DNA of 64,000 nucleotides from Eledone cirrhosa (taxonomy: Eukaryota): the NCBI GenBank assembly GCA_964016885.1, contig OZ024741.1:167338001-167402000 (forward strand), written 5' to 3'. Below are positions 1 to 64,000 of this stretch, piece by piece. The position numbers were made by a program, and so were the translations under genes. How positions within the stretch are numbered: position 1 is the stretch's first letter; every line of letters starts with the position of its first letter. The notes below the pieces were generated by a model. That model did not search any database. It was given only the letters and a program-made list of their open reading frames with translations, and had not been told where the DNA came from.

Positions 1-405
1 AATGGTAGGAAACTCGTTTTGACGTTAGTACTTCCCTGTTCTTGTTGAAAGCTGTCCAACCTTGGCCTTTGTGGGATTTGAACTCAGAATGTAGAAAGTC
101 ATAACTAAATACTGCCAAGCATATTCTCCAGTACTCTACTGATCCTGTCAATCCACCATCCTCCCAATCCGCCACCCTCTCCAATGTAATAATAATAATA
201 ATTGTTTCTACTTTTGGCACAAGGCCAGCAATTACCCAGTAATAATGATTGTTTCTGATTTAGGCACAATGCCAACAGTTTGAAAGGAAGTGGGAAAGTC
301 AATTAAACTGACCCAAATGCATTACTAGTACTTTATTTTATTGACCTCATAAGGATAAAAGGCAAATCTAACCTCAGCCAGTTTTGAACTCAGAACATAA
401 AAAGA

Positions 406-700
406 ATGAAAACAAACCTCCAGAATGCCATGTTAAAACGATGGGAAGGAAAACCCTTACATGGCCAATATCCAAAAAAGTTGAATAGAGAGGAAGTTGA
501 CAAGCAAAACTGGCTGCAAAGCATTGGACTAAAAGCCAAGACAGAAGAATTTCTAATTGCAGCACAAGATCAAAGCCACCTCACCAGAAGTACATAATGA
601 AGCAGAACACAGTATGTAACTGTAGAATATGTGGAGGTGGGAAGAAACAATTAACCACATTATCTCTGGCCACCCAGTCTTAGCCTAAAAGGAACTCTAT
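406..700 (+). mobile_element. Decayed fragment of an RLE-type (R4/Dong-like) non-LTR retrotransposon, post-RT region and zinc knuckle
   Basis: ORF 406-597 has W-x-x-KPLHGQ...L-K-x-x-TE-x-F-L-I-AAQDQ; a frameshifted CRICG...TINHIISG-x-P-x-LA follows. Both are typical of the C-terminal half of R4/Dong-clade ORFs. Confidence 0.7.
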
Positions 701-1164
701 GCCAGGAAGCATGGTGTCGGACGCTCTACCAATACTGCAATGATAATAATAATTTCTTACATAAAGCATAGGGCTAGAAATTTGAATGAGAGGAACAGTC
801 ACTTGAATTGACTCCAGTATTTAGCTGGTACATTACTTTATTGATCCCAGAAAGATGAGAGCTAAAGTTGATCTCAGTTGGATTTAAACTCAGCACATAA
901 AGAATCTTAACTAAATACTGAAATTCATTTTGGCTGACACTCTAACAATTCTAGCAAATAATAATGATTTTTTTACATAGGAATTAGACCAAAAATCTAG
1001 GAGAGCAAAACAGTCTATTAAAGTTATGTATATGTATGTGTATCTGTATGTGTCTATGTTTACATTTGTGTCTGTTTACATCCTGTAGCTTAGTAGTTGG
1101 ACAAAAATAAGTGTCAGACATAAAAATATAAGTACTGGAGTCAATATGATTGACTGAAATCTCC

Positions 1165-1382
1165 TTAATCCTTTAGCATTTACATTACTCTATATTTACT
1201 CTTGTATTTTCACGCTAAACACTTTATCTTATATAATTATCTACGAGTCTATGAGATTTTGATATTATTATTTTGAGAACAATACCTTAACATCAGTATA
1301 AGCACTGGTTATGGCCAGTTTGAACAGAAAGAAGTGATAGAATTCTGGCCGGATAGGGCTGGTTTAAATGCTAAAGGGTTAA
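1165..1382. mobile_element. TTAA-flanked MITE (piggyBac-like ends), about 200-240 bp
   Basis: Termini TTAA-(C/T)CCTTTAGCATTTA ... TAAATGCTAAAGGG-TTAA. Other copies at 19934-20835 (split by RTE), 29283-29481, ~45150-45351, 46272-46511, 49717-49920, 52274-52501. Confidence 0.8.
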
Positions 1383-1945
1383 GGTGGTTCCCAGCATAGC
1401 TGCAGTCTTGTGACTGAAGCCAGTAAAAGAGTGAGACAATGAAACAATACTGGACATGGGTTTGAATCTGGAAAATTCCTCTCCAAGCACAAGCTAAGGC
1501 TAGATGCTTTTTTGTGGAAGGTCAGCATACTAATCTCCCCCTCTCCATGCCACAGATATTATCCAAAGGAAAGGCAAAAGCCAATACTGCTGGGAATCAG
1601 TGTCGTTGTAACTCACATATGCACCATATATACACTATAATTAGATCATTGGATCATTAGTCATTAGATCATTGGATGTTTGTTCCAGGTCTTAGCATTC
1701 TGAGTTTAAATCCTGCTGATGCCCACTTTGCCTTTCATCCTTTTAGAATCAATTAAAAAAAAAAAACCCAGCCCAGTGCTGGTGCAGCCCTCACTCTTCC
1801 CTGTTGTCATACCCAAGATGTGCCACTGGATCACGAGGGTGTTTATCTGCTCGCAACTGCATGGGCACCTAAAACCCTTAGAGAAAGCACTGCACATACT
1901 ACCAAGTCATACTTAGTTGTGAGTGATGGTGATAGTAGTAATAGT

Positions 1946-1976
<31 letters not shown>

Positions 1977-2607
1977 ATAGTAGTAGCAGCAGCAGTAGTA
2001 GTGGTAGTAGTAGTATACACAATATATACACTATATATGATGTCCAAGGAAAAGGCAAAAATATTAATATAGCTTGACACCAGAGTCATCACAACTCATT
2101 TTTTTCCCAGTTGGGTTGACAGGAGCACTGTGGAATAAAGAGTCTTGCCCAAGTATACATTGTACTGGCCTGGGAATATGAACTCATGAACTTATGATTG
2201 TGAGCCAAATACTCTAACCATTAGGCTATATGCCTTCACAACTAACCTGACAGAATAACTTGGCACCAGTAGACTGACAACAATTTGAAATATATAACCC
2301 CCAATATGAATTAGTCATGACTGCTTAGTGGACTGTTGCAAGGGGGGTGAGGGGGGGGGGTATTTTTCTTTTTTCTTTGGTGTTTGATAAAAACAACATA
2401 TAGAGAGGAAAATATAATAACTTTAATTTGTAAAACAAAACACAGCAAAAACAAATTATAACAAAAACATAGTAAACAACAAAACCACAGAAACATAATA
2501 AGACATAAGAAAACAATGGAAGACAAAAGAAAACAAAACTAAAGAAGTTATTTAAATTTATCACCAATTCTTGTTATGTGACTCACCTGAATGGTGGTTG
2601 TCACACA

Positions 2608-2642
2608 GACTGACAGACTGACTGACTGACTGAAGGAAGGGA

Positions 2643-2716
<74 letters not shown>

Positions 2717-2720
2717 CAGA
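2608..2720. repeat. (GACT)n and (GAAA)n microsatellites
   Basis: Direct reading of tandem tetramers. Confidence 0.95.
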
Positions 2721-3081
2721 TAAAAAAGAAATGGGAAACAAGGAAAGACTGACAAATAGACAGTTAAACATGTAAACATATGGACAAAGAGATGAAAGAA
2801 ATAAAGAAAGAAAGAAAGGGAGAAAGAAATGGAAAAACAAAGAAAAGCAGAAAGACTAAAAACCAGTTAAATATGCAGACAGACAGACAGACAGAGAATA
2901 AAAAAAAGCAAAAGAAACAAAGAAACAAAGAAAGGAGAAAGAGAGACATGGAAGTTACAGCTAATTCAGCTGGAGAAAGAGAAAAAAAGACAAAACAATA
3001 AAACAGTTAAACATGCAGGCAGACTGACAAAAATAACCATAATAATATGCCACGTGTGTTTGTATATTTCTATATATCTCC

Positions 3082-3826
3082 ATATACACACGCACATATA
3101 TACACACACACATATATACACATGCACATATATACACATGCACATATATACACATGCACATATATACACACGCATATATGTACATATGCAGATATATACA
3201 CACGCACATATATACACATGCACATATATACACACACACATATATACACATGCACATATATACACATGCACATATATACACATGCACATATATACACATG
3301 CATATATGTACATATGCAGATATATACACACGCACATATATACACACACACACATATACACATGCACATATATACACATGCACATATATACACATGCACA
3401 TATATACACATGCATATATGTACATATGCAGATATATACACACGCACATATATACACATGCACATATATACACATGCACATATATACACATGCACATATA
3501 TACACATGCACATATATACACATGCATATATGTACATATGCAGATATATACACACGCACATATATACACACACACATATATACACATGCACATATATACA
3601 CATGCACATATATACACATGCACATATGCGCACATGCACATATATACACATGCACATATATACACACGCACATATATACACATGCACATATATACACATG
3701 CACATATATACACATGCACATATATACACACGCATATATGTACATATGCAGATATATACACACGCACATATATACACATGCACATATGCGCACATGCACA
3801 TATATACAGACTCACATATATACACA
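3082..3826. repeat. 14-bp minisatellite (ATATACACATGCAC)n with recurring variant blocks
   Basis: Direct tandem repetition; it generates the spurious 245-288 aa ORFs in all six frames. Confidence 0.95.
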
Positions 3827-4206
3827 ATGCATTTCCTACATCATGTTACTACAAGAAGTTTACTTTCCAACCACAAGGGCATGGGTTCTAACCCTTCATT
3901 TGTCCTGTAAATAGATATTTCTCTCTCCCATTTCTCCAACCCCTGCATATCTCTCTCTTTCCCTCTCCCCTTCTTTCTCTCTTCCTTTTCTACTCTATCT
4001 TCCCCAATAACTTCCCTTAAGGGTATTTACATTTTACATTTTAACCATTCTGCTCTGATGATACAGTGGTCACAGCATTTGATAATTGAGTTTTGCAAAT
4101 AGTTATAAATTTGCACATAGCATAACTAGGCTGTATAACCACCGTGGAAACATTTGTAAGCACACAGAATAAATTACCTTTTTATGATGTCTACCTGTTA
4201 TTATTC

Positions 4207-4390
4207 GTGGATTGGTAGTATTGGTAGAGAGTCGGACGCCATCCTTTCCAGCATAGTTACGTCCCTTTACGATCTGAGTTCAAATCCCGCCGAGGTTGAC
4301 TTTCCCTTTCATCCTTACGGGGTCGATAAAATAAAGTACCAGTAATGCACTGGGTAATTGCTGGCCTTGTGCCTAAAGTAGAAACAATTA
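4207..4390 (+). mobile_element. tRNA-derived SINE family 1
   Basis: A-box-like TGG(C/T)AGTAT(C/T)GG, B-box GAGTTCAAATCC, body CCTTTCATCCTTACGGGGTCGATAAAATAAAGTACCAGT (resembles the Meta-SINE central domain, from memory). Copies at ~11320-11510(-), 19380-19567(-), 26193-26375(+), 44610-44775(+), 48385-48570(-), 48740-48905(-), 59170-59562(+, two). Confidence 0.8.
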
Positions 4391-4526
4391 TTCATTCTTT
4401 ATCTACACTCCGGAATACGGAAGGATCGGGAACTGAGTTTCTTCAACTATTCTTCGATAACTCGTTGAGTAACCCCTCACCGTACATCAACCCTATCTAG
4501 TGTAGTAATTAACCATTACTGCATTC

Positions 4527-4555
4527 AGGATAATCCTAAGCATTTCTTGCATAAC

Positions 4556-4603
<48 letters not shown>

Positions 4604-4640
4604 ATATTAGGTTATGCAAGAAATGCTTAGGATTATCCTG
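4527..4640. repeat. Fold-back: ~34-bp perfect arms around a (TA)n spacer
   Basis: CAGGATAATCCTAAGCATTTCTTGCATAACCTAA ... TTAGGTTATGCAAGAAATGCTTAGGATTATCCTG. Confidence 0.9.
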
Positions 4641-4677
<37 letters not shown>

Positions 4678-4681
4678 ATAT

Positions 4682-4713
<32 letters not shown>

Positions 4714-4714
4714 A

Positions 4715-4761
<47 letters not shown>

Positions 4762-4784
4762 ATATATTATATATATATATATAT

Positions 4785-4843
<59 letters not shown>

Positions 4844-4891
4844 ATATATTATATATATATATATATTATATATATATATATTATATATATA

Positions 4892-4930
<39 letters not shown>

Positions 4931-5220
4931 CAAATAACGAAACGAAATTAAATTTCGTTTCGTTTGTAACTCACTTTTGTATGACTGACGCTTAAACAAT
5001 TAAGTTAAAAATGTACATCTACATATGCATACTGAAATACTAGTGTGTATATGAATACACACACGTATACATATGTAGGTGTACCAAGTCTTTCACTGGT
5101 CGCTTTACAGTGAGCGGCCCAGCTATTCTGTATGTAAACACACAGACAAACCGGTTTTTAGAGTCATACTGGTTTTTCGGGGGAACACCTTCCCTCTATT
5201 CTCCAGAAAGCCAGACAAGG

Positions 5221-5265
5221 AATATTGAACTAGTTTCGTTGTTGTTACAACTCATCAGCAATATT
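5221..5265 (-). ncRNA. Type I hammerhead ribozyme (family A, left arm)
   Basis: Exact reverse complement of 5663-5707. Confidence 0.85.
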
Positions 5266-5662
5266 TACCTATCTACCGGCCTTTCTGGAGAATTGTAAAA
5301 GCACATATCGTTATATGCTTTTTCTATGAAAATTAGTAGTGGGCAAACTAATTTGCATAGAGTGTGAGTACGCACCGGTTCAGCGGAGACGATAAAAACA
5401 AATAACGAAACGAATGTACATTTTTAACTTAATTGTTTTAACTTAATTGTTTTAACTTAATTGTTTAAGCGTCAGTCATACAAAAGTGAGTTACAAACGA
5501 AACGAAATTTAATTTCGTTTCGTTATTTGTTTTTATCGTCTCCGCTGAACCGGTGCGTACTCACACTCTATGCAAATTAGTCTGCCCACTACTAATTTTC
5601 ATAGAAAAAGCATATAACGATATGTGCTTTTACAATTCTCCAGAAAGGCCGGTAGATAGGTA

Positions 5663-5707
5663 AATATTGCTGATGAGTTGTAACAACAACGAAACTAGTT
5701 CAATATT
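5663..5707 (+). ncRNA. Type I hammerhead ribozyme (family A)
   Basis: AAUAUUG-CUGAUGA-GUUG(uaacaa)CAAC-GAAA-C(ua)G-UU/CAAUAUU: 7-bp stem I, canonical core, palindromic stem III ACUAGU, GUU cleavage triplet. Confidence 0.85.
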
Positions 5708-5930
5708 CCTTGTCTGGCTTTCTGGAGAATAGAGGGAAGGTGTTCCCCCGAAAAACCAGTATGACTCTAAAAACCGGTTTGTCTGTGTGTTTACATACAG
5801 AATAGCTGGGCCGCTTACTGTAAAGCGACCAGTGAAAGACTTGGTACACCTACATATGTATACGTGTGTGTATTCATATACACACTAGTATTTCAGTATG
5901 CATATGTAGATGTACTTTTTTAACTTAATT

Positions 5931-6021
<91 letters not shown>

Positions 6022-6064
6022 ATGTATATCATCATCATTTTACGTCCGCTTTTCCCTGCTTGCT

Positions 6065-6110
<46 letters not shown>

Positions 6111-6251
6111 CAGTAGAACTTGTTTTGGTAAAAACAGGAGTAAGTAGGAGAAAGCTCCCTACATTCATAGCTTGTAGTTACGATAGAGATTCAGTATAAG
6201 AATAACATTACAGCATTTTTTTAAATGTTATTCTTATATATATATATATAT

Positions 6252-6912
6252 CATCATCATCATCATCATCATCAACGTTTAACGTCCGTGTTCCACGCTT
6301 GCTTGGGTTTGGACGGCGGTTTTCCCACTTGAGGCAAGAGTGATTGTCTTGCTCGCATAGGACTGTCTGGCAGGTTTTCTACAGTTGGATGCCCTTCCTA
6401 ACACCAACCACGTTTACAGCGTGGACTGTGTGTTTTTTTTGTCGTGACACCTACACAGCCACATTACAGCGTGGACTGTGTGCTTTTTTTTGTCGTGACA
6501 CCTACACGATCTCATTTGTTTCGGCCTGGATGGTGTGGCACCAACATAACTTTACATAGAAGGGGGCGGTGTGGATGGGGTGGGGGTGGTGGGACGGGGT
6601 GTATTTTGTTAGAGATGCCTACTGAATGTAGTAGGTTTTACTTTGTATTTAGGTAAGGCGGGTCTTCTCTATTACTGAGTACCGCCAAAGGTCTCGGTCC
6701 AGTGACATTGTCTTGGTGAGGTGTAAGTGTGTGAGGTCGGAGTTTATCAGCTCGTCCCAGGTTTTTCTGGGTCTGCCTATTCCGTGGCTACCATCTATCT
6801 TTATTGCCCTGCACTTTGTTATACAGCTATCGTCCTTCATGCGCATCACATGACCATACCAACGTAGCCTTCTCTCGAGTAAACAACATCTGATCCCTCT
6901 TATTTCTAATTT
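6252..6912 (-). mobile_element. RTE-type LINE 3' fragment with (GAT)n tail
   Basis: ERRLRWYGHVMRMKDDSCITKC...GRPRKTW; 3' UTR matches the copies at 19968-20648 and 37588-38478. Confidence 0.85.
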
Positions 6913-7936
6913 TTATATATATATGTGTGTGTGTGTGTATATATATATACACACACACACACAGTTTCTGAAAGTCACTGAAGTTATTTCAGCGACCTCC
7001 GACCATGACCCACTCACTCAATGAAACAATAAGCTTGCACTTGTGAAACTGCATTCTATTGTTCAGAGTGCACATATTATAGTTATTCAGTGAGTACTAT
7101 GGCAGTGTTTTGGTAAAGATACCTCATGTATCCAACTCCTCAACAGATTCCATTTCTATGCAATATTCTGCCTACAACAGTTAATAAAACTGCAATATGC
7201 AGAGAATTGTGTAATATCAAGACATTATGCAATTGGGCTATTGCATGTCTTCAGCAGAAAAGAGCCATACTCAACACTTAGGTCTTAAGGTGTGCACAGT
7301 TGTATGTACTGCCAGTTTCCCAAATCTAGCTGTTCTATGCTGTCATGACATGTGACATATATATATGTATACATACATATATATTCAGCAGCAGCAGCAG
7401 CAGCATTTTACGTCCGCTTTTTCCCTGCTTGCAAGGATGGGACGGAAACTGATTCTGGCTTATATATATATATAATGTGCTAAACATTTATGCAATTATA
7501 TCAGAAATATAAACTATTAAAATATCATTCTTATTTTTAATCACTTCCACATGACACTAATCAACATAAACTATAAGGTTTCATTTATTCAAACTCTTAA
7601 TTTATCAAAATGCAAATTTCTCAGTTTGTATGTTCATATATCCTGTAAACAGGGTATACCTAGCATACCAACCCTAGACTCCAAAAATTAAATACATACA
7701 ATACTATTGCTCTCTCATTATTGACAGCATTGGTCCACTAGTGAAAGAAAGAAGGTACAAAAAAAGAAGGAAAAAGAAAGACAAAGAGACAGAATGAAAG
7801 AGAGAAAGAGAAAAGGAAGGAATACAGAAAGTGTTGGTGGTAGAATGACAGAAAAAGGAACAATATGTATGTGTGTTTGTTTTCCATCTGTTTTGCTCAT
7901 TTCTCCCCATTCCTTCCTCTTCTCACTCTTTATCTA

Positions 7937-7972
7937 TCTTCTGATGAAGGACTAGTGTCCGAAACGTTAAGA
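7937..7972 (+). ncRNA. Minimal type I hammerhead ribozyme (family B)
   Basis: UCUU-CUGAUGA-A-GGAC(uagu)GUCC-GAAA-CG-UU/AAGA, the classic Penelope-type minimal HHR with an ACGU palindrome. Confidence 0.8.
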
Positions 7973-8065
7973 CTCTTCCTGCTATTTCAAGTGTTAAACT
8001 AATATATTTCTTCAGTGTACTGTGTCATTTGCTTTGTTATTTCTGTTTACCTTTTACATATACAT

Positions 8066-8098
<33 letters not shown>

Positions 8099-8489
8099 AT
8101 ATAGATGAGATTCTACGGACTAGAACTGTTTCATTCTTTAGAAATCATCATATATATATATATATACCTTGTAAGGTGGTCATGCTGGTGACATGAAAGG
8201 AGACACCCAGTTCACCCTGTAAAGTGGGCATGTTAGTGGCATGACAGAAGACATCAAGTACCCTGTAAAGTGGTCAAAGGTACCGCACACCCTCTCAAGT
8301 CAGCGAGAGGGGGGGGGGGGTAACGTTCTCTGATGTTGGGTTTGAATAGTTTTTAGGATTCCCCAGTTCAGCAGCCAGTACGTTAAAAAAAAATGGATAG
8401 TTACAACAATAAAGGCTGAACAGAGAACACATTTTTTAACAAACAATAATTTGTACAACCATAATGGAAATTCCAAGTAACAGAAAATA

Positions 8490-9525
8490 TTTAAATGACA
8501 TTGTTAGAGCCTCGGAGAATACAATATTTTTGTTCGGCCCTCCGGAGCAAAGATGAAGAGATTGTTTGGCGAGCTCACCCTAGAGCATCCTACATACAAT
8601 TGACCATGGGAGAATCACTGATCTCATAGCTCGTCTCGCGGAGAAGCTCTGTAGACATTGACCTCTGGACACTCCTGTCAGGAGCAGGTAAGCTGTAGTG
8701 ACTTAGAGGCCTACCACCAATCTCTAGGACACTGTTTTCAAGACAAATGAGCGCCTCATTGAAAACGACATCGTATGTTATGTTTGGATTGCGTCTGCGT
8801 GTGCGGTGGAGGATGTCCTCAGCTAGACTTTCATGGTGGTTGTTCCACAGTGCAAGAGGGTCGGAGAGATCGCAGTTATGCAGCATAATAGCAAAAGGTT
8901 TTCGCAGCTGAGAAAGGACTTTGGCAGTTGCTGCTTCTTTCAGGGTGAGGTGCCAAACGGTAAGTGGAACATTGATGGCCATTGATGGTTCTCAGATCTT
9001 AGAAAGACTGTGGTCCTCTAACCTCGAACAGTAACAATGACGATAAGCCGTCTGTGCTTTCGTGAAATAAATAGGTTTTTGTTTTTGTGTATGTAAAAAT
9101 ATCTGTACACGAATATATATATATATATTAAAATAACATTAAAGTTTAAGCAAAGAATCGCTGCTTTCACCCTTAACGGAATCTTCTAAAACTAAAAAAA
9201 TCAGTCTGTGAATGCAGAAGTAAATATTTCGAAAAACGTTATCTAATGCAGACATCTAGACATACAGACTAAGAGAAAGAGGGGAATGTTGTGTGACGTC
9301 ATAAGAAAAAGTGAGGAATGACTTATAACCGGAAGTGTTGACATTTGAAATTTTAAAGAAGTGAATATTTAAATAATGTTTTTAATCTTTTAACAAAATT
9401 CAGTAGACAAAAATACTTTTTTACTTGGAAAAAGTTACATCTATGGTGCACATTTGGTGCTGTATGGTCCAGCTGTTTGGCAGAAAGTTTGTGACTTACA
9501 TACGGCCGTCAGCTTTATAGTATAT
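8490..9525 (-). mobile_element. Internally deleted Helitron with Rep/Pif1-helicase coding remnants
   Basis: Minus strand encodes LLFEVRGPQSF*DLRTING, then LKEAA...LW...LAEDI...EAL..LE....G..LSHYSLPAP (ORF 8590-8982), then jumps to FSHGQLYVGCSRV...KNIVFSEAL (Pif1 motif VI). The non-coding part 9030-9235 is homologous to 60437-60660. Confidence 0.85.
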
Positions 9526-9881
9526 ATACATATATATATATATCATCATCATCATCATCATCATCATCCTCATCATCATTTAACCTCTGTTTTCCCTACT
9601 AGCAGGGGTTGGATGGATCATTAGAGACTGGGTCAATACTTAAGCAGATCAACTGACACCTTAGATGGGTTGGAGTCCGGCATCTCCCTTACATACCTTT
9701 CCACACTAATAATTACTTAGATGAGTAGGGGGGGGAGGTCGTATCTGTGTGTGTTTTATCATAGCACCAGCACTAGAATGGTTGTTATATCTTTGATTCA
9801 TTTAAAGAACCTGCCTTTGTTTTGCAGGTTTTCTACGGGTGAATGCCCTTCCTATCACTAACCATTTTACTGGATATACTG

Positions 9882-9950
9882 TGTGCATTTATTTTGTAAA
9901 TCACCAACACGAGGGAGGTTTAGCCTCTATGCACTCAGACACAAGCATAT

Positions 9951-9986
<36 letters not shown>

Positions 9987-10310
9987 ACACACACGCTGCT
10001 GAACTAAACATGTCCCTTCCCCCAGTGCATTTATTATGTAAATCACCAACACGAGGGAGGTTTAGCCTCTATGCACTCAGACACAAAGCATATGCACACA
10101 CACACACACACAAACAGACACACACACACACACAAACAGACACACACGCTGCTGAACTAAACATGTCCCTTTCCCCAGTGCATTTATTATGTAAATCACC
10201 AACATGAGGGAGGTTTAGCCTCTATGCACTCAGACACAAGCATATGCACACACACACACACAAACAGACACACACGCTGCTGAACTAAACATGTATATAT
10301 CCCTTCCCCC
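9882..10310. repeat. Three tandem copies of a ~130-150 bp unit containing (CA)n
   Basis: GTGCATTTATT(T/A)TGTAAATCACCAACA(C/T)GAGGGAGGTTTAGCCTCTATGCACTCAGACAC...GCTGCTGAACTAAACATGT occurs three times. Confidence 0.9.
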
Positions 10311-12139
10311 AGCCACTTCACACACCACTTATACCACTCTTATCTTCACTCTCTCCTCGTGCATTTATATGTATGCATGTGTATATATGTACGCATATGC
10401 ATGTATATATGCATATTTAAGCTTGTTATTATGGGTATTTGTTATCTGCATTACTATAGGTGTCCCACATATTTATATACTAATTACACTTCTATGAATT
10501 ACATGTGTGTGTTTGTATGCTTGTGGCATTGTGTTTACATGAGGTCTAGTGTTGGGACTGTCTTGGTAGCAGATTAAAATGCTTTGCAATATTTATTCTG
10601 ACTCTCCTTCATATCCTGGTTCTATCCCTCATGATGTTAGCATTAGCCATCATCATTTGGAGTCTGGTGGTTGGTAGGTTTATTGTTGTAGTGTCGTATG
10701 CAATGCCTTGTTTTCAGGCTTACAATTGTGAGGTTGTGAGTTTGATTCTTGGCCTGGGCTTTGTGTTGTGTTCTTGAGCAAAACACCTTATTTCACGTTG
10801 TTCCAGTTCACTCAGCTGTAGAAATGTGTTGCGACATCACTGGTACCAAGCTGTATCAGCCATTGCCTTTCCCTTGGACATCATCGGTGGTGTGGAGAGG
10901 GGAGGCTGGTATGCATGGATGACTGCTGGTCTTCCACAAACAATCATGCCCGAACTTGTGCCTTGGAGGGGAAGTTTCTAGGTTAAAATCCCATGGTCAT
11001 TTGTGACTGAAGGGGATCTTTACCCTTTACCCAATCATCATCATCATTTTACGTCCGCTTTTCCCTGCTTGCAAGGGTGGGACGGGAACTGATTCTGGCT
11101 TGATTTCTACAGCTGGATGCCCTTCCTAACACCAACCTCATCTACAGTGAGTGCTGGGTGCTTTTTTGCCGTGGCACCTCCCCGTCCACTTTACAGTGGA
11201 ATGATAGGGTCCCCAGTCCCTATCATCTCATTTCTACAGCTGAGTAAACTGGAGCAATGTGAAATAAAGTGTCTTGCTTAAGGAAACAACACATCACCCG
11301 GTCTGAGAATTATATATATATAATTGTTTCTACTTTTTAGCACAAGGCCAGCAATTATCCCAGTGTATTACTGGTACTTTATTTTATCGACCCCGTAAGG
11401 ATGAAAGGCAAAGTTAACCTCGGCGGGATTTGAACTCAGTCCGTAAAGGGACGTAACTGTGCTGCAAAGCATGGCGTCCAACCCTCTACCGATACTGCCA
11501 ATCCACCAATGTTGACCGAACTTAGATCTGTGCACGTGCATATATGCACATTCACATATACCTAGAAGATCAGCTTATGTCACTCCTTATGCTGGTCAAC
11601 TTGTATGCATGTGAACACATGATTGCACACAGATAACAATGCATAGACCATAGCTCGGCATCCACATGCACTACAACATTTGTACAAACAAACAATGATA
11701 CACACATATCGATACTCATCTCCCCTTTAGTCACTCTTTAACACATGAGACTCATTCTGAAATGTTAACTTCCCTAATGGTTGACTAACTATGACTCATG
11801 CTTTCCCCTGTCTAATGTTTTTCCATAGTCTTCCAGCCATAGAAATCAAACACCAAACAGAACATATGAACAGGATATGGACAACTTGCCAGTCTAACCT
11901 TAATATGTGACAGCCAATCAAACCCATGCTACCATGGAAAATAGACATTGAATAGCAATGGCACATATATGCATACATACATGCAAATATACATATATAC
12001 ATACATACATGGTGGCTGCCAACTCGTTTTCGAGTACGGCCACTACTTTATATCCATGTAGGAGAACCCCTACCGATGCGCTGAACGAGTGTGACTTTTT
12101 AGTCCAGCCAGCAACTTGAAAACTCTGGTACAAACACTA

Positions 12140-12578
12140 CACTTGTGACAATTATTGACACATAGTGCTGGGCCCATGGTACCATGTGACGACAAGTGCA
12201 GAGAGATCTCCAGATATAAAGCAATGCCTGTGCCGTGAAGCTTTTATAGTGAGCAAAGGCACTGCACAAAGCGAGTCCCACTCTCTTAACCAAGATGATA
12301 TTTACCAAAAAGAAGAACAAGTCAACATCATTGGATACCATCAAGGTTGCAGGTGTTATATCAGAGTTTTCCTTCTCCTAGAATTCTACCTTGACAAAGG
12401 CTAAGGGGTCATCTCTCCCGGTGATTTTGGATGGCCATTGACTCTTAAGAGCTCCTTTGCCCTTTGACAGGTTTTGTTTTTAGTCCTGCAGGATGTCCAA
12501 AGTCCCCCTCCTCACCAAGAAACCTTGGTGGGGTTGCCAGTTTAGTCGCCAACGACCCGACCATGGGACAGGTTGTAC
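12140..12578 (-). repeat. Dispersed non-coding repeat family (unclassified)
   Basis: Homologous to 23155-23580(+) and 34200-34805(+): GTACAA(C/T)CTGT...GACTAAAC(C/T)GG(C/A)AACC...AGAGTCAA..CATCCAA...CTCTGATATAA. Confidence 0.6.
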
Positions 12579-13464
12579 ATACATACATACATACATACAT
12601 ACATACACATAAACAAAAGCAGTAGTGATTAATACATACATACATACATACACATAAACAAAAGTGGTAATGATATATACATATATATACATACAGACAC
12701 ATAAACAAAAGCGGTAATGATACATACATACATGCATGCATACATACATTCATATATACATACACAAAAATGATACATACATACATACATACATAAACAT
12801 ACATACGTACATAAACATACATACATACATATACATACATACATGGTGGCTGCCAACTCGTTTTCGAGTACGACCACTATTTTATATCCATGTAGGAGAA
12901 CCCCTACCGATGCGCTGAACGAGTGTGACTTTTTAGTCCAGCCAGCGACTTGAAAACTCTGGTACAAACATACATACATATATACATACATACATATAAC
13001 ATACATACATACATAAACATACATTGTTTGAAAATCAGTAAAAAATATGAAATAGTCTGAATCTGTGTAATTTCAGCTTAAAATAACATTTATAATTTAT
13101 TGCACAACTTTGTATTGAGTTATTTACACAACTAGATTATTATTTTTTTTTTTTTACACAATTGCGTATCTCCTTGATGATATAAAATAAAACTAATATA
13201 TATATATATATATATATATATACTATATATATGTATATATATATATATGCATATATATATATATACTATATATATGTAGATATATATATATGCATATATA
13301 TATAGATAAATATACACGGGTGTGTATGATTGTGTATAGAAGATTATATTAATAAAAGGAATTCCTACTTTGTCTGATTTACTCGTTTTATTTACAATCC
13401 TTTAAAATTTATAATGGTATTAGAATGAAATAGTATGGTAGAATATTAAATGTTAAGTGTTAAT

Positions 13465-13503
13465 TGAACAAGTACTTTCGTGCTTTCGCAATCTTCAGAT
13501 TCA
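13465..13503 (-). ncRNA. Type I hammerhead ribozyme (family D, left arm)
   Basis: UGAAU-CUGAAGA-U-UGC(gaaa)GCA-C-GAAA-G(ua)C-UU/GUUCA. Confidence 0.75.
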
Positions 13504-13588
13504 TATTGTGTAGTGACAGTCAAGTTTGTAATTTTCAACTGCAGTTTTCACAGTTGAAAATTGCAAACTTGACTGTCACCACACAATA

Positions 13589-13627
13589 TGAACCTGAAGA
13601 TTGCGAAAGCATGAAAGTACTTGTTCA
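13589..13627 (+). ncRNA. Type I hammerhead ribozyme (family D)
   Basis: UGAAC-CUGAAGA-U-UGC(gaaa)GCA-U-GAAA-G(ua)C-UU/GUUCA; GNRA loop II, stem III palindrome AGUACU. Confidence 0.8.
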
Positions 13628-13831
13628 ATTAACACTTAACATTTAATATTCTACCATACTATTTCATTCTAATACCATTATAAATTTTAAAGGATTGTAA
13701 ATAAAACGAGTAAATCAGACAAAGTTGGAATTCCTTTTATTAATATATGCATATATATATGCATATATATGAGAAGGCGCATGGCTTAGTGGTTATATAT
13801 ATATACTATATGTATATATATGCATATATAT

Positions 13832-14221
13832 GAGAAGGCGCATGGCTTAGCAGTTAGAGCATTGGGCTTGCAATCGAAAGGTTGTGAGTTCAATTCTCAG
13901 ACCGGGTGATGTGTTGTTTCTTTGAGCAAGACACTTTATTTTACATTACTCCAGTTTACTCAGCTGTAGAAATGAGATGATAGGGAGTGGGGTCCATATC
14001 ATTCCACTGCAAAGTGGTCGTGGAGGTGCCACGGCAAAAAAGCACCCAGCACTCACTGTAAATGAGGTTGGTGTTAGGAAGGGCATCCAGCTGTAGAAAT
14101 CAAGCCAGAATCAGTTCAAGTCAAGGTCAGCCGACCGGACACTGCCCACAACAGGACAACCCGTCTAACCCATGCTAGCGTGGAAGAACGGACGTAAAAC
14201 GGTGATGATGATGATGATGAT
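13832..14221 (+). mobile_element. tRNA-derived SINE family 2 with RTE-derived 3' tail
   Basis: A box TGGCTTAGCAGTT, B box GAGTTCAATTC, body TTGAGCAAGACACTT. The 3' ~210 bp match the RTE 3' UTR at 33474-33735 and end in (GAT)n. Related copies at 10710-11030, 11045-11310(-), 36830-37128(-), 52235-52720. Confidence 0.8.
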
Positions 14222-14223
14222 GC

Positions 14224-14256
<33 letters not shown>

Positions 14257-14451
14257 AGTAGAATCCCGATGTAAATTGGGAGATGGCAACTGTAAAGGTA
14301 TTCAATACATTAGTGGAGTATAGGCATATTCAATTTATTATAGAAATGACTTTTACAGGACTAGAACTTTCTCATTCATAAGAAATCACCAGGAATGAAA
14401 CAGTTCTAGTCCTGTAGAAGTCATTTCTATAATTAAATAAATATATATTGT

Positions 14452-14735
14452 AAGGCGGGTAAAATTCCCGAGATCCATGGACAAGTTCTCTCCAGCGGTC
14501 TCTGTCCCTCATTATCGCTGCCATGTCCTGCATCTCCAACAGACCAGTGTCTGTCCTTAGGGCATCAACATACGTTAACCTTGGTCTTCCTCTTCTAGTG
14601 TGTCCATGTAGGGGCTCCCACAGGAGCACTGAGTGCAATGTCAACTCTGGATGTCGGTGAGCATGTCCAGCTAACCTCAGTCTCCTCTGTGTCACTTTTG
14701 AGCTGACTTTTGGGATGCTCCCATACAGCTCTGAC
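14452..14735 (-). mobile_element. 3' fragment of a second non-LTR retrotransposon family
   Basis: QRRLRLAGHAHRHPE...LLWEP...RRGRPRLTYVD.L..DTG...M.DRDRWRELV, a typical C-terminus of RTE-group ORF2. Confidence 0.75.
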
Positions 14736-15001
14736 TTTATATATATATATACTTCGTTTTTGAATTTGTGAATACTTTGGGAGGGTCATGCTTCCCATAA
14801 AAACACACATTGGTTTTCACTTTTATCACAGATAGAACAAGTAACCAACTTGTGACAAGTAAATAAAGATATAAATAAATAAATAAAAGCACACACACAC
14901 GCCTGGATATAACGCATGTGCAAACCAAGTACAAAGCACACAACACACAAAAACAAGATAGTGTAGGACAGAACAAAGGAGAGACACGAAATAACAAATC
15001 A

Positions 15002-15044
15002 GTCACTGAAGAGGTCACAAAATGTATGACAAAAGAGCTTTGAC
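15002..15044 (+). ncRNA. Degenerate hammerhead ribozyme (family E, G12A)
   Basis: GUCA-CUGAAGA-G-GUCA(caaaaugua)UGAC-AAAA-GAGC-UU/UGAC. Stems I and II are intact; GAAA is mutated to AAAA, consistent with CpG decay. Confidence 0.6.
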
Positions 15045-15464
15045 ATTCATCTGGTTATTGTAATAAATTGAAGTAAAGACCAACAGGTGCATATGTTTTT
15101 ATTGGCAGTATGACCCTCCAAGTATAACAATGTATATATATATATATATATGATTCAAATTAATAGATATATGTAGATATATATATAGAGAGAAAGGACC
15201 ATATATCATATGAGAACACACAGTATTTTGTATACATACATATATCAAAGGAGGATATGTACTCTAGATGGAAAAAGTTCTTATTCCTTATGGCCATCCA
15301 ACTATTAATTTTAGTTAAATTATGGGAGACGTGAATCAATCATCATAGGAATTACGTCTATTATATAAATCAAAATAAATATATTTACAATATAGTATAT
15401 AAGACAAAATACCTGTGTTGCTTTTTCCTAGACAGTAATCTTGCGAACAAATATCGTCCGCACC

Positions 15465-15561
<97 letters not shown>

Positions 15562-15792
15562 GAAACACACAGATACATGCGGGGACACACATATATACAT
15601 GAATGCATCCGCACCCAACTGTGAGTTAAGGGTGCCAACTTCACCGATGTTGCTCAATGAATGACTGGGACAGACCAATTCTGTTTGAACTAGACTGAAC
15701 CAGTATCAGAGTTAAAAATACATTATGAAGAGAGAAGAAACATTTAGATATAATTAGTAATAAAATGTATCATACCTAAACTGTTCCTAAAT

Positions 15793-15880
15793 TCCTCGAC
15801 TACGTAGTTTCGTGGCATAAACAAAAACAATATATCAAAGATATAGAGTCCTTGCGAGGTCTGCCGACTTATCAAGAGGA
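15793..15880 (-). ncRNA. Type I hammerhead ribozyme with U3-A8 variant core (family F, copy 1)
   Basis: Reverse complement of 17219-17306. Confidence 0.75.
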
Positions 15881-16383
15881 TACCTCATTTTACTAGTCTC
15901 AAGAACGCGTCTACACGACGTGAGAAAGAATCCCAAAAGGCGGAGGGGGAGATAGTCACGCGATATAACGGTCGAGAAACAGAGCTAAGCCTCTTATAAC
16001 CACGAAGAAAATACCACGGAGGCGGAGGGGGTACTCATATCGAGGCCGCAGAAGAGGTAGTGAAGAAGGCGAGAAGTATGAGTAATGGAAGCTTTCCAGT
16101 TGTCCCCACACTTCAAAGATTGCTCGACCAGAGGGAGTTATTAATATATTTAGAAACACACAGATACATGCGGACACACACATATATACATGAATGCATC
16201 CGCACCCAACTGTGAGTTAAGGGTGCCAACTTCACCGATGTTGCTCAATGAATGACTGGGACAGACCAATTCTGTTTGAACTAGACTGAACCAGTATCAG
16301 AGTTAAAAATACATTATGAAGAGAGAAGAAACATTTAGATATAATTAGTAATAAAATGTATCATACCTAAACTGTTCCTAAAT

Positions 16384-16471
16384 TCCTCGACTACGTAGTT
16401 TCGTGGCATAAACAAAAACAATATATCAAAGATATAGAGTCCTTGCGAGGTCTGCCGAGTTATCAAGAGGA
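16384..16471 (-). ncRNA. Type I hammerhead ribozyme, U3-A8 core (family F, copy 2; G10.1 to C)
   Basis: Same as copy 1 except a substitution at 16459 that breaks the 10.1-11.1 pair. Confidence 0.65.
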
Positions 16472-17218
16472 TACCTCATTTTACTAGTCTCAAGAACGCG
16501 TCTACACGACGTGAGAAAGAATCCCAAAAGGCGGAGGGGGAGATAGTCACGCGATATAACGGTCGAGAAACAGAGCTAAGCCTCTTATAACCACGAAGAA
16601 AATACCACGGAGGCGGAGGGGTACTCATATCGGGGCCGCAGAAGAGGTAGTGAAGAAGGCGAGAAGTATGAGTAATGGAAGCTTTCCAGTTGTCCCCACA
16701 CTTCAAAGATTGCTCGACCAGAGGGAGTTATTAATATATTTAGAAACACACAGATACATGCGGACACACACATATATACATGAATGCATCCGCACCCAAC
16801 TGTGAGTTAAGGGTGCCAACTTCACCGATGTTGCTCAATGAATGACTGGGACAGACCAATTCTGTTTGAACTAGACTGAACCAGTATCAGAGTTAAAAAT
16901 ACATTATGAAGAGAGAAGAAACATTTAGATATAATTAGTAATAAAATGTATCATACCTAAACTGTTCCTAAATTCCTCGACTACGTAGTTTCGTGGCATA
17001 AACAAAAACAATATATCAAAGATATAGAGTCCTTGCGAGGTCTGCTTCTGCGGCCTCGATATGAGTACCCCCTCCGCCTCCGTGGTATTTTCTTCGTGGT
17101 TATAAGAGGCTTAGCTCTGTTTCTCGACCGTTATATCGCGTGACTATCTCCCCCTCCGCCTTTTGGGATTCTTTCTCACGTCGTGTAGACGCGTTCTTGA
17201 GACTAGTAAAATGAGGTA

Positions 17219-17306
17219 TCCTCTTGATAAGTCGGCAGACCTCGCAAGGACTCTATATCTTTGATATATTGTTTTTGTTTATGCCACGAAACTACGTAGT
17301 CGAGGA
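17219..17306 (+). ncRNA. Type I hammerhead ribozyme with U3-A8 variant core (family F, inverted copy)
   Basis: UCCUC-UUGAUAA-GU(c)GGCA...UGCCAC-GAAA-CUA(cg)UAG-UC/GAGGA; GUC triplet, palindrome ACUACGUAGU. Confidence 0.75.
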
Positions 17307-17375
17307 ATTTAGGAACAGTTTAGGTATGATACATTTTATTACTAATTATATCTAAATGTTTCTTCTCTCTTCATA

Positions 17376-17412
<37 letters not shown>

Positions 17413-17416
<4 letters not shown>

Positions 17417-18179
17417 AGTTAATATAAATTAATATATTTGATAAACACAAATACCAACATATCTGTGTTTGTATTGTAAACGACTAAGTTAGCTAGATTG
17501 AAAAATACTAATTATAATAATACAGTTTGCCTATCTCGATTTAAAATAATAAAAACAAAGCATATTGGCAAATGGCCGTGGTGCTTGGACAAATTTAAAT
17601 TTCAAAATCAAACCTGTTCCGTAGACAGGTTTAAACCTTAAAATCCAAATAAGTTTCGAAAAATGAAAAAGTGAAAGAATACCGCATTTCTATCTCCTCA
17701 GCAAGCACCAGAAAAATTGGTATGTTTCACTTCAAAATATTTAAAAAGACTGTTTAACGCACATGGTTTTTCACACATGGTTATCCAGTGTCTAGCTGCC
17801 CCATACTCGTGCTGCTAGAAATAACAGCCGTTTATATGGGGCTAAATTTAGCTCTACGTAAGGAGCAGTGATACTATTAATAATGAGTTCAAAACTCAGG
17901 CAGTCCTTTACAATGAAATAGCTCAAAGAAAGAAGTATTTCTGAGCCGTGTAATACAAGTTAATATAAATTAATATATTTGATAAACACAAATACCAACA
18001 TATCCGTGTTTGTATTGTAAACGACTAAGTTAGCTAGATTGAAAAATACTAATTATAATAATACAGTTTGCCTGTCTCGATTTAAAATAATAAATCAATA
18101 AAAACAAAGCATATTGGCAAATGGCCGTGGTGCTTGGACAAATTTAAATTTCAAAATCAAACCTGTTCCGTAGACAGGT
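17413..18179. repeat. Partial tandem (about 1.4 copies) of a 541-bp non-coding unit between (TA)n tracts
   Basis: 17413-17629 is repeated at 17954-18179. Confidence 0.85.
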
Positions 18180-18549
18180 ATATATATATATATATATATA
18201 TACTTTGGGCCGTATGTAGGGACAGCTACCACAATATACTGTATATCAGGGACGTTAAAAGACAGCCAAAATCAGTTCTGTATGAGCAAGACATGGTCAC
18301 CTGACCTGGCATTGCCCACAACAAGACAAACCGTCTAACCCATGCTAATGTTGAAGAATGGACGTAAAACAGTGATGATGATGATGATATGAAATATATA
18401 TATATATATGTATACACACACGCATATATATTTACATATACATATACATATGCATATATATGATGTATATATACATATCTAATATATATGTGTGTGTGTA
18501 TACATATATATAACATATAATATATAAATGTATATATTTATAAAATATA

Positions 18550-18631
<82 letters not shown>

Positions 18632-18744
18632 CTTTCAAATGTTAATTTGTAAACATACCATATATCATTAGATATACAAAATACACATACATATATGTAT
18701 TTAGCTATGTTGGAGCGAACGCCTTAATTCTATATATATATATA

Positions 18745-18822
18745 CCGGGTGTCCCAAAACAGGTATACACACTTCAATATCATTCTAATAAAAGTGTGTA
18801 TACATTTTTGGGGGACACCTTG
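18745..18822. mobile_element. Tiny Tc1/mariner-type MITE in a TA tract
   Basis: Imperfect TIRs C(C/A)(G/A)GGTGTCCC...GTATACACACTT flanked by TA. Confidence 0.65.
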
Positions 18823-18848
18823 TATATATATATACATATATATGTGCA

Positions 18849-18952
<104 letters not shown>

Positions 18953-19069
18953 TATATATATATATATATATATACATAGCGTGTGCATTCGAACATGTGT
19001 ATGTATATGTACACACACTTATATGGGAGATTGGAGATATTATCTCTTATCTTTTAAGTGTTGTTGTTG

Positions 19070-19320
19070 TTGCTGGTGGTGGGGGACGTTAATGGTGGTG
19101 GTGTTGGTGGTTGTGGTGGCGGTGGTGGTGGCATTGGTGGTGGTGGGGGTGGCATTAGTGGTGGTGCTGGTTGTGGTTGTGGTGGTGGTGGCGGTGGCGT
19201 TAGTGGTGGTGGTGGTCGTGGTCGTGGTCGTGGTGGCGACGTTGGTGGTGGTGGGGGCGGCGTTAGTGGTGGTGGGGGTGGAGTGGGTGGTGGGGGTTCA
19301 TCATTGTGTTGGTGTGGATG
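19070..19320. repeat. Degenerate (GGT)n repeat
   Basis: Direct reading; explains the poly-G, poly-V and poly-P ORFs. Confidence 0.9.
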
Positions 19321-19967
19321 GGGGCTGGAAAAGACAAACAGAAAGAAAAAAAAGGAAGTAAAAACACTTAAGTTTAATTTAATTGTTTCTTCTTGTGGCA
19401 CAAGGCCAGCAATTATCACAGTGCATTACTGGTACTTTATTTTATCGACCCCGTAAGGATGAAAGGCAAAGTTAACCTTGGCGGGATTTGAACTCAGATC
19501 ATAAAGGGAGGTAACTCTATGCTTCAAAGCATGGCGTCCGACCCTTACCGATACTGCCAATCCACCGGTTTAATTTAATCTATCCGTCCCACCACGACCC
19601 CACTTCTAGCAGTTGTATAGTCGATAAATTGGTGCCAACATGACTATGGCTGAGGAGTTCACTTTCCACCCCTGTGGTTTCAAGTTCCGTTCTACTGCAT
19701 GGCACCTTGTTCAAGTATCTTCTGCTATAGCCTCAGGTGGGTCTATACCTTATGTGTAGAATTTGATAAACAGAAATGGATACGTTTTGAAGCAGCTACA
19801 ACGAATACGGGGTTGTAAATATCGAATGTACCTTTCCACACCTCTCTCACATTCCTAAATTCACAACTCCTTGTCCAACTATACTAGCATGAAAAGACAG
19901 ATGTATTACACAATGTACCACCAGATGTCACTCTTAACCCTTTAGCATTTACATTACTCTATATATA

Positions 19968-20648
19968 TACGTGAACGGCAAAGCATAAACGAACTAAGGG
20001 AGAAATTAGAAATAAGAGGGATCAGATGTTGTTTACTCGAGAGAAGACTACGTTGGTATGGTTACGTGATGCGCATGAAAGACAACAGCTGTATAAAAAA
20101 GTGCAGGGCGATCAAAATAGACGGTAGCCACGGAGTAGGCAGACCCAGAAAAACCTGGGACGACTTGATAAATTCCAACTTCACACACTTACACCTCTCC
20201 AAGACAATGTCACTGGACCGAGAGCTTTGGCGCTACACAGTCATACAGAAGACCCGCTTTGCCTAAGTACAAAGTGAAACCTACTACAGTCAGTAGGCAC
20301 CTTTAACAAAATACACCCCCGTCCCACCACCCACACCCCATCCACACCACCCCTTTCAATGTAAAGTTATGTTGGTGTCACAACATCCAGCCCGAAACAA
20401 ATGAGGTCGTGTAGGTGTCACGACAAAAAAATACACAGTCCACGCTGTAATGTGGCCGTGTAGGTAACACGGTAACAACCTCCCAGTCCACACTGTAAAC
20501 GTGGTTGGTGTTAGGAAGGGCATCCAGCCGTAGAAAACCAGCTATTTTCCTATGCAAGCAAGACAACCACTCTTGCCTCAAGTGGGAAAACTCCCGTCCA
20601 AACCCATGCAAGCGTGGAATATTGACGTTAAACGATCATGATGATGAT
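19968..20648 (+). mobile_element. RTE LINE 3' fragment inserted in a TTAA MITE
   Basis: ERRLRWYGYVMRMKD...GRPRKTW plus 3' UTR and (GAT)n; MITE halves at 19934-19967 and ~20650-20835. Confidence 0.85.
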
Positions 20649-21178
20649 ATATTATTTTATTTTTGAGGTAAATGCTTTACCTCACATATTTATCTCACAT
20701 AATATTCAATCTATGAGATTTTGATATTATTTATTGGGAGAAGAATACCTTAACATCAGTATGAGTGGCTAGTTAAGGCTGGTTTGGACAGAAAGAGGTG
20801 AAAAAATTCTGACCAGATACGGCTGGTTTAATGCTCTCTCAGAAAGCAACCTTGTTTATTCCCTCCTCCACACTCCCTCATGCCCTCGCTCATATCAATG
20901 AATCCCTAGCCTGATCAAGGAAACATTGAGTTCCCTCGTATTAAAAAATGGTAGAGGTGGTACCATGATAAAAAGTACCCAGTCCAACCTGATAGGTATT
21001 AATAGCAGTGCCATGATAAAACACACCTGGTACATGTTGTGAAGGGGTTGACATTAGGAAGAGTCTCCAACCATAAAAATCATGCTAAAAATAGAATTTA
21101 TGAGTAAAATATAATCATGTGGCCTGACTGGCCCATCTAGTCCATGCAAATGTGGAAAATAGATGTAAAACAGAAATT

Positions 21179-21210
<32 letters not shown>

Positions 21211-21747
21211 GGTGGTGGTGGTAACAATGATGATGATGGCTAAATAAGGAAAAAGGAGAGAGAGATAACAATAAGTTGAAGGAAAGGAAGGAACAATGAG
21301 GAAAGAGAATCTTCAAACATGATTTGATATAAGAACCATATGTTAGTAAAGAAATGATAATTATTATTGCAAATACCCAAAAATTCTTCAATAATTTATT
21401 GAAATAGAATGAATTTCATGAGGAATACAGCCACAAATGAGTTAAAATTTGTTATCATAAATTAACACTGGATGAAACAACACTATAATTAACTGGAAAT
21501 GCATTTTGGGAAGGAATGTGGAACAATGAATAATAATGATTTAAAAAGCAAACCTATTAGGGATTATTTGTGTTTTATGATAGTTTGTAACAGCTTGGTA
21601 TTGTTGACAGGTGCAAGATAAATTTATGACAAATGTAATATAATTTATATCATCATTAAAAAGTAGCACACAGATAGATACACTCACAGTAAATATGTAT
21701 GTACGTGCGTGTGTATATATATGTGTATGTATATATATATATATATG

Positions 21748-21836
21748 TGTGTAGGCATCCAGCTGTAAACATTGCTTGAATCAGTCTCCCCACATGAGAA
21801 TGATTCAAGCAATGTTTACAGCTGGATGCCTACACA
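21748..21836. repeat. Short fold-back (~36-bp arms) in a TA/TG tract
   Basis: TGTGTAGGCATCCAGCTGTAAACATTGCTTGAATCA and its reverse complement; GGCATCCAGCTGTA is shared with the RTE/SINE tail. Confidence 0.85.
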
Positions 21837-22068
21837 TATATTTATATACATACATATATATATATACATATATATATATACACACACACATATATATATA
21901 TACACACACACATATATATATATATATATATTATGTAGATAAATCTACCAAGAGTTTATGGTAGTGTCCAATCCGTATGAAGAACTCAATGTAATCCGGA
22001 TATCATGGAAAGAAGAGATGCAATGAAAAATCACTTTCGGTGAAAGATAAACGGAATACAGAGTCAAG

Positions 22069-22524
22069 ATAAAATATTAAAAAAATAATGAATAAAACAA
22101 TGAAACAGTTCCTTATATTAAACAAAAAAAGTTCATTATTTAACGATCGTTTCTAGGATATATATGTGTTAGAATTGGCATGCATATTCAACAGATCTAT
22201 GTACAAAATTATACAAAATTATACAAACTATCAAAATTAAATATACATACCAACACATATATATGCCGTCTTCAGAAAATGTCAACCCCAACACATATAT
22301 ATGCCGTCTTCATTATTTCTGAAGACGGCATATATATGTGTTGGTATGTATATTTAATTTTGATAGTTTGTATAATTTTGTATAATTTTGTACATAGATC
22401 TGTTGAATATGCATGCCAATTCTAACACATATATATCCTAGAAACGATCGTTAAATAATGAACTTTTTTTGTTTAATATAAGGAACTGTTTCATTGTTTT
22501 ATTCATTATTTTTTTAATATTTTA
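22069..22524. repeat. Fold-back element (family G): ~208-bp inverted arms carrying a long-stem-II HHR
   Basis: 22069-22277 is the reverse complement of 22316-22524; the spacer duplicates CCAACACATATATATGCCGTCTTCA. Confidence 0.9.
22309..22462 (+). ncRNA. Type I hammerhead ribozyme with ~115-nt stem-loop II (family G)
   Basis: UUCAUUAUUU-CUGAAGA-cGGcAUAUAUAUGUGUU...AACACAUAUAUAUCCua-GAAA-CG(au)CG-UU/AAAUAAUGAA; up to 10-bp stem I, palindrome ACGAUCGU. Antisense copy at ~22132-22277. Confidence 0.7.
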
Positions 22525-22567
22525 TATATATATATATATACACATATATATATATATATATACACAC

Positions 22568-22600
<33 letters not shown>

Positions 22601-22610
22601 TATATATATA

Positions 22611-23155
22611 TATAAGTATGTACACGTGCATACATATATGTATACAGACATACAGTAGTATGTATATCTATATTCATACATGCACACATATATATATGTA
22701 CGTATGGATTCACCGAACATTTATTATAATGCTCGGTGTGTTTGTAAACAAACATCCCGTATTAAGCCGTAGTGTCTAGCAACCATCGTTGCTCGTTTGT
22801 TCAACACTGACAAAGGAACGCTGTACTAGTTTCAAGCTTATTAGCTATCATCAGCAACGTATACCTTCCTGCTAGTTTGTTGAACGTATATACTTACCTT
22901 ATGCATATTAACGGCTGAGTAGCCCAATTTGCATATCGAGTGGGTTAATAGGCCGGGTGCACCCAAAACGATAAACGGAAAAAATGAAACGAAATTTCAT
23001 TTCCCATTCTTAGTACGGTTGTTACTTAAATATAAGTATGTACACGTACATACATATATGTATACAGACGTACAGTAGTATGTATATATATATACATACA
23101 TGCACACATATATATATGTACGTATGGATTCACCGAACATTTATTATAATGCTCG
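22611..23155 (-). mobile_element. HHR-containing 420-bp unit (family H), 1.3 tandem copies after (TA)n
   Basis: TATAAGTATGTACACG at 22611 and 23031; same family as 62577-63597. Confidence 0.85.
22818..22860 (-). ncRNA. Type I hammerhead ribozyme (family H)
   Basis: ACGUUG-CUGAUGA-U-AGCU(aaua)AGCU-U-GAAA-C(ua)G-UA/CAGCGU; GUA triplet. Confidence 0.8.
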
Positions 23156-23699
23156 TACAATCTGTGGATGATCAGGTTGTTGTCGACTAAACCGGCAACC
23201 CCACCAAACTTACTTGAAAACCAAAGCCCATTAAAGGGCGGATGAACTCAAGAGAGTCAACGGACATCCAATAAATTTTTTGTTTTTGTTTTTATGTGGA
23301 GTGAGAGACTCCTAGTCTTCATTAAAGCATTTCTCTAGAAGGCCACTCTGATATAAAACTTGCGACTATGTTTGCATCCAATGCTGTAGACCAGTTCTAC
23401 TTCTTGGGTAAATGCATTCGATGTTCAGAGAGTGGAATTGGCCCCATGCAAAGCCTTTCCTCACTTAAAAAATTTTCAAGCACAGGCATCGCTTGTTATG
23501 TGATCTTTTTTGCGATACATGGCATTGCTGACCTTAGACAAGTCTCTAGCAGGACTATAAAGTCACATCTATGATGCTCATGCTGAAGTATCAAAATCAA
23601 GTTGCAGCCATCATGTATGCATGTATGTATGTATTACAAAACCAACCATTTTAAGCCCATCTCACCTGCTAAAGCAGGTATTAGCCTTGTGAGCCTCAT

Positions 23700-24565
23700 G
23701 ACAAGCTTCTTCATTTTCCCTATCCTCTGCATTTCCTCTCACCAAACCCTTGGCTTTCATCTCATTCTCCATCATTTTAACCATGTCTTTCTTGGTCTTC
23801 CCTTCCTGTACTTTCTTCGATATTCATTTCTATCACTTTTTTAACATGAACCAACCATTTCATTCCATTTCTCTTCTAAATATTCAACACTTCTCCTATT
23901 TGCATCATCCTCTGCAACTCTTTGTCTTCCTTTCTCTCAGCAAACTTCCACTCATCCAGCAGATCATTCTCATTTCTGTTTTTTCCAGCCATCTCTGCTA
24001 CACTATGACCATTACCCATGTCATGCTCCCATAAATCATAGCACTGCTGATACACACACAAAGTATACACCTTTTCTTTTAGTTTCAGCAACACTTCTTT
24101 CCTCATAAGCACATCAATCTGTTCTCAGAACTTTTTCCAAACTTATCTCATTCTAGATTCTGTCACAGTATCTGATCCACTCTCTCCATTCAACATATCT
24201 CCAGAGTAATAAAATATTTTCACACCTTCCATCTTCACACCAATCCCCAAGATCAAGCTCAACATCCTCTTCATCTGTAACTCTCCCTACCAACACACTT
24301 TACACTTACATGTAGCTATCACATTATTTAATAATCCCTTCACTCTACAACATTTTCGATGTACCCACTCAGTGTATATTGTACATTTAATGAAGTTCAT
24401 TCCAATATCTTTCTTACACATTGCACATGGCTACCGTTCTGTTCTTTCCAGCTGACTAAATGCTTTACCACATGCCATTACCTTCATCTTTCTAATATTC
24501 ACTTCCACACATTTTGCCTTGATATATTTTTTCCATGTATTCATCTTCTCCCACAGTCCTTCTAA
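23700..24565 (-). mobile_element. Old, heavily decayed RTE-like LINE fragment
   Basis: L..KEVLLKLKEKVY..CV; RIRKVWKKF-like and GRPRKTW-like remnants with many frameshifts. Confidence 0.6.
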
Positions 24566-24569
24566 GATC

Positions 24570-26113
24570 CTGAAAAGCTGACATGTTAGTTATAAGAATT
24601 TCATAGTCATTTGCTTTTCTGTTACCAAGAAAATTTTGTATATTGCCACGAATGACAGTTATGCTGCCCTTTCCTTGTTATTCGTCTTTCTGATAACTTC
24701 CTCATCATGAACAAGGGTACAAATCTGAGGTCCATCAAACACACCAGCATTAATCTTCTTGAAGGACAAAGCAGGGAATGCAGAGACTATATGTTGAAAA
24801 CATTCACCATTAGTATACAATGCTTTCATCAAGCCCAGCTTGATATGGAGTGGTGGGAAAACAATCTTATCTCGACTGACAATTGGACCATTAACAATAT
24901 TTGGCATGCCTACTTCCAGATCTAGTGTTGGCTGTCCCACATGCAGAGATAGCAAGGATACTTTGTGAAACCTTTCTGTTGACCGAGGAGGAAAGTGACC
25001 ATTTTCAAGTCCAAGATCCAGTTATGTTCATGATATTTTAGTAGGTCAATAACCGTTTTTATGTCATTATATTCTTCTTGTAAATGCACTGAGTGACCAA
25101 CTGGGACAGCTACATAAACATTGCCATTGTGCAGAAGAACACACCATAGGCTGAATAATAAGATGGAATGTCTAATACCTGGAATATCGTGGCAGAAAAC
25201 AAAATGTTTGTCTTCTGAAAAATAAGATACAAAAGTCTGGTCCCGCTTTCAGAAATAGGAAACTTTCGCAGTTGTCTCAAGTAGATGTTTTCCTTGCAGC
25301 CTGGATGTTAACACTTCAGCTGCATTCTTGGAGAGCCCCAGCCCCAGATTATGTACTAAATCATTCAGTTCTGGTTGGTTAAACCTTTGAGGAGTTGACT
25401 CTTCGGCATAAGAGGGGTCTTTGAATTCTGAACTTATTTCTTCAACCTCAATATCATCATTGTGATGTTGTTCACTTCTTTCATCTTCAGATGAGGTTAA
25501 CCCATGAAAAGCTGAACTCGAGAGTGTATGAGAGTGCATAATAGGTTTAATTGCTGATGAAATATTAGGATAAGAGATTTAATGCCTGTTTTCCATGCCA
25601 ATAACCCTTTATCTTGACCAGACAAAAATAACAGTCAGTTCTGTGATCCCTTGGCTCTCGCCACCCTAAAGGAACTCCAAAAGATAGACCCTGCTGTTTC
25701 CATTTTGTCCAGTCACGAAGCCTTTCCTCACAGATATGACTCACAACCAAGGGGCCAGTTTTTTTTCTTGGTCGGCAAGGGGAATTCCAAAATAGGCTTT
25801 TATAAGCTTGTCTCACAAACAATGTTGTATTACGCCTTTGTGAAGGAGCGACAGACATAGTAGAAACTATCAGGATTATTCACACATCGGTGTTTGCTTG
25901 AAGAATCCATTATCAGATCTGAAACATAAATACAATTGTCAATTTTAAGTATGATATATCTCGACAGGTCAAAAACGTATATCTTAAAATTTCAAGAAAA
26001 CCAGATGATATAGAGCAAAACTAATTTCAAATTTGAAATCAACACAAAAAATTAAGCTAGAAACAGGGAAAAAATCTCATGCACTAGAAAAAAGAAAAAA
26101 TTGTTACTTAGTG
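24570..26113 (-). mobile_element. Decayed Chapaev3-like (CMC superfamily) DNA transposon
   Basis: Frameshifted transposase: CVNNPDSF.YVC, FGVP..WREPRDH.TDCYFC, FNQPELNDLV..LGLSK..AE.L.SRL, PPLHIKLGLMK, FP.LS..KI.AGVFDGPQI. Terminus CACTAAGTAACAA at 26113. The superfamily assignment is from memory of these motifs. Confidence 0.7.
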
Positions 26114-26445
26114 CAATCAATGGGATTCCAACTGTGACAATCCTGCCTTTATACAAGTACCTAAGACTACACCATTGAATGCACTCGTCATTATGGATTG
26201 GCAGTATCGGTAGAGGGTCAGACGCCATGCTTTGCAGCAAAGAGTTACGACCCTTTATGGTCTAAGTTCAAATCCCGCCGAGGTTAACTTTGCCTTTCAT
26301 CCTTACGGGGTCGATAAAATAAAGTACCAGTAATACACTGGGATAATTGCTGGCCTTGTGCCAAAAGTAGAAACAAAAATGTTACGTGGCGGGAGGGAAA
26401 TAGTTGGCTGCTATTTCTAGCAGGTTGTGGGAAGATAGGGGGCTA

Positions 26446-28890
26446 AGTAGCCGGTAAGAGGTTATGTAGCCAGTATGAGGGTACGTAGCCAGTAAGAGAC
26501 TATGTAGCCAGTAAAGGCTATGTAGCCGGTATGAGGCTACGTAGCGTACGAGGCTATGTCCGGTATGAGGCTATGTCCGGTATGAGGCTATGTCCAGTAT
26601 GAGGCAATGTAACCGGTATGAGGCAATGTAGCTGGTATGTGTTATGTAGCCGGTAAGAGACTATGTAGAGGGTAGAGGCTATGTAGCCGTTAAAAGGCTA
26701 TGTAGCCGGTAAGAGGCTATGCAGTCAGTAAGAAACTATGTAGCTGATAAAAGCTATGTAGCCAATATACGCTATGCAGCTGGTAAGAGGCTATGTAGCC
26801 GGTAAAAGGCTATGTAGTTGGTAAGAGGTTATGTAGCCGGTAAAAGCTATGTAGCCAATACGAGGCTATGTGGCTAGTAGAGGCTATCTAGCTTGTAAGA
26901 ATCTATGTAGTCGGTAAGAGGCTATGTAGTCGGTAAAATCTATGTAGTCGGTAAAGGCTATATAGCCAATAAAAAGCTATGTAGTCGGTAAGAGGCTATG
27001 TAGCCGGTAAAATTTATGCAGTCAGTATGAGCAATGTAGCCAATATTTAGCTGGAAAGAGGTTATGTAGCCGGTAAGCGGCTATGTAGTTGGTATGAAGC
27101 TACGTAACCAGAAAGAGACTGTGCAGCTGGTAAGAGGCTATATAGCCGTTTTACGGTGGGGAGGAGGGTGTTTTTCGTTGTTGGGACGTTTATCGTTAAA
27201 TGGGGCCCATTTTCATTGGGGAGGAGGTCCATTTTTCGTTGTGGAGGGTCTGTTTTTTGTTGGGGGTGAAAGCAGGGTGTGTTTTTCATTATGAGGTGGG
27301 CTGTGTAGCCGATAAGATATTATGTAGCAGGTATGAAGCTATGTAGCCGGATGAGGCTATGTAGTCGGTAGAAGTTATGTAGGGAATATGAGGTTATGTA
27401 GCCAGTGGAAGCTATGTAGTCAATATGAGGATTTGTAGCTGCTAAGAGGATATATAGCAGAAAAGTGGCTATGCAGGCCATAGAAGCTATGTAGGCAATA
27501 TGAAGCTATGTAGCCGGTAAAAGGCTATGTAGCCGGTAAGATGCTATGTAGCCAGTAAGATGCTATGTAATCGGTAAGAGGCTATGTAGCCGGAAAAAAG
27601 CTACGTAGACGGTAAAAGCTATGTAGTTGGTAAGTGGCTGTGGCCGGTAAGAGGCTATGTTGCCGGTAAGATGCTATATAGCCATTTTGGGTTGGGGGGT
27701 GTTCATTTTTCGTTGCAGTGGTCCTTTCTTCGTTGGGAGAGGGGGTCCGTTTTTGGTTAAGGGGTCATTTCTTTGTGGGGGGAAGTGAGGGGTGTCCGTT
27801 TTTCGCTGAAGGAGGAGGGTCCGTTTTTCGTTGAGGGGAGGGGTTGTTTTTCTTTGAGGGATGGGTATCCGTTTATCATCGGGTGGCGGGGGGCGGGGGC
27901 GTTTTCGTTAGGGATGGGGTTCGTTTTTCTTTGTGATTTGTGGTCTTTTGTTGGGGTGCATTTTTTGTTGGTGGGTCCGTTTTTCGATTGGCAGGGGGAC
28001 CATTTTTCGTTGGAGTGTCAGTATTTTTTGTTTTTGTTTTTTTAGTGTTGGGTTGAGGGGTGGAGTGTTTTCGTTTTTCGTACGGGGGGAGTCCAGTTTT
28101 CATTGAAGGTCGTGGGTCCATTTTTCGTTCGGCATGGGTCAGCGTTTTACGTTGGAGGGTTGGTTTTTCGTTGGAAGTTGATTCGTTTTTCGTTGGATGG
28201 GAGGGGGGTCCCTTTTTCGTTGTGAGGTCTGTTTTTCGAAGTGGAGTGTCTGTTTTTCGTTATGTGTGGGGGCTGTGTAGCCAGTATGAAGTTATGTAGC
28301 CGGTAAGTGGCTATGTAGCCGGTAAAAGATATGTCGCTGTTTTTCGATGGGGGGGGGGGGTCCGTTTTTCATTGGTGGAGCCCGTTTTTATGTGGGGGTG
28401 CGTTTTCTGTTGAAGAGGGAGGGCCGTTTTTTGTTGGGGTTTGGGGTCCGTTTTTCGTTGGGGGTCAGCATTTTGTTTGTTTGGGGGATGGGGGTTGAGG
28501 GGTGGAGTGTTTTCGTTTGTCGTAGGGGGGAGTCCATTTTACGCTGAAAGTGGGGGTTCCGTTTTTCGATGGGAGGGGGGGGGGGTCGTTGGGGGGTCCG
28601 TTTTTCGTTCGGGGGTTCCGATTTTCGTTATGAGTGGGGGCTGTGTAGCCGGTATGAGGTCATGTAGCCGGTAAGAAGCTATGTAGCCTGTAAGAGGCTA
28701 TGTAGCTGTTTTTCGTTGGGGGGTATCCGTTCTTTGTTGGGGTAATCCGTTTTCCGCTGGGAGTGCGTTTTTCATTGTGGGGTCCATTTTTCGTTCAGGG
28801 GTCCGTTTTCCGTTGAAGAGGGGGAGGGGGCGCTTTTTGTTGGAGTTTGGGGTCCGTTTTTTGTTGAAGGGTGGGTATCTGTTTTTCGAT
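26446..28890. repeat. Composite minisatellite: ~20-bp GGCTATGTAGCCGGTAAGA blocks alternating with GGGGGTCCGTTTTTCGTT blocks
   Basis: Type 1 at 26446-27148, 27299-27683, 28271-28337, 28640-28706; type 2 in between and up to 28890. Confidence 0.9.
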
Positions 28891-29038
28891 ATGGAGTGGT
28901 GGGAAAACAATCTTATCTCGACTGACGATAGTGTCTAGACAAATGTATCCACATTATGCGTGTTTGTATGATTATATAGGCACAATGGTATAAGAAGATC
29001 TAATAGAAAAGTTGTCATGAGATTGATTCTTACCCTCC

Positions 29039-29072
<34 letters not shown>

Positions 29073-29481
29073 CTCGGGGGTAACCACAGTAAGTAAGGTA
29101 CTCAATACATAGCAGAGTATAAATATTTAATATAGAAATGGCTTCTACAGAACTAGAAATATTTCATTCAAAGGAAATCATCAGGAAAGTGGACTGTCAC
29201 TGTGATATGGTGGTATTTATACATTCTCTGTTGGTAGGGGAAAGTGATGATTAGGATGGGTGGAGTTCATTGGCTGATGGATTTAACCCTTTGGCATTTA
29301 AACCGGCCATATCCGGCCAGAATTCTCTCATTTCTTTCTGTTCCAACCAGCCGTAACCACCTGCTCATACTAAAGCTAAAGTATTTTTCTCAAAATAAAT
29401 AATATCAAATTCTCATACATTTGATGTTATGTGAGATAATTATATAAGGTAAAGCCTTTACTGCGAAAATACAATAGTATA

Positions 29482-31860
29482 CAGTGGCGGATTGGGTCTA
29501 AAAATATTGGTTGCCAGATGAAGGGGGCCCACCTACATATAGTTTGCTATCATTTAATTTTTATAACAAATAAATAACATTTTCGAAAAATACATAAGTG
29601 GAAACAAAACAGCGCAATCAAGTTTTTGCAGAAAAAAATCTTACCTTCTCCAATAAAAAATATGTATTTTGCGAAATCCAGAGATTTTCAATAATGACCA
29701 GAGATCGACCCTAAATATTACTAATAGCTCTAGGAAAGCCATGAACGACAGCATATCTTTTTAACTTTGATTTTGAAAGTAGGTTTATAATTATCAATTT
29801 TCATTATACTTGTGTAGCTGTCTCGATGGCCTAGTTAGAGGAATCATAGACGGCGATGATCCTGGTCTGAAGTTTGATCCTAGTTGGGAGTAGGGTTCCC
29901 AGTAAACCTTTTCATTTTTTTTCTGTTGGTTATAAAATAAAAACTGAAAAGGTTACATGCACCTCTTGACCAGGATTGAAGCAAATTCCTTATTTTACTG
30001 CAGGAATAACAGAAAAACAACTACTATCACAATCAACAAAAACAATGCAAATTCCTTGCTACAAACGAAATAGTTAGAAATGGTAAATGATTTAATGAGA
30101 CACTTGTTTCTGCTTATTGTGCGATAACTTCTCCACATCAGGTGAAATATTTGTCGATGACAGGAGCAAAACATCATCCAGTTGTCGTCACGCAACCTTG
30201 TTCTTAAATGACTTTTAATATATTTCATTTTGGAAAAAAGTTGTTCACAAGCATATGTACTTCCAAATAATGATATCATCAGTTTCGCATTAGTCAAGAT
30301 GTTTTTATATTTTCCGCTTGGCAATATATATTTCTGGTAGAAATCAGCAGTGGATTCGAACTGAAATTTCGATTTCAAAGATTCGTCGCACTGTAAGTCC
30401 AACTGATATTCTTCTGCCACTTGCTCCACATCTGTTTCGTAAGGAGTACCAAATAACTTAAATAGAGTTCCATATTGCCGGAAGTCAGCAAAACGAGAGG
30501 AAAACTCGCCTCTCAAATCCTTAATAGAGCTCACAAAGATGTCTGGTATTATATCTCTCTTGTGATTTTGGAGACTTGGAAAATGAGAGTAGTTTCCTTT
30601 TTGAAGTTGTGATTCCCACAGTCGAAGTTTTCTCTCAAAAGCAGTAATTTGACCAAACATCTCAAATACAACCTTGTTCTTTCCTTGAAGCTCAAGATTC
30701 AAAGTGTTCATGTGAGTCGTGATGTCCACTAAAAAAGCTAACTTGACAACCCACTGTGGATCCTGAAAGTAAGAATTATCTTGGTCTTTGCTCTCTAAAA
30801 TCATAGAAATCTCTTCTCTCAATGCATATACTCGTTCTATCATTTTTCCGCGGCTAAGCCATCGAACATTTAAAAAATGGGTAAGGTCCCCATACTCTGC
30901 TTCAATTTGTTTTAGAAATTCTTGAAACTGGCGGTGATTTAGTCTTCTTGACAGTATAAAATTCACTGTTTTCACGACCACTGCCATGATGTCCTTAAAA
31001 TTCAGTGACTTTGCACATAATGCTTCTTGATGAATAATGCAATGAAGTTTGATTAGCTTTTGATCAATACCGATGTGGTTTTGGAGCAATGCAACAAACC
31101 CCTTTTTCTCTCCAACCATTGCTGGTGCTCCATCTGTGACTACTCCAGAAAGCTTTGATAAATTCAGATTCATTTCGGTAATCCATTTTATCATGCTCTC
31201 CAAAATATCTGCTCCAGTGCTAGTGTCCTTCATAGGAATCAATTGTATAAATTCTTCCACAATATCAAATGTTGGTGTTACACCGTCACAAACACTGCAA
31301 GTTGACAAGTATCCTTCATATCTGTGGTTTCATCGATAGCAATGGAATAATACTCCAGATTATTTAAAATGCCCTCCAAGCCACTTCTGACATTTGCTGC
31401 CAGCTCTTCAATTCGCCTTGTTACTGTTCTTGCCGATAAGCAAGAATAATTCCCTTTTTTCTGGACAAACAACATCTGCTACCTTCAACAATAATTCTTT
31501 GAAGAAATCTCCATCAGTAAAAGGTTTCATCCTTTCTGCAATTAGTTTTGACACCTCGTAGCTAGCACGAGTGTTTCGGTCACTTTCTTCAACTTTTGTA
31601 GTGAAAAAGAATGATTGTTACATTATTTCTCAGCCATGCAACTTCGTTTACTCGTGCTTTTCCAGTAAAACTGTTGTAATGATTATGACGAGTTTCATAG
31701 TGCCGTTTAATATTTGAAACTTTCTTCGCGGCAATGGTTTCTTGACAAATTAAGCAAACACATTTTCCGAAGTGCTCAATGAAAAATTAGCTAAGTGTCC
31801 AGCCACCGTTAAAAGTTCGGCACTCCAAATCCACTTTTCTTTTTGTTCAAACAAAAAAGA
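29482..31860 (-). mobile_element. hAT (Charlie/SPIN, GTF2IRD2-like) transposon with frameshifted transposase
   Basis: CLIC...NIKRHYETRH finger, YSIAIDETTD, TDGAPAM, HCIIHQEALC, VRWLSRG, FGSTYACEQLFS. Frameshifts near 31620, 31290 and 30180. hAT-like terminus CAGTGGCGGA at 29482. Confidence 0.88.
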
Positions 31861-32102
31861 TTTATGGAAAGGAAAAAGAACAAAAAGTATAATAATCAGA
31901 ATGAAGAAATAAGAAACAATGAAAACAAATGTAAATGCAAATAGAGTAATGCGATAAAATATGATAATTGTGAATAAATTATATAAAACCAGGTTTCTAA
32001 CGACGTTGTTAGATTAGGGTTGCCATTTGTTTTTTTAAACCACTTTCGACCTAATTCTAATAATAATAATTCACACTATTTAAGAACTAATCGTGGAAAA
32101 CC

Positions 32103-33735
32103 TGCATGCCTGGAAGAGGCACCACTGATGCCCTCTTCCTTGTGAGGCAATTACAGGAAAAGTACCTAGCTAAAAGTAAGCCACTCTACTTGGCATTTGT
32201 CGACCTTCAGAAAGCCTTTGACAGAGTTCCACGTGCTGTAATCTGGTGGGCTCTTAGAAAACTAGGAGTAGATGAATGGCTTGTGAAAGCGGTACAAGCC
32301 ATGTATAGGGGAGCAGTCAGAAAAGTTAGGATTAGCAATGAGTATAGCGAGGAATTTAGCGTACAGGTTGGGGTCCACCAGGGCTCTGTTCTTAGCCCTC
32401 TCCTGTTCATCATAGTCCTGCAGGCAATAACGGAGGAGTTTAAGACCAGATGCCCATGGGAACTCCTGTATACTGATGACCTCGCACTCATAGCTGAATC
32501 TATGGTAGAACTAGAGAATAAATTCCAAACCTGGAAGCAGGGACTAGAGAGAAAGGGTCTCAAAGTCAACATGACCAAGACTAAGGTCCTTGTAAGTAGA
32601 CGAGAAAACAGAACCCAGATCCCCTCGGGGAAATGGCCTTGTTCAGTATGTAGGAAAGGTGTAGGTAGGAACTCCATTCTCTGCCCCAAATGCAAACAAT
32701 GGGTACACAAGAGATGTAGCGGGATCTCAGGAAGCTTAATTAAGAATGTAGGATTCACATGCAGCAGCTGTGCCGAAACAGCAAGCAGCAAACAGCCACA
32801 GGAAACAAGTACCACTAATCTCTGGGAGGGCCCTGTAGAAACAGTAGACAGCTTCTGCTACCTAGGTGACCGAATTGGCAGCGGAGGTGGGTGTTCAGAA
32901 AGTACAATAACTAGGGTAAGAACGGGATGGAAGAAGTTTAGGGAACTACTACCACTGCTAGCTGCAAAAGGCTTCTCCCTCAGAATGAAAGGCACACTGT
33001 ATGATGCGTGTATCCGAACAGCGATGTTGCATGGTAGTGAGACCTGGGCGCTGAAGGTGGAAGACTTGCGTAGATTAGAGAGAAACAAAGCCTGCATGCT
33101 CCGATGGATGTGTAACAGTAATATACATGAACGACAAAGCATAAATGAATTGAGAGAGAGACTGAGCATAAGAGGAATCAAATGCTGTGTGCAGGAGAGG
33201 CGGTTGCGCTGGTATGGACATGTGATGCGTATGAAGGATGACAGCTGCATAAAAAGGTGCAGAGCACTAGAAGTTGATGGTAACCGCGGAGTGGGGAGAC
33301 CCAAGATGACCTGGGATGAGGTGATAAAAGCCGACCTTACCCAACTACACCTCTCAAAGACAATGACACACGACCGTGACTTCTGGCGTCACGCAGTAAT
33401 ACAGAGTACTCGACCTCCCATGGGTACATGCTGAAGCATATAAACAATATGCCCCCACACCCCCCACTGCAGGGTGGTCGTGGAGGTGCCACGGCAAAAA
33501 AGCACCCAGCCCACACTGTAAAGTGGACGTGTAGGCGCCATGAAAAAGCACCCAGCACTCACTGTAAATGAGGTTGGTGTTAGGAAGGGCATCCAGCTGT
33601 AGAAATCAAGCCAGATCAGTTCCTGTATGAGCAAGGCATGGTCAGCCGACCAGACACTGCACACAACAGGACAACCCGTCTAACCCATGCTAGCGTGGAA
33701 GAACGGACGTAAAACGGTGATGATGATGATGATGA
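32103..33735 (+). mobile_element. 5'-truncated RTE-clade LINE; open 442-codon RT to C-terminal frame (32106-33434), 3' UTR, (GAT)n tail
   Basis: FVDLQKAFDRV, GVHQGSVLSPLLF, LYTDDL, YLG, RRLRWYGHV, GRPKMTW; internal CSVC...CPKC..WVHKRC...CSSC finger. Confidence 0.93.
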
Positions 33736-33797
33736 TATATATTATATATAAAATAAAATAAAATAAGTCAAATGTTTAAAATTTGGCTTCGTTTATT

Positions 33798-33852
33798 ACT
33801 GCTATATATATTTCGGTGACAGCCATCTTTGGCTGTGACCTCTTCAGGCAGT
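33798..33852 (-). ncRNA. Type I hammerhead ribozyme (family I)
   Basis: ACUGC-CUGAAGA-GGUcACAGCCA(aaga)UGGCUGUcACC-GAAA-UAUAUA-UA/GCAGU; 5-bp stem I, ~10-bp stem II. Confidence 0.85.
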
Positions 33853-34828
33853 CCGAATTAGTGTGGTAGAGACGAGTACACATGTTGTTGAGGTGTTTAA
33901 CTTTGTCAATACTCTGATATGTCCAGTTCCTGGTTGGGTTGTTATTTCACTGAGGAACTGGAATCATATGAATTTAAACAAACGAATTTCAGTGTCAAAG
34001 GGCCTCTTCTCCTCTCATTGGTCAGTTGTTAGAACATTCCTCAGTCAAAAGTCTATAGAGATTCGTTCTGAGGCAAGCCAATCTGTAGTGGTTGTTCTTG
34101 TTATTGTTAGGTACATCTGACCTCTATATGGTTCTATGTATGTATATATATATGTATAAGTCAAATCACTCTTGAGTGCTACTGGTAACATGTAAGCCAG
34201 TACAACCTGTCAACGGTGACTAAACTGGAAACCTTACCAAGTTTACTTGGTAAGGAGCATGATTTTGGACACCCTGCGGGACAAAAAACAAAACCTGACA
34301 AAGGGCAGAACTCATAAGAGTCAACAACCATCCAAAAATGTGTAAATATGTATATACATGTATGCATGTATATACATATATGTGTATATACATATTTACA
34401 TACTTTATATATGTATATACATGTATGCATGTGTATGTGTATGCACGGGGACATAGAAATAGTCGGGCTGGACACCCTATCGCGCGGTTGAACCACTCGG
34501 AGTGAAGGAACCCTAGCCTTTGTTAGGGCATTCTTCTAGGTCCTAGAATCTAGGAGAAGGCAACTCAGGAAACAGGGATAACTCTGATATAAAACCTGCG
34601 GCTCAGTAGTTACCGATGATGTTGATCTTTTCTTCTTTTCGGGTTATAGCTACTGTCGCTCAGAGAGTGGGATTGGCTCAGTGCACAGTCTTTCCTCACT
34701 TTAAAAAAATCTCCATGCACAGGCATTGCATGATAGCATTAATTGATAATTATTAATAATGTTATATCGCGCAATGGCCATACTTGATAACGAGGGGGGC
34801 AGCAATCATATATATATGGGTATATATG

Positions 34829-34860
<32 letters not shown>

Positions 34861-34931
34861 TATAGTTATATATATATATATATATAGTTATATATATATA
34901 TATATATAGTTATATATATATATATATATAG

Positions 34932-34967
<36 letters not shown>

Positions 34968-35563
34968 ATACTTGGGGAGGATGATATTGTTGTAATACTA
35001 TTGCCAGAAATAATAACAGAACACACTCACTGTTTGGTTGGTTTTCGCTTCTGCATCTTTTATATCTCCATAGTTAGTTCATTTGGCCATCAATGTTTAT
35101 GATTGACTGACCAACGGTCAAAAATACAGATACAAATATATATTCATTAGTTAAGCAAAACAAGACCTTGTTCTGCTTAACTAATGAATATTTTCAGGTC
35201 TGTGCACCTAATCTCCGCATAAACCCAGCCTCTAGCTGCCTTCCACTGCATATTGCACATCGAGCACATGCCTTTATCGTTTTGGCTTCTAACACCTTCA
35301 CCAATCTCTCTTCTCCTCTCCTATCTCCATCTCTCTCTTTAAGATTGGTTTACTCTCGAACTGGATATAAATATATATATATAGTCTAACAAAGTTCTTT
35401 CGTTGCACATCTGCAACATCATCAATGGTACTATTATCATGTTTCGACACACGATTGCATATCAAAAACCTCACAAAACAGATGTATATATATGTATATA
35501 TATATATATATATATATGTAAAAGAAATCAAAGAACGCCTACATACTCATACAATTTTTATTT

Positions 35564-35608
35564 GCTGACAATGTTTCATCTATACCATGGGGCAGGAATC
35601 ATCAGAGC
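35564..35608 (-). ncRNA. Type I hammerhead ribozyme (family K), weak stem II
   Basis: GCU-CUGAUGA-UUCCUGCCCCAUGGUAUAGAU-GAAA-CAUUG-UC/AGC. Confidence 0.6.
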
Positions 35609-35637
35609 TTTATAAACAAAAATACAGTGCTGATACG

Positions 35638-35719
<82 letters not shown>

Positions 35720-36059
35720 TGTGTATGGGTATTGTATGTTTGAGTGCTTATGTCTATTTGTATATGTATGTATACATTTGTTTACTTCCATATGTATTTA
35801 TATTGAGAGGGAAGCCATAGATTGTACAAGACACATGGTATATTGTGTATATATACCAAATACATATTCTACAGAAAAATGTGTATATATATATGTGTAT
35901 GTATGTATGTGTTTATGTGTGTATATACGTGTATGTATGTGTGCATATGTGTGTATATGTATATATATGTATATACATATGTATGTGTGTGGGCGGGTGG
36001 GTGTTATTGTATAGACATATGTATGTGTATATGTGAGTGTATCTGTATGTATGTGTGTG

Positions 36060-36094
<35 letters not shown>

Positions 36095-36717
36095 GTGTGT
36101 GTGTATATATATATGTATATATTCTACAAATACGTCGAGAAAACAGTCCTTTTTTCTGAGGTGTTTCTTGAAAAGCTGATTTGCTTTACAACAATATTTC
36201 ATTTCTATAATGCACAATTATTACATATGGATCAGTGTAACTGCAGTCGTGACTTTGAAGAAAAAATAGGTATATTTTTGTCTATTATTTCCTCTTATTT
36301 TGTAATTTGATACATATATATATATATGTGTGCATGTGTGTGTGTATATACAGATATATATATATGTGTATATGTATATATATGTAAATGTATCTATATG
36401 CGTGTATATATATGTATATATATATGTGTGTATGATTGTACACACCTTACCATTTGCAAACTTTACCACCCTTTAATAGAACATCCTGATTCAGCCACTT
36501 AATGAAAACCCTTTGTTTGCTTAGATAAATGAACCTTGAATATTAGGAGTGCCTGCATTTATATCTTTCTGTATCACTATGTATTTTTCTCTAAATATAG
36601 TTTTTCAAATAACCCCATTCTTTAAATCCATCAGCCAATGACCTCCACCCATGCCAATCACCACCTACCCCAATCAACAGAAAATGTATAAATACCACCA
36701 TATCCCATTGACAGTCG

Positions 36718-36768
36718 GCTTTCCTGATGATTGCCTTCAAATGAAACAGTTCTAGTCCTGTGGAAGCC
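36718..36768 (+). ncRNA. Type I hammerhead ribozyme (family C), damaged copy
   Basis: GCUUUC-CUGAUGA-UUG(ccuu)CAAAU-GAAA-CAG(uucuaguc)CUG-UG/GAAGCC. Other copies at ~8108-8150(-), 14345-14430 (fold-back) and 29140-29189(-) have GUA at the cleavage site but other lesions. Confidence 0.6.
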
Positions 36769-37281
36769 ATTTCTATATTAAATATATATATATATACATA
36801 TATTTTTATTTTATTTTTTTTTTTCATTTTACATCCGCTTTTTCCTGCTTGCAAGGGTGGGACGGAAACTGATTCTGGCTTGATTTCTACAGCTGAATGC
36901 CCTTCTTAACACCAACCTCATTTACAGTGAGTGCTGGGTGCTTTTTTTCCGTGGCGCCTACACGACCACTTTACAGTCGAAGGATAGGGACCCCTCATTT
37001 CTACAGGTGAGTAAACTGGAGCAATGTGAAATAAAGTGTCTTGCTCAAGGAAACAACACATCACCCGGTCTGAGAATTGAATACACAACCTTTCGATTGC
37101 AAGGCCAATCCTCTAACCACTAAGCCATGATATATATATTTATTATACTTATTCACCAACCAACCAAATTACTTCTCTAAAAACCTAGCATTTCGAGCCA
37201 CTTTTTTCCATATAAAACAGAAGTAACATTCAAACACCAACCAGATGTGAGAAAAACCACAAACCCTCCATCTCAATTCTA

Positions 37282-37317
37282 CTTTTGAAAAGCAGAAGAA
37301 CTGCGAAACCGGTAAAG
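37282..37317 (+). ncRNA. Minimal hammerhead ribozyme with U3-A8 core (family L, copy 1)
   Basis: CUU-UUGAAAA-GCAG(aagaa)CUGC-GAAA-CCGG-UA/AAG; the surrounding ~150 bp is repeated at 62336-62482. Confidence 0.65.
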
Positions 37318-37391
37318 GAACCAAATAAATATATATTTTTAAAAAAAAAGTCTCCAGTTGCATTTTCGATTTCATCTTTTTTCCTTATATA

Positions 37392-37496
<105 letters not shown>

Positions 37497-37522
37497 TTAG
37501 GGAGATACTTAGGGATATATAT

Positions 37523-38478
37523 ATTTTAGGGAGAACCCTTTAGCGGCTAATAGTGGTATAAGCTCTCTGAACTTTTTCCATCCAGAACTGGATGGAAAAA
37601 GTTCAGAGAGCTTATACCACTATTAGCCGCTAAAGGGTTCTCCCTAAAATTGAAAGGCAGGCTGTATGATGCCTGCATACGAACAGCAATGTTGCATGGC
37701 AGTGAGACCTGGGCATTGTGTGCAGAGGATATACGCAGACTAGAGAGGAACGAAGCTTGCATGCTCCGCTGGATGTGTAATAGTAATATATGCGAACGGC
37801 AAAGCATAAACGAATTAAGGGAAAAATTAGAAATAAGAGGGATCAGATGTTGTTTACTCGAGAGAAGGCTACGTTGGTATGGTCACGTGATGCGCATGAA
37901 AGACGACAGCTGTATAAAAAAGTGCAGGGCAATAAAGATAGATGGTAGCCACGGAGTAGGCAGACCCAGAAAAATCTGGGACGACCTGATAAATTCCGAC
38001 CTCACACACTTACACCTCTCAACGACAATGTCACTGGACCGAGATCTTTGGCGGTACTCAGTAATAGAGAAGACCCACCTTACCTAAATACAAAGTAAAA
38101 CCTACTACAGTCAGTAGGCATCTCTAACAAAATACACCCCCGTCACACCACCCCCGTCCCATCCACACCGCCCCTTTCAATGTAAAGTATGTTGGTGCCA
38201 CAACATCCAGGCCGAAACAAATGAGATCGTGTAGGTGTCACGAGAAAAAAAACATACAGTCCACGCTGTAATGTGGCCGTGTAGGCAACACGGTAAAAAC
38301 CTCCCAGTCCCACACTGTAAATGTGGTTGGTGTTAGGAAGGGCATCCAGCTGTAGAAAACCTGCCAGACAGTCCTATGCGAGCAAGACAACCACTCTTGC
38401 CTCAAGTGGGAAAACTCCCGTCCAAACCCATGCAAGCGTGGAACATGGACGTTAAACGATGATGATGATGATGATGAT
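37523..38478 (+). mobile_element. RTE LINE 3' fragment with a perfect 63-bp fold-back at its 5' end
   Basis: ORF 37650-38087 (LHGSETW, RRLRWYGHV); 37523-37585 is the exact reverse complement of 37588-37650. Confidence 0.88.
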
Positions 38479-38744
38479 ATACATATATAGATGCATTGCC
38501 AAAGAAAAATGGGAAAGCAAGTCAAAAAACTTATTTAACAATGGTAAAATTTCAAAATTTCAGTATTCTACACAGCTGTTTCGTGAGTGAAAATAGAAGT
38601 GGCAGGAATTTTCATCTAACTAAACGCATTATATATGACTCATCCCCATAGCTTCAAAACAGGTTTTCAACACAAATGATGAGGAAACATAATAATATGA
38701 GGATACAGACAAGATGGTTAATAATTTTGTGGGTGTTTACCAAG

Positions 38745-39835
38745 TCAGTTGCCAGATGTCGGAGCTTCAATGTATCCATCCCCAGGGAAGCAAGGCGTTC
38801 AGAGTATGGTAGATGCCTGATGGAGGGTATTCACTTGGTTGTATGTCTCTGAACTGTTTCCAGGCGGTCAATGTTCTGAGCAAGATAGGGGTTCCAGACT
38901 GGTGATGCAAATTCTAAGTGTGGTCGCATCACAGCCATGTACACCCTTAAATAGATAGCTGGAGAGCGGCTGACAAAGGTCTTGCTGAGTGATGCTAAGA
39001 CACCCTCGACCTTCTTCACAATTTTAGAGACGTGCTTCATCCAACGCAAATCGCTGCTGACAGTAATGCCCAGGTCACGTTCACAAGAAAACTTCTTGAT
39101 ATTAGTGTTGTGGAGGGAGTATGTGGACGTTGGGTTTTTACCCCCAAAATGCATGGTGGTACACTTGTCCACAGCCAGCTTGAGTTGCCAGTCTGTGATC
39201 CATTGTTGCATTGTGTCCAGGTCAGATTGCAGGCAAGATCTATAGTGTTCAGGATCTGTCCTTTTTATCTCAAGGTACAGTTTCATGTCATCTGCATATT
39301 TCAGTACTGTGGCATTCTTTAAGTTGGCATCTATGTCATTAATATATGCCACAAACAAAAGGGAGCCAAGAACAGATCCCTGTGGTACACCAGATGGCAT
39401 CTCATACAGTGAGGAATGCTGTCCTAGAACCGTGACTACCTCTCTTTGACTGAGAATGAAGGACTTCAACCAGTTAAAAAGATCACCTATTGCAGAAAGT
39501 TTTGCCATAAGTTTTTTGTGTGGAACAGAATTGAAAGCTTTAGCAAAGTCAAGGTAAACAATATCCACCCATGAGCCGCCATCAGTGATCCGGGTGATGT
39601 CTTCAAGAAACTTGATAAGTTGATCACAGCAGCTGGAGTTAGGGATAAATCCAAATTGCGAGGGCCGGATAAGACTGTGAGAGTTCCAGAAGTTCCAAAG
39701 TGTTTCTCTGACACAGGATTCCATCAGTTTGGCAATGCAGCTAGTAAGACTGACTGGACGATAGTTGACAGGTGATGTGCGGTCACCCTTTTTGAACAGA
39801 GGAATGACACTGGCAGTTTTCCATTGTTCACAAAA
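38745..39835 (-). mobile_element. CR1-like LINE reverse transcriptase fragment
   Basis: WKTASVIPLFKKG...NYRPVSLTS, YLDFAKAFNSVPH, SGVPQGSVLG, YADD, ERDLG, RPHLEFASPVWNP (ORF 38831-39724). Confidence 0.9.
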
Positions 39836-41323
39836 TTGGAAGAAGAGTGATAGCTGGTGCAGAAGGAAGTACCCACCACGTTTGAGAAGCAGGTACGTAA
39901 CACCATTAAGACCAAACTAACAGGCCTGCTCTGACATAGAACAGTATCACATGCAAGGATTGCAGAGTAAACTACATTACTAAATAACACTGATCGCAGA
40001 ATAGAGTCCTGGACTAAACAGCAGTGATCCAGTAATATAAGATGAAAATTTGCATATAACTTACAAATAGATAGTATAATGACTACTAGGCAGTCAAGCC
40101 CAAAACCAATGGCTACTTAATTGTAGGACTGGGAAGGAAACCTCCTATGACCAACTGCTAATACATTGTGGGACTGGGGAAAATGCCTCATTAGTCTAGA
40201 AAGAGGACCTTCTAGTAGAAATGTCAAAATTGTTAGCGTGCCTGGTAACTGACAGGTCAAGCCTAGTCATATATTGTGTCATGCTGGTTTAGTTTGGGAA
40301 TTACTTGAAGAGTACACATTGCTTGTAGAATACTTAACTACTTGCACATTAATTCATTATTCTTTTATTCATTTACAGGTTTCAATCATTAGGATGTGGC
40401 CATGATGGAGCACTGCCTTGAAACGATTTACTCATTAACATTGACCCCAGTATTTCTGGTACTTATTTTATTGATCCCTTTTTTATTGAACATTATGTTA
40501 GATAATCAAAAACAGAGACACAAATATAAAAAGATATACAGACACATATGTATTTACTCCTATATACATATATGCATATTTATGTGAGCATGGAAAATAG
40601 ATGTAAAATAGTGATGATGATGATGATGAAGAGTAAGAAAATTCATGATCAGCTTCTGCAGTTTCTGTCAACCTAGGTCCACTCACAAAACATTAATTGG
40701 CTTTAGACTATAGTAAAACATACTTGCCCAAGATGCTGTGCAGTGGGACTGAACTCAGAACCATGTAGTTGTGAAGTAAACTTCTTAACCATATAACCAT
40801 GCCTACACCTATGTTGACTGGACATTTAGTTGATCAGACAACTGAATATTCATCATTGAAACTGACGGAGGATCCATCATCATTATATTAGCAGAGAGTT
40901 ATGGTGTTAGTGGTGGTGGTGGTGATGTGGTGATAATGATGATGATGGTAATGATAGTATTTGTAGTGGTGGTGGTGGTGGTGATGTGCTGATAATATGA
41001 AATAGCTACAGTTATTGTTTTTTTATATGAGAGGATGGGTAAACAAAAGTTTGTTAATCAATAAACATTTACAACATATTGATTAAACACTAATAGAGAA
41101 ACAAATGAACAAGGAAAGAATTTGAATGAATATTTATAAATATTGACAACTTAATCCTGCTTAAACCTTATATTTGCATCTTCAAGTAATTGTACCCTTT
41201 GTTATCTCACTAATTCACAGGTGCTGCACATTTCATAAATCACTGTTAACTACAATTGAAATTAAATATTTAAATAAGATATACATAAAGCCCTGTATAA
41301 TCCCTCTGTCAAGAATATTATTC

Positions 41324-41331
41324 TATATAAA
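41324..41331 (+). promoter_or_regulatory. Candidate TATA box of the secreted-protein gene
   Basis: TATATAAA about 50 bp upstream of the ACCATG start. An upstream non-coding exon (acceptor AG at 41367-41368) is an alternative. Confidence 0.35.
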
Positions 41332-41380
41332 GACTAGTCTGTTAAGGTTTGGTACATTGTCCTTTCAGGGTATTCTCACC

Positions 41381-41438
41381 ATGAAGACTGTATTGCTGAT
41401 CCTAGTTAACTGCCTGTGCACCAGCGTCATTTGTCAGG
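41381..41438 (+). CDS. Exon 1: signal peptide
   Basis: MKTVLLILVNCLCTSVICQ then G|GTAAGT. Confidence 0.75.
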
Positions 41439-43848
41439 GTAAGTAGAGAGTATTAGCTACCTATCTTCTATATATCACTCACTACATTTCGTTTCATGTG
41501 AGTAGAGAGTTTGGGCTATCTACCTTTCATATGTCACTCATGCATTTGGTGTAATGTAAGTAGAGAGTGTGGGCTACCTACCTTCTATGTGTCACTACTC
41601 CATTTGGTGTAATGGGCATAAGGAGCAGGGATGACCCCTGATGGTGGAAAGCTTTACAGGGGTGCTTGCATATTATTTATTGTAGCAAAAAATTAATTTG
41701 GGAACCCTTTGAATATTGTGAGTACCTTGGTTAAAACACAACCAGTCCCCCACCTTCACCCACCTACTCTCTGTCTGCAACTGACTACCTTCCTTCCACA
41801 TGTGTGTAGCTCATACATTTGATGTAATGTGTGCAGAGAGCTTCATAGATGTGACTTCACACATTTGGTGTAATGTAGTTGTTCTCAGAGACCCAAATTA
41901 CAATCCTCCCCATGCAATCCTAGGTTTCTTCAATTCTTCCTCATTTTGAAATGTCATCTTTCACCTGAACAACATATTAACATGAGTAAACTTTTCAAAC
42001 CTCCATAATTGTATATATAGTCCCATTTTGAATTGTCATCTAGTCACCATATTAACAAGCTTTTCAAAGCTCAATAATTGTACATATATAGTCCCAAACA
42101 GGATTAAGTCTGAAGCAGCAATTTGTCTATGAACTGTTAATTTGTGATCTCTCTTATAGTTTGGTATATTACTATTTCATTTGATATGTAACCCCAATGT
42201 ACAGTATTCTATTCTCGGGTTCGATACCTCCCCAAGGAACCAAGAACTTCCTGTTCGAGAATAACTAGTGTAATATGAGAAGTTGAGGATGCAGCATGGC
42301 CAAATAGTTCAGACATTTGCTTCACATTCGTTAGGTCCCAGGTTTGATTTCAATGCGTGGTATCTAAGTCAAGTGCCATTAACTATAGCCTTGAGTTAAC
42401 CTAAGATGTCAATAAATATATTATCAGTGAAGATCTCATGGTATTGCAACCTACAAACTCTCTTGGGTTATATTAGCATTGTTCGATACACAGACCTTCA
42501 TAAATTACATCAAATTTCAGATTTCATCCTTGTCTAGCCCTTTCATTACCATATTTCTAATAAAATACACTATATTTGATTTAATAATGAACAATTTGAA
42601 GGGGTTTACTAAAATTATTAATTATTTCATTATTAATATTTGTAAAAATAACTTAACAAAAGGGTTTTTATATTATATAAGATTTTGCTAGAAGGTTTCA
42701 AATGAATTTAATTTTCTGGTGGGACAAATTTCCGATTACTTATTTTATTCATTTATTAATCTATTTCACTGCGTTTTACTTTATTTTCTATTAGACACTA
42801 CGTCCGGTGATGTGATACGCCAACGAAGAGCTATTAATTACAAACACCATTTAATGAATGTGGAAATACCTGGAAGTAAGTATTGTCTTTTTTGTTCATT
42901 TTTTGTAGGATAATAAGAGAAGGCTGGGCCATCACAGCCATTAATGTCACAGCAATGGCGCTACTGTTAAGGGTAACTAGGCAGCTATCTAGAGTTGGCA
43001 CTCAGACCGCAGAGAAATACATTATTGAACCTTACCGTATCACAATTTTATACAAATTTGTATAATTAGATTAAATATATAATCATTTCCTGTCATCAAT
43101 AAATAAATCACCAAACATATTTGCAGTGTCACAACACTGTGGAAATATCTAAAGCAGTGGAGAGGGGTTTTTTTTGGCATGGGTGTGTTGGAACAGTATA
43201 GTAGAAAATGTAGGCTCAGTAATTTTCTTAGTTTAGCTAGAGCAAGAAATGTCAAACATTAGGTTTTCAGCTACCAAACTGTAAATGGAAATTATTTTAT
43301 TTTGGAGATAAGGAGCATAATTGTAAGAAGGTACCCATTGTTAGACTAGCCTATTGTGGTTAATACCTAGATCTACCCACGAAAGGAGGGCTAGTGTTCT
43401 GTTCAAGATCTCTGCAGGCTCTCCTCCCAAACTTGTGACTTTGATGCTGCCAATGCCATGCCTTAATATCTGTGTGTCAATGTATTTATTGACTCTAAAT
43501 TTCTGAGTCATAGAGTCAACATATTGAAATATGGGGCAGCTCAAAGCTGGCAGAACCCATCTTTTCTGTGGAGAGACATCAAGAGAGGTTGTGGTAGGGG
43601 TAGTGGTAGGGGTTGTGGTAGGGCTAGTGGTAGTGGTTGTGATGATGTGGCGGTAGTAAACCAGAAAATTTGTTCAACTAACCACCTCTATAGTTATTCT
43701 TGCAATTTTACAGTTGTGAACCCATTCCTATAATAATTATACAGTTACTGTTTATAACTACATGCACATAGCTTATATGGCACATTGTAAAATATATTGT
43801 TACTATCATAGTTATACAGTTACAAATTTCTACTGTTAGATATGTCTG

Positions 43849-43926
<78 letters not shown>

Positions 43927-46900
43927 ATATATACACACACCTGCCAAACAAAGGTTTGGGAGAGCCCTTCAGTTGTGTCAAAGACATAACAATCTCCCAA
44001 GTGCTAATGTCACTAAAAATGGACTTAGTAGAACACTGGATAATATGTAAGCAAGATACAGGTCCTCAGTCTATCTATGAGATCAATACTTCCCTTGGTC
44101 TGTGAAGACTGGTCCAGCCCTTGCTAGCAGGGGAAATTGACGTTAAATGTTGATGATGATGATTCTTTCACTCTCTCTCTATATATATACATATACATAA
44201 ACATACACACTCACACACAAACACATACACACTCACACACGCTCAAATAAAAACACACACACAAACACACACACATACAAACACAGAGAGAGAGAGAAAT
44301 ACGAGCCTGGCAAAAATGACTAAACAATTATGGCTGGAATGTCTTTGATCAGATATCTACTCAATCAGCTTTGACTAAACAACTACTACTGCTACTACTA
44401 CCACCTCCACTCCCACCACCACCATTACTTCTACCACTACCACCCATTACCATTACTACTACTATTTACAGTTATAGATAGTTAAATAAATGTGTCTGTA
44501 TACTGAGACATAAGATATGGGTGGTGACCTCTCAGCTGGTTACCCAACTCTCAGTATCACTAACAGCACTATTATCTCCCTTGATGCTTCATTCATTGTT
44601 AACCAATAAATTGGCAGAGTCGTTAAGGATTATATCCCTTGGTATTTGTTCTGAATCATTGCACTCTGAGTTCAAATCCCGCCAAGGTTAACTTTGCCTT
44701 TCATTCTTACGGGGTTGATAAAATAAAGTACCAGTAATGCACTGGGATAATTGCTGGCAAAAGTAGAAGCAATTATTTTGACGCTATGGCTCGATCAGGA
44801 GTTAAGTGCTCTTTCCTTTCCTTTATTAATATTCTAAGTAAGATTGGCTTTAAGTTTCTTTTAAGAATCACAGAAATTTGGCAATCTCCAGCAATCACTA
44901 TATATAAACAGGCAATAAAATGTAATCCCAGGTTGTAATAAGTATAGAAAGGAGATGACAAAGGTGTGTGTAAAAGAAGGAGAGGTGGGCAAAGAGAACG
45001 AGAGTGAAGAAGAGAAAGAGAGAGGAAGGAAGAGAAAGAAAGAGAGGGGAAGAGAGACAAGAATTATTCTTATGAAAAATGTTGCTTATCCTCAACCGAT
45101 GAATGAAATATTTCGTTTTAGTAATTTCTTTAATTTGACACTTTAGCATATACATTACTTTATATTTACTATTGTGTTTGTAGTAAAGGATCTATCTTAC
45201 ATAATTATCTCACATAGTATCAAATCTTCGAGATTTTGATGTTATTTATTTTGAGAATAATACCTTAACATCAGTATGAGTGGCTGGTTACAGCTGGCTT
45301 AAACAGAAAGAGGTGAGAGAATTCTGGCCAGTTTAAATACTAAATGGTTAAATCTATTTGATTTATTTTGGTGTGTTGTATATATGTAATTACCTAATAA
45401 AATATTTTAAATGTCATATTGATTTTTAATACTTGATGATTGTTTCTAATTATACCGTGGAATTTCCATGGAGTCAGCTTGTTTGTTTTAAAGTGTTCAT
45501 GTCATCATCATCACCGGTTAATGTCCATTTTTCCACATAAGCATAGATTAGACAAGTTGTCCCATTGTAAGACAAGCCAGATCAGATGACCATGTCTTAC
45601 TCATACAGAATTATTTCTTTTTTGGTTTCTATGGTTGGATATCCTTCTGGGCACTTTTTGTCATGTCACCAACACAACCAATTTAAGTGTAGACTGAGTG
45701 CTTTTTTTGTGGAATAATTTTAACTTCTTACCATAATTTTATGTTAGAAAATTTTGTTATGTGGTGTCAAACAAAAGCTATAGAATAAAAAAAATTAGTT
45801 ATTTTAATAAATTCCTCAATATTCTTGATTATTTTCAAAGTTAGCTGAAAATCTCAGGCAATATACCTCATTAGAAATATGGTAATGAAAGGATTAAAAG
45901 AGACTTAAAGCAAAAGAATGCTGAAAGATTGCATTTTTTGCCAATTTATTCTTTTCATTCTATGTTTTGATTTCCCATCTTCTTGCAGGTTTCTTTATGA
46001 AAACATGGTTTATTGAAGTGACAAGATGTTTTGTTCCCCACTACACCTATATCACCATTCTCGATGACATTTCACTGGAACACTGTTCTTACAAGTGTCT
46101 TCTCATGTACGGATGCAAGTCATTTGAGTATGCAAAAGAGAGACGCCAATGTTTCCTCTCTCCCTTTAATGCCCAGACATACAAGGCCAGATACAGCTTT
46201 GATCGAGACTACTACCAGATGATAAAGCGTATGTATATTAGGATTAACTCTTTTATAACGATTTTTCTAAACTTAAGAATTTCTCACTAGTTTAACCCTT
46301 TAGCATTTACATTACTCTATATTTACTATTGTATTTTCATGGTAAATTTACCTCACATAATCATTTCACATAATATTGAATCTGTGAGATTTTGATATTA
46401 TTTATTTTGAGAAAAAAACATAAGTATGAGTGGCCAGTTATGGCTGGTTTGAACAGAAAGAAGTGAGAGAATTCTGGTCGGATATGGTCAGTTTAAATGC
46501 TAAAGGATTAAGCATGGCAGTTATTGTAATTAGTTTCATATATGCTGCATCTGTGTATTAATTTTTAGTTTACTTTCTGATATTAGTAAAGTCTGCATAA
46601 TCGTTCACTTTGTTTTGTTTAGAATTTTATATCAAACATCCATGATTTCTCACCACTCCATCATCATTTACTACCACTACTAAGCATGGGATAAATACAC
46701 CATTAATATGACCATTCTGATTCTGAAGATGGAACCATGAAGGCCTCAAAACATTAATATACTTATGGATTTAGGAACTTTACTGTTCCAAACTAAACAT
46801 CAAGAACTAATAAGGAATTATGAAAGTATTTTAATGAAATTATCTAACTGAAGCACAGTCATATTTTCAATATAACATGTTTGAAAGGAAAGCTGCTCTC

Positions 46901-49900
46901 TACTTATACAACTATATATATATATGTGTGTGTGTGCATGTTGTGAGTGTGTGTGTGTGTGTAAAACATAGGATTGTCATGGATTGTCATGGATTGTCTT
47001 TGATCATTGGAATGTCAGTCATTTCAGGGTTGATCTAAATCTAAACAACAACCTTTGAGTAACTATCCTCTCAGAGTTGCTTCTTTTGATTGGATTTTGT
47101 TATTCTTTTTTAACTGTCATCATCATTCTCAGCAGTGCTAGCTTCGTCTTCTTTATAATCATTATCAACATGATTTGAAATTTTCATTTTATTAGAAGAG
47201 TCATTTCAGCCATTTAAAAACACAAAAACTGTTAAATTCACTTTACATTTATCATTTATTGCTTGGAGTCAACATTTTCGTCACACTATTTGCGATCTCG
47301 TCACTGATAGTTTCCACAGACCAATGAAAATTTTGATACCAAAATATAAATGATAAATATAGAGGCATGTTAGCCATTTGGTCATTTTGGGCAATGTCCA
47401 ATGGTCTGCTGGACTGTATTAAAGAAAAAATAGCTAATAAAGTGTCATGAAAAACTTCATAAAGTTAGAAACAAAAATTGAAAATACCTTAGCTAAGCAA
47501 TGAAAACACACCCCTAGCCCTCAACAATCTATTAGTCAGTGTCAACTTGATTGAACAGTGAAAACACACCTCTGGCTGTCATCAGTCAGCAGTCTTTTAT
47601 TTGTTTTTACAGAGATGAGAAGGGAAAACACACTTCTGGCTCTCAGCAGTCAGCTGTCTGTTAGTCAGTATCACTTGTTTGAAGATCCTGTTTGCTTCTG
47701 ATTAAATGTAAAGTGAAGTTAATGATTTTTGTGGGCTTTTCAATGGCTAAAATGACTCTTCCATGCTGTTATTTTTTTAGTTTCAACAGTCACAGATCAA
47801 GTTATTTGCCAGACAAATACAACTGTAGCTAAAATGACTCTTCCACATTGTAAATGCCTTACTCAGATTTAGTTACCTGCCAAACAGTTTCAATGCACAG
47901 TGTCAAATCAAGTGTTTGCCAGAAAAGTACAATTCTGCCATTTTATTCTTGTGTTTTTATTTATTATTCCAGCTAATGATGAATTTGTTAAGATACTCGG
48001 AGTATCAATTAGAGGCCATGACCTCATGAGAATACGTAACATTGATGTGGAAGACTGTCTTCATAAATGCAAGAATTTGCCAGAATGTTCCATGGTAGAA
48101 TACAAAAAAGAACAGGCCAAATGTGATTTATCCAATGTCACTTACTCTACATACCCACTCAGTGTGAATGCCTTTGGATGGGACTTCTACCAGAAAAACC
48201 CAGGTATGTTGTTAAAAGTATACTTAATTTTATTATTCCAAAGCAAGGTATTAACCTGCCTGAAACCACTCTGAGTTTGATACAGAACTGCCCATTTTAA
48301 AGTGTTCATACTTGTTTAAAACTTTCCATCGTAATTGTATTAAGAATGTTTTGTTCAGCAATGTTCAAAACCATAGCTTAATAATAATTGTTTCTACCTT
48401 TGGCACAAGGCCAGCAATTATCCCAGTGTATTACTGGTACTTTATTTTATTGACCCTGTAAGGATGAAAGGCAAAGTTAACCTCGACAGGATTTGAACTC
48501 AGACTGTAAAGGGACGTAACTATGCTGGAAAGCATGGTGTCCGACCCTCTACCGATACTGCCAACCCATTAATAATAATGATTTCTGATTTAGGCACAAG
48601 GCCAACAGTTTTGGGAAAGAGCAAAGTCGATCGAATAGATTGCAGTGCATTACTGGTGCTTTATTTTATCAATCCCATAATAATTTTGGGGGAGGGGAAG
48701 ATAATGATTTCTACTATAGGCAAAAGGGGAGGAGAAAGTTGATTAAATCAACTCCAGTGCATTGCTGGTGGTTTATTTTATCAACCCCGTCAAGATGAAA
48801 GGCAAAGTTAACCGTGGTGGGATTTGACCCAGAACGTAAAGGGCCATAACTCTATGCTATAAAGTATGGTGTCTGTTGCTTTACCGATACTTCCAATTCA
48901 CTGCCAATTACTAGCTTACTATTAATAAAGTTAGTTATTTTATTAAATCCCTTCAAATTTTTGATTATTTTCAAAATTAATAGAAACACATGAGTAGTGT
49001 CTTTCATTAGAAATATGGTAACAAAAGGGTTAAAATGTATGTTGTCGTATTCAAATGGATTTTCTTATGAACTTTTTCCAGTTTATTGCAACTTGAAATG
49101 TGGACCTAGGGAATGGTGCCAGGTTAAGAACTCCCAGCAAAAGTGTGTTTGTTATCCAGGGTGTGTGAAACTACCCTCAGGAAATGGATGTTATGGTAAG
49201 ATATGAGCTTGTTCATGATGTTGCTGCTGTCAGCTTTTTAGTTCTATTTTCGTTTTTTATATTGCAACACTTGATCACATACACAAAGCACACACATATA
49301 TGACTGCACATACACACACACACACACAGGCACACAACATACAAACATCCCGTAAACACACACAAATACATGTAAACACAAACACAGGCACCCACACATA
49401 CAGTGGATACATATACACAAACACACATATACAAACATACACACACACACACACATACAGATACTCGTGCATATATATAAAATTCGTTTGTGGCTTGATG
49501 GTTAGGAAGTTTACTTCACAATCCTGAGCTTCAGGGTTGAGTTCTGTCCCACTGCATGTCATCTTGGGCAGGTGCCTTTTACCATAGCATTGGGGAGACC
49601 TAAGTATTTTCAGTGAAATTGGATAGACAGACATTGTATGTAAGCTGCTCTATATCTGTAAAATAAATTAGGAACCTTGTTACATCATTTCACACATATT
49701 CCACATGAGAATTACATTAACCCTTTAGCATTTAAACTGGCCATATCCGGCCAGAATTCTCTCACCTCTCTCTGTTCAAACTGGCCATAACTGGCCGAAG
49801 TTATTGTTCTCAAAATAAATAACATCAAAATCTCATAGATTCGATAATTACGTGAGTGAAGCCTTTACCACAAAAATACAATAGTATATATATAGAATAA

Positions 49901-52900
49901 TGTAAATGCTAAAGGGTTAAAGGTTCATTTATCTGTGGAATATTCAATCACTTTACACAATTGTAGAGTGTTCAGTTAGTCAAACAACTGGAAGCTCATA
50001 TGTCCTCTACAATGAAGTCATCATCATCATTATAATCATTTTATGTTATATAAAATGAGCTTCTGCAGTTTACATCTCCCAAATGTTATTCACATGACAT
50101 TTGTCAACCCATGGCTAATGTAGAAAACCCATGCTTAAAGTGCTGCACCACGAGACTGAACCAGGACTATGTGATTGTAATGTGTAATCTTTAACCACAC
50201 AGAAGTACCTGCACCTAAAATATGTATTCTAAAGAGCAAAATTGGGATTGCCTGATATCTGTTTGTGACCTGAGAGTGAAAGTATGACTGAAAAGATTTT
50301 TAAAATATAACCTTAACTATGAATATATAAATAAATTGTGAAGTCTGACTTGCTTGTTTGAAATGTCAACTGATGATACAGAGGTCACCTAGTTTAATAA
50401 AACAGAAAAGAGGGGAAAAAATGGAGAAAATGTACTTTACTATATATGCCTCCTTATCATCTGTCCAATGTGACAGGAGTAATTTTTTCATGTTTTTTTC
50501 TCACTGTCATACCTGAAATTTAAACTCTACTGGCCTTGGCCTCCTTATGACAGATGAGCTTTTAACTGCCTTGAACTTTATATTATTCATGTTGTACTGA
50601 TATTTATAATGTAATAGATGAGTGGAATATAGCTCAGGGAGAGGAAGACAGACAATGATTTGCAGAAGAACATAGGAATAGAGCCAGTGATAAATGTTGT
50701 AAGAAGAAATGTAATGAAATTGTTGGGTCATGTGTTGCAAAAGATGAAAAAGTAACTCAGTGTTGGGGATAGAACCAGTGATGAATGTTGTGGAGAAAAA
50801 TGAAATGATATGGTTGGGTCAGGTGTTGAGAAACGATGACAATAACTGGGTGAGAGGGCTGATTGACATAGAGCCAGTGATAAATATTGCATATTTATAT
50901 ACAAACACACAGTGTATCATTATGGCACTGCATTTCCTATATCAATTATGTTGTAACATTAATAAGTTCACTTTCCAATCACAAGCTCCTGGGTTCTAAC
51001 CCTATATTTTTGCCTGTAAATACATTTAATCCTGTGTGTCATTTGTATGTACATGGCGAACATTTATGTAATTATATCCTAGAAACAAATTATTAAAACA
51101 TAATTTTCAACTTTAATCACTTCCACATATCAGTAATTAACATAAGCTATAGGGTTTCAATTATGCAAACCTTGATTTTATCAAAATGCAAATTTCCCAG
51201 TTTGTATGTTTGTTCATATATCTAGTAGTCTTGGTATATATGGTACACCAATCCTAGATGCCAAAAATTAAATAGATTCAATGCTATTGTCATCATTATT
51301 GACAGTACTGGTTCACTACTACTAATATAACAATCAACATTTTTTGTTACAGAGAAACCAATATATAAAGGCAAAACATGTAAATGTTCAGCATCTGGGG
51401 ATCCTCATTACCGGACTTTTGATGGCCAGTTGATCCACTTCATGGGAACTTGTAAATACACTTTGGCACAATCTCTGCATTCTGAAGGTGTTGAATTCTT
51501 CAAAGTTGAAGTGAAGAATGAAAACAGGGGTAACTCAAAAGTCTCCTATACCCGAATGGTTGACATTATTCTGGAGGGCGCTGTCATCCGTATTTTGCCA
51601 GGACGTAAAATAAGAGTGAGTTGATTTAAACATTCTTTCAGTCATGTTTGACTTTATTGTTAAGTGTTATTTGTTTCTAAGTCATGTGACTTAGGGGTTA
51701 TGGTATTTGGCTCATGATCATAACATCATAACTTTGATTCCCAATGGTGCATTGTGTCCTTCAGCAAGACACTTTATTTTATATTGCTCTAGTATACTCA
51801 GCTTAGAACTATGTTAACAACAGTACACATGTCTGGAGATTACTTGGTATTGTGCACATTAATTACATGAGCAGGCTGTTCCATTTTTTTAACAACTCGA
51901 GCACTTATCAGAACTGATGGAGGTCCAATGATATGTTTTTGTTTGTAAATGGCTGCTGGGTTTGTGAAACCAGCAGAGCTCTAGATCATCATCATCATCA
52001 CTTTTATGTCCATTTTTTCCATGCTTGCATGAGTTAGATGGGTCCTTCTCAGCACAGCATCTCTCCACACACTGCATTACTTCATCATCTCCTCTGTCAG
52101 TTTCAATGATTTGAGGTCAGCTCTCACTACCTCTGCCCAAATAATAAATAAATAAATAAAATCAATACTTTACTATATTTAGTTACAACCCCAAAATATT
52201 CTGAGTTCTGATTTTGCTCTTCATATATTAGTGAAGGTGAATGGTTTAGTGGGTAGGATGTTGGGCCCATGATTTAACCCTTTAGCATTTAAACCGGCCA
52301 TATCCAGCCAGAATTCTCTCACCTCTTTCTGTTCAAACCAGCCGTAACTGGCCACTCATACTGATGTTAAGGTATTGTTCTCAAAATAAATAATATCAAA
52401 ATCTCATAGATTTGATATTATGTGAGATATTATGTGACATAAAACCTTTACCACAAAAATACAATAGTATATATAGAGTAATGTAAATGTTAAAGTGTTA
52501 AGCATGTGAGTTCAATTCTTAGATTAGGCAATGTGTTGAGTCCTTGAGCAAGAGACTTTATTTCATGTTGCTCCAATTCACTCAGTTGGAAAAAAGGAGT
52601 TGTGATATCACTGTTCCAAGCTGTATCAGCCTTTGCCTTTCCCTTGCACAACATCCATGGCATGGACAGAGGAACTTTCCAGGTGCAAACTCATGGTCAG
52701 TCATAACTGAAGAGAATCATTCAATGGTCTATAAAATAAACACCAGTCATATACTGGGACTGTTTCAGTTGGTTACAGTCTCTTTGTGGCCATCTAGTTA
52801 AAAAGTTAAAAACACCTGAGAAACCTCCTGTGAGATGAAGCCTTGTAGGAAGTCAGGTAAACTAACATAAGTGTGGGCTGTAACAACATGATATATAGAG

Positions 52901-55900
52901 AGAAAGAGATGTTAGGTAGAGAGGGCTCTATAGTTGAGTCAATGACCGACAACCTTTCATGTGCTGGTGCCATGATAAATGCACCTTTTACACTGTAATG
53001 TGGTTGACAATAGAAAGGGTATTCTGTTGTAGATACCATGCCAAAACAGGTCTATAGCACAACTTCTCTAGTATTGGTAGTCTACATGAGAATCACCTTC
53101 AGTACACTCTGTAATATGGATGATGATAGGAAAGGCATCCAACTATAAAAAACGTGCGCAATAAAGGGTTGTGAGAACTCTTCAGCTTTGTCAACGACAT
53201 GACAACCTCTTTAGTGCTAGTGCCATGATAAAATGCACACAGTAGTATACAGGAATGTATGTAAATGAGATGCCACCCATGATCCATCTGAGCACTGAGT
53301 AGAGAATGGGAATATATGTGAGATTCAGGCCTCGTGGTCCATCTGAGAAGTCAGTAGCTCTGCTTAGTCTTTGAAGATCTGTCCAACTCTTGCTAGCAGG
53401 GAAACCAGATTTTAAATGATTATGATGCGGATATACTTGATAGGACTGAAACCCTTATTATTAAAACACCTGAAAAATCTCCTATGGAATGTAACTTTGT
53501 AGGAGTCTACATACGTGTGAGCTGTATCTCTTCTTTTTTCATTTCTATATAAATAAATTATTACTTGAACTATTGATCTCTTTTGTTTACTGATTATAAA
53601 TGGTTTTCAATTTCTTCAGGTCAATAAACTCGAGCTAGAGGCACCAGTCATAAACAAGGCTTACACCATCAAACTTTCCAATGGCTGGATACATGTAGAG
53701 ACCAGCTTCAATCTGCATGTCTCGTTCGATGGAAAGCACAGAGTAAGAGTTAGTGTACCCCGAAATACATTTGGAGGACGGCTAACAGGAATATGTGGTG
53801 ACTGCAATGGACATAGAGATGATATGAGAACCAGCAATGGCACTATTGTGGTAAAGGAGAAGAACAAGTTTTCCCTCATTGGAGAGAGCTATCGTGTGAA
53901 AGATGACTCAGATAGACCTCAGGCCAGGTAAATTGTAGGCTGTTAGTTAAGAGGTCAGCTAAAAGTTTCTATGCACACACATACACACAAACATTCATAT
54001 ATACACACATATACAAGCATATACACTTACATACATATACATACACATACATATACATGCACATACACACATACATACATATATATACATATATACACAC
54101 ACATAAATACATATATCTATATATACATACATATGTTGATACCACAATAAAATGCATCCAGTACATTTTATAAGTATTATTAGTGCTAGTTCCATAATAA
54201 AAGGAACCCCAGTATAATCTGTAAAGAATCAGAGGCAGTTTCAGAGATTTCAGTAGCAAAAGTGTTAAACTAGTGTTTGGATCATAACATAATAAAGGTT
54301 TTTACATAAAAGTATGGTGGAAAGTTTATAGATAATTATAAATACTTTAAAATATACAACTTTATACCATAGATCCAAGGATAGTTTCAGGCAGTTTGGT
54401 ATCAATAGTATAAAGTTGATGTTTGGAACATGACTTTAAAAAGTTTTTTACATAAAAATTTGATGGCAGTTTTTAAATATGAACAACCTTGTATCATAGA
54501 ACCTTGAGCAGATTCAGACAATTTAGTATCAAAAGAGATAACATTACATATCTAATAGAGCATGCTTGATTCAATAACTATTGATATATACCTATTGACA
54601 TTATTCAGATGTGAAGAAATCGAACCTCATGATCTATGTAAAGAAAATGGACTATCAAACTGTGAGATTATCCGAAATCCAAAAGGAATGTTTGGCAAAT
54701 GTATTGAAAAGCTAGGAGCAATGGATGTCGAGGAATTCTTTGAATCTTGTGTGTTTGATTATTGTTACTATGCCAACTCCACAGAAATAAAGGGAATCGT
54801 ATGTGCAGCTTTGGAAAGTTTTGCTGCTGAATGTGAAACTGTTGGTATTGTTTATAACTGGAGATTTATGACCAATTGTCGTAAGTTGCAACTAGGAATT
54901 CCATATTATTTTATCTTATTCATTTATTTTATCAACATAATATCATATTGACATATATGTTTATATGTATGTATGTGTTTTAACAGTTTGACTTATTTAA
55001 CCAAACAGTTTCATAGACATGTTGAACTCCTCAGATGTTTTTGAATAATTATCTGAAGTAGTTAGACATGTTTAAGTCGACAAAATTGCTTCATAGTATA
55101 TAAAATCTCAAACTGTTAATATATTCTCAACTTCAACATTATATGTTGAATGCACTTCCTTTTCATTTGTACCCCCATATATCATCATCATCATCATAAT
55201 TACCGTTTTACGTTCATTCTTCCACGCTAGCATGGGTTAGACAGGTTGTCAGCATGGGTTACACAGATGTGATTTATACATTTGCATATATACACATATA
55301 TATAAATATAAAAAATATATATTTCTTGTAGCCATGAAATGTGGTCCCAACATGGATTACGAGCCTAAGACTAGTGGCTGTCAACCAACCTGTGTGAACA
55401 GAAACTCAGTTGACAACTGCTCAAGAAAGGATATCGAAGGATGCGTATGTCAGAGAGGTTTTGTACTCAGTGGAGAAGATTGCATTACACCTCGAGATTG
55501 TGGTTGTGTTCATGATGGACGTTACATTAAGGCAGGCATACCTCCTCCATTTCTCTATATCTCTCACTCACATGCTCTATCTTTGTCTTTCTTTTCCACA
55601 TTGCTTTCTCTTTGTCTGCGCACTCCCTCTGTCTCTCTGTCTCTCACTCACTCTACCTATGTATCTTTCTCTTTCACTCTCGTTTGTCTTTTCCACTTTG
55701 CTCTCCTGTCCTCCTTTTACACACTCACTCTATCTATCTATCTCCTCACTCTCTCTGTTTATCTATCTGTTTATCTTTACATGAATAAATAAATTGGTGC
55801 TCCCCTTTCATTTACTTGATGTGTTTTCTTCGTCCTCATATTGTCCCTAACATTGTCAGCCCATGTAGCCAGTATAACATTCATTATTGTTGTTGTAATC

Positions 55901-58569
55901 ATCATTATTTCATCTCTCTTTCATTCAGTTGGGCAGTAGTCTGACTTTAGCTGGTTGCACCCAGATAGCCGTGTGTGAAAAAGATGGAACAGCTAGAGGT
56001 CAACTGAAGATTGTTGATATTGAAAGCTGTGTGGTTAATTCACAGTGCATCACTCAGGATGGAGTCTGGCAGTGTGTTTGCAATAAAGGGTTTGCATTCA
56101 ATGACAACAAGACCGAATGTGAGAAGGTTCCTGGTAAGGAAAAAATGCTATTTGTATTTCATGGTGTCACCAGAGATGTAGTCACATCATTCACATACAT
56201 AATTTACTTATCACTTTTTTAATCTCAATATTCTTAACACTTAATGTCCTGCACCACATGAAATCATATTAGCAAAACATTCTTGAAAAGTACAAAACAG
56301 CACAATGACTGCTTCACATTAAATAATATAGTCTTTACTCTAATACTGCACATTATCACTATGATCTGTCCACTAGTAAATATACTATAAACATTTGAAT
56401 TAACAAACCACATGAAACCACATTAGTAAGACATTCTTGAAAAGTACAAAACAGCACTAAGACTGCATCACATTTACAGCAGTTGTTGCTGGCCATTGGC
56501 TGCGGGAATCCTTTTGCAGTCTTGTCTGTGGTGTGCAGTCCTCCGCCGCTGCACCCTAGGCCCAGAGCCCAATCATACTCCCTCTCCCTCCCATTCTTCT
56601 GTGACATTAGGGTCCTTGCCATTACCTCCCCTTCCCGTTTTCTTTATTTATGTAAATACCATATCTTTAGTTGCTATATTATAAACTATTCATTTTAATA
56701 GTGAAGTCTTTACATTTTGACTTTTAAATTAAAGTCTTTATTTTTTAACATTGGAATTAACAAATCTGCTTTTAGATATGTTCTGCTGAATGATTACAGG
56801 TTGGAGTTAATAGAATTATAACTGAGTGTGTATGTGTATATATGTCTGTATCTGTTTTACTGGATTGTTTGAAGATGATCAATGTGTGTGTCTATGTGTA
56901 TGTGTGTGTGTGTGTAGACAGTATTAAATCACTGCATTTTCTTTATGTATTCTTGGTTAAGAAAATGGTCTAAAAATATGTTGACCAACTTAATGTTTAG
57001 ATTTTTGTATTCCTTGCCAGATATAGAGGCTTTATCACAAGTTTGTGTAGCCCCAGAAGATCTATGATGAAAGGTAGTCTAGTTATGATGGCCATAGAAC
57101 CAGAGTTGGTTTCAGCTAGGTTGGTGTTTAAAAGGTTTAACCATGATTTCCTCTTTATATATTATGTATTTTTTACCTTCAGTATGTGGAGTTGAACCTA
57201 TTGACATCCAGTTTGTGGTTGATGTATCTCAAAGTATCAGAGAGGAAGGACTGTATGAAACTAAACAATTCCTCACAGAATTTGTCAATGCTTCAGTCAT
57301 TTCTCCAACTCATGCCCAGGTAGGAATTCTACAATTCAACCACAAAGTCACCAACAAGTTTTTCCTAGAAGACTCCAAGACTAAAGAAAACATCATGGAT
57401 GCAATCCAAACAGTAAGTATTTCTTGTGGCTACCAGTGATTTCTCTCTCATCCTTGACTTTTCTATTCCCCCAGCTGAATAAGGTGCTAACTCTTCAGTC
57501 ATGTCAAGCACACAACCTCTCTAGTGCTGGTGCAACAATAACATGCACCCAGTACACGCTGTAAATGAGGTTGGTGTTAGGAAGGGCATCCAGCTGTAGA
57601 AACCGTGCCAAAATAAACAGCCAAGAGGACCCTTAGTTGTGTCAATGAAAACCTCCTTAGTGTGGGAGGCTACAATAAAATGCAGCCAGCACGCACTATA
57701 AAGTGGTTGATGTTAGCAAGGACATCCAGCTGTTAAAATCAGGCCAAAACCAGAACATATATGAGATGTCACTTCCACCATGTCTAGGAGGATACTGGCT
57801 CCAATAAGATACTGACCTGGTTTGTGACAAGCATTCTAATACATGCTATTGTACTCATTGTGACTATTGCAACTCATTTGTGACAATAATTCTAATGGAA
57901 TATACTATATTTCAATTAATTAATGAAGAATTTTAGTAAAATTAAATTATTTCATTACTTAGATACTAACTTCTTATATAAAATTATATTGGAATATTTA
58001 CATTTAAATAGGAACCCTTTAAAATAGGTGGTTTCCTTTCATAGATTCAGGATTAATGGAGAAATTTGAGGGATTTACTGAAATGCTTAATTATTTCCTT
58101 TCTTGTATAAAATTATGTTGCAAGATTTTAATTTAAATATGAACCCTTTTAAAATGGTTGGTTATGGTTGGCTTGCTATCAAAAAGGTTAAATGATGATG
58201 ATGATGATGATGATATTTTTGTTTTTATTTTTATTTTAGATTGGACCTGTAAGTAGTGGGACAAGATTGGGTGCTGCAATGCGTTTCACAGCTACCTCTG
58301 CCATTAAACGTCACGCCATTCGTAGAGGTGTCAAGCGAGTGGCAATAGTTTTTACTGATGGTCAAATATCAGATGTGCCAATTGTCAAACGTTGGAGCAA
58401 AGATCTGCGAATAATGCAAAAGACTCGAATTGTGGTCATCGGTGTTGGACGTGTTGATGAGTTGCTTCTACGTGAAATGACTAGTGGTGGAGGAAAGGTC
58501 CTGTATGCATCTCGTTACGATACACTACAGCGAGTGATTGATGATCTTTACATGGTGGTTTGTAAATAA
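41381..58569 (+). CDS. 12-exon secreted zonadhesin/FCGBP-like protein (SP, PAN, PAN, EGF, VWD, C8, TIL, EGF-like, VWA), ~843 aa
   Basis: Exons 41381-41438, 42795-42875, 45989-46228, 47973-48203, 49082-49195, 51353-51615, 53620-53927, 54609-54880, 55332-55531, 55929-56133, 57183-57412, 58240-58569 join with matching phases (1,1,1,1,1,0,2,1,0,1,0) into 2532 nt with no stop. All introns are GT-AG except intron 9 (GC-AG). Confidence 0.85.
42795..42875 (+). CDS. Exon 2: short pro-segment with furin-type site RQRR
   Basis: TTAG|...DTTSGDVIRQRRAINYKHHLMNVEIPG...|GTAAGT, phase 1-1. Confidence 0.65.
45989..46228 (+). CDS. Exon 3: PAN/apple domain 1
   Basis: SLEHCSYKCL...GCKSFEY...QCFLS...DYYQ. Confidence 0.85.
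47973..48203 (+). CDS. Exon 4: PAN/apple domain 2
   Basis: DVEDCLHKC...ECSMVEY...KCDLS...WDFYQK. Confidence 0.85.
49082..49195 (+). CDS. Exon 5: EGF-like domain
   Basis: CNLKCGPREWCQ...KCVCYPG...GNGCY, phase 1-1. Confidence 0.8.
51353..51615 (+). CDS. Exon 6: VWD domain, N-terminal part with GDPH
   Basis: CSASGDPHYRTFDG..IHFMGTCKYTL...VEVKNENRG..KVSY. Confidence 0.92.
53620..53927 (+). CDS. Exon 7: VWD domain, C-terminal part (not in the ORF track)
   Basis: VNKL...LHVSFDGKHRVRVSVP..F.GRLTGICGDCNG..DD....NG...IGESYRV. Confidence 0.9.
54609..54880 (+). CDS. Exon 8: C8 domain
   Basis: CEII....G.FGKC...FFESCVFDYC...VCAALESFAAECE..G...NWR..TNC. Confidence 0.9.
55332..55531 (+). CDS. Exon 9: TIL domain
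   Basis: CGPNMDYE...GCQPTC...EGCVCQRGFVLSGEDCI...CGC...GRYIK. Confidence 0.9.
55929..56133 (+). CDS. Exon 10: TILa-like plus EGF-like segment
   Basis: GCTQIAVC...SCVVNSQCITQDGVWQCVCNKGF...TECE. Confidence 0.85.
57183..57412 (+). CDS. Exon 11: VWA domain, N-terminal half
   Basis: DIQFVVDVSQSI (MIDAS DxSxS), QVGILQF. Confidence 0.9.
58240..58569 (+). CDS. Exon 12: VWA domain, C-terminal half and stop
   Basis: GTRLGAAM...RVAIVFTDG...IVVIGVG...C-K-stop; AATAAA at 58845-58850. Confidence 0.9.
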   Translation: MGPVSSGTRLGAAMRFTATSAIKRHAIRRGVKRVAIVFTDGQISDVPIVKRWSKDLRIMQKTRIVVIGVGRVDELLLREMTSGGGKVLYASRYDTLQRVIDDLYMVVCK

Positions 58570-60334
58570 AATCCTTACCCATCCTTCACTACAATTATGG
58601 ATACTACTATTACTGCTAACACTTTACAAATATATAGATATCCATCACGTTGATGATAACATATGTGATATATGTATGCAGTTTTATATTTATATAAGTA
58701 GTAGCTGTAGTAGTAATAGTATTAAAATGGAAATATTGACGTGAATTATGATATGATAAATATAAATTGAATATATATATATTTGAAATAACGATGACAT
58801 GAAAATTCTAGAATGGTAATGATATAATTACGAATATTATAAGAAATAAACAATATATTGCAACTATATTTCTTACTTTGTTTTCATTTCTTAATTGATT
58901 TCTTATTATATGTATCAGGTTCAAAATAGGTACACCCTACTCCTGCATGTTGTGAGGGACTAAGGTTGGCATTAACTCTGTATATGACCTAGGTTAGAAT
59001 AGCTATCTCCGTAAAAGATGACTAAATGTGTTAGCACTAGGAAGGGCATCTGGCCATAAAATAGTACTTTAAAAAGGACCCCATGATGAGTATGAAGCTT
59101 TTCATTGGCGCTACAATGTTAACCCAGGCAAAAGCAGGGGAAACACTTGTATTATTTAGAACGTCGGACATGCTTTGCAGGATAGAGTTACGGCTCTTTA
59201 CGTTCTGAGTTCAAATCTCGCTGAGCTTAGTTTTGTCTTTCATCCTTACAGGGTCGATATAATAAAGTACCAGTAATGGTACTAGGGCCGATTTAATCAA
59301 CTTCCCCCATCCCTCCAAAATCTCTGGCTTTGTGCCTATAGTAGAAACCATTATTATTGGCAGTATCGGTAGAGAGTCGGACGCCATGCTTTCCAGTATA
59401 GTTACGTCCCTTTATGGTCTGGGTTCACATCCCGCCGAGCTTAACTTTGCCTTTCAACCTCATGGGGTCGATAAAATAAAGTACCAGTCAGGCATTGGGG
59501 TCGACGTAATTGACTTTCCCCCCAAATCACTGGCCTTGTGCCTATATAAGAAACCAATAATTTAAGAGACAAAGGGAAATAAATCTTGAAGCAATGCAAA
59601 AGAAAGCCTGCACGAATTCTTTCCCTTGTTTATTACATGAATCATTTAAAAAAATTGCGATAAATCCCTACTTGGGTGCTCAACCAAAAATGAATGAATG
59701 AAACTAAATCAAGAAACACCAACATATTCGCCATAAAAACCTTCACAACTCAATGAGACATTGCTTACAAAAAATAACCAGCATCAGATAAAATGAAAAC
59801 TTACATTCGTACGAATGTGACGAGTATTCAGTTTTCTCAGCAGACGATAATTACTGAGTACGAGTGTCATGTTTATGTTTATGCACATCAGTGTTTGTGT
59901 ATAAGTGCGCACGTGACGAGCTTTCAGACTTCACTCTATCGACCTTTTCTCTGATTCTTACTCTCTATAGGAGCTGTTTCAAATGACAAGTGGGGGGGGG
60001 GGGGGTAGTAGAGCACATTGACTCAGTAAATCTTCACATGGTTGTTTACAAATTCCCCTGAAGGCATACACATTATATATATCGGCATGGCTGTATGGTT
60101 AAGGAGTTTGGTTTGGGTTTCAGTCCCACTGCATGACACCGTGGTCAAATGTGTTTTTTTACTATAGCCTTGGATTGACCAATTACATTGTGAGTGGAAT
60201 TTAGTAGACAGAACTGTACAGATATTTGTATATTAGGGAACAGATTTTCTTTCATGTTACATTGAAAACAAAATTGTGCGCAAGTTTGATTCTTTTTTGT
60301 GAGGGATTTTTCATATTTCCTTTTTAGATCTTTA

Positions 60335-61114
60335 CTAGCAGAATGGTCCGGCGTTGCTCGGGATTCTAAACATAGATTGGTATGTTTATCCCTCCTTTCT
60401 GAAACAGTAGTGGGACTCTTTGGGTGGCATATCGGCAGTAACAATGACAATAAGCCGTCTGGGCTTTCGTGAAATAAATACGTTTGTTTATATTTTGTTA
60501 TTGTGTATGCAAAAATATCTGTACACGAATATATAATTATATATATACATATATTAAAATAACAGATGAAAGTTTAAGCAAAGAATCGCTGCTTTCATCC
60601 TTAACGGGATCTTCTGAAACTAAAAAGTCAGTCTGTGAACGCAGAAGTAAATATTTTGAAATACGTTGCAACTGAAGGAAAACAGGAAGACGATATTTTG
60701 GTTTGTGAAGACGTTCCCTGGCAATGAACGGAAAAAAGCGAATATGCTACATCAGCAATGAGAACAATATATATATATATATACACTATATATATACATA
60801 TATACACACACACACACATAGCGAGGTCAATGTTTTCATAATGTCGTAATCCAGACAGCCAGATTTACAGACAGATATTATAAGGGCGCGACATTATAGC
60901 TATGTATCTACCTAAAAAAACAGACTAAGAAAGAGAGAGATATCGCTAACCAGCGCCTAATGCAGTCCCTAGGGCATTGAAAATTTGAAATAAATTTTGC
61001 TCAAAACACTCACACGACCATAAGTATTACATGTGTAAAGTTTGAAAAAAATCGGTTTCGTGGTTCTCGAGTTTTAGGGAGACAGACAGACATTCTCTGT
61101 TTTAGATATATAGA
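60335..61114 (-). mobile_element. Complete non-autonomous Helitron
   Basis: Minus strand starts TC (61114) and ends CTAG (60335), with subterminal hairpin CCCGAGCAACGCCGG; it sits between A and T with no TSD and shares an internal segment with 9030-9235. Confidence 0.8.
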
Positions 61115-62187
61115 TAATTGGTTTAGAATAGTGATTTTCCAAAATCCCTGTGTATTAATGTTTCAAAGCCTTCATGGCTCCAGCTTTGGAATTTGAATGG
61201 TCATAGTTGTGGTAGATTGGTCATGTGGTTAGTAGTGGAGTAGCAAGAAATCATAAAACCTGATTTAAAAACAGTTAAGGTACTTAATAAGGCACTTATA
61301 ACTGGCTTAACGTATATTGTGTTTCGATTATAATTTTTTGTTTTCTATTGTTATTAGTATAGCTTACAATAGTTGTTCACTTTGTTTTGGATGGAATTCG
61401 ATATAGTGTTATCAACTAATATAGTCCTAATACAACAAAAACAGTACTCAGAAAAAATACACCCTGGTTATAGAATAGATAAACCTGTCAATAAAACTCA
61501 AAACAAAATACAACAGACATCGGTCATAACCACCACATCAACACAAAATTAACATACAGCAGACAACAGATATGATTTATAAATTTCAATGGAAACATTA
61601 AAGTTGTGAACTTCATGACCAAAATTGTTACATTGATCACACAAAACACAACACTTTTCTCTCAGTTAACCATGCACTTACTAAGTGTATGCAAAGGAGG
61701 TATTACAACACATTCCAATAGAGTACAAGCAAATAAATTGGATCAGATTAAAATTTTATAAAAACAGGAAATAAAACAACACATTTGTCTCACAAAAATC
61801 TTTAATCCCAAGATAACAAAACAAATAACAAATTTAAAAATAAAATTGTTTTTTCAAGTCTCGAAATATTTGTAAATAATAACAGCTTCAGTGAACTCAA
61901 CAACTCATCATTGCAAGATAAAGTGTTCTCTAATATCATAGGTTTCTGGTTTTGTGCAACATACATTTCTAAAGGGTACTCCAGGTTATCTATACATACA
62001 TATATATATGTGCCTGTCTAAAATTCAACGTCACTAACAAGATTTAAACAGAATAAGACACATATCAGCATTCTATTTGGCTGGAATGTGTTAATATAAT
62101 AATGATAAAGTCTCCAAGCACAATACAAAGAGTTGTATGCATATATATATGCATATATATATATATATACGTGGGAAAGTATGTATA

Positions 62188-62239
<52 letters not shown>

Positions 62240-62367
62240 TACATATATAGTTTTGCAAGACATTTTATCTGAAAACGTGTGTTGAAACAGATATTGTTAT
62301 ACTTTGGGAGGGTCATTCCATGTTTTTTGTTGGTAGAGAAAAACCACAGACCCTCCATCTCAACTCA

Positions 62368-62405
62368 CCTTTTGAAAAGCAGAAGAACTGCGAAACCGGT
62401 AAAGG
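62368..62405 (+). ncRNA. Minimal hammerhead ribozyme with U3-A8 core (family L, copy 2)
   Basis: CCUU-UUGAAAA-GCAG(aagaa)CUGC-GAAA-CCGG-UA/AAGG; 4-bp stems I and II, palindrome ACCGGU. Confidence 0.7.
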
Positions 62406-62538
62406 AACCAAATAAATATATATATTTTTTAAAAAAATAAGACTTCGGTTGCATTTTCGATTTCATCTCTTTTTCTTTATACTTCCACTCGTGTAGGACA
62501 CCTCGGTTATTTTTCATTTTGTAAAAAAAAAACCTCAC

Positions 62539-62576
<38 letters not shown>

Positions 62577-62582
<6 letters not shown>

Positions 62583-63597
62583 GGAAAAAATTAAACGAAA
62601 TTTCATTTCCCACTCTTAGTACGGCTGTTACATAAATATAAGTATGTACACGTACATACATATATGTATACAGGCGTACAGTAGTATGTATATATATATA
62701 CATACATGCACCCATATATATATGTACGTATAGATCCACCGAACATGTATTATAATGCTCGGTGTGTTTGTAAACAAACATCCCGTATTAAGCCGTAGTG
62801 TTCAGCAACCATCGTTGCTCGTTTGTTCAACACTGAGAAAGGAACGCTGTACTAGTTTCAAGCTTATTAGCTATCGTCAACAACGTATACCTTCCTGCCA
62901 GATTGTTGAACGTATATACTTATCTTATGCATATTAACGGCTGAGTAGCCCAATTTGCATATCGAGTGGGTTAATCGGCCGGGTGCACCGAAAACGATAA
63001 ACGGAAGAAATGAATCAAAATTTCATTTCCTACTCTTAGTACGGCTGTTACTTAAATATAAGTATGTACACGTACATACATATATGTATACAGACGTACA
63101 GTAGTATGTATATATATATACATACATGCACCCATATATATATATGTACGTATGGATTCACCGAACATTTATTATAATGCTCGGTGTGTTTGTAAACAAA
63201 CATCCCGTATTAAGCCATAGTGTCCAGCAACCATCGTTGCTCATTTGTTCAACACTGACAAAGGAACGCTGTACTAGTTTCAAGCTTATTAGCTATCGTC
63301 ACCAACGTATTCCTTCCTGCCAGATCGTTGAACGTATATACTTACCTTATGCATATTAACGGCTGAGTAGCCCAATTTGCATATCGAGTGGGTTAATCGG
63401 CCGGGTGCACCGAAAACGATAAACGGAGAAAATGAAACAAAATTACATTTCCCACTCTTCGTACCGCTGTTACTTAAATATAAGTATGTACACGTACATA
63501 CATATATGTATACATACGTATGGATTCACCGAACATCGGTGAATCCTTACGTACATATATATATGGGTGCATGTATGTATATATATATACATACTAC
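62577..63597 (-). mobile_element. Family H 420-bp unit: 2.3 tandem copies then a short inversion, after (TA)n
   Basis: ATAAACGG at 62577, 62997, 63419; inverted tail 63536-63597; HHRs at 62844-62886 and 63266-63308 both have C3 mutated. Confidence 0.85.
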
Positions 63598-64000
63598 AGC
63601 AGAAAATTTCACAACCTATCTATTAAGAAGCCAAAATTCTAGAAGTTATTGTCTTAACAAACAAATATAGGTTTTACTTTAGCATATCTATAGTCTACAC
63701 AGTGTAATGATTTGACCTGTTTACTGAGACTTGAGCTGTGTAATAACCTGATCTCTCTACTGAGAGGTCACCTGAACTGTCTACTGAGACTTCAGCTGAT
63801 CTTGTGATTTTGTCATCAGATATACCACACGCTGAACTGTAAATAACAAGATTGACTGTACATTATTTGTAAATGACCAGGTAAAGCAGAGATTGTTCTG
63901 TAAATGATCAGATAAACTATACACAGATCTGTAAAAGACCAGGAGGATGACATGCTAAAGTAGCACCCACATTATTCCTCCATATCTAAGAGGCAATCAA

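Follow-up and report, generated by a model that had tools for sequence, protein, structure and literature searches.

Does a hammerhead repeat unit bring its own promoter, so that each tandem would be a cassette that transcribes and cleaves itself? The question is raised by the stretch at 5521-5729, where two repeat families, A and H, were proposed to share an octamer placed ahead of the ribozyme. The window analysed here, 64,000 nucleotides of Eledone cirrhosa DNA, holds both families. Our reading, to which we give a probability of roughly 0.65, is that A and H are type I hammerhead retrozymes, probably copied by a Penelope-type enzyme, each likely with a compact promoter of the snRNA type that more likely recruits Pol II than Pol III.

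The initial annotation described a module of short words, and two A arms and three H copies indeed show these words where it had placed them. TTTATCGT starts at 5532 on the plus strand and at 5396, 22975, 63001 and 63423 on the minus strand. The octamer ATGCAAAT starts at 5570 and its reverse complement at 5351, 22927, 62953 and 63375, and GAAACTAGT occurs in 5/5 window copies of the two families. The extension of stem I differs by family as had been claimed, with TTCTCCAGAAAG/CTTTCTGGAGAA at 5636/5718 in A and GTTCAACA/TGTTGAAC at 22885/22806 in H. TTCCTT(T)GTC, said to follow stem III in both families, was found in four of the five copies, the one at 62859 reading TTCCTTTCTC. The distance from octamer to ribozyme, put at about 65-90 nt, had to be corrected: measured from octamer start to hammerhead core it is 100 nt in A, 80 nt in young H and 88 nt in older H copies. 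A tandem layout was confirmed for H at 62577-63520 but not for A, which in the window forms a head-to-head inverted pair. The features used below are the following.

5450-5935, plus strand: family A arm of a single unit that has no tail and stops in (TA)n
4924-5423, minus strand: inverted family A arm, ending with its tail (hairpin and TTTAT) in (TA)n
5468-5536, plus strand: tail of the A unit, 69 nt, with hairpin at 5498-5522 and TTTAT at 5532-5536; A insertions end here
5567-5580, plus strand: TCTATGCAAATTAG around the octamer, with the same letters as the U6 promoter of the host in L062
5570-5577, plus strand: octamer ATGCAAAT, also predicted to form the 5' arm of an RNA hairpin at 5567-5605
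5586-5590, plus strand: CCACT at octamer +16, putatively equivalent to the YCAGT element of host Pol II genes
5611-5618, plus strand: TATA-like word CATATAAC, with TATAA at octamer +43
5642, plus strand: predicted transcription start (C|A) at octamer +72, placed by host U1/U2/U5 spacing
5636-5729, plus strand: type I hammerhead of family A with extended stem I; core CTGATGA 5670-5676, stem II 5677-5690, GAAA 5691-5694, palindromic stem III ACTAGT, predicted cut after 5700
22603-23155, minus strand: family H insertion of 1.3 units, with octamer 22927-22934, intact core 22848-22854, predicted start 22862 and predicted cut after 22824
62577-63520, minus strand: family H direct tandem of 2.2 units ending at the tail, with octamers at 62953-62960 and 63375-63382

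The last of these is the only direct tandem in the window, and the first core base is changed in both of its copies (TTGACGA and GTGACGA). None of the window's own copies forms an intact tandem of two ribozymes. Since both cores of the only direct tandem are altered, the window copies are probably dead ends.

The families were followed through the whole assembly (3.0 Gb in 1796 contigs). A pattern for the module gave 8175 matches against 3 for the reversed control, the first 100 all being of H type, and a pattern for the hammerhead gave 11,404 against 24, with 95 A-type and 5 H-type copies among the first 100. A third pattern returned 3722 matches against 0, mostly of a family C. A pattern that demanded the octamer and excluded the usual stem II of A and H returned 645 against 4 and revealed four further groups, named C, F2, F3 and F4; two of its matches (L224, L244) appear fortuitous and were left out of the families. 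The unit measures 468 bp in A and 420-431 bp in H. Subfamilies of A range from 466 to 470 bp, with direct arrays of up to 31 units, and H has at least several thousand copies. Short direct tandems with spacings of 466-470 and 420-431 bp are thus dispersed at high copy number. Judged from the 99% identity among its best matches (166 matches, from 40 of 782 candidates scored), family A is young. No reading frame of at least 110 aa was found in the A arm 5450-5935 or in the H copies.

A and H could be aligned across the entire module, and the tails of C, F2 and F3 are similar, which indicates that the shared module reflects common descent. As all the repeat families share descent, they are not independent of one another in the comparisons below. 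Three observations concern the further families. In family C, three octamer blocks stand head to tail ahead of the TATA word (L200 1370-1510, L210, L246). F4 is an old solitary family with octamer, TATA-like word and hammerhead (L204, L218, L220, L239-L242); several of its copies have a T run 180-220 nt past the octamer, with no tandem neighbour nearby. One F2 copy recurs every ~58 kb at G000:C1:143343540-143791156, which places it within a large tandem duplication.

The ribozyme of A and H fits the descriptor of a type I hammerhead with an extended stem I, in every unit apart from the altered core of the two window H copies. It is the canonical form with a long stem I, not the minimal Penelope-type form. 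The claimed ACUAGU of stem III, a palindrome of 6 nt, was found in both families; short palindromic stems III have been described as requiring a dimer (PMC4209133, in the portion available). The stem region of A was clearly more stable than its shuffles (z = -5.58), whereas the H stretch was not clearly above them (z = -1.04). The long stem had been called covarying, which proved right to a modest extent, with two-sided changes at 3/35 pairs in five A rows and at 5/29 in seven H/F2 rows. Rfam at gathering score returned no match in the window.

The hairpin with TTTAT, described as part of the shared module, turned out to belong not to a promoter but to the tail at which retrotransposed copies end. 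Ends of A were counted on 22 distinct insertions among 30 loci, overlapping loci being merged and loci having been chosen for containing a full unit. The 3' end was visible in 21 insertions, and all 21 end at unit position 66-69, at the TTTAT behind the hairpin, followed by TA-rich flank. Inversions were found in 16/22 insertions; in 14 of these 16, one arm carries the tail and the other ends at 463-468, a second end site about 70 nt before the tail end. H behaves likewise, with two end sites about 52-60 nt apart and one arm at each of them in 14 of 24 inverted pairs. In both families the 5' ends are scattered and the target is (TA)n. A and H thus combine 5' truncation, 5' inversion, a one-sided tail and a microsatellite target. 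Penelope-like elements are described in the accessible part of 10.1101/2021.04.23.441226 as partial tandems with an inverted 5'-truncated copy, a tail at one end only and microsatellite targets, TA targets being described there for the Naiad clade. Mobilisation of animal retrozymes by a Penelope-type enzyme has been proposed, as far as the texts at hand go, in PMC7229834 and 10.64898/2026.07.22.740005. That A and H are non-LTR retrozymes of the Penelope type is, on these grounds, very probably correct.

A rival idea is that the units are fragments of pseudo-LTRs of autonomous Penelope-like elements, unable to propagate by themselves, with a promoter that belongs to the parent. Xenopus retrozymes do match Penelope pseudo-LTRs, according to the available part of 10.64898/2026.07.22.740005, and the fetched flanks of our loci contained fragments of Penelope-like reading frames, one with a Pfam GIY-YIG match over the cut-off. 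In these flanks, the fragments apart, no autonomous partner of A or H was found. Against the fragment idea, the A and H segments of the 60 mapped loci stop in (TA)n, at an inversion or at junctions that are scattered, none of them joined to a common coding body, and direct arrays of entire units exist. We consider it highly improbable as an account of the present copies, although an origin of A and H from pseudo-LTRs is compatible with our preferred reading.

Other repeats of the window may be recorded here. A repeat of ~590 bp at 15548-17386 consists of 2.5 direct copies and an inverted piece between (TA)n runs, a layout of the Penelope type; a canonical hammerhead core was looked for in it and none was found. 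Minimal Penelope-type hammerheads form an inverted pair at 13335-13757, with cores at 13498 (minus) and 13594 (plus), and another lies at 7941 (plus), with no octamer 75-105 nt upstream. A perfect inverted repeat of 210 nt (22069-22525) between (TA)n adjoins the H insertion. At 26441-28875 lies a minisatellite of 19-bp units, one strand of which has G-rich blocks. Among three frames at 32091-33434 (plus), 38831-39916 (minus) and 29995-31329 (minus), two are LINE-type reverse transcriptases (Pfam RVT_1), and a frame of 444 aa in the same set has no Pfam match and looks like a DNA transposase. Exon-sized frames at 47873-57439 (plus) with PAN, VWD, C8, TIL and VWA domains point to a gene resembling mucin or zonadhesin.

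The case for a promoter depends on the host's own small RNA genes. We fetched 20 of 48 matches for U6, 8 of 15 for U6atac, the single one for RNase MRP, 15 of 48 for U2, 12 of 42 for U1 and 20 of 43 for U5; Rfam at gathering score over 20 of these snRNA loci gave no additional snRNA. An octamer-like word at -76 to -78 together with a TATA word at -30 was found at the U6 genes L061 and L062, in six upstreams of the C19 array of U6 genes, at the best U6atac gene and at the single RNase MRP gene. The background chance of such a word is 0.0024 per site. In two further copies of the C19 array the octamer is displaced by an insertion. It is missing from two solitary U6 copies and from 7/8 U6atac loci, all of which may be retrocopies. 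Genes of the Pol II type look different: in all 13 chosen U1/U2/U5 upstreams YCAGT lies at -55 to -58, a TATA-like word follows near -30, and a proximal octamer is absent.

Two further words of the host genes were noted. A distal word of the kind TTA[CT][CT]TCCCTT, with 0-1 mismatch to TTACCTCCCTT, lies ~257-288 nt upstream of U1, U2 and U6 genes (L061, L062, L063, L081, L083, L135, L136, L139), is weaker at MRP and absent at the U5 genes checked; TTACCTCCCTT is a candidate distal element of host snRNA promoters. It is absent from A and H, where the best match has 3-4 mismatches. A word resembling a 3' box, AAAA(T/A/G)CAGA, occurs just after U1, U2 and U5 (L135-L145, L081-L083, L247-L253), and a similar one was seen near the end of the family C body, the other repeat families being without it.

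Viewed against these genes, the claim that each unit has its own promoter stands in part. The same word that precedes TATA in host U6, U6atac and MRP genes is found in the repeats: A equals U6 L062 over 14 bases, and H matches the host Pol III word TATG[CG][AT]AAT[TG]AG at 11 or 12 of 12 positions. Six families keep the octamer and its spacing to TATA, a TATA-like word lying at octamer +41 to +45 in 26/29 representatives (one at +40/+42, two unscored). What did not stand is the role given to CCGG and CACTC, which are common only to A and H and were rejected as parts of a general module. A word resembling YCAGY begins at octamer +16, reading TCAGC in H and F2, TCAGT in C, TCACC in F3, CCAGC in F4 and CCACT in A. 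About 26 nt before the TATA-like word, YCAGT is exact in C and has one change in H, F2, F4 and A. Octamer and TATA lie 42-43 apart in A, H, F2, C and F3, a spacing outside the 46-48 of the host Pol III genes. Because TATA at +42/43 corresponds to the U1-type distance, the predicted start was placed at about +72/73, where the letters are C|AG in A, older H, F2, C and F3_L234 and T|A in young H.

Scoring with profiles gave a divided picture. A Pol II profile, built from the 13 U1/U2/U5 upstreams and scored at 140 offsets in 29 representatives, was best at +16 in 14 of them (F2 6/6, C 3/4, F4 4/7, F3 1/5); A and H scored -17 to -29 and none of their seven representatives peaked there. The 12 bases past the octamer fitted the Pol III profile in A and in older H, with scores of 4.1 and 6.5 where the background has its 99th percentile at 2.9, and in most F2 as well. 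The repeats probably have a hybrid layout, judging by the words and their distances, with a U6-type octamer set on a U1-type spacing of PSE and TATA.

Whether the octamer is kept for transcription can be asked of its conservation. Family C had been collected without the octamer, and 16/30 of its copies reach the position, 13 with the exact word and 3 with one change; for F2, F3 and F4 the octamer was in the search pattern, so that its presence there is circular. The block TATGCAAAT was found in 8/8 representatives, partly by selection. The minor-letter share of the octamer is 0.000 in A (unit mean 0.040), 0.032 in H (0.065) and 0.019 in C (0.075), and 36/395 (A) and 119/395 (H) eight-base windows are as conserved. 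Around ~20 incidental hammerhead-like matches outside the families, mostly minimal Penelope-type ones, no octamer was found at 75-105 nt. The preferential conservation expected of a promoter word therefore holds between families, while within A and H the partner arm of its hairpin is equally invariant (A 0.000 vs 0.000; H 0.032 vs 0.018 in the partner).

This leads to a different account, in which the octamer would be kept for RNA structure or protein binding in a circular RNA, or simply by recent descent, and transcription would begin at host genes or Penelope promoters and read into the repeats. The octamer, 7/8 paired in A and H, and the TATA-like word both lie in predicted hairpins of a highly paired unit, and the alignment of A and H through the module would suit descent as well. 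However, such an account leaves unexplained why the octamer letters match the host U6/MRP promoter word and why the distance from octamer to TATA is constant within a few bases. Pairing partners, mismatch positions and pairing register change between families while the octamer letters stay, and in family C the partner strand varies more than the octamer (0.137 vs 0.019). We regard this account as improbable and a real promoter in the A/H units as probable, on the strength of shared words and distances.

If the promoter is real, Pol II is moderately favoured over Pol III. The competing possibility is a type 3 Pol III promoter like that of U6, most transcripts from which would end once they meet a T run near the tail, rare read-through giving the unit-length RNA. 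The proximal octamer was seen in the host only at Pol III genes (the five chosen, against 0/13 for Pol II), although these five promoters were picked after looking, and the bases past the octamer fit the Pol III profile as said. Schistosome hammerhead repeats also appear to use Pol III, as far as the sources at hand tell. From the predicted start to the tail, the six families together have 2 runs of T4 or longer against 6.2 expected (P = 0.04, post hoc, with hand-set borders). Yet A runs are also low in the same test (6 vs 8.9) and F3 has a T6 in mid-body, well before the insertion end; T-run avoidance is a weak sign of Pol III. The octamer-to-TATA distance speaks against Pol III too, as do the T runs in tail and promoter, which would block nearly all unit-length A RNA. 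Four T runs (T5, T5, T4 and T4) stand between an A transcript and the next ribozyme. Human Pol III termination rates are given as 75% and 95% in the available part of PMC6023835, and at these human rates ~0.02% of Pol III transcripts would pass. The same text states that Pol II, too, is recruited by type 3 promoters, most of all by the compact H1. We consider the Pol III reading unlikely.

Traces of transcripts in the copies were also sought. No pile-up of 5' ends at the predicted start was seen in H or C; H had a mild rise in 5' ends just past the cut site, to which no statistics are attached. Scars of RNA editing were considered and dropped, A>G changes being rare and without clear excess (36 A>G vs 61 T>C in A; 130 vs 114 in H). 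Four contig sets gave cover in 30/30 bins, a cover that shows neither starts nor strand.

Under the preferred reading of a Pol II promoter inside a Penelope-copied retrozyme, binding of the octamer by a POU factor and of the +16 element by SNAPc would start an RNA ~72 nt past the octamer, inside stem I. In a tandem, this RNA would run through the tail, promoter and ribozyme of the next unit. By analogy with published work on the class, two cuts would free a unit-length, circularisable RNA with the promoter inside it; given its palindromic stem III of 6 nt, the ribozyme probably cuts as a dimer. A Penelope-type enzyme would then prime at (TA)n, using the UUUAU that follows the tail hairpin, and would copy anything from a single unit to many, frequently with a 5' inversion. 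In this last step, ends, target and inversions were read from the copies themselves, and the enzyme is what we infer. As the unit-length RNA includes the promoter and is copied in tandem, the promoter would be inherited through the tandem layout.

A wider proposal is that the whole superfamily of hammerhead repeats in this genome uses this hybrid promoter, which is absent from the host genes examined, recruits Pol II, reads through T runs and copies itself. We put it forward tentatively, and it is rather doubtful. In Drosophila, snRNA promoters of the Pol II class and those of the Pol III class differ in spacing by 4 bases. The PSEA sequence helps to set polymerase specificity and the spacing is conserved, by the part of PMC1761439 at hand. 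[quoted passage not shown]

Since both the class and an snRNA-type promoter in a hammerhead repeat were already known, the gain is moderate. The locus offers a concrete promoter candidate with a predicted start base and a set of natural variants, and the retrotransposition tail is now set apart from that candidate. The host words of U6 type and U1 type are outlined as well and are useful for small-RNA expression. A literature search by titles and the beginnings of abstracts, with most subscription papers and all supplements outside its scope, found no such retrozyme promoter and no mollusc U6 promoter with octamer and PSE; the available parts of PMC6466107 and PMC10886601 hold nothing on a promoter.

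Among known systems, the closest are the metazoan non-LTR retrozymes of Cervera and de la Pena 2020 (PMC7229834) and Li, Clavereau and Pollet 2026 (10.64898/2026.07.22.740005), compared here from the accessible portions of both. Like them, A and H are low-GC, non-coding tandems that exist in thousands of copies; each unit has a single type I hammerhead whose stem III is a short palindrome, and a Penelope-type mobilisation is proposed. Their units of 420-470 bp are longer than the 350-390 bp of mussel retrozymes. For the published retrozymes, circular RNA and cleavage have been demonstrated, and for A and H they are predicted; A and H in turn have a fixed tail end, an inversion pattern and a candidate promoter, none of which those portions describe. 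Animal retrozymes are reported as abundant RNAs in all tissues analysed, and the same portions are silent on what transcribes them.

With Penelope-like elements and their pseudo-LTRs, A and H share partial tandems, an inverted 5'-truncated copy, a tail at one end, microsatellite targets and type I hammerheads (10.1101/2021.04.23.441226 and PMC4209133, both as far as available). They differ by having no ORF and by a tail of about 52-69 nt where 30-40 are reported there. The human H1 (RPPH1) promoter likewise has a distal element beside the PSE plus a TATA box and is used by both Pol III and Pol II, according to the consulted parts of PMC6023835 and PMC9652321. It is the promoter of a host gene and not a mobile repeat, so the likeness is architectural only. 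In Schistosoma SM-alpha (Ferbeyre 1998, through what PMC6765202 and PMC2220036 relate of it), the promoter of one unit transcribes the next and tandems are needed, much as proposed here. It is SINE-like and transcribed by Pol III in that account, unlike our reading of A and H. Its promoter is said to be of the internal A/B-box kind.

The nearest precedent is newt satellite 2, a hammerhead tandem with an internal snRNA-type promoter reportedly used by Pol II (Coats, Zhang and Epstein 1994, as cited in the available parts of PMC2220036 and PMC6765202). The newt belongs to a different phylum, and the likeness is one of description. The satellite promoter reportedly has an octamer and a PSE; set against it, the octamer of A and H abuts a PSE-like word that is followed by a TATA-like box. 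If the proposal for the hammerhead superfamily holds, then, together with newt satellite 2, capture of the snRNA machinery would be the general route by which animal retrozymes are expressed in all tissues.

What the first reader, a model, noticed from the sequence alone, without database searches (positions are those of the whole stretch)
15555..17380. Young 590-bp tandem element whose hammerhead has the rare compensatory U3-A8 core and a branched stem II
Seen: the core reads UUGAUAA rather than CUGAUGA, within otherwise intact geometry (stem I UCCUC/GAGGA, GAAA, stem III CUAcgUAG, GUC site). Loop II holds two sub-hairpins (CCUcgcaAGG and UAUAUCuuuGAUAUA). Known: positions 3 and 8 form a tertiary Watson-Crick pair, and U3-A8 preserves it. 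Inference: the double change suggests selection for activity, standard CUGANGA searches would miss this family, and the near-identical copies point to recent spread.
Basis: partly seen in the sequence, partly recalled or inferred. Interest (0 to 1): 0.8.

Follow-up and report, generated by a model that had tools for sequence, protein, structure and literature searches.

The report
Two-armed hammerhead retroelement from RNA circles
This is one of thousands of copies of a short non-coding repeat that carries a predicted self-cutting RNA motif with an already known core variant and sits in TA repeats as two back-to-back arms ending at two different fixed points, a pattern which suggests that a Penelope-type enzyme likely copied one edited RNA circle into both DNA strands.

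Summary
The sequence observation is mostly right. The unit is 591 bp, non-coding, and carries a type I hammerhead with core UUGAUAA. 6,322 of 6,350 genomic cores have both U3 and A8. An older sister subfamily, 23% diverged, keeps all 42 core and stem positions, so the motif is under selection.

U3-A8 is not new: it is published as a natural variant, and an autonomous Penelope-like element (PLE) in this genome has about 6,800 more such cores. Stem II is better read as one long unbranched hairpin.

The locus is two head-to-head arms in (TA)n, one ending 80 nt (site A) and one 244 nt (site B) after the cleavage site. All 57 independent two-armed insertions with both ends at a fixed site are A+B. 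Variants are usually shared by all units of both arms, and these inherited variants are A>G-biased on the ribozyme strand (28 vs 10 T>C; single-unit variants 9 vs 20).

Best reading: a non-autonomous PLE-mobilised retrozyme, likely twin-primed on one A-to-I-edited monomeric RNA circle. Cleavage, expression and circles are untested.

The parts
15468..15558 (.). (TA)n microsatellite, left half of the insertion target
   Evidence: 112 of 114 arm 3' ends abut (TA)n
15553..17045 (-). Arm B: 1,493 bp, 2.5 tandem units, 3' end at fixed site B (unit position 591, 244 nt after the cleavage site), truncated 5' end at unit position 281
15554..16144 (-). Unit copy 1 (591 bp, non-coding; longest ATG-started frame 75 aa)
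15793..15880 (-). Intact type I hammerhead of copy 1 (U3 = 15875, A8 = 15870, C17 = 15798)
16145..16734 (-). Unit copy 2 (590 bp)
16384..16471 (-). Hammerhead of copy 2 with a single-unit G10.1>C change at 16459 that breaks the first pair of stem II
16735..17045 (-). Partial copy 3; holds only the 3' half of the hammerhead (no U3-A9 core)
17045..17045 (.). Head-to-head (5'-to-5') junction of the two arms, 1-nt overlap
17045..17381 (+). Arm A: 337 bp (unit positions 91-427), 3' end at fixed site A, 80 nt after the cleavage site
17219..17306 (+). Intact type I hammerhead: stem I 17219-23/17302-06, core UUGAUAA 17224-30, stem II GU(C)GGC 17231-36 with GCCAC 17283-87, GAAA 17288-91, palindromic stem III 17291-17300, predicted cleavage after C17301
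17244..17278 (+). Unbranched extension of stem II (8 bp + 2x2 internal loop + 6-bp hairpin); varies mostly by A-U to G-U changes
17379..17414 (.). (TA)n microsatellite, right half of the target

Best explanation
This is a non-coding, hammerhead-carrying repeat of about 6,000-8,000 ribozyme copies that inserts into (TA)n as two head-to-head arms ending at two fixed sites, and it is likely a non-autonomous retrozyme that a Penelope-like element's enzyme copies from a monomeric RNA circle by priming once from each cut DNA strand. Steps. (1) Inferred: a tandem array is transcribed on the ribozyme strand. (2) Predicted, with selection on the motif shown: the U3-A8 hammerheads cut it to 591-nt monomers, probably as dimers through the palindromic stem III. 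(3) Inferred: a host ligase closes the monomer, and ADAR edits some adenosines. (4) Target shown, enzyme inferred: a Neptune-like PLE protein cuts both strands of a (TA)n. (5) Pattern shown, mechanism inferred: one DNA end primes at site A and the other at site B, 164 nt further on; each copies round the circle for 22 nt to about 5 laps and stops at an arbitrary point. (6) Pattern shown: the two cDNA ends join through a few bases of microhomology, giving the inverted junction. Single-armed copies would be events in which only one priming was fixed.
For: TWO-SITE RULE. Of 62 head-to-head junctions in 95 loci, 58 are A+B (57 independent), 0 A+A, 0 B+B and 4 have an end elsewhere (p about 1e-17 against a free choice). 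A lies left in 29 and right in 28; either arm can be the longer. In 16 of 57 neither arm is contained in the other, so simple fold-back copying is not enough. Junction overlaps are mostly 1-5 nt. PROCESSIVE TEMPLATE. 98 of 114 arms cross at least one cleavage site and 42 cross two or more. MONOMER BOTTLENECK. Over 95 loci, variants shared by all covering units number 287, partly shared 17, single-unit 201; at sites covered by 3 or more units, 73/17/70. There are 27 whole-insertion haplotypes in 40 multi-unit loci. A 27-nt variant stretch of L151 occurs 7 times in the genome, all in that one insertion and in both arms. RNA POLARITY AND EDITING. In 78 loci under 3% diverged, inherited variants are 28 A>G vs 10 T>C on the ribozyme strand (p=1.3e-5); single-unit variants are 9 vs 20 (Fisher p=0.001). 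L151 carries 7 A>G among 10 differences. SELECTION. 0 of 42 vs 135 of 549. The circular monomer folds at z=-4.6 against 30 shuffles. PARTNER CLASS. RT plus C-terminal GIY-YIG frames of 844-1,096 aa with DKG and CxxC motifs are present. One such family has its own U3-A8 hammerhead and the same two-end build in 5 fetched loci, read by eye, with similar end motifs. LITERATURE. A PLE protein cleaves and extends both strands, starts at two internal sites and is predicted to be a dimer (PMC11167929). Animal retrozymes form circles (PMC7229834) and derive from PLE pLTRs (bioRxiv 10.64898/2026.07.22.740005).
Against: No cleavage, transcript or circle was observed. In the Anolis PLE, hammerhead mutants did not affect insertion and unprocessed RNA was the main substrate in vitro (PMC11167929). 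Only 1 of 9 Xenopus retrozyme dimers cleaved in vitro (bioRxiv 2026). No autonomous PLE with alignable homology to the unit was found among 50 GIY-YIG loci of 10,597 candidates (best z 2.6), so the partner is unidentified. 17 partly shared variants, several in adjacent units, show that some duplication or conversion happens after insertion, which could also homogenise arrays. The source of L151 could be missing from this assembly. ADAR-type support beyond the strand bias is weak: pairing p=0.019 by rank but 0.33 by threshold, homoplasy p=0.044. 36 arms are single. Four junctions are exact fold-backs (0.7 expected), which fits some self-priming. The stem II extension shows no covariation beyond shuffles (332 of 500).
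Confidence: 0.68

Rival explanations
1. Same non-autonomous PLE partner and same two-site priming, but the template is an uncleaved linear multimer; the hammerhead is needed at another step or only occasionally, and arrays are homogenised by inheritance from uniform source loci plus unequal crossing-over or conversion.
For: Arms run through cleavage sites and their 5' ends do not cluster there (6 of 124, 6.5 expected). Unprocessed RNA was the substrate in vitro (PMC11167929). Adjacent-unit partial variants exist. Local amplification by unequal crossover is the model discussed in bioRxiv 10.64898/2026.07.22.740005.
Against: An RNA edit in one unit of a linear multimer would give a single-unit variant, yet the A>G excess lies only in variants shared by all units. 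L151's genome-unique variants are in all 7 units of both inverted arms. Only 1 mosaic variant recurs between loci without being fixed anywhere.
Confidence: 0.2
2. One priming only; the inverted arm arises by self-priming or template switch onto the new cDNA (fold-back), and the tail is trimmed at resolution, possibly from an antisense template as proposed for rotifer PLEs.
For: 4 of 57 junctions are exact fold-backs, 0.7 expected; in 41 of 57 one arm is contained in the other. The self-priming and antisense model is in PMC3846280; tail formation by endonuclease resolution is in PMC8557442.
Against: In 16 of 57 neither arm contains the other. Either site can end the longer arm. The strand of the A>G excess points to a ribozyme-sense template.
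Confidence: 0.07
3. The U3-A8 motif is a dead or incidental hammerhead; the family is a SINE-like or satellite repeat spread by other means.
For: No activity data. The unconstrained fold of 17205-17320 is not the hammerhead fold and is no more stable than shuffles (z -0.37).
Against: 0 of 42 core and stem differences across 23% divergence; 99.6% of cores carry both changes; U3-A8 ribozymes are reported active (PMC3088659); PLE-type ends.
Confidence: 0.05

Closest known systems
Animal non-LTR retrozymes (Cervera and de la Pena 2020, PMC7229834; Li et al. 2026, bioRxiv 10.64898/2026.07.22.740005)
   Same: Non-coding tandem unit with one type I hammerhead per unit, dispersed arrays of thousands of copies, low GC, co-occurring PLEs; 591 bp lies inside the reported 51-972 bp range.
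   Different: U3-A8 core and a 57-nt stem II domain; the sections read describe neither (TA)n targeting, two-armed insertions, fixed 3' ends nor edited whole-insertion haplotypes. Circles are proven for those species, not here.
Endonuclease-positive Penelope-like elements, Neptune-like (Craig et al. 2021, PMC8557442; Arkhipova et al. 2013, PMC3846280)
   Same: Partial tandems, an inverted 5'-truncated copy, a 'tail' at one end only, microsatellite targets, hammerhead near the 3' end.
   Different: No ORF. The tail is 164 nt instead of 30-40 nt. 'Often at one end only' is here an exceptionless rule in 57 of 57. No sequence homology to a local PLE was found.
Anolis Poseidon PLE in vitro (Frangieh et al. 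2024, PMC11167929)
   Same: Both target strands are cut and extended, AT-rich targets, two internal start sites that define the tail, predicted protein dimer.
   Different: In vitro the start site did not differ between strands and the ribozyme was dispensable; here each insertion uses one of each site and the ribozyme is conserved.
Natural U3-A8 hammerheads (Perreault et al. 2011, PMC3088659; Cervera and de la Pena 2014, PMC4209133)
   Same: Same compensatory core pair; palindromic short stem III suited to dimer cleavage; bulged base near the foot of stem II.
   Different: The Schistosoma U3-A8 motifs are minimal, heterogeneous and mostly single; these are homogeneous, tandem and have a long stem II.
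L1 twin priming (recalled; PMC2837659 seen only as a listing)
   Same: Inverted insertion from two primings joined by microhomology.
   Different: In L1 the second priming site is variable and the first arm stops near it (recalled); here both sites are fixed and arm 5' ends are unrelated to the other site (8 of 119 within 15 nt, 6.2 expected).

Membership tests
Type I hammerhead ribozyme | Three stems around core positions 3-9, GAAA and NUH, stem I open | tested here: met
   stems I, II, III 99-100% paired in 20 haplotypes
Type I hammerhead ribozyme | Watson-Crick pair between positions 3 and 8 | tested here: met
   U3-A8 in 6,322 of 6,350 cores; the literal C3-G8 consensus is not met (0 copies)
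Type I hammerhead ribozyme | Match to an Rfam hammerhead model | tested here: not met
   no hit at E<=10; model coverage of this variant is the likely reason (inference)
Type I hammerhead ribozyme | Self-cleavage after position 17 | not testable with these tools
   indirect only: conservation
Animal non-LTR retrozyme | Tandem non-coding units, each with a type I hammerhead | tested here: met
   this particular locus lacks two consecutive intact ribozymes, many others have them
Animal non-LTR retrozyme | Dispersed copies and co-occurring autonomous PLEs | tested here: met
   first 100 matches fall in 54 loci over 57 Mb; RT + GIY-YIG frames
Animal non-LTR retrozyme | Expressed as monomeric linear and circular RNA | not testable with these tools
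   no RNA data could be examined; indirect genomic signs
Non-autonomous PLE derivative | PLE insertion signature: inverted 5'-truncated arm, one-sided tail, microsatellite target | tested here: met
Non-autonomous PLE derivative | Sequence homology to the pLTR of an autonomous PLE | tested here: inconclusive
   none among 50 GIY-YIG loci of 10,597 candidates; only short end motifs and the U3-A8 core are shared
Autonomous PLE | ORF with RT and GIY-YIG endonuclease | tested here: not met
   longest stop-free frame in the unit 86 aa
Plant LTR retrozyme | Type III hammerhead in LTRs flanking a unique region | tested here: not met
   type I topology, tandem and inverted build

The most novel reading that the evidence does not exclude
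The genome records, insertion by insertion, that a Penelope-like enzyme dimer binds ONE ADAR-edited, ribozyme-made RNA circle asymmetrically and reverse-transcribes it by rolling circle from both cut strands, one subunit always starting at site A and the other at site B. This would explain the PLE 'tail' and inverted pLTR as one rule, fix the template as sense-strand and circular, and make A-to-I editing the main source of heritable change in a retroelement family.
Probability: 0.4. Interest if true: 0.8.

Novelty: new variant of a known kind. Interest (0 to 1): 0.58.

Why it matters
The headline feature (U3-A8) is known and would score low alone. What matters is the family as a natural data set. 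That circular RNAs are the templates of retrozyme insertion is a hypothesis in PMC7229834. How PLEs make inverted repeats and one-sided tails is called unresolved in PMC8557442, and whether the template is sense or antisense was left open in PMC3846280. Thousands of young, multi-unit, two-armed insertions with two start sites 164 nt apart make all three questions countable in silico. They also give a 591-nt substrate for in vitro tests with a local PLE protein. A practical lesson: at least 13,000 hammerheads in this genome have U3-A8 cores and escape CUGANGA descriptors.

Tried and rejected
Rfam: no hammerhead hit in the finding; the miRNA-like hits are microsatellite artefacts.
Free folding of 17205-17320 does not give the hammerhead and is no better than shuffles; the fold appears once core pairs are enforced.
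The branched stem II was rejected. Covariation for the unbranched model is not above shuffles either.
A C3-G8 ancestor was sought with two tight patterns and not found; looser relatives would be missed. Nine loci picked by the 3' half of the ribozyme gave U3-A8 cores (one with A9>U) or truncations, mostly from a subfamily with a change at the stem II bulge.
Clustering of arm 5' ends at the other priming site or at the cleavage site: not found.
Partner PLE by homology: not found. L130 looked like a chimera with a PLE but is a nested insertion. A loose end in run X6 joining the unit to PLE sequence is an untested lead.
Sequencing runs: no RNA holder listed. Contigs of four runs under three organism labels cover the unit and list no other letter at positions 3 or 8; contigs drop rare variants.
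Depletion of inherited variants in the ribozyme within the young family (4 of 44 vs 142 of 547) was set aside because many loci were chosen by a core pattern; the sister test replaces it.
Host taxon was not determined; atlas taxa do not settle it.
Lunse et al. 2017 (PMC5785218) is not held and may describe similar variants. No supplements were read; those of PMC4209133, PMC7229834 and PMC11167929 and the closed bioRxiv ones may bear on novelty.
Earlier-findings look-ups returned nothing.

Full report
1. OBSERVATION. The hammerhead described is present at 17219-17306 on the + strand with core UUGAUAA and C17 at 17301. The locus is an insertion in a (TA)n microsatellite (15468-15558 and 17379-17414) made of two diverging arms joined 5' to 5' at 17045: a minus-strand arm of 2.5 units (15553-17045) and a plus-strand arm of 337 bp (17045-17381). 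The unit is 591 bp and non-coding (longest stop-free frame 86 aa). Two of four ribozyme copies are intact; copy 2 has G10.1>C and copy 3 is truncated. Rfam does not detect the motif.

2. FAMILY SIZE AND CORE. The host is an animal-sized genome of 3.0 Gb; its taxon was not determined. Exact patterns with fixed flanks give 6,336 cores with U3, of which 14 lack A8 (8 G, 4 U, 2 C), and 14 cores without U3, all with A8 (8 C, 4 G, 2 A). So 6,322 of 6,350 have both changes and none is C3-G8. The 3' half of the ribozyme matches 7,708 times. The first 100 core matches group into 54 loci in 57 Mb, which extrapolates to roughly 3,000 loci. A tight pattern for a C3-G8 sibling found nothing.

3. SELECTION AND STRUCTURE. 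A sister subfamily was retrieved by its 3' region, not by the ribozyme. Over 25 of its loci it differs from the window unit at 135 of 549 positions outside the core and stems and at 0 of 42 inside (p=2.5e-5); 23 of 23 covering loci are U3 and A8. Neither model shows covariation beyond shuffles. Energies favour the unbranched form by 7.7 kcal/mol. Stem III is a 10-nt palindrome, the type reported to cleave as dimers (PMC4209133 and PMC6765202, passages).

4. U3-A8 IS KNOWN AND COMMON HERE. Perreault et al. report natural U3-A8 covariation and prior in vitro activity (PMC3088659, passages). Cervera and de la Pena found about 1,300 such motifs through a Schistosoma PLE (PMC4209133, passages). In this genome an autonomous PLE (RT plus C-terminal GIY-YIG, DKG and CxxC motifs, hence Neptune- or Nematis-like by the criteria in PMC8557442) carries a different minimal hammerhead with U3-A8: 6,844 matches, 100 of the 100 listed being U3-A8. 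Two further U3-A8 motif families lie beside GIY-YIG hits. The pair may therefore be inherited from a PLE lineage and need not have been gained by this family (inference).

5. THE TWO-SITE RULE. I mapped arms in 95 loci: 41 from best-scoring or pattern hits (biased to young, long copies) and 54 taken by position on contig C1. 3' ends fall at unit position about 427 (site A, 80 nt after cleavage) or about 591 (site B, 244 nt after). Of 62 head-to-head junctions 58 are A+B, 0 A+A, 0 B+B and 4 have another end; one A+B locus is a duplicate, leaving 57. Each set alone gives 30 of 30 and 28 of 28 among junctions with both ends at A or B. 112 of 114 ends abut (TA)n. There are also 36 single arms. Arm 5' ends are unrelated to the other site or to the cleavage site. 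In 16 of 57 neither arm contains the other; 4 are exact fold-backs. The autonomous PLE shows the same build with ends about 70 and 130 nt after its cleavage site in 5 loci read by eye, with like motifs: a pyrimidine tract plus AUA, and UUUCUAA before the TA run. [quoted passage not shown] The feature is thus a known PLE signature, here with a 164-nt tail and no exception.

6. TEMPLATE. 98 of 114 arms cross a cleavage site, up to five times, so the template is circular or uncleaved. After dropping 20 loci that had been chosen for core variants, variants present in every covering unit number 287, partly shared 17 and single-unit 201; 40 multi-unit loci hold 27 haplotypes. One stretch with three A>G changes from L151 exists only in that insertion, in 7 units of both arms. 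Inherited variants are strand-biased: 28 A>G vs 10 T>C in 78 young loci, against 9 vs 20 for single-unit variants (Fisher p=0.001); the bias holds at three divergence cut-offs. Errors of the reverse transcriptase or later DNA mutations would first appear in single units, so the bias points to a change on the RNA before repeated copying. A-to-I editing is the known process with this signature (established knowledge). Neighbour, pairing and homoplasy tests are only weakly in favour. The window's own insertion carries three variants in all covering units, two of them A>G.

7. MECHANISM. Shown: anatomy, copy number, conservation, target, two-site rule, whole-insertion haplotypes, strand bias. Inferred: transcription, dimer cleavage, circularisation, editing, use of a PLE protein, rolling-circle copying from both strands. 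Against: no RNA evidence, ribozyme dispensable in the Anolis system, 1 of 9 Xenopus dimers active, no homologous partner in 50 of 10,597 GIY-YIG candidates, some post-insertion homogenisation. I put about 0.9 on a PLE-mobilised non-autonomous element and 0.68 on the full model with a circular template.

8. COMPARISON AND NOVELTY. It works like, and meets the testable features of, animal non-LTR retrozymes (PMC7229834, passages and Discussion; bioRxiv 10.64898/2026.07.22.740005, parts 1-3 of 5). Expression as circles could not be tested. Searches for an account of the strict two-site pairing, of twin priming in PLEs, of edited retrozyme copies or of cephalopod retrozymes returned no listing that describes them; only listings were seen for most hits, subscription journals are not held, PMC5785218 could not be read and no supplements were opened. 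PMC13282606 (passages) mentions no ribozyme or retrozyme. L1 twin priming and ADAR preferences are recalled.

9. VERDICT. The value lies in the insertion statistics, which turn open questions on PLE and retrozyme mobilisation into testable ones. New variant of a known kind; interest 0.58.

Noticed in passing
window 4926-5933: Second hammerhead element with canonical CUGAUGA core (5258 minus, 5670 plus), also two inverted arms in (TA)n with different 3' ends about 70 nt apart.
   Followed up: partly
window 17412-18182, motif about 17577-17710 minus strand: Third hammerhead-like family directly beside the finding: CUGAGGA core, 8-9 bp stem I, very long stem III (fold z -3.9), partial tandem of period 541; similar motifs in L214 and L215. 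No Rfam hit.
   Followed up: partly
window 37138-37389 and 62336-62551: 3' fragments of the autonomous PLE's pLTR with its U3-A8 minimal hammerhead, one ending at each of that family's two fixed ends.
   Followed up: partly
window 7941 (+): Another canonical minimal hammerhead-like motif (CUGAUGA, 2-nt loop III) found by pattern scan.
   Followed up: no
L197 2281-8440: Near full-length PLE with two pLTRs of about 1.1 kb and a 938-aa RT + GIY-YIG frame, inserted in (TA)n; candidate class of mobilising enzyme.
   Followed up: partly
L203, L201, L193, L214 and others: PLE-associated hammerhead-like motifs with U3-A8 and GCAA in place of GAAA.
   Followed up: no
G000 C1, one search list: Many pairs of the PLE hammerhead lie head-to-head 55-137 bp apart, suggesting a recurrent fold-back junction just upstream of that ribozyme.
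   Followed up: no
run X6, loose end at window 15849: A 95-nt contig joins the unit to sequence like the PLE pLTR; could be a mixed two-armed insertion or a nested one.
   Followed up: no
window 29995-31329, 32091-33434, 38831-39916: A transposase-like frame (by eye) and two RT frames of LINE-type elements.
   Followed up: no
window 47873-55792 (+): Cysteine-rich short frames that look by eye like exons of a secreted VWD/TIL-domain protein gene (labels recalled, not tested).
   Followed up: no
window 26441-28875: 19-bp minisatellite arrays with strong GC skew.
   Followed up: no
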